DNA of 64,000 bases, taken from the NCBI GenBank assembly GCA_030704615.1, contig CM060731.1, positions 64,480,001-64,544,000 of the forward strand. The letters are read 5' to 3'. The notes beneath the pieces are model-generated. The model saw only the letters and a list, made by a program, of their open reading frames with translations, made no database searches and was not told the DNA's origin. A program made the position numbers and the translations under genes. Shown in pieces: positions 1 to 64,000 of this stretch; the first letter of the stretch is position 1; each line of letters opens with the position of its first letter. This stretch comes from Takakia lepidozioides (lineage: Eukaryota > Plantae > Bryophyta).

Positions 1-1050
1 TATCAGCAAATGCAATGGGAAGGAGTGACACCTGACAAGGTCACACTCATATGTGTGATCAATGCATGCGCTTGCCTGGGATCTGTTGAAAGGGGTAAGC
101 AGGTCCATGCTGACATCATTAACGCTGGAGTTGCTTTAGATATTCATCTGGAGACAAGCCTTGTTGACATGTATGCCAAATGTGGGAGCTTAAGGGATGC
201 GCGCGAAGTGTTTGACCATATGGTTGAGCGAAATGTGGTCTCATGGAGTGCGATGCTCACAGGTTATGCCCATTGTGGGTGTGGTAGAGAGGCTTTTGAA
301 TTATATGAGCAAATGCAACTACAGGGGGTGACCCCTAACGCGGTCACTTTCATTTCTATCCTCAATGCATGTGCCAGCCTGGGTGCCCGGGACAAGGCCA
401 AGCAGGTCCATGGCGAAATCATCAAAGCTGGAGTTCCATCACATATTAATTTGGAGAATACCCTTGTTTACATGTATGCGAAATGCGGCAGCGTACCGGA
501 TGCACGTCAAGTATTTGACAATATTGCTAAACGGGATGTGGTGTCATGGAATTCGATGATCACAGGATATGCTCAGCATGGGTATGGTAAAGAGGCCCTC
601 CGACTATTTGAGCAAATGAAACATGAAGGATTGACACCAAACGGTATAACCTTCACTTCTGTTCTCTCCGCATGCGGCCATGTGGGGCTAGTGGATGAAG
701 GCCATCACTACTTTAATTCCATGACTCGAGATCATGGTCTCAAACCTACGGTGGAGCATTTTGGCTGCATGGTAGACCTTCTTGGCCGTGCAGGGCGATT
801 GGACGAGGCAGAGGAACTTATCATGAAGATGCCAATGAGACCAGATGCTTCGGTGTGGGTCTCCTTGCTTGGAGCCTGTAGAATCCATGGTGGTGTTGAG
901 GTAGCGGAACGTGCAGCAACATGTATGCTCAGGTGGGATTCACATCACCCTGCAGCTTATGTGCTGCTATCGAACATCTATGCTGCGGCTGGCAGGTGGG
1001 ACGATGCAGCAAAGGTGAGAAATATGATGGAGGACAGAGGTGGCCTATGA
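1..1050 (+). CDS. PLS-class pentatricopeptide repeat (PPR) protein with E domain, 5'-partial (frame open at window start)
   Basis: Repeated P-L-S motifs (SLVDMYAKCGSLRDAREVFDHM, VVSWNSMITGYAQHG, GVTPNAVTF), then HFGCMVDLLGRAG and the E-domain WVSLLGAC...YVLLSNIYAAAGRW. Stop follows MMEDRGGL. Confidence 0.95.
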   Translation, partial: YQQMQWEGVTPDKVTLICVINACACLGSVERGKQVHADIINAGVALDIHLETSLVDMYAKCGSLRDAREVFDHMVERNVVSWSAMLTGYAHCGCGREAFELYEQMQLQGVTPNAVTFISILNACASLGARDKAKQVHGEIIKAGVPSHINLENTLVYMYAKCGSVPDARQVFDNIAKRDVVSWNSMITGYAQHGYGKEALRLFEQMKHEGLTPNGITFTSVLSACGHVGLVDEGHHYFNSMTRDHGLKPTVEHFGCMVDLLGRAGRLDEAEELIMKMPMRPDASVWVSLLGACRIHGGVEVAERAATCMLRWDSHHPAAYVLLSNIYAAAGRWDDAAKVRNMMEDRGGL

Positions 1051-4000
1051 GTGGAATTTGCAAGCAAGCACTGCAGCTCTGCTTCGCATGAATCTAATTG
1101 GAGACCTACTTAAGACCTATTTGATCACATCCTAAGGAAGTACTGGTGGCCACCACAAAGAGGTACAAGGTCAATGGATATGCACGCGGAGGCTTCTATG
1201 AATGTGGACAAGTATTTCCCTTTCAACTTTCAAAGTTGGTCTGGTGATAGTTGGTCAATTGTTTAAACCCTGAATCTTTCCATTACGTTCCTCAGGTCCC
1301 TTCCTCCTCCTGCTGCACTCCTTTCTTTTTCTGCTGTTCGTGCGCATTTGTCACAACTTGGCCTTGTTGCCTTTACCTCCAATGTTTTGTTTTTCTTTTA
1401 GTCTGATAGTTGGTTGGAAGCTAACCACCAGTGGGATTGACCTAAAATGTTCCCAGCAGGTTGCTTCGAAAAGTGAGGTCTGCCATTTTCAAACATGGAT
1501 AAATTTGCTATAAATGCTGAAGTTTTATGATGGTTTGCTGTTGTGTGGGATCCTTGAAGGTACTCTTGGTTTCTGCTCTCCTCAGTTGAAAGCCTTCTCC
1601 ATTTTGTTCAAATTGTCAAAACTTTGAAACAAAGCCAAGATTACAATTATGTCCCTTCAACATTTCAGGGCTGTTGCAGACCATCACTCCTCATCTCTAC
1701 CATTTTACCTCGTATGGGTTAAAAAGCAACAAAGCAAAAACAAGGTGGACTCCTGCTGAAGCAAGTGTAATTTATGGTGTCTCTTCCACCCGAGAAGGCT
1801 ACGGTGAAATTGGATGGACATAAAGCAATGTCTTCGACACCTGGACATGTGGCAGGATGCCTTATCAAGTGGGATCCACAGCCACTACAAGTGGACAAAT
1901 GCAGCATTCTCCTTCGGTAGTTTGGCCAGTGCAGCGAGGCATTCTTAAGACCGAGCTTTAATTCTAGTATCTGTGGGCTTTCCATGCGAACCAAGTGAGT
2001 TAAGATGTCCCATTACTTGACTGGTTCATTTGAGGAGAGATTTGCAATGGTTTGTGCAGATTGCAAGGAGACTCATCACACAATCCAGAGAAGGGGCACC
2101 AGTGTGCCTGATATTACTGACTTTATCACTGCATGTGGAATGTATGCAGTGAGTCTGTACTTACCTTAGCTTCATTGTGTTCCTCACAAGTATGAGGCAC
2201 TGTATGTGGGCTCCACTTATTTTGAGCATGTCCAAAACAGATGTTCATAGATGTTCATAGATGTTCCGCCGTCATTTATCTGTCTATGTCCGATCCTTTG
2301 GGCCTCCTTGTGCTTCTATCTCTGGACAAGGCTGTGACAGTCCATAACCTTCAAAATGGTTGCTTGGTAACATCAGGTGCAGTGAGAGACATGTGAAGAG
2401 TCTTGAGGGACGTTAACATTGAGAATCAGGTGGATGTGTGGGACAGGGTGCACCTTACGGGCTTGAGCACATCAGTCAGTGCATACATATCCTGCTAAAC
2501 TGTACCATACAATGACTGTCTCAATTCATGTCGAACCAGGTGTAGATACCCTCTCAGGGTAATCTGGAGTTGGTGGAGCAAAGACATGGATTAGAGAGTG
2601 TGCCAGCTATGATGCCACGAGAGAAGCAGGACAGTGGGACTTGAGAATTTCTTGAATGCACAGTACCACTGCGTGATAATGCTCGTGAAGCCATATTCAC
2701 CAAACACTCATGGACGGCACACCCCACTGTCAATCCTCTCATGCAAGGGAGGGCAAGTCATCAATGCTGGCGGGGATTGTGCTGCATTGTAGTGAGTGAG
2801 CCGGCTGCTCGGAGAGATTGATTGTTTAGGGCCAGCCGTGATTTTAATGTGTTAACGCCTATTGTCGAGAGCTCTCAAATTCAAGTTGATTAGTTTGTAT
2901 ATTAACCAACCACAGCTCCAAACGTGAGAATTGAGCTCGGTTCTGCAATCACGGTAATCAGATATAGGCTTTTTTGGTTGTGCCAGGGTATTTAAACCAA
3001 ACTTGCCCAGGCATGAAGGGAGTACCTCTCGACACTTCAGGAGTCGCCTAGTGTTGATGAGGGTAATCCCACACGTCTTTGCTGAAGTTGAAGGCTTCTG
3101 GGCTACCTGGCCACAGACAACGCACATAATGCCAACTTTGGCTCCAAACGGGAAGTTGGCTCCAACTTCAAAGCCTGGCAGTGAACCCAGAACTTTGGGC
3201 AAGGAGTGCTTGGAAATCTGGCAAGAACTTGATGAAAGGACTTCCTGGAGTGACCCGCGATTGGTTGTAGTGCAATCTGCCAAGTCGAACTGCAAGCCTT
3301 GGACTGCTTGCCATCCAATCCAGGCAAATTCCAGTTGGAAGTTTGGTGCTAAAGCTGGCAGCTGGCAGTGTAATTCAAGCTGGAACTTAAACCAGGTTTT
3401 GAGGATATGTATTGCCTTCTCTATGAAGATCTTGGTTTTCTTGTGATGCTTCTCTGTGCAAAAGAGTGGCAATGGGAGACCACAATCTTCCACAAACATT
3501 TCATTGGAAGTTCGATTGAGGACAATGAACGTCAAACGTTCCTTATGGCCCACGCATGTGAGGGATTGGCTCGAGGAAACTGTCCTTAAAGTATAGCCTG
3601 TCAGTTAGTTGGAATATCTCCAAGAGTCAGCAAAGGTTTGTTGAATCAGACCTTTCAACTTTTTTGATACTTGGAAAGGCAAGCAAGTAAACTCCTAGTT
3701 GTAAGAACTAAGAACTTCAAGATGTTTCTATTCATCAGTCTACATTGTTCAAGAGCATACTCCAAGTCCTTTGTGCCTTACTTACATATTGTGCTGATGT
3801 TTGCTGTATCTGGACGCAATCTGAACTCTTCATGCCTACCTTGAAATAGGTAGATGGGTACATGGACTTACTTGTACTATGACCTCCTAGGGGCTCAAGT
3901 ATGCCCACATGGAGTTTTTGAGTTTCCAGAATTGCTTCAAAGAACCAATCCCCTAACTGCTGAGCTGTGACTTTGTCTCATAGCTGCAAATTTGATTTCT

Positions 4001-4499
4001 ATATAAGTAGTTTCTAATAGAAGCATTCTAAGCATGAGTCTTTGGAGGCTTCTACTGTACTTCTGGAAACTGGGAAGGACCTTTTGGTCAAAGCCTGCAT
4101 ATTCAAAAACTGTGTTTTGCAGAACTTGTGAGGTTTATATGTAAATGCTAGTGTCCAGAGAGAGAAGACTCCGGCTTAACTAAGAGAACTAAGAGCCTCT
4201 GCTAGTGTCATTGAACGTCTCTATGATGTCGTTAAACGAAACATTACTAGATCAAAATGATGTAAGAGTGCACAAGTCATCACATGACTAAATCAAACTC
4301 TCCATCATGCGAAAACACTGTAATTTACAACCAACCTGTCTTTGCACATGGATTCGAAATCCGAGGACTGATAATCGAAAGTCGGCGAAGCCATACCAGA
4401 CCCACTCAAGCAGGACACAGTCTCCATAAGTACTGATCCACATGATCCACCACCGCAGTAACGCCTTTTACTGGTGAAAACACCGACACTCCCTCTGAG

Positions 4500-7400
4500 C
4501 AGCTTCTGGACCTTGAGGGTTCAATTTTGAGGAGCTTCCATCCATGGCACACGTGGGAGGTGCTCGAGGTTCAGAGGGAGTTGACAGTAGGGTGGGGATT
4601 CTTCTCGGGTTGAGGAGGTCCTCAAGGATGAGATGATGGGGCATGATAAGGCCTTGTCATTGACTGAGCAGGCAGGGAAAACTGCTCACACTACAACAGA
4701 TCGCGGTATTTATGACTATATATATGACTAATCTGCAGTCATAAATGGTACATATGACTTCTATGACTGTAAGTCGTGCAAACCAAGTCAATACAAATGA
4801 GTACAGGATGGTACGGTCCGGATGACTACAGTCAGATGAACCAAGTAACATCTCTCACTGCAGTCATATATACCATACTGCAGCCGCCGCTGCCGCGCCA
4901 CGTGGTGAGGCGCAATTGATTTAAAAAATTAAATTTAATTTAAAAAAACAAAAAACAAAAACATATGTCAAACGCCGCGTCTCACCGCATTGTGCCACGT
5001 GGCATAATGCATTTTATAATAATGAAAAAACCATGTGGCAGTCCATCTAGGGTACCACGTGCTATCCCTAGCTTGCCTACTAACCGTAGGGCCATCTTAT
5101 CCATTTGATTGTACTTAGAGGAGTTTGAATCTGCAACCTCTTTACTATAAGAATTATAGTTCACTACCTGTTATCCAATACACCCATTAGTCATTCATAT
5201 GATCATATGGTGTTTTAATTGTATTATACACACCAAATTACAAAATCCCCAGTAGTCATCATGACTATGTAACCTCATCCATATACACTGTAGTCATGGA
5301 AATGACTATGAATGGTGAGCTAAATCTGGTCAATTGTCGTTGACCAACCTTCTGCCCATTCCGGAGCCATGTAGTCACACAGACAACTACTTAGATAGTC
5401 GTTCATATAACTACAATCGTATGAACGACTGCGGGAGGTCAATTTCATATAAAAACATGGTCAAAGTCATGGTCAAAGTCATGAAAACCATGACTACCAC
5501 GGTTTGGCAGTCATAACTACCGCGATCTGTTGTAGTGTCTCGAGGTTGTGGCATAGCAACCACGGGACGCGTCTCCTACCTCTAAGTCTGCTGGACTTAA
5601 GGTTGCAATTACGGAGGACAATTGGGAGCCTGACATTGGACCCATTGTCACTGGAGGATAGAGACAACGTATACGGCGGTTCCTGAGGGCTTACGGGAAT
5701 TGTTTTGCCTTCAGTTTGAAGGATTTGGGAGCACTGAAAGGTCAGGAGATTCATATTGAGTTGGCTACGGACACGCCAATCTTTCGGAGACCCTATAGAT
5801 ACAATGACATGGAGAGGTCTTTGATTCAGATGAGGACTCAAGATCTCTGGGGGCTGGTTTGGTGGAGCTCTCTAGTGGAGAGTATGCTTCAGTCATAGTG
5901 ATGCCAGCCAAGAAGGATGTCTATGGCAAATGGACGGAGAGACGTATGTGCGGTGATTACCGGCCTGTAAATCGTCAGACCAAGTCCGATAAGTATGTCA
6001 TGCCCACACCGGAGGAGATCTTTGATCCCATTGGGCATGCCAAGGTCTTTAGCACTTTGGACTTGCGGTCCAGATATCACCAGTTGCCGATCAAGGAGGC
6101 GGACAAGCAAAAAATGACATTCTGGGGGATCAATGAGCACGAGAAGGATTGCCTATATCAGTGGCGGTTCTTACCATTCGGCCTTAAGAACGCTCCTGCA
6201 GAGTTCCAGAGAGTTATGGACATGATTCTAGCAGGGGTAGACTTTGCTCGGTACTACATATATGACATCATCTTCTTTAGTGCTACGGTGGAGGAGCACG
6301 AGAGACACCTTCAGGTGGTGTTTGAGCGCTTGAGAGCGCACGGATTGAAATTACATCCGGGGAAGTGCAAGTTCTTCCACAACCAGATTGAGTATCTGGG
6401 CCACATGATATATCCTGGAGGATTGGGGATGCAACAGACTAAGGTAGAGGCCATTGCACAGATTCCACGTCCCACGGATGTGAGCCTAGTTCGAGCTTTC
6501 ATGGGGTTGACAAACTACTATAGACGGTTTATCAAGGGATTTAGTGCTATTGCAAAGGCTCTAACCAAGCTGACCAAGGTAGACCAGGAGTGGCAGTGGG
6601 AAGATGAGCAAGAGCGAGCTTTTCATGAGCTCAAGGCGAGATTGACCTCGGTGCCGATCTTGAGATGACCTATCAAGGGGCGTCCATTTCAGGTGCATAC
6701 AGATTGGAGCATGCTGGGGCTTGGAGCGGTGCTCACGCAGGTGGATGATGAGGGAAGAGAGTTCATAGTGGCTTATGCTAGCCGCTCGAACAACGCTGCA
6801 GAGTCTAAGTATAGCTCATATGAAGGGGAGTGCTTAGCTGCAGTGTGGGCCGTGGCACACTTCAGGTGCTATCTATATGACAATCTCTTCACTTTTGTCA
6901 CGGATCACCAGCCACTCAAGTGGTTAATGGAGTCAGACAAGCTTACGGGAAGCTTGCACGGTGGGCACTTATACTCCAAGAGTATGACTTTCAGATTGTG
7001 CATCGACCGGGTTTGGTCAATAGGGATGCGGATGGATTGAGTCGTAATCCATGCACGAGCCAGCAGGATGACATTGGAGCTCGGTGGCATGGTGAGACGG
7101 ACGAGGAGATGGTGCCGGGATGACATGCATCTGCCTTTTTGTGTATCTTAGCATCGGGAGGTCAGATTGGACCTACAACAGGGATGACTGTAGACGGAGT
7201 GTCTGAGGACCCTGAGGCTAGTGATGAGCCAGGTGGTGCTAGAGATATACATGAGGATTTGGTTGTGTTGGACTACCTCCGCACTGGAGACATGGCAGCT
7301 AGTGTGACTGCCAAGGAGAGGGATCGGATCCTGCAACGAGCCAAGAGGTTCAAGTGGGAGGGGATACACCTGCTTCGAGTGTGGGAGGATGGTCGGGTGA

Positions 7401-8228
7401 GGATACCGAGACACATTGAGGTATGTCACTATACGTGGAGGGGGATATCGGCCAGGTGTTCGGCGTTTCCACCCTGGGGACTATGTGTATTTGCAGCAGA
7501 CAGCGCCTACGACCTTGGATGTCACAGTAGGACGTGTGATTCTAAGGGTCAGGGAGGTGTTGCCCTCAGGAGTGTTGATTCTGGAGGGTCGAGATGGCAT
7601 GGTATGGAAGGACCATGTGCGTAATTGTGCGCCATGTCACCTTCCACATGTGGATGGGAGGATCCCACCCTTGCAGTGGTACCTGCAGAGTTGCGTTGCA
7701 TGCTATGTGGGCATGCTCGTGGTGCCACCACTATGTTGGTGTGTGATCGATGCTCAAGAGGTTGGCACATGGGATGCTTGACACCACCTCTTGAGAGGGT
7801 TCCTAATGGAAATTGGTTATGTCCACAGTGCTTGGGATAGTGACACTGGATATGACTAGTGGCAGCTAACAAGACATGGGAGGCCAAGCTCATAGGAGTC
7901 AATACCCGAGATCTTAGGCTCAAGTTCACAGGTTGCAAGACGGCGACTAACGATGGGGCAACTCTTGTACCCAGCCTCTTGATCTATCGAGTTTGAGTGT
8001 AGTAGGGACAGTGGTGGAGGACTTAGTGAGGCTATGGCCACTATCACATCTTGTGGCTACCTGGACTTAGATGGACCTAAGCGCCAGCTAGGGGGGCGAT
8101 TCTGATGGACTAGTGGCTGCACTAGTGGTGGCTAGTGGCAGACTAGTGGTTGGACGGTGTGCACATGTGTTGTGTAATTTTGGACAGCGATGTAGTTGTG
8201 TAGCGATATGTATGCGCACGACAGCTGC
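4500..8228 (+). mobile_element. Decayed Ty3/Gypsy LTR retrotransposon, copy A (linker-RT-RNaseH-deleted integrase-PHD-PPT-partial 3' LTR)
   Basis: RT (RMCGDYRPVN, LPFGLKNAP, YIYDII) at 5859-6668; RNase H (TDWS..GLGAVL, YSSYEGECLA, TDHQPL) at 6690-7050; integrase C-terminus at ~7406-7630; PHD finger at ~7695-7832; purine tract AGGGGGGCG at ~8090-8098. Stops and frameshifts are present. Colinear with copy B. Confidence 0.92.
4689..5537. mobile_element. Non-autonomous CACTA (En/Spm) element inserted in retrotransposon copy A
   Basis: 20-bp terminal inverted repeat CACTACAACAGATCGCGGTA at 4689, reverse complement ending at 5537. Flanks TCA/TCT form a 3-bp TSD with one mismatch. Many subterminal ATGACTA/TAGTCAT motifs and no coding capacity. 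Confidence 0.9.
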
Positions 8229-8229
8229 T

Positions 8230-8615
8230 TAGTTAGTGACCATATCATCAAGTATTTCTCAGGGCGAAATTCACCGCTGCTTAGTATGTGACCATATCAC
8301 CAAGTATTTCTCAGTGCGAAATTCACCGCTGCTTAGTTTATGCCCATATCACCAAGTATTTCTCAATGCGAAATTCACTGCTGTCACTACAGGTTTAGGG
8401 TTTTTGGCAACACTACTGAAGGTTTTGCCTCGCTGAATTGGCACAGATGTACTGTACAAATGCACCAGCCCTCTTATTCCCGCTTATGATTTCATTCCGT
8501 TTTAAAAACATATAACTTCTATGACCGAGGTTTAAGAACATAAAACTATCATGATCGTGTGTGGGTTGTGCTCACGTGAGCATGCTCACGATGTGCTCAC
8601 ATTATACCAACCCCC
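8230..8615 (-). mobile_element. Truncated end of a MULE-like non-autonomous element, inverted relative to the adjacent copy, with three ~52-bp tandem units
   Basis: 8290-8615 is the diverged reverse complement of ~8642-8910. The unit CCATATCAyCAAGTATTTCTCA..GCGAAATTCAC.GCTG occurs three times at 8237-8385. Confidence 0.7.
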
Positions 8616-8641
8616 AGAAATCCTGGTTGGGTCTTTACTGG

Positions 8642-11600
8642 GGGGTTGGTATTGCATGAGCACAGCGTGAGCACAACCCACGGTCATGGGAGTTTTATGA
8701 TTTTTTAACCTCGGTCATAGGAGTTATATGTTTTCAGATGGAATAAGCGGATATAGAGGACTGGTGCATTTATACGGTACATCTGCACCAATCCAGGGAG
8801 GCGAAACCTTTAGTAGTGTAGCGAGAAACCCTAAACCTTTAGCGGTGGCGGCGAGTTTCGCATTGAGAAATACTTGGTGACATGGGCACAAACCTAAGCA
8901 GCAGTGGGTTTCGAATTGAGGTAAGAGAACCTTAAAAGAAAAAATATCGCAACAATTTCGTGGAACGAAAACAAAATAGTTGCAGTTGAGACAAAATACA
9001 ATTCTATGCTATTAACATGTGATGCTAAATATAACTTGAAAAAATAAATTTGTTCCCTCGTCCAAAAATACACTAAACACACAATAAGCAGAAAATATAG
9101 CGATATTGATTGAAATGATTTACATGACAATAGACAGAATAACAAATGATGATACTTTCGCTTATTGAAGTTTCATTTAGGAATGAAGTTAATATGTACA
9201 TCTGTCATTTAGATCATCAATAAAACCAGGATATTTCTTTTTGTGCCATGAATTTTAGCACAGTATCTGAGAAGGTCTGAGATTGTTTCGCTTTGATAAC
9301 ATCAATGTCGACAATTTTTAGTAATGAATTCAAAGATTGAAAAAGGTTTCTCAACACGAAACTCTTGTTTGTCAGTGAATTTATTCAAAACACTACCGTT
9401 TGAATACATATGGAGAGATATGAACTAAAGATTTGAAATACTTCGCCGTAACAAAAGAGTGTTTCAACACGAAACTCTTATCCGACTGTGGTTGTGTACA
9501 AAAACCTACATACTTTTGAAACAATATGGAGGGATACAAATTAAGGGATTTGAACTCATTAAAAAAAACGTTTCTCAACACGAAACTCTTGTCTGACAGT
9601 GTTATGGTTTAAGAATCTGCTTGCTTTAGAACCAATATGGAGGGATATGAACTGCTAGTTTGGCGTAGCAAAAGAGTTTCTCAACACGAAACTCTTCTCT
9701 AACAATGTTTTTGTTCAAAAACCTGCATGCATTTAGAACAATAAGGAATAATATTAAGTGAGGGATTTAAACTATTTCGCCTTAACAAAAGAGTTTCTCA
9801 ACACGAAACTTGCGTCTAACATTGTTTTGGTTCAAAAGCATGCACAAAAGAATGGATCATTTTGAACCAATATGAGAGATATAAACGGAGGGATTTGACT
9901 CGCTTCGCCGTGACAAAAGAGTTGACCGAGGGAGTTGAACCAATATGGAGGGACATGGATCGAGGGAGTTGAATTGCTTCACCTTAACGGAAGAATTTCT
10001 CAACACGAAACTCTTCCGTGACAGTGTTTTTGTTCAAAAACCTGCACGCTTTTGAACCAATATGGACGGACATGGACCGAGGGAGTTGAATTGCTTCGCC
10101 ATAACAAAAGAGTTTCTCAATACGAAACTATTCTCTGATAGTGTTTTTGTTCATTTAACCAATATGGAGGGACATGGACCGAGAGAGTTGAATTGTTTCG
10201 CCATAACAATAGAATTTCAACACGAAACTCTTCTCTAACAGTGTTTTAGTTCAAAAACCTACACATTTTTTAACCAATATAGAGGGACATGGACCGAGGG
10301 AGTTGAATTGCTCTGCCATAACAAAAGAGTTTCTCAACACGAAGCTCTTCTCTGATAGTGTTTTTGTTCAAAAACCTTCAAGTTTTTTAACCAATATGGA
10401 GGGAGATGGACTCAAGGATTTGAGTTGCTTCGCCATAACAAAAGAGTTTCCCAACATGAAACTCTTCTCTAACAGTGTTTTTGTTCAAAACCTGCATGCT
10501 TTTGAACCAATATGAAATGATATGAAGTGAGGGATTTGAACTCTTTGTCGTGACAAAAGAGTTTATGAACACGAAACTCTAGGGTGACAGTGATTTTGTT
10601 CAAAAAAATTCCATGCTTTTGAAACAATATGGAGGGATATGAACTAAAGGATTTGAACTCCTTTGCTGTAGCACAAGAGTTTCTCAACATGAAATTCTTG
10701 TCTGAAAGGGGTTTTGTTCAAAAATCTACATTCTTTCCTCAACACGAAACTCTTGTCTGAAAGTGTTTTTGGAGGGATATGAACTGAGGGATTTGAACTG
10801 CTTGGTCATAACAAAAGAGTATTTTAACACGAAACTCTTGTCTGATAGTGTATTTGTTCAAAAACCAGCATGCTTTTGAGACAATATGGAGGGATATGAA
10901 TCGAGGGAATTGAACTGCTTTACTGTAACAAAAGAGTTTATCAACAAGAAACTCATGTATGACATTGTTCTTGTTCAAAAACTTGCATGCTGTTGAACCA
11001 ATATTGAGAGATATCAACTGAGGGATTTGAATTGCTTCGTCGTAACAAAAGAGTTTTTCAACACGAAACTCTAGTCTGACAGTGTATCTGTTCAAAAACA
11101 TGTGGGATTTTCTCTGGGCATCTCAAGAATATGTTTCATATTTTTTCATGTTTGTGAGCATCATAACTGCACGATACCCAACCTCTCTTCAGGGATCAAA
11201 GTTTCACACTGCAAATGCATATCTCAATATGTAATTGTACTAGTTGTTAGGGGAGAGAGTTTCGCTTTGTAAAAATATACATGGTAGGGCCTTTAAAAAT
11301 GACATATTCATCATTTCAATTACAGTGTGACTTCTTCTCAGGCTGGTTGGTACAAAGTTTCGCCGTGCGAAATTATCAATGGGCGATGATTTTAAATTTA
11401 AGGTCACCACCCGTTCTCATGCCTATTATGAAAAGGGCCTAGTATCGTATGAGCACAACGTGAGAAAAAACCACGCTTATAGGGTAACATGTTCATTAGG
11501 TATAGGGGAGCATACTTGTTCTTTATGTGTTAGTTTTGCAAAATTATTAGTTTTGCCAAATCCGTTACGCTGTGGAAATTTCGTGGAAATTCGGGGAATA

Positions 11601-11644
11601 TGCCCTTGTGCTCACATGAGCATGCTCACGCCCTACCTAACCTC
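8642..11644. mobile_element. Non-autonomous Mutator-like (MULE) element, ~3.0 kb
   Basis: Flanked by direct repeat GTCTTTACTG(G) at 8631-8641 and 11645-11655 (10-11-bp TSD). Imperfect G-starting TIRs: GGGGTTGGTA..TGAGCAC..GTGAGCACAA versus reverse complement GAGGTTAGGTA..GTGAGCAT..GTGAGCACAA. Confidence 0.75.
9330..11100. repeat. Tandem array of ~15-16 diverged ~118-bp units inside the MULE-like element
   Basis: Recurring ACCAATATGGAGGG...ACAAAAGAGTTTCTCAACACGAAACTCTT...GTGTTTTTGTTCAAAAACC at about 115-120-bp spacing, with some partial units. Confidence 0.93.
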
Positions 11645-11867
11645 GTCTTTACTGGAGGGAAAAGAATTAAAACCCGTCATATGCAAAGATAGAAACATAG
11701 AAACCAGCACGACGAAGGAGTCAAAGTGAAGCCTGCGAGTTCGCGAGGAAGCCAATGGGAGGGGCAAGAGTCGGGCTCACTGCCTTGAACATGCAATTTA
11801 TAAAACTAGTATAGGTATGTGTAAAAAAGAAAATATAGATGTAAATAATCATGTTTTTTTAATTAAA

Positions 11868-12056
11868 GGGAAACACCTAGGAGTGACAGCTCACAAATCA
11901 GGCCCCTTAATCATGGTGACTCGAGGAGAAAATAACCTCTTTCACATAGTAACCTCGCATGGGACACCGCCCAAGGAAAGGGGGAGGAAAACACGAGGTA
12001 GCAGGCTGACCCTAGAACCATATGGGTGACACTCAGTGCACTATCCAACTGAGCTA
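11868..12056 (-). mobile_element. tRNA-derived SINE
   Basis: Minus strand begins TAGCTCAGTTGG (Pol III A box) and ends ...GGCCTGATTTGTGAGC...GGTGTTTCCCTTTAATTAAAAAAA. The tail is shared with copies near 13110, 15314 and 16315. Confidence 0.7.
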
Positions 12057-12086
12057 GTGACTGTTGGTAATCATGTTGATTATCAC

Positions 12087-12905
12087 TTATTTCCCCTTGA
12101 TTGGCACTTTCTTCTGCTTCTTATTGGGCCCAGAGCTAGGCATTGAGCCTGCCAAAATCTCAAGTCTTTTCTCAAACTCGTCGAGTGCTTGCAACTCTAA
12201 CGCTGCAGTAGCTGAAGCAGGACTTAAAACTTTCATGGGGGGAGTTTCTTCACTGTGTGTAGAAGAAGAAGATGATGGAGTGATTAGCTCTGGGATATTG
12301 TACTGGAACAATGAGTAACGAGGTTTGGGTATGTCAGCCTTCTTAGCTGCAGGTGTTGGTTGGTTCGGTTGCGATTCCTTATACTGCTCACCGGTGGATG
12401 ATGCAGATATAGAAGAGGTTGAGGATTCCATTGAGGGAGACCCGGGAGTGGCTCCAAATCGTAGTGACTTCTCATAGTGAAGCTGCTCTAATCGTATCTG
12501 CTTTCTCAATCGTTGGAAATGAGCCCGTTGGCTCTCAAGAGCTAGCAATTTTCTTATCTGGATCTTCATTTCTTCTTTGAGTAATTCTCGCAGCCTCCAA
12601 CTGTCAATCCTGGCCACTATCCTTTCATGCCTCTTCAGCAACTCTCCGAATTCGTAGTATTCATATGGATCATCGTTCCGTGAGGGCCGGACTGCTTTGA
12701 AAAAATCGTGACGATGACGAGGCCCCTCTTGCCATGGCTTCCACAGCTTGCTCATCAACATTCCAGCATAGGTGCCAGCTTCCAATTCTTTCTTGGGTAT
12801 GTAAGGAATGTCATCCTCCTCATCTTCAATCGGACCCTCCAACAACTTCTGTATACTATGTTGTGGTATTGAATTCACCTCCACATGTGCTCCCAAATCC
12901 TCCAT
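12087..12905 (-). CDS. Uncharacterised 272-aa ORF (coiled-coil plus Ser/Pro-rich, basic C-terminus), probably transposon- or virus-derived
   Basis: Long intronless ORF with protein-like composition and C-terminal KKQKKVPIKGK. The upstream frame continues with stops. No family recognised. Confidence 0.4.
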   Translation of the reverse strand: MEDLGAHVEVNSIPQHSIQKLLEGPIEDEEDDIPYIPKKELEAGTYAGMLMSKLWKPWQEGPRHRHDFFKAVRPSRNDDPYEYYEFGELLKRHERIVARIDSWRLRELLKEEMKIQIRKLLALESQRAHFQRLRKQIRLEQLHYEKSLRFGATPGSPSMESSTSSISASSTGEQYKESQPNQPTPAAKKADIPKPRYSLFQYNIPELITPSSSSSTHSEETPPMKVLSPASATAALELQALDEFEKRLEILAGSMPSSGPNKKQKKVPIKGK

Positions 12906-13109
12906 CCCTCTTCCAACAATGGTTGTATTTTCTATCTATATACTCAACTTTTTCTTGTCTAAATGTGTTGTTGTGCCATCTTGTCTGTCTAGATCTCTTG
13001 GGCCAAAAACAGCTCAATAGCATACTAGTTTCAATTATCTTGACTGGTTATGCAACAAAATTTTCCATAGTTCTGCCAAATTACACTTGCGTTTAAAAAA
13101 AAATAAAAA

Positions 13110-13285
13110 TAAAACCTAGGAGTGTCAGCCCACAATTCCGAGAGGCCCTTGAGGAGGGGAAAAAATTAACCCTCTTTCATTTATGGGCCATGAGACCTAC
13201 AGGACGAACAACGCTCGGACCGCCATGAACAATCCACACACGGACGGGGCAGGGCAGTGGGTTTGAACTCCGAACCACCTAGAAT
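13110..13285 (-). mobile_element. tRNA-derived SINE copy
   Basis: B-box-like GGAGTTCAAACCC on the minus strand (~13259-13271) and the same tail as the 11868 copy. Confidence 0.65.
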
Positions 13286-14949
13286 TTGAGTTAATTCTCT
13301 GATTATATCATGTCCTTCTAAATGTCAGCAAGATTTACTTATTGTTAGTAGTTCTTCAAAACCATGACCTAGAAAAAGCCTCCTGAAACAGGATTTGGTA
13401 GACCAACATTTGATAAGTATCATTTTTAGCTGCGTATTCCGGAGCTACTTCTATATCTTTTAAATCATATATGATCAAAATGAAAAGGGTTAAATGTATG
13501 CAAAAAAGAGTATCATCAAGACCAAGATGATAGTATGAATGAAATTTTACACAAATAAATAATCAAACAATCAAGGTGAGATGGATATTGTTATGGTAGT
13601 AGACTCTAGTAGAAAGAAATACTCTAGCCAAACATTTCTGTTTTTTTCCCCCAAGGAAACACCAGCCCCATGAGCAATTGGGCTAACTTAGTTTAGGGAA
13701 AGCTCTTATATTATAATAGACGTTTTTTCTTAAAAAAAGGACTATGATTCCAACGGATTCAAGATCACAATATGATAACAAAATGAAAAAGACAAAAAAG
13801 GGGAGAACATTGCTAGATGAAGTCCTGGTGTAAGAATATCAGGGCAACATTGCAACCGTTTCATTTATTGTATAGTATCTACATTATGAACCAGATTTAT
13901 AATAATCCATAATATATGGATTTGTAAGATCCGGTATAGATATTGGTGAAGAAATTTGGAGGTGATGAAATTGAAAATACTTTATGAGAGTTTTGAATGC
14001 TAAACTGTTTAAGAAAATAAAGGTAAGGTGAAGAAAATGAAAATTGAATAGTTACCAGGACTCAGTCTATAGAGGAAAGAGAGTGTAATTCAAATATTGA
14101 GTCATATCGTGTATTACCAACAAATAGACAAATCTGCACTTAGATAAACCGGAACCGTGGAGGCTTATATGGCAAGAAATCCTACTAATAAGAATATGAT
14201 ACAAATGAATCTGAGGCATTAAACACCAAAACATGATAATCTTGCTAAATGTAATAATTGTGCATTATCCTCAATAGAACCTCCTTGCATTGTCTCCATT
14301 GAAGAACAAGACTAATGCCAATTTGATAAGCATATGTGATTGTCGAGAAAATAAAGCTAAAATTACATAAATTTGTAGAACATAAGGATGAAATCAAAAG
14401 ACTTTTGTTATGACATTTTGTCATGGAAGTTCCAATTTCCATTGCAAAGGAAAATGTGTGACCAGGCCAAGGTAGGGGATAACTCTAAGTAAGAATAAAG
14501 AGAATGATCAAGATGTCACCAAGTAAGAAATAAATAGTTAATTAAAAATAAATAAATAAATAGCTGATATTATAATTGCTCATCAATTAAGAAAATACAA
14601 TCCGGCATGGCGATGCTAGTGGACTTACATGTAGACATGAAAAGGATGCAACATGCAACCAATAATCCACACAAGGATTTGTAATAAAATCCCTAAAATT
14701 GGTGCTGGGTAATAAATGAATTGAGTCCATGTTATAAATATCACATTTCCACCATGATGAAACTGGGCAGCCTTGAACCTAAGGGACGGTTAAAACTTGG
14801 CTTCACTAAGCAACCATTTTTTCGTAGAAATCGGATGATCGGCAAGAAAAGTTGACAAAAATGATCAAGGGCTTAGAATTTTCCGATTAGCCCTTATCTT
14901 TTTAATACCTATATGGCGAGGACCGGAGCCCCGGCAGACTGCCAGTCAA

Positions 14950-15235
14950 ATCTCCTCCCGCATCAGGAAGGTGGGGAGCGCACCACACCTCCTGTTCCCT
15001 CCTCACCTCCCCATCTTCAGGACCCTGTTCCCAAATGTTATGCCATTTTTGCTCCCCTGTTCCCGCTCACGGATCTCTACTCCCCATAGTGGGACGGGAG
15101 CAAGGAGGGGAGTAGGGATCGGGAAAATAGGGAGCAAGCGCAATTCCATAGGGCGAGGAAGGGAGTGGGAACTTGGAACAGGGGAGCGGGACTGGGAACA
15201 AGGAGGGGAGCAGGGGAGCGGAGCGGGGATCTTGG
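14950..15235. repeat. Imperfect foldback (pyrimidine-rich arm / purine-rich arm), MITE-like
   Basis: CTCCCC/TGTTCCC motifs on the left are mirrored by GGGGAG/GGGAACA motifs on the right, centred near 15085-15095. Confidence 0.5.
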
Positions 15236-15313
15236 ACTTAGAATTATTTTGGAGATGAAAAATATGTCAACCAATTGCAAATGCATTTAGTAACATTCAA
15301 TATGCTCACCACA

Positions 15314-15382
15314 ATTAAGGGGCCTGATTTGTGAGCAGTCGCTCCAAGGTGTTTCCCTTTCTTACTAAAAAAAAAAAAAAAA
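15314..15382 (+). mobile_element. SINE 3' fragment with poly(A)
   Basis: ATTAAGGGGCCTGATTTGTGAGCAGTCGCTCCAAGGTGTTTCCCTT followed by an A-run; reverse complement of 11868-11912. Confidence 0.65.
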
Positions 15383-15650
15383 CCTCTCTCTACCACAGAT
15401 CAAACCTCACACCTTATTAATACGATGCATCACATTCGGCCATCAAAGTACCAACCAATACTTATCAATTCTTTGATCCCTTAATGCTTTAATCTACAAT
15501 ACAAACCGGCAAGTGTAAGTGGAGCAGGGAGAGTGGGGATTTTACAACGTGCCCTGCCGGAAGTTCGCCAGTACGGACATCCCCGGCAACCGTACCGGCA
15601 AGGCTCCCAAGCTTATATTCAACTCGTTGGGGAAGCGTAGTCTTCTCCTA

Positions 15651-16301
15651 TCAATATATGAAACAAGGTAGTTTGTTTGTCTTGTTGTGTAGCGTTGAGA
15701 TGTCCCAAACCGGGGCCAACCTTGCTTGGTATTGTTGGAAAGCCCTCCATGAGGAGGGGCGCACCAGCTTGGTCTCATGATTTTTGGACGTGAGGTGTGG
15801 GAGATGTCGCATTTCAAGTACTTTTGGTCGTTGGAAATCTGTGAAAACAACAAAGTGGGCTTTCTTGCAACAATGATTGGATTTACCAATATATGAAGCC
15901 TCCACAGAAGATATATCAATATATGACGCTTCGATACGAGACGCACTTGTACATAGGAAATTCCACTTGGAGTCCGCCTCTTGGACTTAGAAGACATTGG
16001 ACATTTGGGCCAACAACCGACCCACTTGATTTCACAAAATTTGGACCTACGTGCCGAGAATTATAGAAATATGAACAATTTTGGTCCCTGAAAATTCAAC
16101 TAAATTATAAAATTAAGTGTTGGATTGACATTGGAGGTCGCACTTGGGCCTCTACATGGAGAAGCACTTGAATGCATAGGAGATTGCGTTCAGTGGGCTT
16201 AGATGGGCCTTATTAGGAGATGCATTTGGACACCTAGGAAATTGCACTTGGTCTTAGATTTCAATTCTTCACACATGGGCCAACGGCACAGGCTATCCTA
16301 G
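15651..16301 (+). mobile_element. Non-autonomous Helitron-like element
   Basis: Starts TC after an A (15650) and ends CTAG before a T (16302). A short subterminal GGCC...GGCT hairpin lies just before the end. No TSD. Confidence 0.65.
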
Positions 16302-16314
16302 TATATATTGAAGG

Positions 16315-16480
16315 AAACCTGGGAGCTACTGCTCACAATTCAGGCCCTTGAGAGGGAGAAAAACTAACCCCCTTTCAGATAAGCCATTCGGGGAAATGTC
16401 ACCCCCACACCAACCGGTCACGAAACAAATCATACCCACAGGACAAAGTAGCAGGATTTGAACCTACCCCGAACTCCGCT
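16315..16480 (-). mobile_element. tRNA-derived SINE copy
   Basis: B box GGTTCAAATCC on the minus strand (~16454-16464) and the same tail family as 11868 and 13110. Confidence 0.65.
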
Positions 16481-17322
16481 AGTCCTTAGGGCCTTCTTAA
16501 GAGAGTTATATTATATGAAGGGGGATTAAAAATGTGTTGAAATAATTTTTTTTGCATGGACATCGGAGTGCATTTTCTATTCACACAATTGGATGGATAT
16601 GGCATCTATTCTCTCAGGATGGAATAGAAAGAATCTCTTGAGGTTTTGTCATGGATGTGGTGAGCTAGCTTGCAGGGACCCACAAGGAGGGTGGTCAAAG
16701 GAATGGGAACAGAAGAGCGATACGTGATGGCTCAAGATTACATGGGATGACGGGGATGGAGGTGTAGTGTAGGAGAATTACAGTGAGAGATCATCCTGTG
16801 GCACTTTCCAGTGTGATTTACGTGCATTGGAATAGGGTGATGGCTTTGCAACCTCACTCCAGGATGTGTGAGAGGAGGAAGGCAGCAGTGTGTGTGGAGT
16901 CAGGGCTGTATTGGGTGTCTGACAAGGAGGCGGATTTCTAAACCTGACATGTTCAATATGTGGTAGGTAGTAGTGTTCTCAGAGGCAGCACTTTTAGGTC
17001 GTGAGATTAGGGCTGTTGGGGCGGTCTAGGAGAGGGATTCTGAAGCTCAGTATTTGTGTGAATTGGGTCAGGGTTTTTTTTTGAAGAATATTGTTTGAAG
17101 GGAGGTCTTTGGCAAAGAGGATTGAGTCCACCGCATGGGCTGCGGCTCTTCTACTTTCAAGCGTTGCTATCTTTTTATGGGTCCTGTACTGGTAGTGTTC
17201 TACCACTCAGAGTGAAGATGGATGGGGGATAGGTGTCGTTTTCTTCCCTTTGGGCCTCCATCTTCTTCTACTTGTACTTTCTGTAGCTCCTCGATGTTGA
17301 TGTTATAGACACAGACTGGAAA

Positions 17323-20300
17323 ATGGGTCTTCTTCGTGCAATTGCTGCTAGTTTTCTTACGTTTTGGTCATTAGCCAGCTCTGTCGGTGCTCAGTCTTGT
17401 ACAGCAAGCACAGAGAATCCTCAATCTTGTTCGTGGGAGAAGGAGATGAATAGCAAGAGGTACAGTTTTGATCTTGGTGCCTCCATGAAAGGGTTCCCCC
17501 ATGGACTCAGGAGCGAAGATGGGTATGAACTCTCCGTCACCATCAATTCCGCTGGCAATAAAGGAAAATGCAGTGGTTTGTAGACATGTACATCAATATT
17601 TCAAAAATTGTGCATCCTCTGTCTAAGTTGGAAGTAAACCTGGTTAACTCGCGAAGAGGGTAATTGGTACGCAGACGATACAGTAAGGGTTTTGTCTTTA
17701 GGGCTTTGAGGGAAAACGTATAACGAGTTGTGTGCACGAGTGAAACGGCCAGTCAGCAGATAGGCGGATTTTTATGGTCGCTCTGCAGTTGGCGAACTTC
17801 AATTGGCTTCAATATTGTTTAAATTTTTCTTTTCTGCTGTCTTCATTAATAAAGATGATTCACAGCGTCAACAAAACTTCTTCAGCCCTTCCTGTGGATG
17901 AGTCTTTCACCTCATATGTCATTGCTTTGATCTCTCTCTATGAAGTCTCATCTATTATCAAGGATGGCTTTGGTGCACATCTTCTCCTTCCATTTGCAGG
18001 ATGGTGGCATTCCACAATCTGGAGCCCACAGGTAGAGGCCCTCTCAAGGTTTGTTGTGGGTCCATTAGGTCAACGAATCATTCCTCAAGCAGCCCTGATA
18101 CCAAACTATGACATCTCTGTGCTAGTCCAGAGTAGGATTTCAATCAGTACACTTTGGGGTTGGGAAATGGCGGTTGGTCTGAACCTTTGTGTCTGACTTT
18201 GGGTTGATCTATGTGGAAGGTTTTACAAGGTATCTCAAATGGATGCAGACAGTGGATCAGAGACCACTTACTGGTTTCAGGTGTGCTCTGGTTTATTTAC
18301 TATCTATGTTCAGGCTTCAATAGGATTCTACCACAAAGGCACATCCTGCCGAGATTGCAGTTATGATGCATGCTCTCCTTGTAATGATTGGTATGCTCGT
18401 TGTTACCTAGCTCTGCATTTCCACCAAAATGTTGAGACCTTAGCATCCAGAATTTTGTGGATTGTTTTTTTAGTTATTAGACGTAGGATGTTTTTGATTG
18501 TAGAAGCCTGAGGTTGGCTGGTCCTTGAAAGACACTTGTGTACTGACTTTGTTTGTCTTTCAGCTTTGTGAGCACATGAAATTCAATCATGATTCACCAC
18601 TGTGCGATGATTGTGAGGTAAGAGGACAGACCTAACAAGCAGAAATTAGCATGCTAGACTGTCCAAGTGCGCACATTGTCATCACTGTTCATGTTTGCCT
18701 TACTCATCCCACCATTGGATCCGTTAAAATGGCACACTAGACCTCCAGATTTGTCTATGTATCTATGTCTATAGTATGTGAGGAGCCATAGTGATGTGAG
18801 CCCATGCAGGCATGTGGTGGGCCGGAGCATTGTGGTGAGACTTGCAGTGCGCTGCAAGCTGTCAAATTTCCAGGTATGCACTGGATTTGGGTCTAGTGTG
18901 CTCCCTCTTTTAAAGGTGTTTCTGAACATCTTTTTGAGAGAAAAGTCTCAACACTCTGGTTGTAGTTAGACACATTCCATTATCTCATCGTGTTTTTGTG
19001 TAGTTTGCATGAAGTATGATTTTGGCCTGGAAGCATGATCTTTCTAGCCAACTCCAGGTGAAAAGACGTTATATTCCCAAACAAGAGCTATCAACTCTGT
19101 AACACTTTTGGTCGAGTTAGGCGAGTCTTGAAGTTGTCGGTATTTCTGGGGAGCAGCAAAACAGACACAAAGTTCCTCATGCTCACTCACAAATGGATTA
19201 CGGTCAATGACGTTCTGATGGTTGTTGGCTCTTTTAGGATATTCTGTCTGCGCTACGCTTGGGTATCCTGGCAGTACTTCTTATTCTTTCATAGGTATGA
19301 CTATGTTTTTTGCTTGATTGTTTTTGCAAGCACTTTATTAAAATCGTATATGTCTTGCATGCCTAGGAGTTAATGGAGAAAGATCCATAGAAGGCCCGTG
19401 TTGATTAGTTCCACCTGATATATTGAATTTGATTAGGAATGTCATTTATTGGAAGTTGTGTACTTAGTGTGTTGTATATTCCCTGAAGCTTAGAAGAGAG
19501 GACTTTGCACCACTGCCTTTTGTTTCTGGGAAATCACCTAGTTAAAAATTCTGCAGGTTCTTGTTGACCTGATACTCTATCTGTGACCCTGTACCAGAGG
19601 GAAGTATGGACGTTCTGTAGCTTGCTAGGACTTCTCATATGAAAATGGCCCACGGTGCTCCTTTTACAGCCGAGTAGATATTTTAATGTTGATCACTCGC
19701 CTAGTTGCAAGCAGCTTTGGTGACTGAAGGTTTGGGTCAATGTCAATGAGAAAGTAAATATTCGATAAATGATGACCAACTGTTTTGGAGTAATGTCTCT
19801 TTGCAGACCCAGAGAAGCCTGAGCAGGGCTTGCTTGTGAATATGTCATCGTGCAATCAGAAGTCAAACTGCTCACTTGCCATCAGGGTCTTTTGCGACCG
19901 CAAAGGAGAAGAGGTGTGTTTCTTGACTGTGCAAGAAAGATTAGAAGTAGGTGTCCCAAGTTGCATGTCATCCAGAAAGAAAGTCACTCAGCCTGTATTT
20001 GACACTGGGTAACATCTGGTCTGCAGTTGCCAACTTCAGTGGCAAAGGAGCCTTATGGAAGTTGTGATTTTGTAAGCATCTCCACCTCTCCTTGCATAAG
20101 CAGGCGTATTTCTAATGGTAGATATTGTTGTTTGCTTGTGGAAAGCTCATCATTGAAGCTGTGAGCATTGCTTTGGTAGATTCCGTTGCAGCAGACAGTA
20201 ATTCAGGTGCTGTACAGAGATCATTGCAATTGTGGAAGGGACAGTCATGTGTGCATTATGCGGGTTAGCAGATATGGACTTGTATAGTTTCACATTTTCA

Positions 20301-21345
20301 AAGAAACCAGTGTGCCGTCATGGTATTTGACATGCATGTGGATGGCAGACCTCAAGTTTGAAGCACCCAGCAGGCTGCCCAGTAGTGACTTCGATTAAGA
20401 GTGGGGGAATGGGCTGGTTTGGTACGCTAATCATCATGTAAGTGGTCCTTTTCTACTCAATGAGTTCAATACCCGCTTGAGCGCTGATGTGCATCCTTCA
20501 ACATGGTGAACTCTCTATCTCCGGCATCAGGTCTGTTACACACACCTCAGTTTTGGCAACTCCACGCTTGTGCGGGATGACTCAGTAATATCAGCCTATA
20601 CCTGTTTCCCTGGGACATGCCAGACTAGAATTATCTCAATAACGTAGACTATGGAAATTAATAAATCCTTCAGCCCCAAGTTGTTTTCCCTCGGTGGAGT
20701 CCATATAGAGATGGGCAACCCACACCTTAGGGATTTTCGGCCCTGTTTCTACCTTTCGCAGAAGACCTTGTTGTTAGGCGAAGTATGCTTGCATTTTCAT
20801 ATTTACTAGGAGTTGTATTCTGTTTGCAGACTGGCTTCTAGCCTACACACAAGACCCTGCTGTCAGGCTAGGTAGCAGGTTCTTGTGACCTTCTGATAAA
20901 AGCTGTGGAGGTTTGCACTTTTTGGCAAAGTGCATTTGTGCATGTAGTCTTGCTGGGGCCAGTGAACATCAAAGCTATGGCTCCGCCGCTTTCTGCCCAC
21001 TCACATGAATTTCACAGTACATAGTTCTGATTTTCAGGATGTGTCTGACATGCGAGATACTGCAGGTTGGTGTGTGGCTTTACTGTGTACCTGGCAGTGG
21101 GTATTGCATACCGCGTCACTGTACTTGGCGTGAGTGGGTTGGAGGTATTTCTCTCATGTGTATTTTCATCATTCGAACCTTGTCTCATGGGACAAATGCA
21201 TGTGATTTATATTCCAAGGGTGAAATGTAGGCAAGAGCAGGTTGTTTCTTTCAATGAGTTAATATTGCTCAATCAAACTGGTCCTCTGACTTCGCAGGCG
21301 ATACCTAATTTGGACTTTTGGCGAGCTCTGCCATCAAACCTTAAG
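17323..21345 (+). CDS. Type I membrane protein with Cys-rich mannose-6-phosphate-receptor-homology (MRH)/ATG27-like lumenal domain; multi-exon, last exon(s) not located
   Basis: GT-AG exons at about 17323-17522 (signal peptide), 18220-18280 (FYKV..YWFQ), 18564-18617 (LCEHMKFNHD), 18810-18873 (CGGPEHCG), 19238-19294, 19807-19913 (NCSLAIRVFCD), 20027-20071, 20349-20437 (HPAGCP..GMGWFG), 21067-21144 (TM, VYLAVGIAYR) and 21298-21345 (IPNLDFW). Confidence 0.8.
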
Positions 21346-23010
21346 GTAATGTCGTTGTGACCAGATACTTTTCATGGTTGTGAGATTACTGTCCTTCATC
21401 AATACTAGACTCTTAACACTGTTTGGTTTTGAGTCATGCTTTGCGCCAAGGGATTTTAGGAGCCTTGAATATATGCTGAGAGTCATGGCTCAGCACTGGT
21501 GGCCTCTGCCTGCCTGCACTACAGCGCTGGCTTATATTTTTCCTGAAGAAGAGAGTGGCGAGTCAGAAGTCTAGTCGTCTCTAAATTTTCCCAGTTACGC
21601 CACTATCACTGTTTACTGGGAGGTGAGTATCAAAGGGACAAAAGAACTAGTTTGTGCATGCAATTTACTACTACAATAGTAACATCTTGATGGGTTGTTG
21701 TGGGGTGTGGGAAAATTGGATGCGTGTCAGTGGGTACTTGAATTCATGGTTGGGAAATGCTTGAGCTGTTACCACCGGCTCACAGACTCATCGTATGTGA
21801 GAGCCAGTGAATAATGAAGTGCCCTTTTTCTCCCTTTCCTGTTTTGTAGTGTTGGAGTGTTCTTGCTACAGTCCCATTGGCTGTAGTCTTGTTTAGGAGT
21901 TGCAACTTCTATCATAGAGAAGTTTCAGGTGCCAGAGTGTCAGCTACAGTTTGTTGTAATCAAGCCTATGATCATGCATCATTATTTCGGGTAAATTGTT
22001 GGAGCTGACAACATGAGACCGGCAGGGGTTTCTATTTGGACTGTGTTCAATGGACAGTTTCAAGTTGGATTCTAGGTCTGGCAGTCTCTCTTTGATAACG
22101 TGCACTTGATGGAAAGATTTCAACACGGATTTTCCTCCCCTTCTGAGTTCGTCATTTTTAACATCAAAGACAATGTGTCTATTGAGAGGACAATGTGGGT
22201 ATTAATATGTTATCATTACCACCTATGCTCATTGAAGGTATGCCCATCAGGGGTTTAATGTTTGTGAGCAAATGAAAGACATCTTTGTGGAGACCAAAGA
22301 ATTTTTTTTCAGTGTTAGTGACTTAACCCATCAAAGGCATATATGACTCAAGGGAAAGAAGTACCTATTAGGCATCCTGTCTCCATTTCCTTGTCAAGCA
22401 TGCAGGTGACAACATTTAAGAGGTCACATTGTCAAGGAGAAGGGGAGGGAGAATGAGTCCGATTTCCTTGGTTGCTAGGATAGAAAGGAGTGAACATGTG
22501 AGTATCTTGCCACCAATGGGAATGAAATCCTGCAAGTTGTGATAGGAAGGAGATCATCACTCCAGAAAACCTATGTACCTTTGAGTTGTTGATGGACTGA
22601 AAAGTTAATCTAGACTTTTTTAACACATGGACTCTCCACTTCATATCTACTAGATTGTAAACAACCCTCATATTGCAACATGTTGTGTAAAAATGAACCT
22701 CTGAAATTAAGCTTCATAATGAAAACAGTTTGTTGTTCCTGAATGTCACTATATTTGTCACCATTTCACTTGCCTAGGTCTGCAATTATAGAGTCTAATA
22801 TCTGGGCTATGACCAGGTCCAATTTTCTCGGCAAATATACACCAATTGCACAACTAAATGGCTTTGACTGGCAAAGTTATCAGGCCTCCTCTACTAAGAA
22901 TCTCTGTTTTAGAATCACTTAATTCCAGGAGGTGTGAAGTGCTTACAAGAAAGAAGATGGAAAATGCACTCCAGGCAATTCCAACTCTGTGTTGTACAGA
23001 ACTGGTACTT

Positions 23011-25398
23011 TCACTCACTTAGTTTGCTGGCCTTCCACTGGTCCAACTTTAGAAGCAAAACAGATGTGTGCTGTTGGATGTCTAGATCAGATGTTGATGC
23101 TGCCAATGTATGCATGACTGGATGTGCCTCCACCTCGTACAATGCCTCCACTGCTGCATCTGCCACATTATCCAGCATTCATTCTGTGTCCATTACAAAC
23201 ACCCAATCCTGCGAGTACATTTTTCAAGTTATACAGGGTTTTGGAACCTGTCCCTCTCTCTCTAATATTCATTTTTGCTTGCTCCTATTAGGTGCTAGGC
23301 ACAAAGCTAACGTACGGAAAGTCAAATAAGTACAGTCTCTCCAATTTGATATCACCAGTGCTACTGACCACAATTGGAGAGAGATACAAGAGCTTTGACA
23401 GCTTCTCGGCGGGTCTCATCATCAGAAGCAGTTTGCAGCATTCCCATAAGGGCTGTCACCCCTCCTGCATCCACTATCTTTTTCCGCCTTGCATCTGCAA
23501 TTTGGGCAATGGCAGTCACATTCTGACATTATTCTTTATAACTGGGAGAAGGCGTAGTGCAGTACAGGTTTCACAAATCTGAGTTTGGAACATGGAGAAG
23601 GAAAGAAGTAAAGGATTGAGGAACCAAACAACCCACCATCTGTGGCAATCCAAGACAAGCGAGAAGCACCAGTTCGCTTGAACAAGGGGTCCCTTACTTT
23701 CACCAGTGCCACTGAATGCCGCACCATTCCGTCCCCTGCATCTTGAAACATGAGACTGTTATGCCTGATTTGTTGAATACACTCAACAGGTGCAAACACT
23801 CCTGCAAAAGACTCCATCAGTGCCATGCCCTGCCATTTGTGTATAAAAACAGCAGAGCGACTTTTCTTCCTGTAGCCATGTGGCTGTAAACCACACCTGA
23901 ATCGTGGGGAAAACAGAGAACAAGAGAGAGAGTGTGCATAGCTATTCCTTGTAGAACAGTGGTGCACCAAAGGCCTACATGTGACGCCTCCTTACGTGCA
24001 ACCATATATATGACATTGAAGATAGCAGAGTTCCCCAATACATACCCATTATGGGACCTACATTCATTGCGATGTAAGCGAGCATCACAGCTGACAGTGC
24101 TTTTATAACCCAGCCTCCTCCTCTCTCCTTTGCCTCTGGCTCCTCAAGTGACATCTGACCTACTGCAATATCAAAATGCAACCCAGTAAATATATTGGGG
24201 ATGAGCAAGCAGATACAGTATCTTGACAGATTCAACAATCGCAGAATTTACAGGGTAAGTCCAGATCCCCAGTACTGTCAGGAGAAAGTCTTCCAGCGGG
24301 GCTCTCCACAACAAGGTTTCTGACTTGCTATCGTGTCCAATGCAAAAGTAGTTGAGGAGGTATGCTGCATCACATTGTCAGACTGAACCATGAGAGAGAA
24401 TAAGCTAGACTAGAAAGCATTACAAAGGAGTCCCAAGTTGTTTGCACATATATCGTTGTCATTGAGTTGCAGGAGTGGGGAAAATATTGTTCGCTAACAT
24501 GCATTCTGAAGCTTATGAGGGAAATGTTGAGCCAGGCTGGATGCTGCTGTCTTAATGCGCACACCAACAGTGTCCACCATGTGTTGGGTGGGAAGTCATA
24601 TTGGCTCTCTCCCTCTTGCACACACCCAAACATTTAGTGGCCTTTGGTTGTGTACCATTTCCTATGATACACCTTGTGCAACCCAGACTTATGGATCAGG
24701 GTTGCATGGTCCACCCATGATTTTGACCATCCCAGCCACCAGGTTGTGAGATTCAGCCTGTATCCCACACGAAGCCAGTGATGTTCCACATCCAGTCATA
24801 CTAGGAAGGATGAGGTTAAAGCCAGCAATATCACTGCAGCCCTCCACTGTGACAGTGGCTGTGAATGCCAATCACAGTATACTGATAAAAACTCCTAATG
24901 TAGCCCTCTGGTGGGCACAGATGTGGATATGACCAGAGGGCGAATACGGGAGGAAAAAGAGAGGGGGGAGGTGAGAGAGAAGAGAAAGCGTAAAGATGAC
25001 GTATACCATCTCTCGTCGTTGACGATGAACTTGAAAATGCTCTGAATTGTCCTTGCCCCATGCCCTGGCTTCCACCTGGGTACACCTGCAGGCCATATTA
25101 CCCACTCTATGACCGTGCTTTGTGTTTCAGCATATGCCCGTGCCTCTGCAGCACCTTAATCCATAAACCGCTCATTTTCCTCACAAACTACAATATTACG
25201 ATCCTGCAGCGAATTGAACTTGCAAATGTTGGATTTTGAATTGTTGTCTCCGGATGCGCCTACTCTAAAGACAACAACAGGGAATGAACAAACTGAAATG
25301 ACAAAAAAAGAACACGAAAACATCAGTGTTTTACGTACTAGGGGGCGAGATAGCAGGCGTGACTGGAGAAGAGCCAGGGTTATCCGCCTGCCTACCAT
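23011..25398 (-). CDS. Small ARM-repeat protein with N-terminal targeting-like peptide and one TM segment; multi-exon
   Basis: Exon pieces MVGRRITLALLQSRLLSR (25398), GGWVIKALSAVMLAYIAMNVGP (~24050-24160), VKVRDPLFKRTGASRL (~23640-23740), KIVDAGGVTALMGMLQ..TRREAVKALVSLS (~23370-23495) and DAAVEALYE...KLSE* (stop at 23011). Confidence 0.75.
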
Positions 25399-26004
25399 GA
25401 CCTTCGCCCTTCTTCTACAAACTCAATTGCTTTTCTACTTGAAATGTTCAAGCTCCCTTCTTTAGGCCTATCACACTAGAATCGTTTTACCGTCGCCACT
25501 GGTCCCCCAAGACAGAATAAGGCTTGATCTCAAAAACCTTAAATACAAACACACACACAACCCCCTCTCCCCCTCCCCCGGCCCTACACACAGAGCTTAA
25601 ACCCAAAACCTCTCAAGGTTACAAGCAAGCCAATCAAACGAATATATGACAAGGCTTTTGAAACTACAAACTCAGAGCTTCGAACCCCACATTATCTCGC
25701 TGAATTGACGCTAACAATCTCGCAAAAGCATTCTAACGTCGAGCTACCTGGTGAGCCCACATGAAATGCCGACATAACATCTTAATCCAGATCAACCTTA
25801 ACCCTCCCTCCCTCTCACCAGCGATCTCAATGAACCGAACTTCGGAATGACATCTAGGGCTTGCTTCTAAGTCCAAGTGCAATACCCTATTTGTGGTTTT
25901 AGGTTTTAGAGGTTTTATTACAGGAGGGTTTTGGACGCAAAGACGGGCACTGCTTTCCTGGATTCGCGGTTGAAGGGCAGGCTGAGGAGGGGCGAGTATT
26001 TTCA

Positions 26005-26995
26005 ATGGGATCCAATCCCAAGACCACCCTCTATGTTGGTGGGTGTTTGTGTCTCTCTCACACAGTATTGCAAGGTCGTTATTGGTTTCGTGAGTCAGAT
26101 TTTTCATTAACATTTCAATGCTTCCATTTGTGAGGATAGAAACCTTACTCAAATCACCGTATCGATCCCTTTCAAAGCATGCTTCTGCATAGCACGAAGG
26201 AGAAGAGGATGCCAACCTGAAAGTGAACCTTAAAAACAGGAATGGGAAGTTTGATTCGGAATCTTTACAAACTGGCTATGGATATGGTCAACAGGAGGGC
26301 TGGAGGAGAATGTGAAGGAGGGGGCGCTGCATACGGCCTTCATACCGTTCGGAGACATCAAGGATATAAGCATTCCCTTAGACCAGTCCACTCAAAAGCA
26401 CCGGGGATTTGGTTTTGTGACGTACCTTGAGAAGGAAGATGCTGGTGCCGCGATGGACAACATGCACAATGCTGAGCTATATGGCCGTGTGCTGACTGTG
26501 AATTATGCACAACCCATCAAGATCAAGGGTGGCGAGCAGGGATGGGCCTCACAACCAGGTATGGTATAAGTTTCCGCCATGTTGATAGTTGGGGTCACTT
26601 TTTTCAAGAAAATTCAGCTTAGGTGTTTCGAATGTAACTAGAGCTAATTCTGCTCACAGTGAACAGGAGGATGCTGTTTGAGAAAGATGCATGTCTATGT
26701 GTGTCCGCAGTGTGCACATTTAGCCAATTCACCCCACCTGGGTATCAATCTCATTCAGCCAGTCTGGGTGGTTGCAGTATGGGCAGATGCAGACACTTGG
26801 TTTGAGCGGCAGCAGCAAGAAGAAGAGATGCAGCGCTTGCAAGCTGAACACCAGGCCACTGTGAAAGCTGCTGAAGAAGAGGAAAGAAAGAAGGCCATGG
26901 AGGCTCGCAATGGGGAGACCGAGGCAGCAGAGGAACCTACTGACCCAATGGAGCAGGCTGAGGCTGAAGTTCTTGCCCAAAATTCTCCTCATTAA
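26005..26995 (+). CDS. RRM protein related to the cyclophilin E (PPIE/Cyp33) N-terminal RRM, with acidic coiled-coil tail
   Basis: Exons 26005-26038 ([11 protein letters not shown]), ~26295-26558 ([36 protein letters not shown]) and ~26778-26995 ([16 protein letters not shown]). Confidence 0.9.
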
Positions 26996-28429
26996 TCTCT
27001 CTCCCTCCAAACTTGAGCATGTAGGCTATTACAAGTGTGGGACTGTGATGGATGTGTGCTCCTTGTTTGACATCATGGCTGTTTGATCTCATTGCATGAG
27101 AAATTACAAGATTTCAGGATCAGGGCCCTGCCAACAGCAGGTGGAGCCCTCTAAGGTGCTGGTCTTTTCATCCTTGAAAGTGGCTGGACCGTCATGGGAG
27201 GTGGGTTGATGTTACTGGATATAGTACAAAAATGCGAGAAAACAAGCTGCCAAAGGTGCAGCTGGATAGAAACAGAGAACATCCCACAAGCAGGGGTATG
27301 AATTTTGCATTAGAGAGTTGACTGCAGATGAATGAAGCAGGGTCTGCAACCGACACAGCCCTCCTCTTCCTGATGTGGATTGTGGACCACCTCTGTAAGC
27401 AGGCCATGACATCACTGCTCATCAGTGTGCCCCTGCCATATTGTGCCCATAATCAGAAATGCGGTAGATGCTAACTGATTTTGGGGTGTATTGATCTATT
27501 TGTGGTAGCAAGTGAAGCAATAACACATCATTTTTCTGATTGTGTGTCTTTGTGCAATCATGTTTGCATGTTTTTAGGAGTCATCTGTCATGATATTAAG
27601 GTCTTACTTTCTGTCTACTTTGCGAAACTAACTGTGTTGCATTCTCAGCTGGCGAATTTGTTGCAAGCAAGAGGGCTAGAGTTGGCAGTGCCAGATGTTT
27701 TCTAGTATGGTATCATTGACTCTGCTCAGTTTTTGTGTCGGACTAGCATGATTTTCATGATGGAGGATGCCAAATTTTGACTAAATGGTAGCGTGGATGG
27801 TTGTCCCCAGTAAACTTACCATGAAATACTACATCTCAGACAATTTTTCAATGAATTAGATTTAGCAGTCCTCGTATTCGCGTAGTTGGTAAACGCTTGG
27901 GGCTGGATTGTCCGTAGCCTCCGCCGAAGATTGGTACGAAGAGTTGTTTGTGGAGAAGGTTCCGAGAAGATTGGTACACCCGAACAACAATAATCATACA
28001 CAACAGTGCTACCTTGTGTGAAGATCCGGCATGAGGGACTGATTTCCAGTCTTTTGAGGAGGAAGCAATGCATATCCAAACTTGTCCTGCAAACGAACAC
28101 GATGAGCCCACCACAAAGTTGCAACGATATATCTACACGCTACCACATCTCACCTTGAACTGTTGGCGGCATGGCACGCCATGGTGAGGATTGTATATGA
28201 TAGCTCCACATGTCTGCAAATCACCAGGGAGACCTCGAAACTTTGTGAGCATGACAAAGCTAAATAAAGGGTGGAGGAAGAGTCGAGGCATGGAGGGAAG
28301 AGACGGGGAGAGTTGCGAAGGCAGAGGAAGTAGCCTCACCACTTGGCTGAAGCCTTGCACTGTATTTTACAAGTCTGTGGAGAACCCAAGACCAAGCTCA
28401 AAATCCTCTGGTCCCTGGTCTATACCCCG

Positions 28430-29278
28430 TGGTCTTCAACGGCTCGCCCCCACTCACTGCCTGTACTGTCTCGGTAGGTAGAGAGACCGTCAAGGGAAGT
28501 GCACTCCGCACTCTACGTTGCTCAGCCATAGCCAAGCTGATAATCCAGGTCAAGCAATTTAGATCCATCGTTTGCCCCAACACCTGACGACGTGATGCCT
28601 CAAAAAGAGAAGGCACCGTCGTGGTCCCAGTGGAAAAACCCGTAGCCCGCTCTCGTTCGTCGGCATTAGGCTCCACTAACTGTTGCAACTTAGCATCCCA
28701 CAGAAGGCCAGGTCTATCCCGGAAAGCATGCGATCGTGGGAAGCTGAGCAGTGTAGATAGTGCTGCTCGTGGTTGACCCACCTTGTTGACCACTGCCAAA
28801 GGCGAACGGTCATCGTGTCTCACACGCTGAGACTGCCTCCCTGTGTCCAAAATGCTATCCACTGTGAGGTGTGCTAGCCGCTGCACCCCATCAAATGCAC
28901 GCTTAAGCAGTGCGGGTGGCATCAAGTTAGTCCACCATAACCATGGACGATGAGCCCGTAACCCCACTGCAGCTGCATCCAGCAACACTGCTGACCCTAG
29001 CCACTACCGGACTTGATGCACACTGGCCATCACCCTGGCCCGAGAATCGCCCATCAGTGGCACATTCTCCAAGATGTATGCTGGAGATACAACCTGATGA
29101 AGCTGTAAGTGGCGCAAAACCCGCACCATCTCCCAAAACATACCCGACCTCGAGTCTCGCAATCCATTGTCATGCCCGGCTGATGATTGCCCTTGGCAAG
29201 GCCAACCTGCCACTACCAATCAATGAAGCCAACCCCCGCTCCAAATCCTTCCTTGCGCCCCCAGCAAAGAGATTTTCT
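28430..29278 (-). pseudogene. Retrotransposon-borne C5-cytosine DNA methyltransferase domain, copy C (motifs III/IV to X)
   Basis: DLVVAGWPCQGQSSAG..GLRDSRSGMF (motifs IV-V), YILENV (VI), LDAAAVGLRAHRPWLWWTNL (VII-VIII), ERERATGF..GTT (IX), RRQVLGQTMDL (X). One in-frame stop at ~29004 and frameshifts upstream. Confidence 0.88.
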
Positions 29279-29815
29279 TGCACCTAAGCATCGTGCTACA
29301 ACATACATCGTTTTCCACCATAACATTCCTAAGCACACAATCCTAGAAAGCAATGCCACAATGGATAATAAAAGTGAACACAAGGGAAACACTCCACTCA
29401 TGAATCCACTCAATTACATAAACTTAGTCAAGCCAAGGGCACCCTTGCTAAGGGAATCCACCCTACAAAGTCCTCAACACACTCCCTCTCAATATCTAGA
29501 GCTATGGAGGTGAGAGAGGCTCATGGAGGCTCAACTACAAGAAGATTAGCCCTCCTCAACGCTCACAAGGGGAAAACCCATCCCCATGTCCCAAGTGAGG
29601 TTTGACGCCTCACTTGGCATGTGAGACCAAATGAAATCCCAACACACAAAATACAAATATGAATATCCAAAATATCCTAGTTAACTAGAAGTAGGTAATT
29701 CTAGTTAACCATGACTAAAACCCTGACAGCTGTCGTGCACCTAAGCATCGTGCCACAATATACATCGTTGTCCACCATACATTCTAAGCACACAATCCTT
29801 GAAAGCTATGCCACA
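29279..29815 (-). repeat. 3' LTR region of retrotransposon copy B
   Basis: Begins TGTGGCA just after the purine tract (29818-29827) and ends ..GGTGCA. Shares GCACGACAGCTG with the LTR of copy A. An ~82-bp direct repeat occurs at 29279-29361 and 29736-29816. Confidence 0.7.
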
Positions 29816-32800
29816 ATCGCCCCCCTAGCTGGTGATTAGGTCCCTCTAACACCGGATAGCTGACAAGTATCCATCTCAATAAGCTCATCGCTTGGTCTTC
29901 AATTGCAGTCCCAACACCTGAAGTCGATAGATCAAGAGGCCGGATGCAAACGTAGCCCCATCGTTAGTCGCCTTCATGCAATCCATGATCTTCAGTTGAG
30001 TATCCATGGCATTGAAACCCCACTAGCTAGATCACTTGTCCGCCTCACCATTGTCATGCCCACTACCTCTGTCCAAGGCATCGTGGACACAACCATTCTC
30101 CGATAGGAACCTCCTCAAGTGGCGGTGTCAAGCATCCCATGTACCACCCCCTTGAGCATTTGTCACATACCAGCATGGTGGCGGGACTACCAACATGCCC
30201 AAGTAGCATGCAACGCAATCCTGTAGGTACCACTGCAAGGTTGGGATCTATTCTCCCATCCACATGTGGAAGGTCACATGGCGCAATTGCGCACATGGTC
30301 TTTCCATACCATGCCATCTCGACCCTCCAGAATCAACACTCCTGAAAGTAACACCTCCCGGACCCTTAGAATCACACATCCTACTGTGACATCCAAAGTC
30401 GTAGGCGTTGTCTGCTGTAGATACACATAGTCCCTAGGGTGGAAACGCCGAACACCTGGCCGATATCCCCCTCCACGTATAGTAACGTACCTCAATGTGT
30501 CTCGGTGTTGGGCAATAGCAAGGTTCTCAAAAGCCATAGGCATGACTCTCTTGAACAACTCTGCCCGTTGGGCACATGCTTGTGTCCACACATCCGGATC
30601 ATCAAGGTTGAGGACTACTGCAGTCTCCCTGCAAATAGATGCAGGCAAATCTGGCTCTCGGCCGAAGAGTTGAAAGTAAGGCGAGAAGGAGGCAAGTGAA
30701 GCTTGTTTGCTGAACCTATAGCCCATAGCTAGCCAAGGCAGTTGGAGGTCCCAATCTCCTAGGTGTCCCTTCTGCAAACCGTACTTACGCAAACCTCTCT
30801 TGACTGTCTGAACAACTCTCTCCGCCAAGCCATCAGCCTCGAGATGATCCCGAGAAGTAGTGCGGTGATCTATCAAGGCTTGCTCACACAAAGCCTGAAA
30901 CTCCCCCAAGAATTCTCTCCCCTGGTCCGTGTGTACCTCGGCTGGAGCACCAAAATGGCTAAGCACTCGATCTTAGAATGCATACGCAGCCCCCTCACTT
31001 GCCTTGTCAGGCAATGCCACCAGTTCAATCCATTTGGAGAAGTGTTTCACCATCACCAACACATACTTGTTGTGGCAAATCGTCAGTGGCAATGGGCCTG
31101 CGAGTCAAGACTCCAACGATAGCCCACACCCATAATGGGTAAAGGATGCAATTGTGGAGTAGGGGTGTTGAAAGAAGCCCGCACTCTACCACACACCATG
31201 CACCTTGCCACTAACTGTTGTACATCCGTGTGCATGCCCCGCCACCAATACTGCCCTTGCAGCAAACTATGAGTGCGCCGCACCCCAAAATGTCCCAACT
31301 CCTCATAGGCATGGCGTACCAATCACCCTCGTTGTGTTGGATGAGGCACAATCCTCACTCGTCCATCCTCCCATATTCGGAGTAGGTGGGTCCCCTCCCA
31401 CTTGAACCTCTTGGCTCATTGTAGGATCCGATCTCTTTCCTTAGCAGTCACACTGGCTGCTGTCTCTCTAGTACAAAGGTAGCCAACACTGCTGCATCTT
31501 CATGCACATCCTTAGCACCACCAAGCTCCTCACTGATCTCCGGATCGTCATGCACACCATCTACATGACCAATGCTATGGTATGGACCAGCTTGAGCTCT
31601 CATTGCTAGGATGCACAAAAAGGCAGATGCATGCCATCCTGGCACCATCTCTTCATCCGTCTCACCATGCCACCGAGCTCCATTATCATCATGCTCGCTC
31701 GTGGATTACGACTCAATCCATCTGCATCCCGATTGACAATACCAGCTTGATGCACCACCTGAAAGTCGTATTCTTGAAGCATAAGTGTCCACCGTGCAAG
31801 CTTCCATGTAAGTTTGTCTGACTCCATCAGCCACTTCAATGGTTGGTGATCCGTGACAAGGGTGAAGAGATTGCCATAGAGGTAGCATCTGAAATGTGCC
31901 ACTACCCATACCGCAGCTAGACACTCCCCTTCATATGAGCTATACTTCGCCTCGGCATCATTGTTCGAGCGGCTGGCATATGCCACTACGAACTCTCTTC
32001 CCCCGTCATCCACCTGTGTGAGCACTGCTCCAATTCCCAGCATACTCCAATCCGTATGTAGCTGGAAAGACCGCCCCCGAATAGGCCGTCTCAGAATAGG
32101 TGTAGAAGTCAATCGAGCCTTGAGTTCCTCAAAGGCTTCCTCCTGTTCCTCTTCCCACTACCACTCCTGACCCACCTTGGTCAACTTGGTAAGAGCTTTT
32201 GCAATGCTACTAAATCCCTTGACAAACCGTCGATAGTAGTTTGCCAATCCCATGAAAGCATGAACTCCGCTCACATCCATGGGACGTGGAATGCATGCAA
32301 TGGCCTCCACCTTTGTCTGTTGAACACCCAATCCTCCAAGGTATATCATGTGGCCTAGATACTCAATCTGATCGTGGAAGAACTTGCACTTTCCGGGGTG
32401 CAGTTTCAACCCGTGCACTTTCAAGCGCTCAAAAACCACCTGAAGGTATCTCTCATGCTCCTCAACCGTAGCACTAAAGACGATGATGTCATCAATGTAG
32501 CACCGGGCGAAGTCTAGCCCCGCGAGAATCCTATCCATGTCCCTCTGAAACTCTGCAGGAGCATTCTTCAACCCAAATGGTAAGAACCGCCATTGGTACA
32601 AGCAATCCTTCCCATGTTGGTCAATCCCCCAAAATGCCGTCTTTTGCTTGTCAGCCTCTTTGATTGGCAACTGGTGGTAACCGGATCGCAAGTCCAATGT
32701 GCTAAACACCTTTGCATGCCCAATGGCATCAAAGATCTCCTCTGGAGTTGGCATGGCATATCTATTGGACTTAGTCTGACGGTTCATAGGAAGATAGTCC

Positions 32801-34007
32801 CCACACATCCTTCTTTCTGCCCAATTGCCATAGATATCCTTCTTAGCTGGCATCACCGTTGCTGAGGCATACTCCCCGCCTGATAACTCCACCAATCCAG
32901 CATCGAACAACTCCATCACTAGAAGCATTCGTGTCATTTACCACTGGGGTAACGACTCATTTTGAGTCGTAAAAGTCAAAAAACTGGGATCGACTGGAAG
33001 TTACAACAGACTAGTTACAACAGACGTGGTAGTGGGTTGGACATCCAATGATTGGAGTGGTAAAGGACGCAGACGCGCGAACAACTGCTCAGCGATTAAT
33101 GCAATTAATGCTGAAGAACCACGTGGCGTAACCAGGCGGACCGCCCGTGTGTCTGACCTTTTGGGCTGACTTTGACTTTTCCCTCCGGATGAGTGGACTG
33201 ACTCACCCGGGGCGCGGTGACACATGGATGCGGACGTGGATGCCGATGTGGCGGCGCCGCGACGAGCGGCAATGCTGCCGCGTGGCCACGGGCCCAAGAC
33301 GCCACATCGCAGTCGGCCACATCACTTGGAGTGCTGCATGTGACGTCGCAACAGCCACTGCGAAGTCGACTGCACAACTTCCGCAGACGAATCTACAGGG
33401 ACCACGTGGAGAGTGTGTGGGTCGACGCGTGGCTCGTCCCCACGCAATGCAGTGACGGGTACGACTGCTAGTGGAAAGACGCAGAGTGCTTGTGCCATCT
33501 CGGGACTGCTTTGGCCAACTCCGCTGCCACTATGCTAGTTGGTTGCACTACAGTAGGAAAACACAAAAATGAGCACTTGTAGTGGTTTGTGTGAGTTTCC
33601 AACTGACCTGCATTCTAAGCTGAAAATATGGTTCTGATGCATTCTACTGGTTTTAGTGGTTCACCCATATGCAGGGGGAATTGAGAAGCAATGATACTGA
33701 GCGAGACTCAGAACACAGACCACGATGCATGCACAACATCACGCTAATGAACCAAATAGACGAGGCAACAGGGAGACCAAAGACCATCACACATACACAT
33801 AGAAGGTGGACGGACACGACGACAAGTCAGGAAATGTGATATTACATTCAAATTAGAGACCGTCACGGCACACCTGCATATGAGCAAGACTAAATGCCAA
33901 CATACATGGTTGCCGGACATCACTTAAACTGTCATGGCCCAAATTCAAAACTGGTAACGTGAGTATCATACACACTTCTATGAGTATCATTACACACCCA
34001 ACAGGGA

Positions 34008-37000
34008 CTACAAACATGAAATGTCACTACTTTCACCTTTCCTCATACTCTTCTCTGGCCACAAAGTCACCGTGCCTTTCACGTGCGCTAGTGTGGTCTG
34101 GGGGGGGGCATCGTCCACATTTGGGCAAGGCAATGTAACACTTGGAAGCATGATCTCGTGGACTTTCACCTTGTACCACCCGGATAATGTCCTTGCAGTG
34201 GAACTTGTCAACCCCGGCTATTCCCACCACTTCCGCCTTGGCGGCGGCTGTCTTTGACCGCTTGTCATGGGGGTTCAGGAGAAACACAGGATCTGATATC
34301 TGCAGACACCAACATCAGGGTCCACTCAGCACAAACATAGCAATGACAGGGTGAAAGTCAAGCGCAACTGGGCATGGAAACGATCTTGGTTGCCACAATA
34401 CTGAATCAGCAGCAATTCACGGTGTACCAACGTACCTTGAAGCGAAGCTCGTCGCTGAGGGTGGCAACTGAGGAAAGCTGCCCACGTGTCTTCAACTGCA
34501 GCAGCAAAAAGAGGTTTAGTCAGACGGATAAGAATAACATGAACTCTGGTGGTTGCAATGGTATAAACACACCTCCACGGAGCAAGCTAACAAACACCCT
34601 GCTCAGACCCTGCACACTACAACTTCCTGGCAAAAATAACCCTACTAAAAACCAGCCAGGCAAAGCAAGGAGCCATGAATGCATGCCTGGGGAACCACGT
34701 CCTGCTGCGATGATGGTGCGGGGACAGCCCACTCCTCTTGCACCTGCAATGAATACACATTGCAACGCTTCAGAAAGTGTATCCATAAAGGAAACCAACC
34801 AAGTAAGTTTGCGGAGAGGGGCTGGGAACAACCATACCTTGGGCGCTGCCTCTCATGCCGGGGGGGAATCCGGAATGCTGCCGCCGTAGCACTATGTCCT
34901 AGGCGCAGGACCAACCTTCTTCACATTCGACCCCACTGCCACTCCCTGTACATGTGGTCCCTGCAAAACATATAGTGCCAGCCTTGCGTGAGAGGGCATC
35001 CGGGGGAAACAAAACAAACATGGACTTTGGCTTCGATGTCATGTTGCAAACAGTAAGGTTAGTTTCACCTGCATGGGCGCAGAAGTACTTCCCCAACGAC
35101 CCCATCCTCTCCCACATTCAAGCTGCCAGTCGGGGTCAGCTTCCGCGTGCTTGTGAAGACACGCACATCCTTGGAGCAAAACAAATCTTGGCAGTAGGGC
35201 CAGACTGTTTCTAAAAGGTAGTCTGAATCGGGCCCCTCACTGACATTGCCAGTGACATCAAACGACAATGGATGGACCATTTCAAAGGGGAGTTCCCCCT
35301 CCCCTTGTGTGGTGAATCATCCACTAGGAGGGTGTTGGATTCGTTAAATCCAGAAAATTCCGACCACACCCTCGACAGTCTCTTCTGTAAGTTCTGTACG
35401 GCAGGCCCTTTTGTGGGGTGTGGCTCTGTCAAGGGGTCACACTCCTCTTGTGACCACACAAAGAGGGGAGAACCCTTGACCCCCTGCATCACCACTTTGA
35501 AGATGTCTGCAACATTCCCCTTGGAAGCACAGGACCATATCCCAACGTAGAAATACCGGAAGAGAAGGTTTAAAAACTCGCAGACCTGGGGCCTTGGGAA
35601 AACATACTTGTTGGTGGTCAACACCCATGGCCAATGACGCCTCGGGTTGGGCTGAAAGTTAGGAATAGAGTGGCACAGGATCCCGTTCAGGTCTAGAACA
35701 ATTAGTTTCGACTTTTCTATGAAAGGAGCTTTTGAAGGGGTGTCACGGGGTCTCACCTCAGTGGGTTGGGAGACAACAGTCACCCCGGAGGGCAAAGTTT
35801 CGGTCCCCCTGCAGCCTGGACCAGGCAAACTACCACCCTCTCCCCCTACAGCTTCCCCTTTTCCCCCATCATGAGCAATGACCCCCCCATCGTCCATGTC
35901 ATCCCCACCAACTTGCTGGACCTCTCCCTCTTCAACGAGTGGACCCTGCCCCCCACTGTGAATATCATCAACAACAGCCCGGACCTCTCACATCACATCC
36001 CTACCCACTACATTACTTCCTCCTTGTCAGGTACAATGGTCGCAGCAGGGGGGTCTTCCATAATGCCACCGTCACACCCCCTTTTTGCCCCATCATGAGT
36101 TCCACTATCTTCTTCAGTTGTGCTTCCATTCCCCTCTCCCGCTCCGCAGAGAGAGCCGCAAGCCTCTCCAGGGCCCCGATGCGGGCTGCCATTGAGTTTC
36201 CCCGCTCCCTACGCATACAAACCCCCCCGTACTGTTAAAAACCAGAAGAAGAGGCCGAATGTGCAGGATTTCAGGCATTCGGAGATGGCTGGGTTTGGCA
36301 TAACACCCCCTCCTGTACCATGCGTGGGGGCCCCACATACCCACCAAATCTTAGTACAACAACAGATTCATGAATGGAAACCGGACTTCAAAACATACCT
36401 GGCTCAAAACAGACTCTGATGGGGTGCCAGTCGCAGCGTTCTTGCACTCCGCCCCGAGCTCGGACAGTGACGGGCTCCGCGCTTTGCGTCTTTTCTGTAT
36501 TTGCCCATCCACACACTGTCAGTACAAAATGCCAGGAGCATATGGACAAAGCACTGCCCTGCATATCACATAACAACTAATTCTGCACAAGCAATAAAAC
36601 CCACTCGTGGGTGTCTCTTCCATCAGAACATGCACAACGTAAGAGCAATGAGAAGGGGTGAGGGAGATTACCAAACGGGCTGCTTGGCCTGCAACTCCTG
36701 CCCGGCCCCAACGCGAGGGGTTCGTGACACAAGCACGCGCTTGCTTCATCCCTTCAGCCTTTGCAAGTCCACGAGGGGACTCCCAGTAGGCAACAAGCTT
36801 ATCCCAATAGGCGGGTTCAGTGTTCATTGGCCTCACACCAGTCTTCGCCCATTTATCTTTCAGTTTTGCTCTTTCTCCTTTCATTATCTTCCCACATTGC
36901 TTCACTATAAAATCACGATTGGCAGGGATAGGTGTGTACTCGTACATTCCATTTATGCCCTCTATTACTGTTGACATGGCACTCTGGGACTGCTGGTCAA

Positions 37001-37415
37001 TGTCTTGTACGCTTGAGTCAAGGTAACGCAATGCCAGGCCACGCAAATCACGCTGCCAGTGTTCCTTACCTTCGCAGCCAGCATTGATGACTCCATTTCC
37101 ATGCACCTCCACCTTGTGGCGCTTTAGCCCTGCAGCCACCCTTCCCTCTCCATCTCCTTCCCATTGTTTCATGGCATGGCGTCGTTCCTTCCTCAGCTCT
37201 GATGTCCGTTTCCTGCCCCCATGCTCTGGAGCAGCGCCGTCATACGTTGTGGGGGGTGACTGATGTGTGCCGGAGGGGGGAGGGCCGTATGGAGATGTGG
37301 GAGGCCCCCATTGTGACGTGGCAACATCAGGAAGCCAGCGCCACAACCCCGAAGCAGGGGGGGCTCCCCATGGTGCACTCTGTTGTGGAGACCATCCGGC
37401 AGGGGTGGGTGCCAA
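34008..37415 (-). pseudogene. CACTA ORF2 (TnpA-like), multi-exon and decayed, containing an FCP1/NIF HAD-phosphatase-like domain
   Basis: TnpA-like YWDKLVAYWESP..KAEGMKQARACV..SRWGRAG (36670-37200); coiled coil ~36080-36220; KLIVLDLNGIL..FPRPQVCEFL..VGIWS..NTLLVDDSPHK (35290-35715); C-terminal GWYKVKVHE..LPCPNVDDAPPQ..LWPE (34008-34290). Confidence 0.7.
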
Positions 37416-38104
37416 GGTTGGTGTTGGTTGGCATTGTGTGGTGGCTGTGAGTGCTTTGCTGCAGCTTCACTCCCCTTCCGCTGCCAAAAACATCCCACAC
37501 ACAAGGTGCATCAGCTGTAGTCCTACTGAACACAACGTCACCAGAGCACAAACCATCCCACAACCACAACTATGGATTGGCTGACCTCAAACCCACTCCC
37601 CTGCAGCGCAAGTGCCAAAAACTGAAAAGGAGAGGGACAGAATGTCCTCATAACATGTAAGCCCATTCATTGGTGAAGAAACAGAATGTGGGCGGGTTCA
37701 CATCAGTACCACATGAAACTTACCAGGAAACAGAACATCCATCCGGGTTTTGCACATATCCAGTGGACATCTATTCACACAATCAGCAAATGGCTGTATG
37801 GCGGAGCCCAGCAACGGAGCCCCAAAAGGCCTAAAGACTCTCAATGTTGGTAAACACAGGTGCAGACACAATTCAATTGAAAGGATATTGCAGACCTAGC
37901 CTCGTTGGAGTTATCAACGCATATAGCAAATGCGTACTCCAACGCAGGTGCAATGACGTGACAAAGCAACATTTCCTTGACCTAAAAACTAGTCCCTCTG
38001 CACACAGTGGTAGACCTGAAGGTTTTTCCACGATGTCCTCCCCCATGTCACAAATTGAAAACATGTTCAGGGATTTTTTCTGCCTAACTTCATTTTCTGC
38101 CCAA

Positions 38105-39230
38105 TCAGATCTCCTCTACGCTGATGATGTTGCCCTTTTGGCACAATCCCGGTCTTTCTGCAACGCCATCTCAAAATTTTGGAACAGTTCTGCAAAGACT
38201 ATGGGATGCAAGTCAATCTTAGCAAGACCAAGATCATGGTCTTCAATGGCCAGGCTGATCGTAGATTCATCTTCAACCAGCAGGAAATTGAGATTGTCAA
38301 ATCATACCGGTACCTAGGTCTGGTTATCCACTCCCCCAAGTTTCACTTTGCAGCCACTGCCTTTGGACAGATTGACTAAAGGTAAGGGGCCTCCGTCCGC
38401 CTTCACGCCAAATGCAAGCAAATACATCTGCGGCATCCCCCGACCAAAAAGTGGTGTTTGACACCGTCGTCAGCCCTGCTACCATCAATGGTTGTGAGTT
38501 CTGGGCACCTGGTGTCCCTGTCTCCTGGTGGGAAAAGAATTTGGAACCATTACAGTCATCTTTTCTCCAAGCAATGCTTGGCGCCAGGAGCACAACTCCA
38601 TCTCAGATCCTAGGTGCAGAGTTCGCATGTGTACCATTGCAATCCGAGGCACAGTTCAGGCTTACAATCTTTCTCCATAGATTGCAGGCCCTTCCACCCA
38701 AAGGGCTAGTGGCAAGGGCCCTCACAACATCTATGAGGCTCAAAGCTGCAGGTTTCGGGAACTCCTGGTATGCTCGAGTGGACAGTTTATTGAAACGTAA
38801 CGGACTTTCTACTGCTTTCCTATTACCAATGAACCCAGATGAGGTGGACATCACATCCAGACATGACCGCAACAGACTCATTCGGAGAGAGCTTATGGAA
38901 TTACATGTCAAGAGAACTTGGATGCTACCCAATCTCACAACAAAGCTCCACTTCTATCGAGAGACATTCTTGGTGCTCCGCGATGATAGAATCTTCAGAC
39001 CAAATTACCTTTCAGCACCCTTACCTCCTTCCCTCTTGAGGGCATTGGGGCGGTTCAGGGTGGGTTCCCACAACCTACGGATAGAGACTGCAGATGGGAA
39101 AACCTGCAACGGGAGGACCGCCTATGTCCAGCTTGCATAGGGCGCAGCAAGGAAATTGAAACTGAAGAACACTTCTTCTTCTACTGCCCTGTATACTACG
39201 AGATCCGTTTGAACAACTTTGTGGATATGT
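38105..39230 (+). mobile_element. 5'-truncated non-LTR retrotransposon (LINE) fragment nested in the CACTA element
   Basis: LLYADDVALL (RT catalytic motif), MQVNLSKTKIMVF..YRYLG, and C-terminal RFRVGSHNLRIETG..LCPAC..ETEEHFFFYCP zinc knuckle, with frameshifts. Confidence 0.88.
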
Positions 39231-41329
39231 GCATCCCAGTTTCAGTTTCAGGAGAACTCAACGCCCAGAAAACATGAACACAAGTAGGGGTAGAACTCAC
39301 CTGCGCAGCGGTTTTGTGCCGTTTTGCGCACCTTTTGGAGAGACTCTGCAGATGGAGGTGCAATTTCCGCCGAACTGTCCTCCACCTCATCGTCGTCGCC
39401 CATGCTATACTCGCTTGTGTCAAAATCCGAACTCGAAGACCGCCACCGCTCTGCCTTCCCTCTCGCACCGACGCCATCTGTACCGGATTCAGTCGAGCCA
39501 GGCGGGGGCTCCTTCGCACCGCGGGGCTGGAATGTGCAGAAGTGGGAGGAGGTGATGCTGCCTCGGCGGTCGAGCGTTTTCTTACTAGGCGTGGACATAG
39601 ACCATGACAAAGATGAAGACGAGCGAGGACATAGACCATGACCAAGACAAAGACGAGCGAGAGACCAAGACATGCAAAGGAGGAAAGAAGGACAAGGAGG
39701 GGAGTGTGATCACACACCCCCCCGATCTGTAGTGAAGATCCGGCCGTTGTTGATTTCAAATATGAACACGTGTCGTGCATCGACACTATGGCCTTTTCGA
39801 CTTTGAGACGTTAAACCCTAAACCACTTACAATCCTCCAGACAACTAGATGTAGTGATTCACACAACTGACATGGATCCGTTAACTTTTTTTCGTTCAAA
39901 ATTAGGCGAAGGAAACACACTGCAATGATGCCGTGTATGGCTCCGCTTTACATGCATTCTTGGAGAAAATGCGCATGATGTGTGAGAAGTGAACACAGTG
40001 CTCTGCCAAATGATTCAGCAAAAACAAACTCAACTGTAGTGGTTCTCCCATCGCAGAGAAGGGTCCATTCGACACCCATCGCACCATGCCAGGTTGAGGT
40101 CCTCACACACACACCTACACACCGAGAATTTGCGAACCCACATCAGTTGGAGAACATGGAAATTACCCCGTGGATCACATGCAAGCATGAATGAGAAATG
40201 GTTTATGTTACATGGGAGATTTTTTGTACCGCGACATGCAACTCTGTCTACATACTCATAAGTCGTTGTCCCAAGACCCAATGGACAGGGGAGGCCGTGA
40301 GTCTGTACCACAAATGGTAATCATACAGCAGAGGGTACTGCTGCCCAACGTGCAAAAGCCGCCGGCTGCAGGATGCTAGGCATGCGAACTCGGCACAACA
40401 CGCCTCCTCTGCACCCCACTCCGTCCCAACCAGTGCAAAACACCGTGCATGCATTGACTGCCGTCTGGCTTTCTCTCCAGGCATTTGGGGGTCTGCATCT
40501 GCTACACGTAAGTGTCTTTGAATGCGACGATCAAAGATCCGGTCACTTGCAGTTGCCCGTCTCAAGGGCAGCATTGCAAGAATCAGAATTAAGTAAGAAA
40601 GATGGTGAAGAAGTTGCAACAGCAAATGAGTGAAGTGGCAGGGCGATGCTCCATTTTTACATGCTCCCTTCCCGCCATGGTGATAGAGCCACACATGGAC
40701 TCCCTTCCCGCCACGGTGCAATTTCACGGCAACGGACGGGATTGTCCGCCGAAACGTGATTTGGAGATGGCCTAAGACAAGTGGCGCAGGTTCTGGCCTT
40801 GTAGTCAGGTTGGTACACTTCAATGCACACTTTCATACACATTCAACCATATGCCCAGATCACAACGTCCTCAAATCGTGAAAATTGAAATTCCACGTAC
40901 TCCTTCCGATTCCCTCACACACACACGAACTGTAGAGACAGGGGTTTTCCAGGATGTCGTTGTTTGAGTCGATTTTGGTCATTTCTCTCAGTGTCTTGTT
41001 GAAAAGATTCTAGTATGATGGGAGCATCGGGATGGCTTTAAAATGGTTTGCTGTTGAGTGTAACTTTTCATCATGTTGTGGAATCTACCGGTTGGTATAA
41101 AATGTCAACTGTCTTCTGCCAAGGATGTGCGGCTGAACCTTTCAAATTGAGATTGCAGGAGGAGGGAATTGACGGTAGTGAAATGGGAGTGGCAGAGCCA
41201 AATTGAGGAATCTCTGCAAAGGAGAATCCGGCCCCCTACAACGGCATGCACAAACAGCATTGAAGAGGCTCCCCAACAAAAATGAGTTCCCCTCGCCCAT
41301 GCGGAGGACTTCCAATTAATCACCCCTGT

Positions 41330-44300
41330 AGACAAATACCCGAGATGACAGGTTGTGGGAAAGAGAAGTGGCACGTGCCCGAGCCCTTGGGCTTTCAAGG
41401 ATGCCATGCCCCTGTGAACGTTTTTGGGCACTACAAGTAGATTTGAGACGGTGTGCGCCACACATCTCCTTCACCACAAAAGACATGAAGCATTTTGGGT
41501 GTGGATTGGAGATGGACCTGCAGACGAAGACGATGAGGAGTGGGCACAATTGGACAATGCACACCCCCGAGGGAGCCATACAGACAGGCCAGACGAGGAC
41601 TATGTCATGGGCGCAGGACATGAACCAGGCATGGACGGAGGGGTGGAGATTACTCGAATGTTGCAGGAAGCATTCCACATCATGGACGATGCTGAAGAGG
41701 GGGACGGCGCTGCGACAACTGGGGATGGTGATGACGCAGGAAATGAAGGCATTCACGTGGGGGAAGGCGTGGAAGGAGGTGGAGATGGAGAATTGAATTC
41801 TGCACACATGACACTAGAAGAAGCATGTGTGCCACTGTACGAGGGATGCAAATCCACAAAGCTTGCTGCCACCATGCTGTTGATGAACCTGTGCACAACC
41901 CACGGTGTCTCAGACCATTTTGTGGACGAGTTGTTCTCTTTGCTTCGGCTGAACTTGCTTCCACAACCAAATGAAATGCCAAAAAGCTGTCACATGGCCA
42001 ACCAAATGATTGGGAAGCTCGGCCTCAACTACGTGAAAATACATGCATGTCCAAAAGTCAGAAGAGAGTACAAGGATGCTATGGAGTGCCCCAAATGCGG
42101 TGCAGCCCGATACCATGATGTGGGCAGGTTACAACAAGCAGCCAAGGTGTTGAGGCACTTTCCCCTTATCCCCCGTCTATTACGAATGTACAAATGCAAG
42201 ACCATTAGTGAGCTCATGACTTGGCATTCCAGGAATGCCTCAAACGATGGTTTGGTAAGGCATGTCCCAGATTCCCTTGCATGGAAGCATATAGATACAA
42301 CTTGGCCCGATTTCGCCGAGGACCCACGCAATGTGCGATTGGCTGTATCTACGGATGGAGTAAACCCATACGGATCAAAGAGTTGCACATGGTCCACATG
42401 GCCCGTGCAGTTGGTGGCATACAACCTGCCACCATGGTTGACAACAAAGAAATTTTTTGTCATGTTGTCTCTCTTGATTCCAGGCAAGGAGTCTGTGCAA
42501 CCATTGATTGAAGAGCTACAGGAACTATGGATTGGAGTTGAAGCTTACGACATTTTGAAACCAGTAGGGCAACGGAGTTTCACCCTCCGTGCCATACTCA
42601 TGTGGTCAATCCACGATTTCCCCGCATATGGCCTTGTTGCGGGTTGCAAGACGAAGGGCTACAAAGGGTGCCCCATTTGTGGGCCCTATGTGGATTCACG
42701 GCACTCAAAGCCACTAGGGAAGACAATATACATGGGGCATCGACGTTACCTTGCAAGAAACCACCCCTACTGACGAGCAGGAAGGCACTTCAATGGATGT
42801 GTTGAAAAGAGAATGGCACCAAATGCTGTGACACCGGAGGAGACATTGCAATTTGCAAAGGAGAAAGAGGCGTTCATGGAGATTGGAGGGAGAGACGGAA
42901 GTAGTGCGGATCCAGCCATGGAGCATGGGGTGAAGCGCCGGACAATCCTTTGGGATTTGCCATACTGGAAGGTGCATGAATCCCCCCCCCCCCCCATTCA
43001 CTCACTTTCTTTCACATTGTGCTTCCTAGAATTACCTTTACTGTCAGGAGTCCTTCCACCAACTCCTAAGTCAGTGTAACTACTATGCAGTAGATGTTGA
43101 AGTCGTACACCTCACTGTGGAGAGGATCGTGGAGTTGTTGAAAGCAGAATGTAGTAACATGGACAACTTCTGCCACATATTCTACTTTTTTTTCCCATAG
43201 AACTTGGTGTCATGGGAGGACATTTGGCATTTCAGAACCTCTTGCAGCGATACCTCCTGGACCCCATGCATTGTGAGAAGAACTTCTGCGAGAACATTCT
43301 GAAGACTATCTTTGGGGAGAAGGATACGATAAACGTACGAAAGGACATGGAGATTGAAGGGATATGGTCACATCTGTGGCTAAGGCCTGATCCATTTAGA
43401 CCAGGCAAAGTGCTCATGCCAGCAGCATCATACGTCCTGACCAAATCAGAGCAAGAGGATTTTTTGAAGACATTGGGAGCCATGAAAGTGCCAACCGGAT
43501 TCTCGGGTGCTTTTCAAAAGCATGCCATAAACAAGAAATGGTCGGGGATGAAGTCACATGATCTACACGTGATGATGCAATAGATTTTGCCAGTGTGCAT
43601 TCGGGGTACGATGGCGCCAGGTCCTCGAACAGCCATAATGCGTGTAAGTCGAGTGTTTAGGAAGATTTGTGCGAAGGTGTGGGATCCGAGGGACATTACA
43701 TCATTGCATGAGGATGTGGCTATGACCCTATGTTTGCTGGAGAAAGAATTCCCTCCATCATTCAGTGGAGTACCCCACAACAATGGAGGAGCTGCAGCCC
43801 TTTACAGTGTGGGTCAGATCTGGAATTGCAGTGTACGCATCAGAGAACGAGGACCCAGATGAGGGCATGGTGAGTCTGTCATTCCCCCCAGGGCTGATTG
43901 CCACTTCGTACCGATCAATGAAAGCATATGGCAATCACTATAGAGTGGACGATGCCAACACCAGCCTCCTGGTGACTTATGACAGCGGAGTGGCATCATT
44001 TTTTGAACAAGAGAGTAGGAGCTGTGCATGAGATCGGAATCCAATTTCATGCCATGTGCAATATGGGAGTGATCAAAGAGATCCTTAAACTAGACTATGG
44101 TCTTGTGAAGCCAATTCTATTCCGTTGTTCTTGGGTAAAAGCCAATATGGTAGGAGAGAATGCCACCATGAAACGGGATGAGTACGGGTTCCTCCTTGCT
44201 GATTTCAGAAAAATGCTACCACAAGATGAAGAGCCATTCATCTTCCCATCGCAAGTTGAGCAAGTTTTCTTTTCAGATGACACCCATGCGCCGGGATGGA

Positions 44301-44560
44301 AGGTGGTTCTTCACAAGGACCCCCGGGCCAAACGAGTCGTGGCCGACGTCCATGATCTGGACCTAGGGGAGAATGCCGACCACGAGGGTCTGAGGGAACC
44401 ACAAAATCTACCAGATACGGCGGAACCAGTCTCTTTGGAAGGAGCAGTTACCTTTAATGAGGAAGACATTCCAGGGTTGGTAATTACTGCAAGGCAAATT
44501 GCAGATGTGGGTAGTGAAGGGGAAGATTATTTGGATACAGATAGTGATTTTGTACAGTCC
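41330..44560 (+). pseudogene. CACTA TnpD-type transposase (Transposase_21 plus downstream DUF4218/DUF4216-like regions) with nonsense mutations
   Basis: KIHACP..CPKCG, DPRNVRLAVSTDGVNPY, YNLPPWL, IHDFPAYG..GYKGCPICG, LDPMHCEKN, GMKSHDLHVMMQ, LEKEFPPSF, LFRCSWV, EPFIFPSQVEQVFF. Stops at 42771 and 43581. Confidence 0.93.
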
Positions 44561-45304
44561 TGCAAGCGCGCAAGGGCGAGACAGTTAATAGTATCGATAA
44601 TGTCCCGGTATGTGGTCCGTACTGTCTTGTGAACAAACCTTTTTTTGTTTTGCCAATATTGTTTCTGACATGTGAGGAGAGGATCGTCTTCATGTACGGG
44701 AAATAGACGTGAATGTGTGCATGCATTTTCTGGCCCAGCTGCATGCTTTCCAGGAACAAAGACCAGTGGAATGGGGGGTGTCTCCAAAGGAGCAGGACCG
44801 AACGACACCTTTTTGTGCTTCCCTTGCTTATTTTCTCACCGTTGTTGCATTCTCCCATTTGCCCAACAGCAGCACTCTCGAAGCAACAGCATGACATATG
44901 TTGCAACATGGTCTTCTTCACCAGCGAATGAGCTTTTTTGCTATATGTACTGCCACGTCCACATTAACGTTGATCCCTGCAAGCACTTGGCAAGACACCC
45001 CAAAGCCGCAAATCCAGCAACCACCACAAACACATCTAATTGTTGTAGTGACACGGGAATAGCTCACTTGTAGAGGAATTGAACCTCCAGCCAAATGAAT
45101 GGCTCTGCCCCTTGTAGCACAAGTGCGATGCAAAAACAAGGTGAGTACAAAATGAAGAAGCACTTACGAGGTCCCCATCCCTCGGATGGGCTCCCACTTG
45201 TGCTCTGAAACTGTGCAAGCCTGACTAGCACCAAATTGCATGAATCTTAAGCCTGAATGTCAAATGCAGGTTTATGTCGCGATGCAGCACACCATCATCT
45301 AACC

Positions 45305-46015
45305 TGTAGTTTCCAGTTTCACTGGTGTCACAACTGCCTTCAAGTCAACATCAAAAGTAAGTCCACCTATGCGCAAATCGCAGAATGTCTCATGACACCA
45401 TCTGCCGCCGCTGGTTTGGCATGATATGATTGTAGTTCACAACCTTAATGAACGCTTTCAGCCTTGACCTCTTTGCGATCTTCTTCTGTGACTACTTCTT
45501 CATAATTTATGAAAGGGAAAAGCAGCTACACATCAAATTCTTGCAAGTACAGGGGGGTACTCAAGCCTCCTTGGGAGAAAGAGTGCCATAAACACAAACA
45601 CATCCTTAAATGTAAAAATTGGAGAAGCGAACGTCTGGTGGCAATAACTGCCTAAACTAGAATTATAGTCCATTCCAACGCACATGTAAAGGGTCGGATG
45701 ATAACTCGGAATCCCAGTTGGAGATAATGAGACGAATACATGACTATTTTGCGAGTTTCAACTTTCTTGGAGGTAGTTTCCAGTTTCTCTGGTGTCACAA
45801 CTGCCTTCAAGCTGGGTTTAGAGGAATTAAGTCCCACTCGCAAATGCAGAATGTCTCCCTCATCTGCGTGGGGAAAATGGGGTTTGGCATGATATGATTG
45901 TAGTTCACAACTTGTGAGGGCATATTCTTCAGCCTTGACGTCTTTGCGATCTTCTTATATGACGCCTTCTGCATAACTTGTGAAATGGAAAAGTAGCTAC
46001 ACATCAAATTATTGC
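45305..46015 (+). repeat. Diverged ~240-bp direct duplication inside the CACTA 3' region
   Basis: GTAGTTTCCAGTTTC.CTGGTGTCACAACTGCCTTCAAG...GGTTTGGCATGATATGATTGTAGTTCACAAC...AGCTACACATCAAATT at ~45305-45545 and ~45772-46015. Confidence 0.85.
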
Positions 46016-47419
46016 GATGCCACTCAATGGCACTATGAACGTTTCGAGCATGCTGTCAGAAAACTAGACGGGCAAAAACCCAATTCAGCAGCCTCACCTT
46101 GCGTGGATACTTGGGAATTGATGCCAGAAGGGCATGCCCGTATGCGCGCTCCATCGTGCCTCCATCCAGCACATTCTGTAAATGATGAATGACCAAGACC
46201 CCGATGTCACACCGTTCTGAGAAGCCACTACGTGTGCTCACAGTATACGAAGGCCTTGCCGTGTCAGGATTTCCATTCCCACGTCCCGCCATGTCCGACG
46301 CAGCACTTGCATCCTTGTCTCTGCCAGGTAGAGGCAACATGTATTAAAATATCTATTCCCCCAAGGCCACATTTTGTTTACCTCTTTTTGTGAAAGCCAC
46401 GTCAGCAAATGTGCTGCCGAGTCATGGGTGCAATGAATGCGCAGTGGTTCATGGAGTCGTTGAGTCGATTACATATTCACTTTAATGAATAAATATCTTT
46501 ATTCCATTAATCGAATTAGGAAAGAAAATTTGTAGTCGCATGTGCAGTAATTACAACCACTTGTAATTTTGGCTTTTTCAAATTTTATGTATTTACGCAA
46601 TTCGTAAAATAGCCCGGAATTCTGCTACGACTCCGGAGTCGTTGACCCCACTTCTGTCCGCTGTCTGAAATGCCCCCGTGGGCCCACATTGTCTGTTTCG
46701 ACTCTCCAGTAGTCCCGTTTACTACCAAGTGGTTCCCGGAGTGGTCGCGGACGAATCGGAAAAGACACGAATGCTTCTAGTGCATAGTCCGTGACTGGAT
46801 CAATGACCTCTCCATGTCACTATACCGGTAGGGCCTTCGAAAGATTGGCGTGTCACTTGCCAAATCAATACGAATCTCCTGACCCTTCAAACTCCCCAAA
46901 TCCTTCAAACCGAAGGCAAAACAATTTCTATAAGCCCTTAGAAATCGCTGGATCCTCCGTCTCTCTCCTCCGGTGACTGTAGGTCCAACATCTGGTTCCC
47001 AATTGTCCTCAGTGACTACAACCTTGGGTACACCAGGCTTGGAGGTAGGAGACGAATCCTTTGGTTGCTAGATAGCAACCTCTTGGGCCTTGTCCACCCA
47101 ATCTGACTGTGGCGTAGCCTCCACTTGCTCCGCCATAGCCATGAGAACATCCTCTGAGCAAGAAACATTCTCAACCTCTTCAAAAACATTGGCCACCTTG
47201 GCCTCTAACTGATCCTCAGTGTATGGCTATCCTCACTCCTCATATTGCTACTTGAGAGATCCAAGGACTTTCTCTTTCTGCATCTCATCCCACATCTGCC
47301 ATGAGTGTTTGCACCCCATGATCCTATGCTCGCCCCCACTCACTGCCTCCACTATTCCGGTTGGCAGAGATGGTGCAATATCCAATGGAAGTGTAGAAGT
47401 AGCCACCAATGCTTGCAAT

Positions 47420-48045
47420 CTCCATTGCTCAGCCATGCACAAGCCAATGACCCATGTCAAGCAATTGAGATCCATTGCCTAACCCAACACCTGACGCCAT
47501 GATGCCTCTGACAGAGCTGACAGAGCTGGCACAGCTGTAGTACCCGTGGCAAACCCCATTGCCCGCTCGCGCTCATCCGCATTGGGCTCCACTAATTGCT
47601 GTAGCACACTGTCTCAAATCAATCCAGGACCATTGTCTCGAAAAGCATGAGACGAGGGAAAGCTCATGAGCGTAGGCAATGCTGTACGTGGCTGTCCCAC
47701 TCGATTGACCACTGCTAGAGGTGGACGGTCATCATGTCGCACCCTCTGTGGTTGCCTCCCTTGGTCCAAAATGCCCTCAACCATGAAATTGGGTGGCCGT
47801 TGAATGGAATCATATGCTCTCTTGAGCAGCTCTGGTGGTGCAAGATTGGTCCACCACAATCGAGGTCGATGCGCGCGTGATCCCACCGCTGCTGCATCCA
47901 ATAGCACCGCCAATCTAATCCAAGACTGCACTTGATGCACACTGGCCATAACCCTGGCCCAAGAGTCCCCCATAAGAGGAACATTCTCCAAGATATAGGC
48001 TAGAGATTGCACTTGCCTCGTTTGCAAGTCACGCAACACTCTCAA
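47420..48045 (-). pseudogene. Retrotransposon-borne C5-cytosine DNA methyltransferase domain, copy B (motifs VI to X)
   Basis: YILENVPLMGD, LDAAAVGSRAHRPRLWWTNL, ERERAMGFATGTT, RQVLG*AMDLNCL. In the same reading frame as the RT N-terminus at 47070-46783. Confidence 0.88.
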
Positions 48046-50482
48046 TGTCGCGCACCTCACTTCGGTAAGCTCCCCCCTCAAGTCATAGTTACTCGCTTGA
48101 TGCGCGCGCCTAACTCCCAACCTGGCCGCGGGGCCAACTTGGAGCTCCGGCTGCTCACCGGGGCATAACGGTCCCCCTTTGATCTCCCAAAGAACCCTCC
48201 AACGATTTGGAACCAGCGGAATTCCCTTTGGTAGTTGGCAGTCCGGAACAGCTCCCCACTCTTTGGTCGCTTTCCGGCTCGCTCGCTTATTCACTAGTTT
48301 TTGGTCACCAACGGGCTTGCACCGTTCTCGGGGTTACTACTCCCTATATATACTTCTGTAGCTGTCCGCGGGGGTTTCACAAAAAACCATGCCATTTTAT
48401 GGCGAACCACCACGAACACCCTTGAGGGTTTAAACCATCGGGTTTAAGAGAACCAGCCAGATCCATGGAGGGAGGGAGAGAGAGGGAGAGAGAGGGAACC
48501 CACCAACCATCCCCTGGTATGGCAGCTCCTCATGGAGTGAGTGTGGTATGCACTCGCCCCGTAAGGGAGTGCATACCAGACCCCATCACATAAAGGACCT
48601 CCCTCTTCTTTGTAGCTTTTATTTATGGTTACAAAGGAACCATAGAAATAAAAAAAAGCCTACAATCTCAATTCTCCAAGGTCAAAAAACAAAACAAGCT
48701 GTGACAAGCGAAGGTACATGCGGCTTATGGTTTGGAATATTAGGTTTCTAACATAGCCTGCACCTACACCTGCAGGGGAGTAATCCCCTTTGTTAAAACG
48801 CAACAGGGTGGCAATTCCGACTTTTTTGCCGGATCAGCTAGCTCAAAACCGTTGTTCTTCAGAGCCCAGGCTCCCCCATCAAGGTCCCACGAAACGAGTG
48901 GATTTTAAAAAAAAATAATATTAATATATTTTTAATATATATTTTTTTCACTCTGCCTGTTCGCGGCCTTCCGTGGCTCCAACCGCCACTACTCCTCACG
49001 GCCCGCCCTAGGCACTCATTGGCCACGGGCTATCCAGTGATACCCCGTGGTACCACTCCCACGAGCCTTCACGGCCTGCCATCCCCACGATCTGGTCACC
49101 GTGCCCACTCGTTGTGTCCGCACCACGACTTCCAACGGTCACAGTCAACGGTCACGGTCAACCATCACGACCTGGGCTCGTGGTATCTCGTGATACCGCC
49201 CCAACGGCCCATCACGACCACTATTCCCTGCGTTCCCTGGAACTCCCAACGAGTTCCCATGCGTTCCCGAGGCGTTCCCGGCGTTCCCGAGCTCTTTCTG
49301 AGCTGGGGTTTGCTCCTGCACCTGCTGCCAACGAGCTATGGCTTCTGCGAAGCCACCAGACCTGCTGCCATGCTCTCTTGGGCTCTCACGACCCACCAGA
49401 GGCACCCTAAACTCAACAAACAAACATTATGCTGCCCAACAAGCTTCATTTCTTCATGAAGCCCACAAAAACAAATCTGAAAATACACACATTTACAAAC
49501 TTGGTGCACCTGCACTTCTCATGTATATCCCCTGGCTCTAGGGCGCCTCGTTGCTGCCCTTCCAGCCTCGTTCTTGCCACTCCAAAAACCCTTACACTGC
49601 TGAGTTTCAGATTGAAACTCCAACTCAACACATGCTTCACAAGTGCACTGATTGGCACACAAGAGGGACCAGCCCCCTCTCTTCATGAGCTTGGAACTAA
49701 AGCTCCCAATGGGCTGCGATGCATCCCCTCGCAGCTCCACCATTCGGCTGCTCCTCATCTACCTGCAACAACTAGTTTTGGGCAGAAATACCTGGAGCTG
49801 ATCATATCATCTCCAACCTGCAACGCGCTAGTTTCCCATGCGCAGCCCACATTTCTGCAGCTCCTTAACTCGGCCTGCAGCTGAAGAAGACAACCACCAG
49901 TTCGCCCACTCGTGGCCAACATCTCCTCCGCTTCGCACTATAAGCCCAAACTTGCTTGCCATAACGTTGAGCTATGCAACGCCGCTCTTCAACATAGGCT
50001 ACCCGCCTCTTTATCCATGGCAAACCTGCAACCTGTTCGCCTTTGCACTCTATCCGCTTTGGATAGGCTCATGCACGGCTCTTTGCACTCTAGGCTGAAC
50101 CGCTTCTCATGATCTGAAAACACAAGTGCTGCAACTAACTCAAACCTGACACTCACAGACTCGAACTGATCTTTCTCGAGTGATTAAGAAAAGGAAAGAT
50201 ACAAGCATACAAGCTCTCTCAAACTCACACACTTGCACATGAAAACATCACTCATATATTAAGTCGAGCCAAGTGCACCCCATGCCATGGGGAATCCACT
50301 AGACGCGGTGAGGCTCAACTCGAGGAAGATGAGCCCACCGCGATCTGCCGTGAAGATAACAACGCCGGGTGCCCAAACATGTATTGGCCCCTGGATTGAT
50401 ACTTGGATCAATCCCAAATGTCAATATATAAAAGCTAGCTATTTCCTAGCTAACTTCACACTAGTGGTAAAATAACTTGACA
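48046..50482. mobile_element. Unclassified LTR-like repetitive sequence truncating copy B
   Basis: Abrupt junction starting TGTC at 48046; TATATATA at ~48345, AATAAA at ~48647, ..TGACA at 48706 and 50482. No TSD or coding domain recognised. Confidence 0.35.
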
Positions 50483-50483
50483 C

Positions 50484-50941
50484 AGCGATGAATTTCGCAC
50501 TGAGAAATACTTGATAATATGGGCACAAACTAAGCAAGCGGCGGGGTTTGCTTTGATAAATCCTATCAACCAAAAATCCTACATCCAAAAAGAATGGGTG
50601 GGGGCTTGAAAAGTGACATATTCATCCTTTTAGCCACAATGTGATTGCTTATCAGGCGGAATTTCGTATTGCGAAATTATTCATGTTTTTTTCTTGGTAA
50701 GGAAGGCAAAGGACCTTAAAGTTGAGGTGAAAACTCACCGCCCACTCTCCCGCATCTTATGGAGAAAAAGCCACGCCTATAGGGTAACATGTTCAGCAGG
50801 TATATGGGCTAATTGTTCTTTATGTGTTAGTTTCGCATAATTGTTAATTTCGTCAATTTCATTTCGTTGCGGAGATTTCTCGAAAATTCGGGGAATATGC
50901 CCTTGTGTTCACATGAGTCGGCGTGAGCGTTACCCAACCTT
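50484..50941. mobile_element. Short, internally deleted relative of the 8642-11644 MULE-like element
   Basis: 50484-50550 matches ~8845-8910 and 50700-50941 matches ~11390-11644 (AGGGTAACATGTTCA, TTCGGGGAATATGCCCTTGTG). The tandem array is absent. Confidence 0.75.
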
Positions 50942-52364
50942 GAATTTCTTAGTTAAAGAGAATGGCACCTTACGACGAGGGATTTTCCGGTCACGTGAGG
51001 ATGGCGCCTTAGGCTGGTAAGGTTCCTTCTCTCTAGAAGAGGAAGCATCTTCCGCGACAGGTTCCTGCTATTGTGAACCGTCCAATTAAGAAAATCCAAA
51101 ATATCAAATCCTTGTTGTTTCTTTACATAGGGTGAGGCCAGGGACCCCCACCCCGCCTAGGGCACTCGCTATGGATGAAATATTCCATGTACACTTGTCT
51201 TGAACGAATTTGTTTGCCAAATTTGTGTCGCTGATAACCCTTTGAGTAGTCTTCCGTTTGGAAGACATGGCCAATAAAGCTACAAGGGGTTCAAATTCAT
51301 AGGTCTCCCTAGCTGTTTCCGGATGTTAGTAGTTAGGCTTCTTATGGGGTGGGAGGGTTAAACTTTCTTTCGCTCGAATAAATTTCAATAAAGCGTTCAA
51401 GGGCTTCCCCTTTTTTTTCTCAAGAAAAAAATAAAAATATCCCAGCCCTATTACATTTAGGCCATTAGTTCATCCAATACTTAGACCAAACGCTTGAAGT
51501 AATCAATATTTTAGAGCTTCATCCAATAGATAATAATACCACTCCCATTCACATCACGGTTTCAGACCCTAGTACCAACACCATCGAGTCCAAGGTTGAA
51601 GATGAGATGGAGAGATAACCTCTTGATAGAGCGAACAAGGCCCACAACCCGGGGATGGCGCATGCGATTCACAATGTCATGGATTCAAGCAAGATGCATA
51701 CACGTTCTCCATAAAACCCCACAGCTCTCACTATCTTTTCCAATATCAGCATGTGTCACGGAAGATCACCGATCCATACTTGCTCACGGTAAAGCATCAA
51801 ACATATCCGCACTACGCTGCGCGAATCAGTGAAGGAGGTAGAAATTCTTCTAACATCTCTCTCCCCAGACCTCCACCTGCCGCTGCATCTGCTTCACGTC
51901 CTCTTAAGTATCATTGTAGTATACTACAAGAAACTCTCGTATAAATTTGACCTTACTTTCCACTACATAACCGTTTCTACAAGTACGCGTTTTATGCAGT
52001 CTATTTCAATGCTTGAGACGCCATAGAATAGTGAAAACAATGTAACAAACGCTTCAGAACCAACAATGTGGGGGGCCGATGCCGACTCCCGAGTTGCTGG
52101 GATCCATACCCTAATTTGAACACAAACGTCTGGTCACGTAGCGCTTTTGCATTGACTCTTCAGAAATCCTCGCAGGCTGCCTGGCCACCCCTTCTCGCAC
52201 GGGCTGCGTTCCCAAAGTGTTCCCAAGTCTTTCGTGGTGCCAGCACGGGCGTTCGAAACGATGGCCACCGTATTTCTACGTCGTATATATCTGCTTTCCC
52301 TCTACACCGTATATATTTATCCTCGTGTACGTACCTCTCTGAGCTCTGAACGTTGGCCTAATAA

Positions 52365-52776
52365 GGGCCAACTTCCATGTGTCGGCCGTCGGCCAAGTTG
52401 GCATTAGATGACCAAAAATGACGACTCACTTCCATGCCTTTCTTTTCACCAGTGCCCAGATATCGGCGACATCGGTGAGCACAATACCCGGGAATTTGGC
52501 ACCAGAGTTCATGGCCGATATCGGTTTTCACCTGTTATACTGGGTTACCATGTCTCTTATACCTGCTGTGAAGGTCACCTTTGTGCACTCATCGGTTGTC
52601 AAGTGACTGGCTCAATTGGTTCGAGCCTTGGACAGCCAGGCAGACCTATTGCCCGATTACTTTCGAACCCTATGCACATAAAAGCAACCATCCATGCCAG
52701 ACGTCGGCCATGCTCCACAGACGTCGGCCAACTTTGGATAACTTGGCCGATTTGGCCGGGACATGGAAGTTGGCCC
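52365..52776. mobile_element. PIF/Harbinger (Tourist-like) MITE
   Basis: 16-bp TIR GGGCCAACTTCCATGT / ACATGGAAGTTGGCCC with TAA TSD at 52362-52364 and 52777-52779. Confidence 0.9.
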
Positions 52777-53031
52777 TAAGCATCCAACATAGCTAATTAT
52801 CGTATACCTAACATATGTATGTGGGTATGTATGTACGTGGAGGAAGTGGAGACGATACGGGTGGACAAAAGGAGGGGGAGGGTCTGCGGACATTGCCAGG
52901 TCACGCTGCGTTGCTTCTCGGATCGATCGCCCGCCATCGCTATACAACGCTCAAGGTGCGTGGGGAGCGGTGGTGCTGTTAGGGGAGAGAGGAAGGGGGA
53001 GGGATTTGTGAGGTGAGGGTTGTGAGGAGCA

Positions 53032-54522
53032 ATGGCGGATGCCGTGGGGCTGTCGAGGATAGGTTTGGCGGGGCTGGCAGTGATGGGGCAAAACCTGGCC
53101 CTCAACATTGCTGAGAAAGGCTTCCCGATCTCTGTGTACAATCGCACAGCGAGCAAAGTGGATGAGACTGTGGAACGCGCCAAGGAGGAAGGCGATCTGC
53201 CGTTGACAGGCTACTACGATGCGAAGGACTTCGTGCAATCCATTCAAAAGCCCCGGGCGGTGATCCTTCTGGTGAAGGCTGGTGCACCTGTGGACCAAAC
53301 GATCGAGACCTTGTCAAAATTTCTGGAGCCGGGTGATTGCATTGTGGATGGCGGAAATGAGTGGTATGAGAACACCGAGAGGCGCGCTGCCGCTGTCAAA
53401 GAGAAAGGTATACTTTATTTGGGGATGGGAGTGTCTGGAGGAGAGGAGGGGGCGCGGCACGGGCCGTCCATGATGCCTGGGGGTACTCCGGAAGCTTACC
53501 GGTACATAGAAGAAGTCGTGGAGAAAGTTGCCGCGCAGGTTGACGATGGTCCTTGCGTTACATATGTGGGAGAGGGTGGGGCTGGCAACTTTGTGAAAAT
53601 GGTGCATAATGGGATTGAGTATGGTGATATGCAGCTGATTTCCGAGGCCTATGATGTGCTCAAGTCGGTTGGCGGCCTGACAAATGATGAATTGCATCAG
53701 ACTTTCACGGAGTGGAATGAGGGCGAGCTTGAGAGCTTCCTGGTGGAAATCACCGCGGACATTTTTTCAGTGAAGGATGATAAGGGTGATGGTGAACTAG
53801 TCGACAAGATCTTGGACAAGACAGGAATGAAGGGAACGGGGAAGTGGACTGTGCAGCAAGCGGCAGAGCTTTCTATCGCAGCGCCTACCATTGCCGCATC
53901 CCTGGATTCCCGCTTTCTGTCTGGATTGAAAGAAGAGCGATTGGAGGCCGCCAGGATATTCAAAGAGGCAGGGGTCGGCGACATCTTGGCAGTGAAGAAC
54001 CTCGACAAGAAGGTGCTGGTGGATGATGTTCGGAAGGCCTTGTATGCCTCGAAGATTTGCAGCTATGCACAGGGGATGAATCTTATCCGGGCCAAGAGCA
54101 TTGAGAAGGGATGGAACCTGAACCTCGGTGAGCTTGCCCGCATTTGGAAAGGAGGATGCATCATTCGGGCTAAATTTTTGGATCGCATTAAGCAGGCTTA
54201 TGACCGCAATCCGCAGCTTGCAAGCTTGCTAATTGATCCTGAATTTGCAAAGGAGATGGTGGAGAGGCAAGGGGCATGGAGGCATGTCGTGACCTTGGCC
54301 ATTGAAGCTGGAGTGAGCACTCCAGGTATGAGTGCCAGTCTTGCATACTTTGATACATATCGTCGGGCTCGTCTCCCTGCTAATCTTGTCCAGGCCCAGC
54401 GCGACTACTTTGGGGCTCACACCTATGAGCGTATTGACATGCCCGGGGCGTATCACACAGAGTGGTTCAAAATTGCCAAAAAGTATGTCAATAACAAGGC
54501 GAGCGTAAAGGCCTCAACCTAG
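53032..54522 (+). CDS. PGD: 6-phosphogluconate dehydrogenase, decarboxylating (intronless, no N-terminal transit peptide)
   Basis: IGLAGLAVMGQNLALN (Rossmann fold), VDGGNE, KMVHNGIEYGDMQ, KGTGKWT, LVQAQRDYFGAHTY; 496 aa. Confidence 0.98.
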   Translation: MADAVGLSRIGLAGLAVMGQNLALNIAEKGFPISVYNRTASKVDETVERAKEEGDLPLTGYYDAKDFVQSIQKPRAVILLVKAGAPVDQTIETLSKFLEPGDCIVDGGNEWYENTERRAAAVKEKGILYLGMGVSGGEEGARHGPSMMPGGTPEAYRYIEEVVEKVAAQVDDGPCVTYVGEGGAGNFVKMVHNGIEYGDMQLISEAYDVLKSVGGLTNDELHQTFTEWNEGELESFLVEITADIFSVKDDKGDGELVDKILDKTGMKGTGKWTVQQAAELSIAAPTIAASLDSRFLSGLKEERLEAARIFKEAGVGDILAVKNLDKKVLVDDVRKALYASKICSYAQGMNLIRAKSIEKGWNLNLGELARIWKGGCIIRAKFLDRIKQAYDRNPQLASLLIDPEFAKEMVERQGAWRHVVTLAIEAGVSTPGMSASLAYFDTYRRARLPANLVQAQRDYFGAHTYERIDMPGAYHTEWFKIAKKYVNNKASVKAST

Positions 54523-57110
54523 TAGGTTATTTGCCAATTCTGTGAGGATAGAGTAGTGCTCTTGTTCATTAAAGAGTATTTTTCCCCCAGGTTTATTCAT
54601 CTCCAAATAGCAATTCCCTTTGGAGCTACCACATAGGATGGGGTGCATGCCCTTCAATAAAGTGGAAACAAACTCCATTGATATGAGCATGTGGGACTTC
54701 TACAATTTCAACAGATTTTTGCTGTTAGAACTCTCTGGACATGGTCCCAATCTTTGAAACAAATTCATTTAAGTGGCCTTTCTAAGTTTGTGTGTACTGG
54801 CTCATGGCCTCAATTTCTGGCTGATTTGCTGAAACTGGAGAGCAGATACAATAGACTTGTTTTTGTGAAGCCCTTTGTTCCGGAGGAGTGAGTTTGGAGG
54901 GTTTTTACAATTCCGAGATGGATGATCATTGATTGGATTGTTATTACTAGTGACACAAGTTTTTATCCACATTTCTCTAGGCCAACGGTGTTTGTGCCCC
55001 CATTGATCATCAGGGTTGCGTCGCAACTCTTTGCATGGCTCTTGCATGTGCTATTATGTATGCATGTTAATCTGACATTGAAAGAAAAGAATACTTTCAG
55101 CCAGCCTGTACAGCTCCTTGTGTTGTACATCTGCATGTGAGCAATTCATTGCATCTACGTCCTGTAGTGATGCAAAGTTCTGCATTAGGCTCACTGAATT
55201 AGTGAAGTGGTCGACACCACTTGACGTGGGTGCGAAATCATTCACATTATGTCTGGCGAAATCATTTAGCTCCCTTTTCAGATTCAACAAGTGCAGTTGT
55301 GAGTAATTCGGTAAGTGCAAAAATTTCTCTACTAAACATTTATTTACAGAGAGCAACAGTAGCCGTTTGGAAGTAGTTGGGGGCAGAGAGAGAAAAAGAG
55401 ATGGTCTCTAATGGATTCTTGGTGCATTCAGATGCCATAGCTAAGCCCCCTATTCTAAATCTTTGAAGAGAGACAGAATGTGTTTGCAAGCATGATTCTT
55501 ACTCCAATGCCATGGCCAGGTCCTCAGTTCTAAATCTGTGGTATCATCTCAATCTCTCCAGCAAGACCACCTGTGCCTGGTGATAATGTAGTATTGACCA
55601 CTATTCTTGCAGCCGTACAATTCCTCGAAGATTTGGAGCTCTAAGGGGCTATTAGTTGCATCTTACTCTGATTGGAATTCGGCCTTTGGCTAAGACATTG
55701 CATTGGACAGAGTGTGATGGCATGGGCATCAGCATATCCTGTGAGTGCTAGATTTGCTTCTACACGGAGACAATCTTCCCCTCTGGAAGAGAGCTTCACC
55801 CTTAGAAAACCAAAATCAAACCAAAAATTTAGGTATGACAAGAAGTGCTTTGAGCTCATATCGAGAGCACCCTGTAGAGACTATGAAAATAGGGAGATAG
55901 AAGATACAGAAAAGAATTGGCAATGGTGCATCAAGCCGTCTGGACTTGGGAAGGGATGCGCTGTTTTTGTCTATAAACTGCTAGATTTTGTGCCAGTCAG
56001 AGCGTGGACAGGACTAATTTGTTAACAGTCATTGTATTGCATACAGTACGAAGTCAGTAATAAGAGTGACTAAGGTTTTCTTCGCTCCTTTGTTTCTTGC
56101 TTACTATGAAAATCACCAGGTTGTGTACACCAAATGAAGGGACATGCTGCTCCTGTCATGCCCAGGGTTCCTGATGGGAACATCCTATCATAATAGTATC
56201 TGATAATTGTCATTTTCAACAAAAATTGGATTGATGAACCTCCTGTAAAATTGGTAAAAATGTGGGGATTAATCATTAGCTCCCTTTATTTTCATTTTTA
56301 CTTTATTTACCAAGTTGTAAGGGCCTAAATTGTGACAGGTTTCCCTTAAAAAAGGAAAGGGGGGATGAAACCCTGTTAATCAAATTAAAGCAAGGAAAAA
56401 TAACCTTGCAGTGCCATAGAGGCTTACAGAGGAAAGGGTGCCTTTGGAGGCGTCAGTATTCACAGTGAAAAATTTACTCCCAAAATGGTATCTACTGTAA
56501 AACACTGGATACAGTTTCTGGAAAACTGGAACGTAGTTGGTCCTTCTCACACACCAGCTGAAGGAGTTTTCCACAGCATAAATTTCCAAGTGTAAATTGA
56601 TACACTCCTGTCATCCCTCAGAAAGAAGCCCCTTTTATGCCTTTTTCAACAAACACTGTTGTAGGTCATACAGGGCTGCCCAAGGAGATACTCAGTCCCC
56701 AATTTATATTCAACCCTTTAGCATTTCACTCTCTCTAGGTTTGGGGAGTTTATACTTGTCATTTACCACCTTCCATGGTGCATGGCTGGCCTTAACATCA
56801 TCATGCAGTCTCATTCCTCAAAGCAGTTGCTTCCTGTCATCGATGGGACCAAGCTGATGTATATTAAGGATCCGTGCCAGCTCCCATGCATTAACACAAT
56901 TTTTCCCCTACGTTAGCCCTGCCATGCTGCGATGCTTAAATGAATGTTGAATTTTGCAAAGTGCTAGCTGATGTGGCTCAGTAAAAAAGTGATCTTCTAG
57001 AGGCAAATGTTTAGTTGTATGATGAGCTGGATTTGGTCATGTTTTCCAGCAAGAGAACCAAGACACCATCGCTTCCACTTGATGTCAAAAAACTGGGACA
57101 AGTGGAAGGG

Positions 57111-60100
57111 TCATTGGGGAGCAGGGGTAACCATCTGCCGCTGCCTTTGTCGAAAATACAACACTGTGAGCAAACTAACAAAGAGAGTGGCTAGTGTTGC
57201 ATCCCCTCCATCCACTGGAAATGCCCTGAGCCAGTTTCCCATCTTGGGTATTGCCTCTGGCAGGAAATCAAGGAATCTCACCTGCATTCACACCATACCA
57301 CATACATTGGAGTTGCATGGAGAAGCAGCTGCCCCACAGTTCTGTGCAGACGTGAGAAAAAAAGTGACCTTGTTTCAAATGTGTGGAGGATAAGCAAGGG
57401 ATGGGATTCATTGAGAGTTTCCTGTGAACGTTGACTACAACTGTATCCTTGAGGGCAGAATCCTGCAGGATACTAACCAGTCACAGAACCAGCCAGTCAA
57501 GGCTTTTACTCCACCAGACACAAAACTCGGCACAAAATCGTGAAAGTAGTCATCCAAAGTGGAAACTTTCAAGTTAACAAATAATCAGTAAGGGCTGGCA
57601 ATCACACTAGGTTAAGGGCTACAGCCAGCCCTCATATCAGCACTGCTATTGTAGCCTACTCAAGAAGACATGTTGCATGTGGTTATGAGAGACATTCAGA
57701 GGGAGATTAGTCCAATACTCTAGCAGCAGGAGTTCTTTAGACTGTACAAGGGCGATGTATGGATCAGTTGTGATGCTTTGCCAGTACACAGATGTACTTG
57801 CAACATTGACCTGTGGACAACAATCATTCTCCGTTGAGTGCCTTCCCGAGAGAAATTCATAGCCCATGGACGTTTGTTTGTGAAATTAAGCTGGACTACT
57901 GCTTGCAAATGTGTGTGTGTGTGAGTGAGTGAGAGAGACAGACCCACTGATGGTTTCCTCTGCAACATTATCATGTCTTCATTAAATGCGGAGGAACTTT
58001 GTAATCATATATGCTTCATATTCCAAGTAGCAGAAACTCCTAAGTGTTGAATCAAGAAGACTTACCACAAAGCTGTTGGTGTAATGCTGACGCAGCCAGA
58101 GACCTGTAAGAGCTAGAGTGACTGGAAGGAAAGCAGCCGGTTCGCTTTGGAGAGCCTGATCATAGTAGCGCTTAGCAAGATGGAGATCCAAGGGCAAACC
58201 TAGCCCACGTTCATACATGTAACCCAGGTTGAACATGGCCTGCGAGTTGCGTTTCTCCTGAGCCCGGAGGTAAGCTTCTGCTGCTCTCTCCAAATCTTGT
58301 GAGGCACCCTGTTTATGCCAAGAGAGACCCAAACTTGGATATCAAGTTGGATATAGCTGGATATAGGAACATTTCCACTAATTCCACTAATTAAGTATAT
58401 TTTCACAGGATACAACAATTACGAAATTAAAAAGCTCCTGATTCCAAGCCTTGATAACCTAGTCCCCGGGGTACCCTGCCCTACTCTAACAAATTCCCAA
58501 ACCAAGCAACTTCACCCACCCGGCCATAGTAGTAAGCATCTCCGAGGAGCAATGAGGCATGCTCATTGCCTTGCTCAGACGAAAAGCGCCACAGATTATG
58601 AGCCCGTTCCTGACGTTCGGTACCAGTGCACACCCCAGAACTACTAAGGCAAATCCCACCATGGTACTTTTCCAGAATCCAGGCAGCATTGCTTTGGCCA
58701 ACTTCATAGCCAAGCTCGGCCGCGCGCGAATAGAGAAGGAGAGCTTTGCCAATGTTGCCCTTCAGGTAATATTCCAAGGCTTGCCGGAGAAGTGTTCCCC
58801 ATGGGCCCCTTTCTGTCATTTCCTTGTACAACGTGGCGGCCTGAACCCATTGCCAACACATTAAATGCAAATTTAGTACTATGAGCTCAGAAGAAGTCTT
58901 GGGCAGGAGATGGAAAATGGTCAATACCATCTAACCTTAGCCTTAGACATACTGAAAGTGTTGTCATATGGGTCAGGAGTCACATTTTGAAGGTACAAAT
59001 TAGAGGGTTGACTACTGATGCAAAACATAGCTTAAATGTAACTCCTAAATTGAAGGCCAGGCTGTATAGACTCGAAGGTTACTTCTTCTCCTAGCAAATG
59101 GCTCCAAGAACAAAAGCAACGCTTGGTTCCTGTACAAATGTTGCAATTTGGCCTGCCAAAACTGTGGTAAGTCTGAATCTGTCACCACCAGTAACCTCAA
59201 TTTTGCAACATACTGTTTGCTTGATAAGACGGAGCCTATCCACCTGAGATGAAAATGGGCATTTCCAAAGGTGCAGAGTCCCAATCATGGCAAAGGTCTC
59301 TTACTTTGGGACATGACAATTTGGTATCTAGGGTCATCACAAAAGCAAACATACAACAGCGATAAAGCAGACATTTGCAAGGTAAGTGCTCCAATATACC
59401 ATTGCTGAATCTTTCTTCATGCCTGCAAGGCCTTTGTGTAGCATCTTCGCAAGATGGTAAAGTGCTTTAGGGTGGCCCCTGGCACCTGCCCTCTTAAGGT
59501 ATTCTCCAGCTGCCACCACGTTCTTCTCTACACCTAATCCTTTCAAATACAGAATGCCCAAATTGTAAAACCCATCGGCATTTTCTGCATTAGCAGCCTG
59601 TTCGAAGAGTTCCTTGGCCTGCGAACCACCCAACCACCATTCAACTTGGAGTTAGGATATCATGTATATAGCATAGATGCTGTAAAAGTATATGATGACA
59701 CCAGCCAGAGCTGGATACCTCCTTGACAGTCAGGCTGCTGCCTGGGTAAGAAGTGATGACAATTCAACAGCAACTTACAGTGCAACCAGGCAGAATTTAT
59801 TGTCCCATTCTCCCCTTAAGACAAAAACGTCCCTCTGACCGTCCATGGATGGCAATCTCCAAGACAGGACTTCGTGAATTGGAACCCAGGAACAGCTACA
59901 GTGTGGCATGGCCCTAACCACTGGGTTATGTAATTGAAGATGCAGCAATTTAAGGCATGCAGTCCATCTCTGTCTCATCCCATCTTTACCAACTTTGAAA
60001 GTCTCGAGGCTGAGCCAAAAGCCCAGGCCCTCCTGAGGCCTAGTTTTTGGGCAAATCACACACAGCAGATTGATGCTTGTGTGAAGGGATTTCTAGAGGA

Positions 60101-62835
60101 TATCTGGAAAACCCGGATTAATTCTATATATGAAGGTAAGTCTTACTACCAACGTCAGCCCCTGACAGAGGTAGGTTCTGTCCCTTTTGTACCCGCTCAA
60201 ACTGGGCGCGGGGTCAATGGCCACAAGGCTACGGCAAACAACGTCTTATGAGTACAATCTGTCTCATCCCATCCTGACTGGCATTATAACTCACCAGCTC
60301 CAATGGAGCCAGTGAATTGCCAATAGGAAGGTTGCCACAGCCTGATAACTATACTGCTTTATCAGTGGGCATCTGGAGGTTCCACATATGACAAAATTTA
60401 AGAGTTGGGAACTAAAAATATGCAGCACAAAGAGCAGAGAGAGGGGGAGACCAAGAAAGGACTTTCCAAAAGTCGTAATGATGGTCATCAACATGAAAGG
60501 CACACCTTTGTATAATTCTTGCCTTCCACGCCTTGTCCCTTAACGTAGAGATAACCAATCCCATTAAGGGCCGAGAATTGGTTCTTGTAGGCAGCAGCCT
60601 TAAACCACTCCAGAGCCTTGGAGTAGTTTCGCTCAACGCCATAGCCATGCACATACATCTCTCCTAACAACTCCATTGGCTGCACTTCATTCTTCTCGGC
60701 TGCTTTCAGCAACCAGGAAAGGGCCTTGCTGTGATCACGCCGAACCCCTCGCAACCCGAAGTAGTAGAACACTCCCAATTGGTACATTGCACGTGGGTGT
60801 CCCTTGTGGGCCTGAAATTCCCCAAAACTCATATGTGATAGTAAGGTTTTCAAGATCCTTGGAATAGAGCTGTAACCATGCCAAATGTTCAGCATACCCT
60901 CCAGGAGTTAACTTAATTGGATGACTGTAGGATGGAGGGTTACAAGTCCCACTCATCACTTCAAATCCTCAAGAAGGAAGCGCGATATTGTGGATATTCC
61001 GAACTGCGAATCCCAAAAATTTGAAGCTCAAATGGACAGTCCCTCTTGCAATGCTCAAAACGTGACCGTGGGCACCATGGTTCACTGCTTGCACACATTG
61101 GACATTATGCCTCCAAGATCCACATATAGCACCCCCTAACCCTCGGTCCACCAAAAGAAAAGAAACATGGTGGCCCAAGCAAGTATTAACAACATGTAAC
61201 CCTGACTGTGTGGACCTGGAAGTACACTGACAATTTCTGTACTACATGATTGGAATCTACCTTGTACTCCAGAAACTGGAAGTCGTCGTCCTCTTCTCCA
61301 CGAAATTTTTTCAAAACCTCCTTGCTCTCCTCAAGTCCATAATTCAAGCGCACATGCTCCATGACAGAGGCCTCTTTTGAACTTAAGAAGCCAGCCATGG
61401 TGTTTGCAGCAAGCTCTGCATACAATATGATTGCTTCCTTGTACATCTGTACACCATACTATTATAAATTGGAAATCTGCAGGTCAAGAAATAGAAAGAC
61501 ACACAAATTCCTTCCAGGAATTTCATCATTTACTTACGTATGGTACCAGTGAAGCTACTCTCCCTATCTCGCATAAGCGTTCATAAGTTTCCTCCTTCCT
61601 CTATATTACGCAGCCCCCAGAAAAGCGAATTATGATTAAGGTGAAGATGTAGACCTGCTGTCGATAGTAGCTGTAGGCCAGGGCCATCTTCGACTGATAA
61701 TTGCCCCCTTCTGCAGCAAAATGGTGCAATAGGAATGCCTTTGAAGAACTCCTCTCCATGCCACATCCAGTCCCATGCAAGAATGCAAGAGTTGATTGTG
61801 CATGAGCATTTCCATGCTCTGCTTCAGATAGAAGATGTCCAACTGCTTCCTTCATCATGTCTGGATCTTCCTCATTTACAGCCTCAACCATTTTTCGAAC
61901 ACCTATTACATACTGTACACAGACAAGGGAAGTTCCAGCACACATTAGCAATTCTGGAAATCCCAGACGAAGAGATTAGCAACAAGTAACCTGATTAAAC
62001 CCTTGCTAGGGTTGGAGAAAAAGCTAATTAGTAATGTGCTCCACAACCTTCAAAAAAGGATCAACGAACAAAGGTTTCAACTGACAAGGGCTCACATCAT
62101 AACCTTTTTGTTCATTGACTGATTATCAACTAGAGAGGAAGAAGGGTTGCAACTTCAGGAGGCCGTCAAAATATGAGGTTTCCTTACCATGATCATATGA
62201 GGGTCTAGTCAATGATTATTGCAACATTAAGTTAACACCTGTAGGCCGAACAACCTTCAGACAGCAGCACTCTGCCATACATTTGCATGCATGCCTGAAT
62301 CTACAGTACAGGAGAACTGTATCTTTGTAGCTCAGCGGTCTACTGAAAGGACCCCTCTCAGCCCAGGGTCCACTTGAACGAGCTGCTGTGAAGATTGCGG
62401 CACGATCTTGCAATTCATGGCCCCAATGCATTGACGGTGAGATCCTGATAAACAACAAAACCAGAATTACCGTACCTCTCCGCTGCGCGAATCCGCCATC
62501 GATAGTTGATCAAGGATATGACTCCATGATCCCGGATCAAGGTCTTCGTCGGTCTGGTGTGATTCTTCGGCATCCCCAAAGTAGTCGTCGTATTCAAAGC
62601 TCAAGTCCGGGGCGTCCACCAGCTCCTCTGAGCTTTCAAGCACGATGGATTCTTCGCCGAGCCCATCGCGGTCCTCGATATTGTACTCGTCCCCTATCAA
62701 GAACATATGCTTGGCGCTTTTTTCTTTAGGAGCTGCTGCTGCTGACATTACAGGGATGCATCCTAACAGTAGAACCAGCAGAGTGAAAAGCATCGCGTTC
62801 ACAGGCTGCCAATGTCTTGGGCATATGGTCCGCAT
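57111..62835 (-). CDS. HRD3: ERAD component HRD3/SEL1L (Sel1 repeats, signal peptide, C-terminal TM); multi-exon
   Basis: Exons with signal peptide and acidic N-terminus (62835-62474), [84 protein letters not shown], and [18 protein letters not shown] with stop at 57111. Confidence 0.93.
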
Positions 62836-64000
62836 TTCGCCCTCTTCAGAAACCCCTTCACGACTCCGATTGCGAATTCACAAAACACCTAATAACACAT
62901 GGAGTGGAATTGAACAGACAGACACCTTCCCAGATCCCACTACTGCTCACAAGCGACCATCCAACCTACCAACAAAGAGTGGGACTGCACAGGTCATAAT
63001 ATATGACACGACTTCCCCACAGACACCAGCCTTCTTGGTACTATGGACTCGCTCGATTCCCAAACCGAAACATAGAAATTATTTGTCGAGCCCACCAGAA
63101 CTCAGACAACTTCCAGTCTGTTAAGCTCAATTTCCCTCCCGTCTTGGCTGGATTGCTCAAGATCTTCGTCAACTCGCTTGGTATGAATCCCTGGCCTCAC
63201 CACCGAATCCAAGGTCAGACCTTTCCCACTTCACTTCACAACAAAGTGTGCGAGAAGAAGGAAGCTATTTTCCTTTTTTCATATATATATATTTTAATGG
63301 GATGAAGCCCCATCATTTTATTTTCATTTTTCATTTAAAAAAAAAAGAGAACAGGGAACAGTGGCCCTGATAAATTTTATTGATAGGGTAAGGAAAAAAT
63401 AACCTTTACAAAGAGCCATGAAGGCAGAGGAATGAGGTACCACTCCGGACAGATTGGGTGAAAATGGACATATTAAATAAGTTTAGGTATTATCATCATA
63501 TATTAATTCCAGTTGGGAAAATTAACAAGGATGGGGAGGATTGTGAAAAGAGTCCGATGGGAGAGAGAGAGAGTGTGTGTGTGTGTATATGATAAGGGAC
63601 GGGAGAATACGTTGGCGAGTCCGCCACACTTCAGTCTCCGAGATTGTGTGATTGCACCAGCAGAAAACCAACAAGTCATATCGCCAATGGAAGCACGTCA
63701 TGAAATGAGCGTGTGATGATGACTTTTATGTAATTTCAAAGAAGATGCGGTCGCTCCTTGGTAGTTCTTTTTATAATTTTTGTTTTTTTAAGAGAAATGG
63801 TGCCGGCTGAACCTTTGCACTAGACATAGGATGGGAGTTGGATGCCCCTGGTCACCCGGTGCGTCCGCGGTCAAATTTTCACCCCTATCTAATCCTCCGC
63901 TTATGGCCTTCCAAGGTCTATGCTCGGATGTTCCTAGTGCCATGCTCCCAGTCCCTGCTCCCTCTACTCTCTACTCCCATGTGTTACATATCCCAAGTTA

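Follow-up and report, generated by a model that had tools for sequence, protein, structure and literature searches.

The genome of the moss Takakia lepidozioides contains C5-DNA methyltransferase (DNMT) fragments beside Gypsy-type pol sequences, which raises the question of whether the enzyme belongs to the retrotransposon and what it would do there. We analyzed a window of 64,000 nucleotides (contig CM060731.1, positions 64,480,001–64,544,000), for which an initial annotation had proposed a Gypsy family encoding its own DNMT. The copies in the window are, on sequence grounds, members of a Ty3/Gypsy-type family that carries a DNMT3-like domain and an integrase-linked PHD finger and that extends beyond the Takakia genome.

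Element B lies on the minus strand. Its remaining 5′ portion is the C-terminal half of a DNMT3-like domain (47420–48045; motifs VI ENV, VIII HRxRxW, and IX–X; two stops), whose 5′ part is lost because a separate high-copy repeat (48046–48333) truncates the element. The domain is followed by the ORF1 tail, which is the post-DNMT linker (47071–47419), the conserved ORF1 stop TAG with CAA CCA (47062–47070), which fits the UAG-CAR-YYA readthrough motif, and the start of ORF2 up to the N-terminus of the reverse transcriptase (RT) (46783–47061). A CACTA DNA transposon with nested insertions (32917–46782) interrupts the RT, with a CAT target duplication at 32914–32916 and 46783–46785. Beyond it lie the main part of the RT (32161–32916), RNase H (31702–32157), a frameshifted integrase with an HHCC zinc domain and a DDE core (30280–31439), and a PHD finger at the integrase C-terminus (30069–30224; PF00628, E 8.7e-9). 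Pfam matched RT, RNase H, Integrase_H2C2, rve, and PHD in the window, which confirms the annotated series of domains after the DNMT. Among solved RTs, that of Ty3 was the best match (E 9e-46, compared with 8e-27 for the next best). The proposed CACTA insertion was borne out by a 19-bp terminal inverted repeat starting with CACTAG, by Tnp2, DUF4216, and Ptta matches in Pfam, and by the RT itself, which continues from the minus frame ending ..LIQSRTM at 46783 to the frame starting at 32916 (ELFDAGL..). Contigs in three of the four sequencing runs aligned (6, 1, and 1 contigs) skip from 32913 to 46783, indicating that CACTA-free copies exist. The listed sequencing runs matching the window DNA included no RNA data set. 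The DNMT and RT share one frame, as had been claimed, but the conserved stop at 47070 lies between them; it is one of six stops in the DNMT and linker of element B. Pfam gave no match for copy B (46783–48333) or for 48046–48333. Copy B lacks motifs I–IV and is 76% identical to copy C across 195 columns. Searches of the window with Rfam and ARAGORN returned no matches and no tRNAs, respectively.

Element B is inserted at the left (upstream) end of piece C (28419–29273, minus strand), which spans DNMT motifs III–X and the start of the ORF1 tail. The reported second DNMT copy with the GWPCQ motif (29207–29193) was thereby verified, its extent being corrected from 29278–28430 to 29273–28419. The PF00145 search suggested earlier gave a match above the cut-off on copy C (E 1.9e-9; 28401–29216, stops read as X), though none on copy B. 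Piece A (4539–8223, plus strand) contains the remaining ORF1 tail, the conserved stop at 5554–5556 (TAG CAA CCA), RT, RNase H, a partly deleted integrase, an intact PHD (7685–7831), and repeat B1, and includes a small CACTA-ended insertion (4689–5537). This piece had been described as a third copy at 4500–8228; it does keep the post-DNMT linker, but its extent is smaller and it is likely the other half of C. We rejected three independent copies because A and C abut at the same base. They are likely the two halves of a single element that a 24-kb inversion has broken apart, in which case the window holds two elements. As the flanks of the supposed inversion gave no match among 80 related loci, the evidence for it is this exact abutment. 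At the left edge of piece A, the depth jumps at approximately 4536–4547 and contigs have loose ends at 4539; contigs crossing 4538/4539 have only 29–30 letters on one side.

In the window and its relatives, the domain order is Gag(CCHC)-protease-DNMT-stop-RT-RNaseH-integrase-PHD. Gag, protease, and DNMT motif I were not seen in the window, in agreement with the initial annotation, and Gag and protease occur upstream in the relatives. Relatives with Gag, protease, and a DNMT with motifs I–X were found in Marchantia, Calypogeia, Sphagnum, and Mesostigma; in Mesostigma, a protease-DNMT protein was identified. Among the 80 metagenome loci, RT follows the DNMT in 59 of 67 and motif I precedes it in 72 of 78, and protease (54/62), Gag (39/44), and PHD (27/30) were found where the flank sufficed; these counts are not independent, since the loci were chosen by their DNMT and many are near-duplicates, and they describe DNMT-bearing relatives. 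Chlorophyte elements have a related DNMT between RNase H and integrase, so the domain occupies two different polyprotein positions across the family. Many Marchantia polymorpha gene models carry the DNMT domain, which is intact in Mp4g09160 and Mp8g17980. The copy number in Takakia is high, the summed contig depth of the Gypsy part being, by this rough measure, about ten-fold that of the CACTA core. A literature search, in which subscription papers were poorly covered, found no description of DNMT-carrying elements in land plants or chlorophytes; the accessible parts of PMC11982613 and PMC10952607 do not mention them, and Sarre 2025 (PMC12344493) gives the range as "streptophytes and dinoflagellates", citing the 2018 study discussed below.

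In 55 of 60 related loci, an in-frame stop stands at one shared codon position, compared with 1.2% stops per codon elsewhere. The window copies are broken, as had been stated, but this stop is conserved in the family, and the view that all stops reflect decay was rejected. TAG CAA CCA also occurs in the loose ends of 37, 13, and 14 contigs from the runs matching the window DNA. The ORF1 protein ends 90–96 residues past MDLN in Marchantia and Calypogeia and 96 residues past it in locus L001. These results indicate that the DNMT closes the Gag-protease ORF before the conserved stop and is not a plain part of Pol. UAG-CAR-YYA is a readthrough motif (PMC3159437), and ORF2 would be made by readthrough of the stop, placing the DNMT at Gag levels and RT and integrase at a fraction of them. 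In the main locus subfamily the context is CAA CCC ATG, a poorer fit to the motif and one whose ATG could serve for reinitiation; a distant relative (P0349) has the DNMT and RT in a single stop-free ORF. Readthrough of an in-frame UAG that separates structural from enzymatic ORFs is known from MLV gag-pol and the tobamoviruses (PMC3159437). The window copies share such a UAG and have it in the UAG-CAR-YYA context, whereas the moss stop follows protease and DNMT rather than Gag, and its readthrough is predicted.

The ends of the element are split repeats. In element B, a polypurine-tract-like G run (29818–29826) directly precedes repeat B1 (29731–29817, ending with CACGACA), which is followed by a 2-bp spacer GC with repeat A2 starting with TGTCA (29363–29730) and by repeat B2, the 3′ end of the element (29274–29362; matching B1 in 80 of 89 columns), all on the minus strand. 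Related loci have the form A-body-B-A-B or A-body-B with TG..CA termini; the longer layout is represented by the window (29817–29274) and by loci L010, L063, L070, and L071. In 27 loci with repeat B, the 3′ end is at B in 20, B-A-B in 4, and a cut B-A in 3. Two complete identical LTRs, for which the initial annotation had suggested searching, were not found in these loci. Ten full elements among the related loci, in which target duplications were scored because the window copies lack 5′ ends, gave seven perfect 4-bp duplications and two with one mismatch.

These ends could arise as follows. Minus-strand synthesis would be self-primed, and the cDNA would have the form (B-A)-body-(B-A), the ends predicted for standard linear cDNA from the G run before B1 and a primer-site-like sequence directly after A1. 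Integrase would probably cut internally, at the CA-nn-TG junction that joins B to A, possibly on circles. Linear or one-repeat circular DNA would then yield A-body-B and a two-repeat circle A-body-B-A-B, the sole form keeping redundancy for recopying. Repeat A contains a TATA, and self-priming predicts a transcript start about 31 nt downstream of it. A self-priming match reaching 10 of 11 pairs was present where expected in only 12 of 22 loci, and once G-U is allowed, 9–11 pairs are attained elsewhere too. It is quite possible, if not our preference, that A-body-B instead reflects B1/B2 recombination after insertion, as in solo LTRs, and that A-body-B-A-B comes from linear cDNA by DIRS/Ngaro-like priming with no cutting of circles. 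The 4-bp duplication would survive recombination as well, and just four complete A2/B2 joints are available (two clean, one with extra bases, one with substitutions). On the other hand, the short form predominates at the 3′ ends despite a repeat B of only about 115 bp, the predicted (B-A) cDNA ends favor junction cutting, and the foamy-virus integrase has been reported to cut two-LTR circle junctions (PMC1180852).

The resemblance to DNMT3-type enzymes noted earlier held in both sequence and fold comparisons. The Calypogeia relative matched DNMT3A/B with E 8e-11, followed by DRM (4e-7), HaeIII (4e-4), and DNMT2 (9e-3); the Foldseek top matches of its predicted fold were all DNMT3A/B/C (E 1.6e-15), and the best PDB match of the domain was DNMT3A. 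Structural alignments to plant DNMT3 and DNMT3A-B gave only about 23% identity. Best-match rank and fold thus suggest a DNMT3-like methyltransferase with unrearranged motif order. The order I–X is shared with plant DNMT3 and animal DNMT3A-B, whereas the element enzyme lacks PWWP/ADD, is intronless, and is retroelement-borne. Phage DNMTs, which were the only outgroups of the DNMT tree, aligned to relative P0003 over about 30% of its length at 26–32% identity, far below the retroelement relatives. The top ESM Atlas clusters were PF00145, one eukaryotic and two viral, tied at 0.96, which does not distinguish the origin; 20 pattern matches in viral contigs yielded none that was confirmed.

Motifs IV–X are present in copy C and motifs I–X in P0003, P0005, P0006, L001, and L009, so motifs I and IV are kept together in relatives outside the window. 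Motif I was not seen in the sequence of this organism, in which no window copy is intact; among 46 in-frame locus DNMTs, just 2 contain all four motifs and lack stops. The dN/dS value between copies B and C was 0.09 for the DNMT (dS near saturation, 1.9), far from the neutral value of 1 raised in the initial annotation; it was 0.10 for the RT of B and A and 0.12–0.16 for the DNMT between lineages. These values indicate that the DNMT is under purifying selection comparable to that on the RT.

In regards to function, de Mendoza 2018 (PMC5890265) showed that two Dnmt3 domains from dinoflagellate retrotransposons methylate CG de novo, and suggested methylation of the cDNA as a role. Our main reading, to which we assign a probability of roughly 55%, is that the window holds decayed Ty3/Gypsy-type copies of an element whose conserved DNMT3-like enzyme methylates its own cDNA in the particle before integration. 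The DNMT would be made and packaged at Gag levels, and the PHD would read histone H3 and steer integration; we infer the chromatin writer (DNMT) and reader (PHD) functions. It is unlikely that the DNMT instead acts after integration as self-restraint, silencing new or resident copies and thereby sparing a haploid-dominant host and favoring the lineage. The 2018 study offered this option, the PHD on the integrase and the DNMT3-type enzyme would both sit at the insertion site, and the family is retained in small, haploid-dominant genomes; however, the position of the DNMT before the stop with Gag predicts particle-scale amounts, which would fit a cDNA substrate better, and the family is still at high copy in Takakia. 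Still less credible is that the fold is kept for binding DNA or building the particle, for instance by holding the cDNA or the B-A junction, with catalysis minor or absent. In yeast, the Gypsy DNMT of Klebsormidium showed no activity, a result that its authors rated inconclusive (PMC5890265) and that also counts against our main reading, and the domain is tolerated at two polyprotein positions. The CpG o/e of the window copies (0.51–0.64) equals the background (CACTA transposase, 0.53; PPR gene, 0.54), so these copies carry no special self-methylation scar and no CpG depletion beyond background, though the near-intact locus L009 has a value of 0.27. Against a mere binding role, F-x-G, W-P-C-Q, and E-N vary little or not at all over 17 diverse relatives and most of the algal proteins contain the four motifs, as expected of a used catalyst. 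The broken, rearranged pieces and the missing Pfam DNMT match of copy B could suggest that an ordinary Gypsy element lies by chance beside a DNMT pseudogene of the host or a captured fragment. This reading can be set aside given that the order recurs in dozens of loci and in named proteins from liverworts and mosses, and given the purifying selection and the contigs running from piece A into the DNMT-adjacent tail.

This kind of element is already known from a charophyte alga (de Mendoza 2018); the variant and the land-plant and chlorophyte range appear to be new. By its published description rather than its sequence, KnitGypsy-Dnmt3 of Klebsormidium nitens (PMC5890265) shares the Gypsy domain set, a Dnmt3-like domain without DRM rearrangement, purifying selection, and the DIRS-like A-coding-B-A-B layout. 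It differs in its charophyte host and in having the DNMT in the Pol ORF, whereas the moss DNMT ends the Gag-protease ORF at the conserved stop; the paper text and three supplements do not mention a PHD for it, nor does the description mention the short A-body-B forms and 4-bp duplications of the moss-type loci. SymbioDIRS-Dnmt3 of dinoflagellates, for which the same paper showed de novo CG methylation, also has Dnmt3 in the retrotransposon polyprotein, two positions, and split repeats, but relies on a tyrosine recombinase, in contrast to the HHCC/DDE integrase of the moss element with its TG..CA ends and target duplications. DIRS/Ngaro elements likewise share split direct repeats but have a tyrosine recombinase and no target duplication, unlike the moss element with its rve integrase and the related loci with their 4-bp duplications. 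Of the Ty3/Gypsy characters, the Gag-PR-RT-RH-INT order, the Ty3-closest RT, the HHCC and DDE integrase, and, in related loci, the TG..CA ends with a target duplication in the expected range of 4–6 bp were found, and two full LTRs were not. Tf1/Sushi and Tcn1 chromoviruses, as presented in REXdb (PMC6317226), share the Ty3/Gypsy order, predicted self-priming, and occurrence in mosses, but have a chromodomain at the integrase end instead of the PHD, two full LTRs, and no DNMT. Split ends would be missed by the REXdb survey, whose tool, LTR-FINDER, requires two full LTRs.

The most far-reaching version, which we consider doubtful as a whole, is an ancient green-lineage clade of Gypsy-type elements, reaching from chlorophytes to liverworts and mosses and overlooked by catalogues built on LTRs. 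Its members would package, at Gag levels set by a leaky stop, an active DNMT3-type enzyme that methylates their cDNA in advance, and would integrate via an internal att-like CA-nn-TG junction, with only two-repeat circles founding new active copies. DNMT-carrying retrotransposons, previously two algal curiosities, become a widespread feature under selection in the green lineage, including the genetic model Marchantia polymorpha, and bryophyte DNMT gene counts, which include retroelement copies, call for caution. The role of an element-borne methyltransferase, posed in 2018, becomes testable in a tractable land plant, and the conserved stop predicts the amount of enzyme made. The split ends with target duplications revive the question of circular cDNA as a productive intermediate of DDE integrases. 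If the far-reaching version is true, land-plant genomes would harbor a DDE-integrase retroelement that uses circles productively and a mobile de novo methyltransferase.

We regard the DNMT-carrying element in the window as a real feature (probability about 0.97). Element B, a Gypsy copy on the minus strand (29274-48045), is interrupted at 32917-46782 by an insertion that has 19-bp terminal inverted repeats starting with CACTAG, carries CAT at both flanks and, in a domain search, encodes CACTA transposase domains. The initial annotation held that removal of this insertion restores one frame. The minus-strand frame up to 46783 and the frame from 32916 indeed continue each other as a single split RT, and contigs from three of the four sequencing runs examined jump from 32913 to 46783. 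Uninterrupted copies of the element therefore exist in DNA. The RT is nearest to Ty3 among RTs of solved structure and is followed by RNase H, an HHCC zinc domain, the rve core and a PHD finger. The PHD finger lacks the tryptophan two residues ahead of the zinc-binding histidine that goes with H3K4me3 reading, which suggests that it does not read this mark. The 64-kb window contains no Gag, protease or motif I, because an unrelated high-copy repeat lies 5′ of 48045. This repeat (48046-48333 and upstream) truncates element B and has no Pfam or Rfam match; it is also present in a contig from the sequencing run of a second organism (X8). A NIF/FCP1-like phosphatase ORF (35214-35987, PF03031, E 7e-12) also lies within the CACTA insertion, together with a Ptta-like ORF; the pieces nested there include a high-copy LINE-like fragment near 37800-39200.

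PF00145 matched the DNMT fragment C (28419-29273, minus strand) above the cut-off (E 1.9e-9), as had been predicted, and gave no match to copy B, which lacks motifs I–IV and is 76% identical to C. The 3′ end of element B adjoins C at motif III (29274/29273); element B was therefore inserted into C. The end of C at 28419 (..GYR) and the start of piece A at 4539 (HPW..; 4539-8223, plus strand) are consecutive bases in element coordinates on opposite strands, and contigs of other copies continue from the start of A into a C-like tail. A and C are thus likely a single element divided by a 23.9-kb inversion (4539-28418) with one breakpoint inside the element, and the outer flanks may be two halves of one sequence as well. 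On this reading, the three copies originally counted would be two elements, and it is read depth and homologs, not three copies, that support a family. Two small insertions, at 4689-5537 and 8385-8920, have CACTA ends and long inverted repeats, and units of about 115 bp are arrayed in tandem at 9340-11100.

With copy C as the query, 37 longer proteins were matched, first from Calypogeia fissa and Marchantia polymorpha (54–74% identity) and next from Sphagnum and Haematococcus. In the bryophyte proteins the domains run Gag-protease-DNMT, and P0003 (from Calypogeia), P0005 and P0006 carry motifs I, IV, VI and VIII. Among 80 metagenome loci, which were picked by DNMT, are partly duplicates and are mostly decayed, RT lay downstream of DNMT in 59 of the 67 with enough flank, PHD downstream in 27/30, and motif I, protease and Gag upstream in 72/78, 54/62 and 39/44, respectively. 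In 2 of 46 loci the DNMT is free of stops and retains all four motifs, and the locus L009 has 2 stops in 2064 codons. P0003 was matched at E 1e-30 or better by 281 clusters (50% identity). Another arrangement, RT-RH-DNMT-INT-PHD, stems from a search giving 233 matches and was the most frequent in the set of proteins scored (84 of 168), with hosts including Haematococcus, Monoraphidium, Chromochloris and Hariotina; protease-DNMT occurs in a Mesostigma protein. Three algal-type polyproteins (P0025, P0029 and P0030) have a Tudor-like stretch C-terminal to the PHD finger, and the P0025 C-terminus contains a D-P-W-A-G-T-G ... S-P-W-F segment, which we take to resemble a second, amino-type methyltransferase.

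In quick trees, built without cellular DNMT3 and Klebsormidium rows, the window copies cluster with bryophyte-type rows (support 91 for DNMT and 100 for RT), and the post-RH DNMTs form a separate clade (99). Identity between the two types is 35–45%, far above that of either type to DNMT3A or to the enzymes of phages; on trees of this composition, this suggests that the DNMT was captured once and moved later. P0003 best matched DNMT3A/B (E 8e-11), followed by DRM (4e-7), HaeIII/HhaI and DNMT2. Its predicted structure has a mean pLDDT of 56, with mostly 70–94 in the DNMT core, and a fold search with this model gave DNMT3A/B/C exclusively among the top 50 ranks listed.

A stop occupies one shared codon in 55 of 60 loci, 17 codons ahead of the first conserved pre-RT tryptophan; the stop frequency elsewhere (DNMT, RT, RH) is 1.2% per codon. 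Liverwort ORF1 proteins end equally far from motif X, 90–96 residues past MDLN. By these positions, the DNMT is the last domain of ORF1 and would be produced at Gag levels. The distant protein P0349 has no stop at this point, which counts against this reading. Both window elements read TAG CAA CCA here, and the same nine bases stand in loose contig ends (37, 13 and 14 contigs) from sequencing runs that include the window's DNA. PMC3159437 gives UAG-CAR-YYA as the tobamovirus readthrough motif and UAG readthrough as the source of MLV Gag-Pol. Against readthrough, the main locus subfamily reads CAA CCC ATG, which permits reinitiation; this ATG is missing in the window copies, L009 and L067.

The 5′ end of related loci is repeat A (about 340 bp, TGTCATG..TTTTCA); at their 3′ end stand a G-run and repeat B (115 bp, ..CACGACA), to which a 2-bp spacer and another A and B are sometimes added. 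Of 27 loci with repeat B, 20 end at B, 4 have B-A-B and 3 have B-A cut short; element B ends in B1-GC-A2-B2 (29817-29274). A perfect 4-bp duplication flanks 7 of 10 full elements. Canonical Gypsy elements have two LTRs, in contrast to these split ends, and DIRS elements have a recombinase, which this element lacks. An 11-mer 3′ of A1 and a site in A, some 31 nt below a TATA, are complementary, with 10–11 pairs in 12 of 22 loci; elsewhere, G-U included, sites attain 9–11. This complementarity suggests Tf1-like self-priming, a mechanism predicted by REXdb for Tcn1 elements of mosses. Given these priming sites, a standard cDNA is expected to have the form (B-A)-body-(B-A). Integrated forms, unlike this cDNA, start at A and finish at B, so the integrase likely acts at the internal CA-nn-TG junction; A-body-B would come from one-repeat circles or from linear DNA cut twice, and A-body-B-A-B from two-repeat circles. 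The short forms could instead stem from B1-B2 recombination after insertion. Integration through a junction or circle is proposed tentatively, from sequence. In the loci L021 and L024 (about 5930-6170), the place of repeat A is taken by a PHD-distal 3′ end (repeat B) in inverted orientation, which joins the 5′ leader directly; this is a rearranged or auto-integrated copy.

Host genes encode a PLS/E-class (E-motif) PPR protein (1-1047) and, within 26255-26990, 53026-54519 and 57985-62877, an RRM protein, an intronless 6-phosphogluconate dehydrogenase and a Sel1-repeat (HRD3-like) protein. The dehydrogenase falls in a five-row clade (support 99/97) whose other clusters are Sphagnum and Physcomitrium/Ceratodon proteins, and lies outside both pairs. 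This placement indicates a moss host, likely early-diverging; with the E-motif PPR gene taken into account as well, Takakia may be the host.

DNMT-carrying retrotransposons are a kind already described (PMC5890265), and that paper (De Mendoza 2018) gives a Klebsormidium element an identical DIRS-like layout with Gypsy domains; three supplements of the paper contain 0 mentions of Marchantia, Sphagnum or PHD. We found no description of a DNMT retrotransposon in land plants or chlorophytes in the openly accessible literature. Within that literature, the land-plant and chlorophyte range, the two DNMT positions, the conserved stop, the integrase-PHD and the target duplications combined with split ends are new.

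The proposal that the DNMT serves the element agrees with its dN/dS of 0.09 between B and C (Nei-Gojobori, as for all values here), at a dS of 1.9, near saturation. The B-A RT value was 0.10, and DNMT values between locus lineages were 0.12–0.16. Close decayed copies gave 0.37–0.63 for DNMT, similar to 0.45–0.56 for RT. The DNMT is retained as tightly as the RT. The window copies had no CpG depletion beyond their neighbours (0.51–0.64 vs 0.53–0.54), and the L009 value was 0.27. The DNMT has very probably been selected for a role within the element's cycle, and this role may well be self-methylation of the element cDNA.
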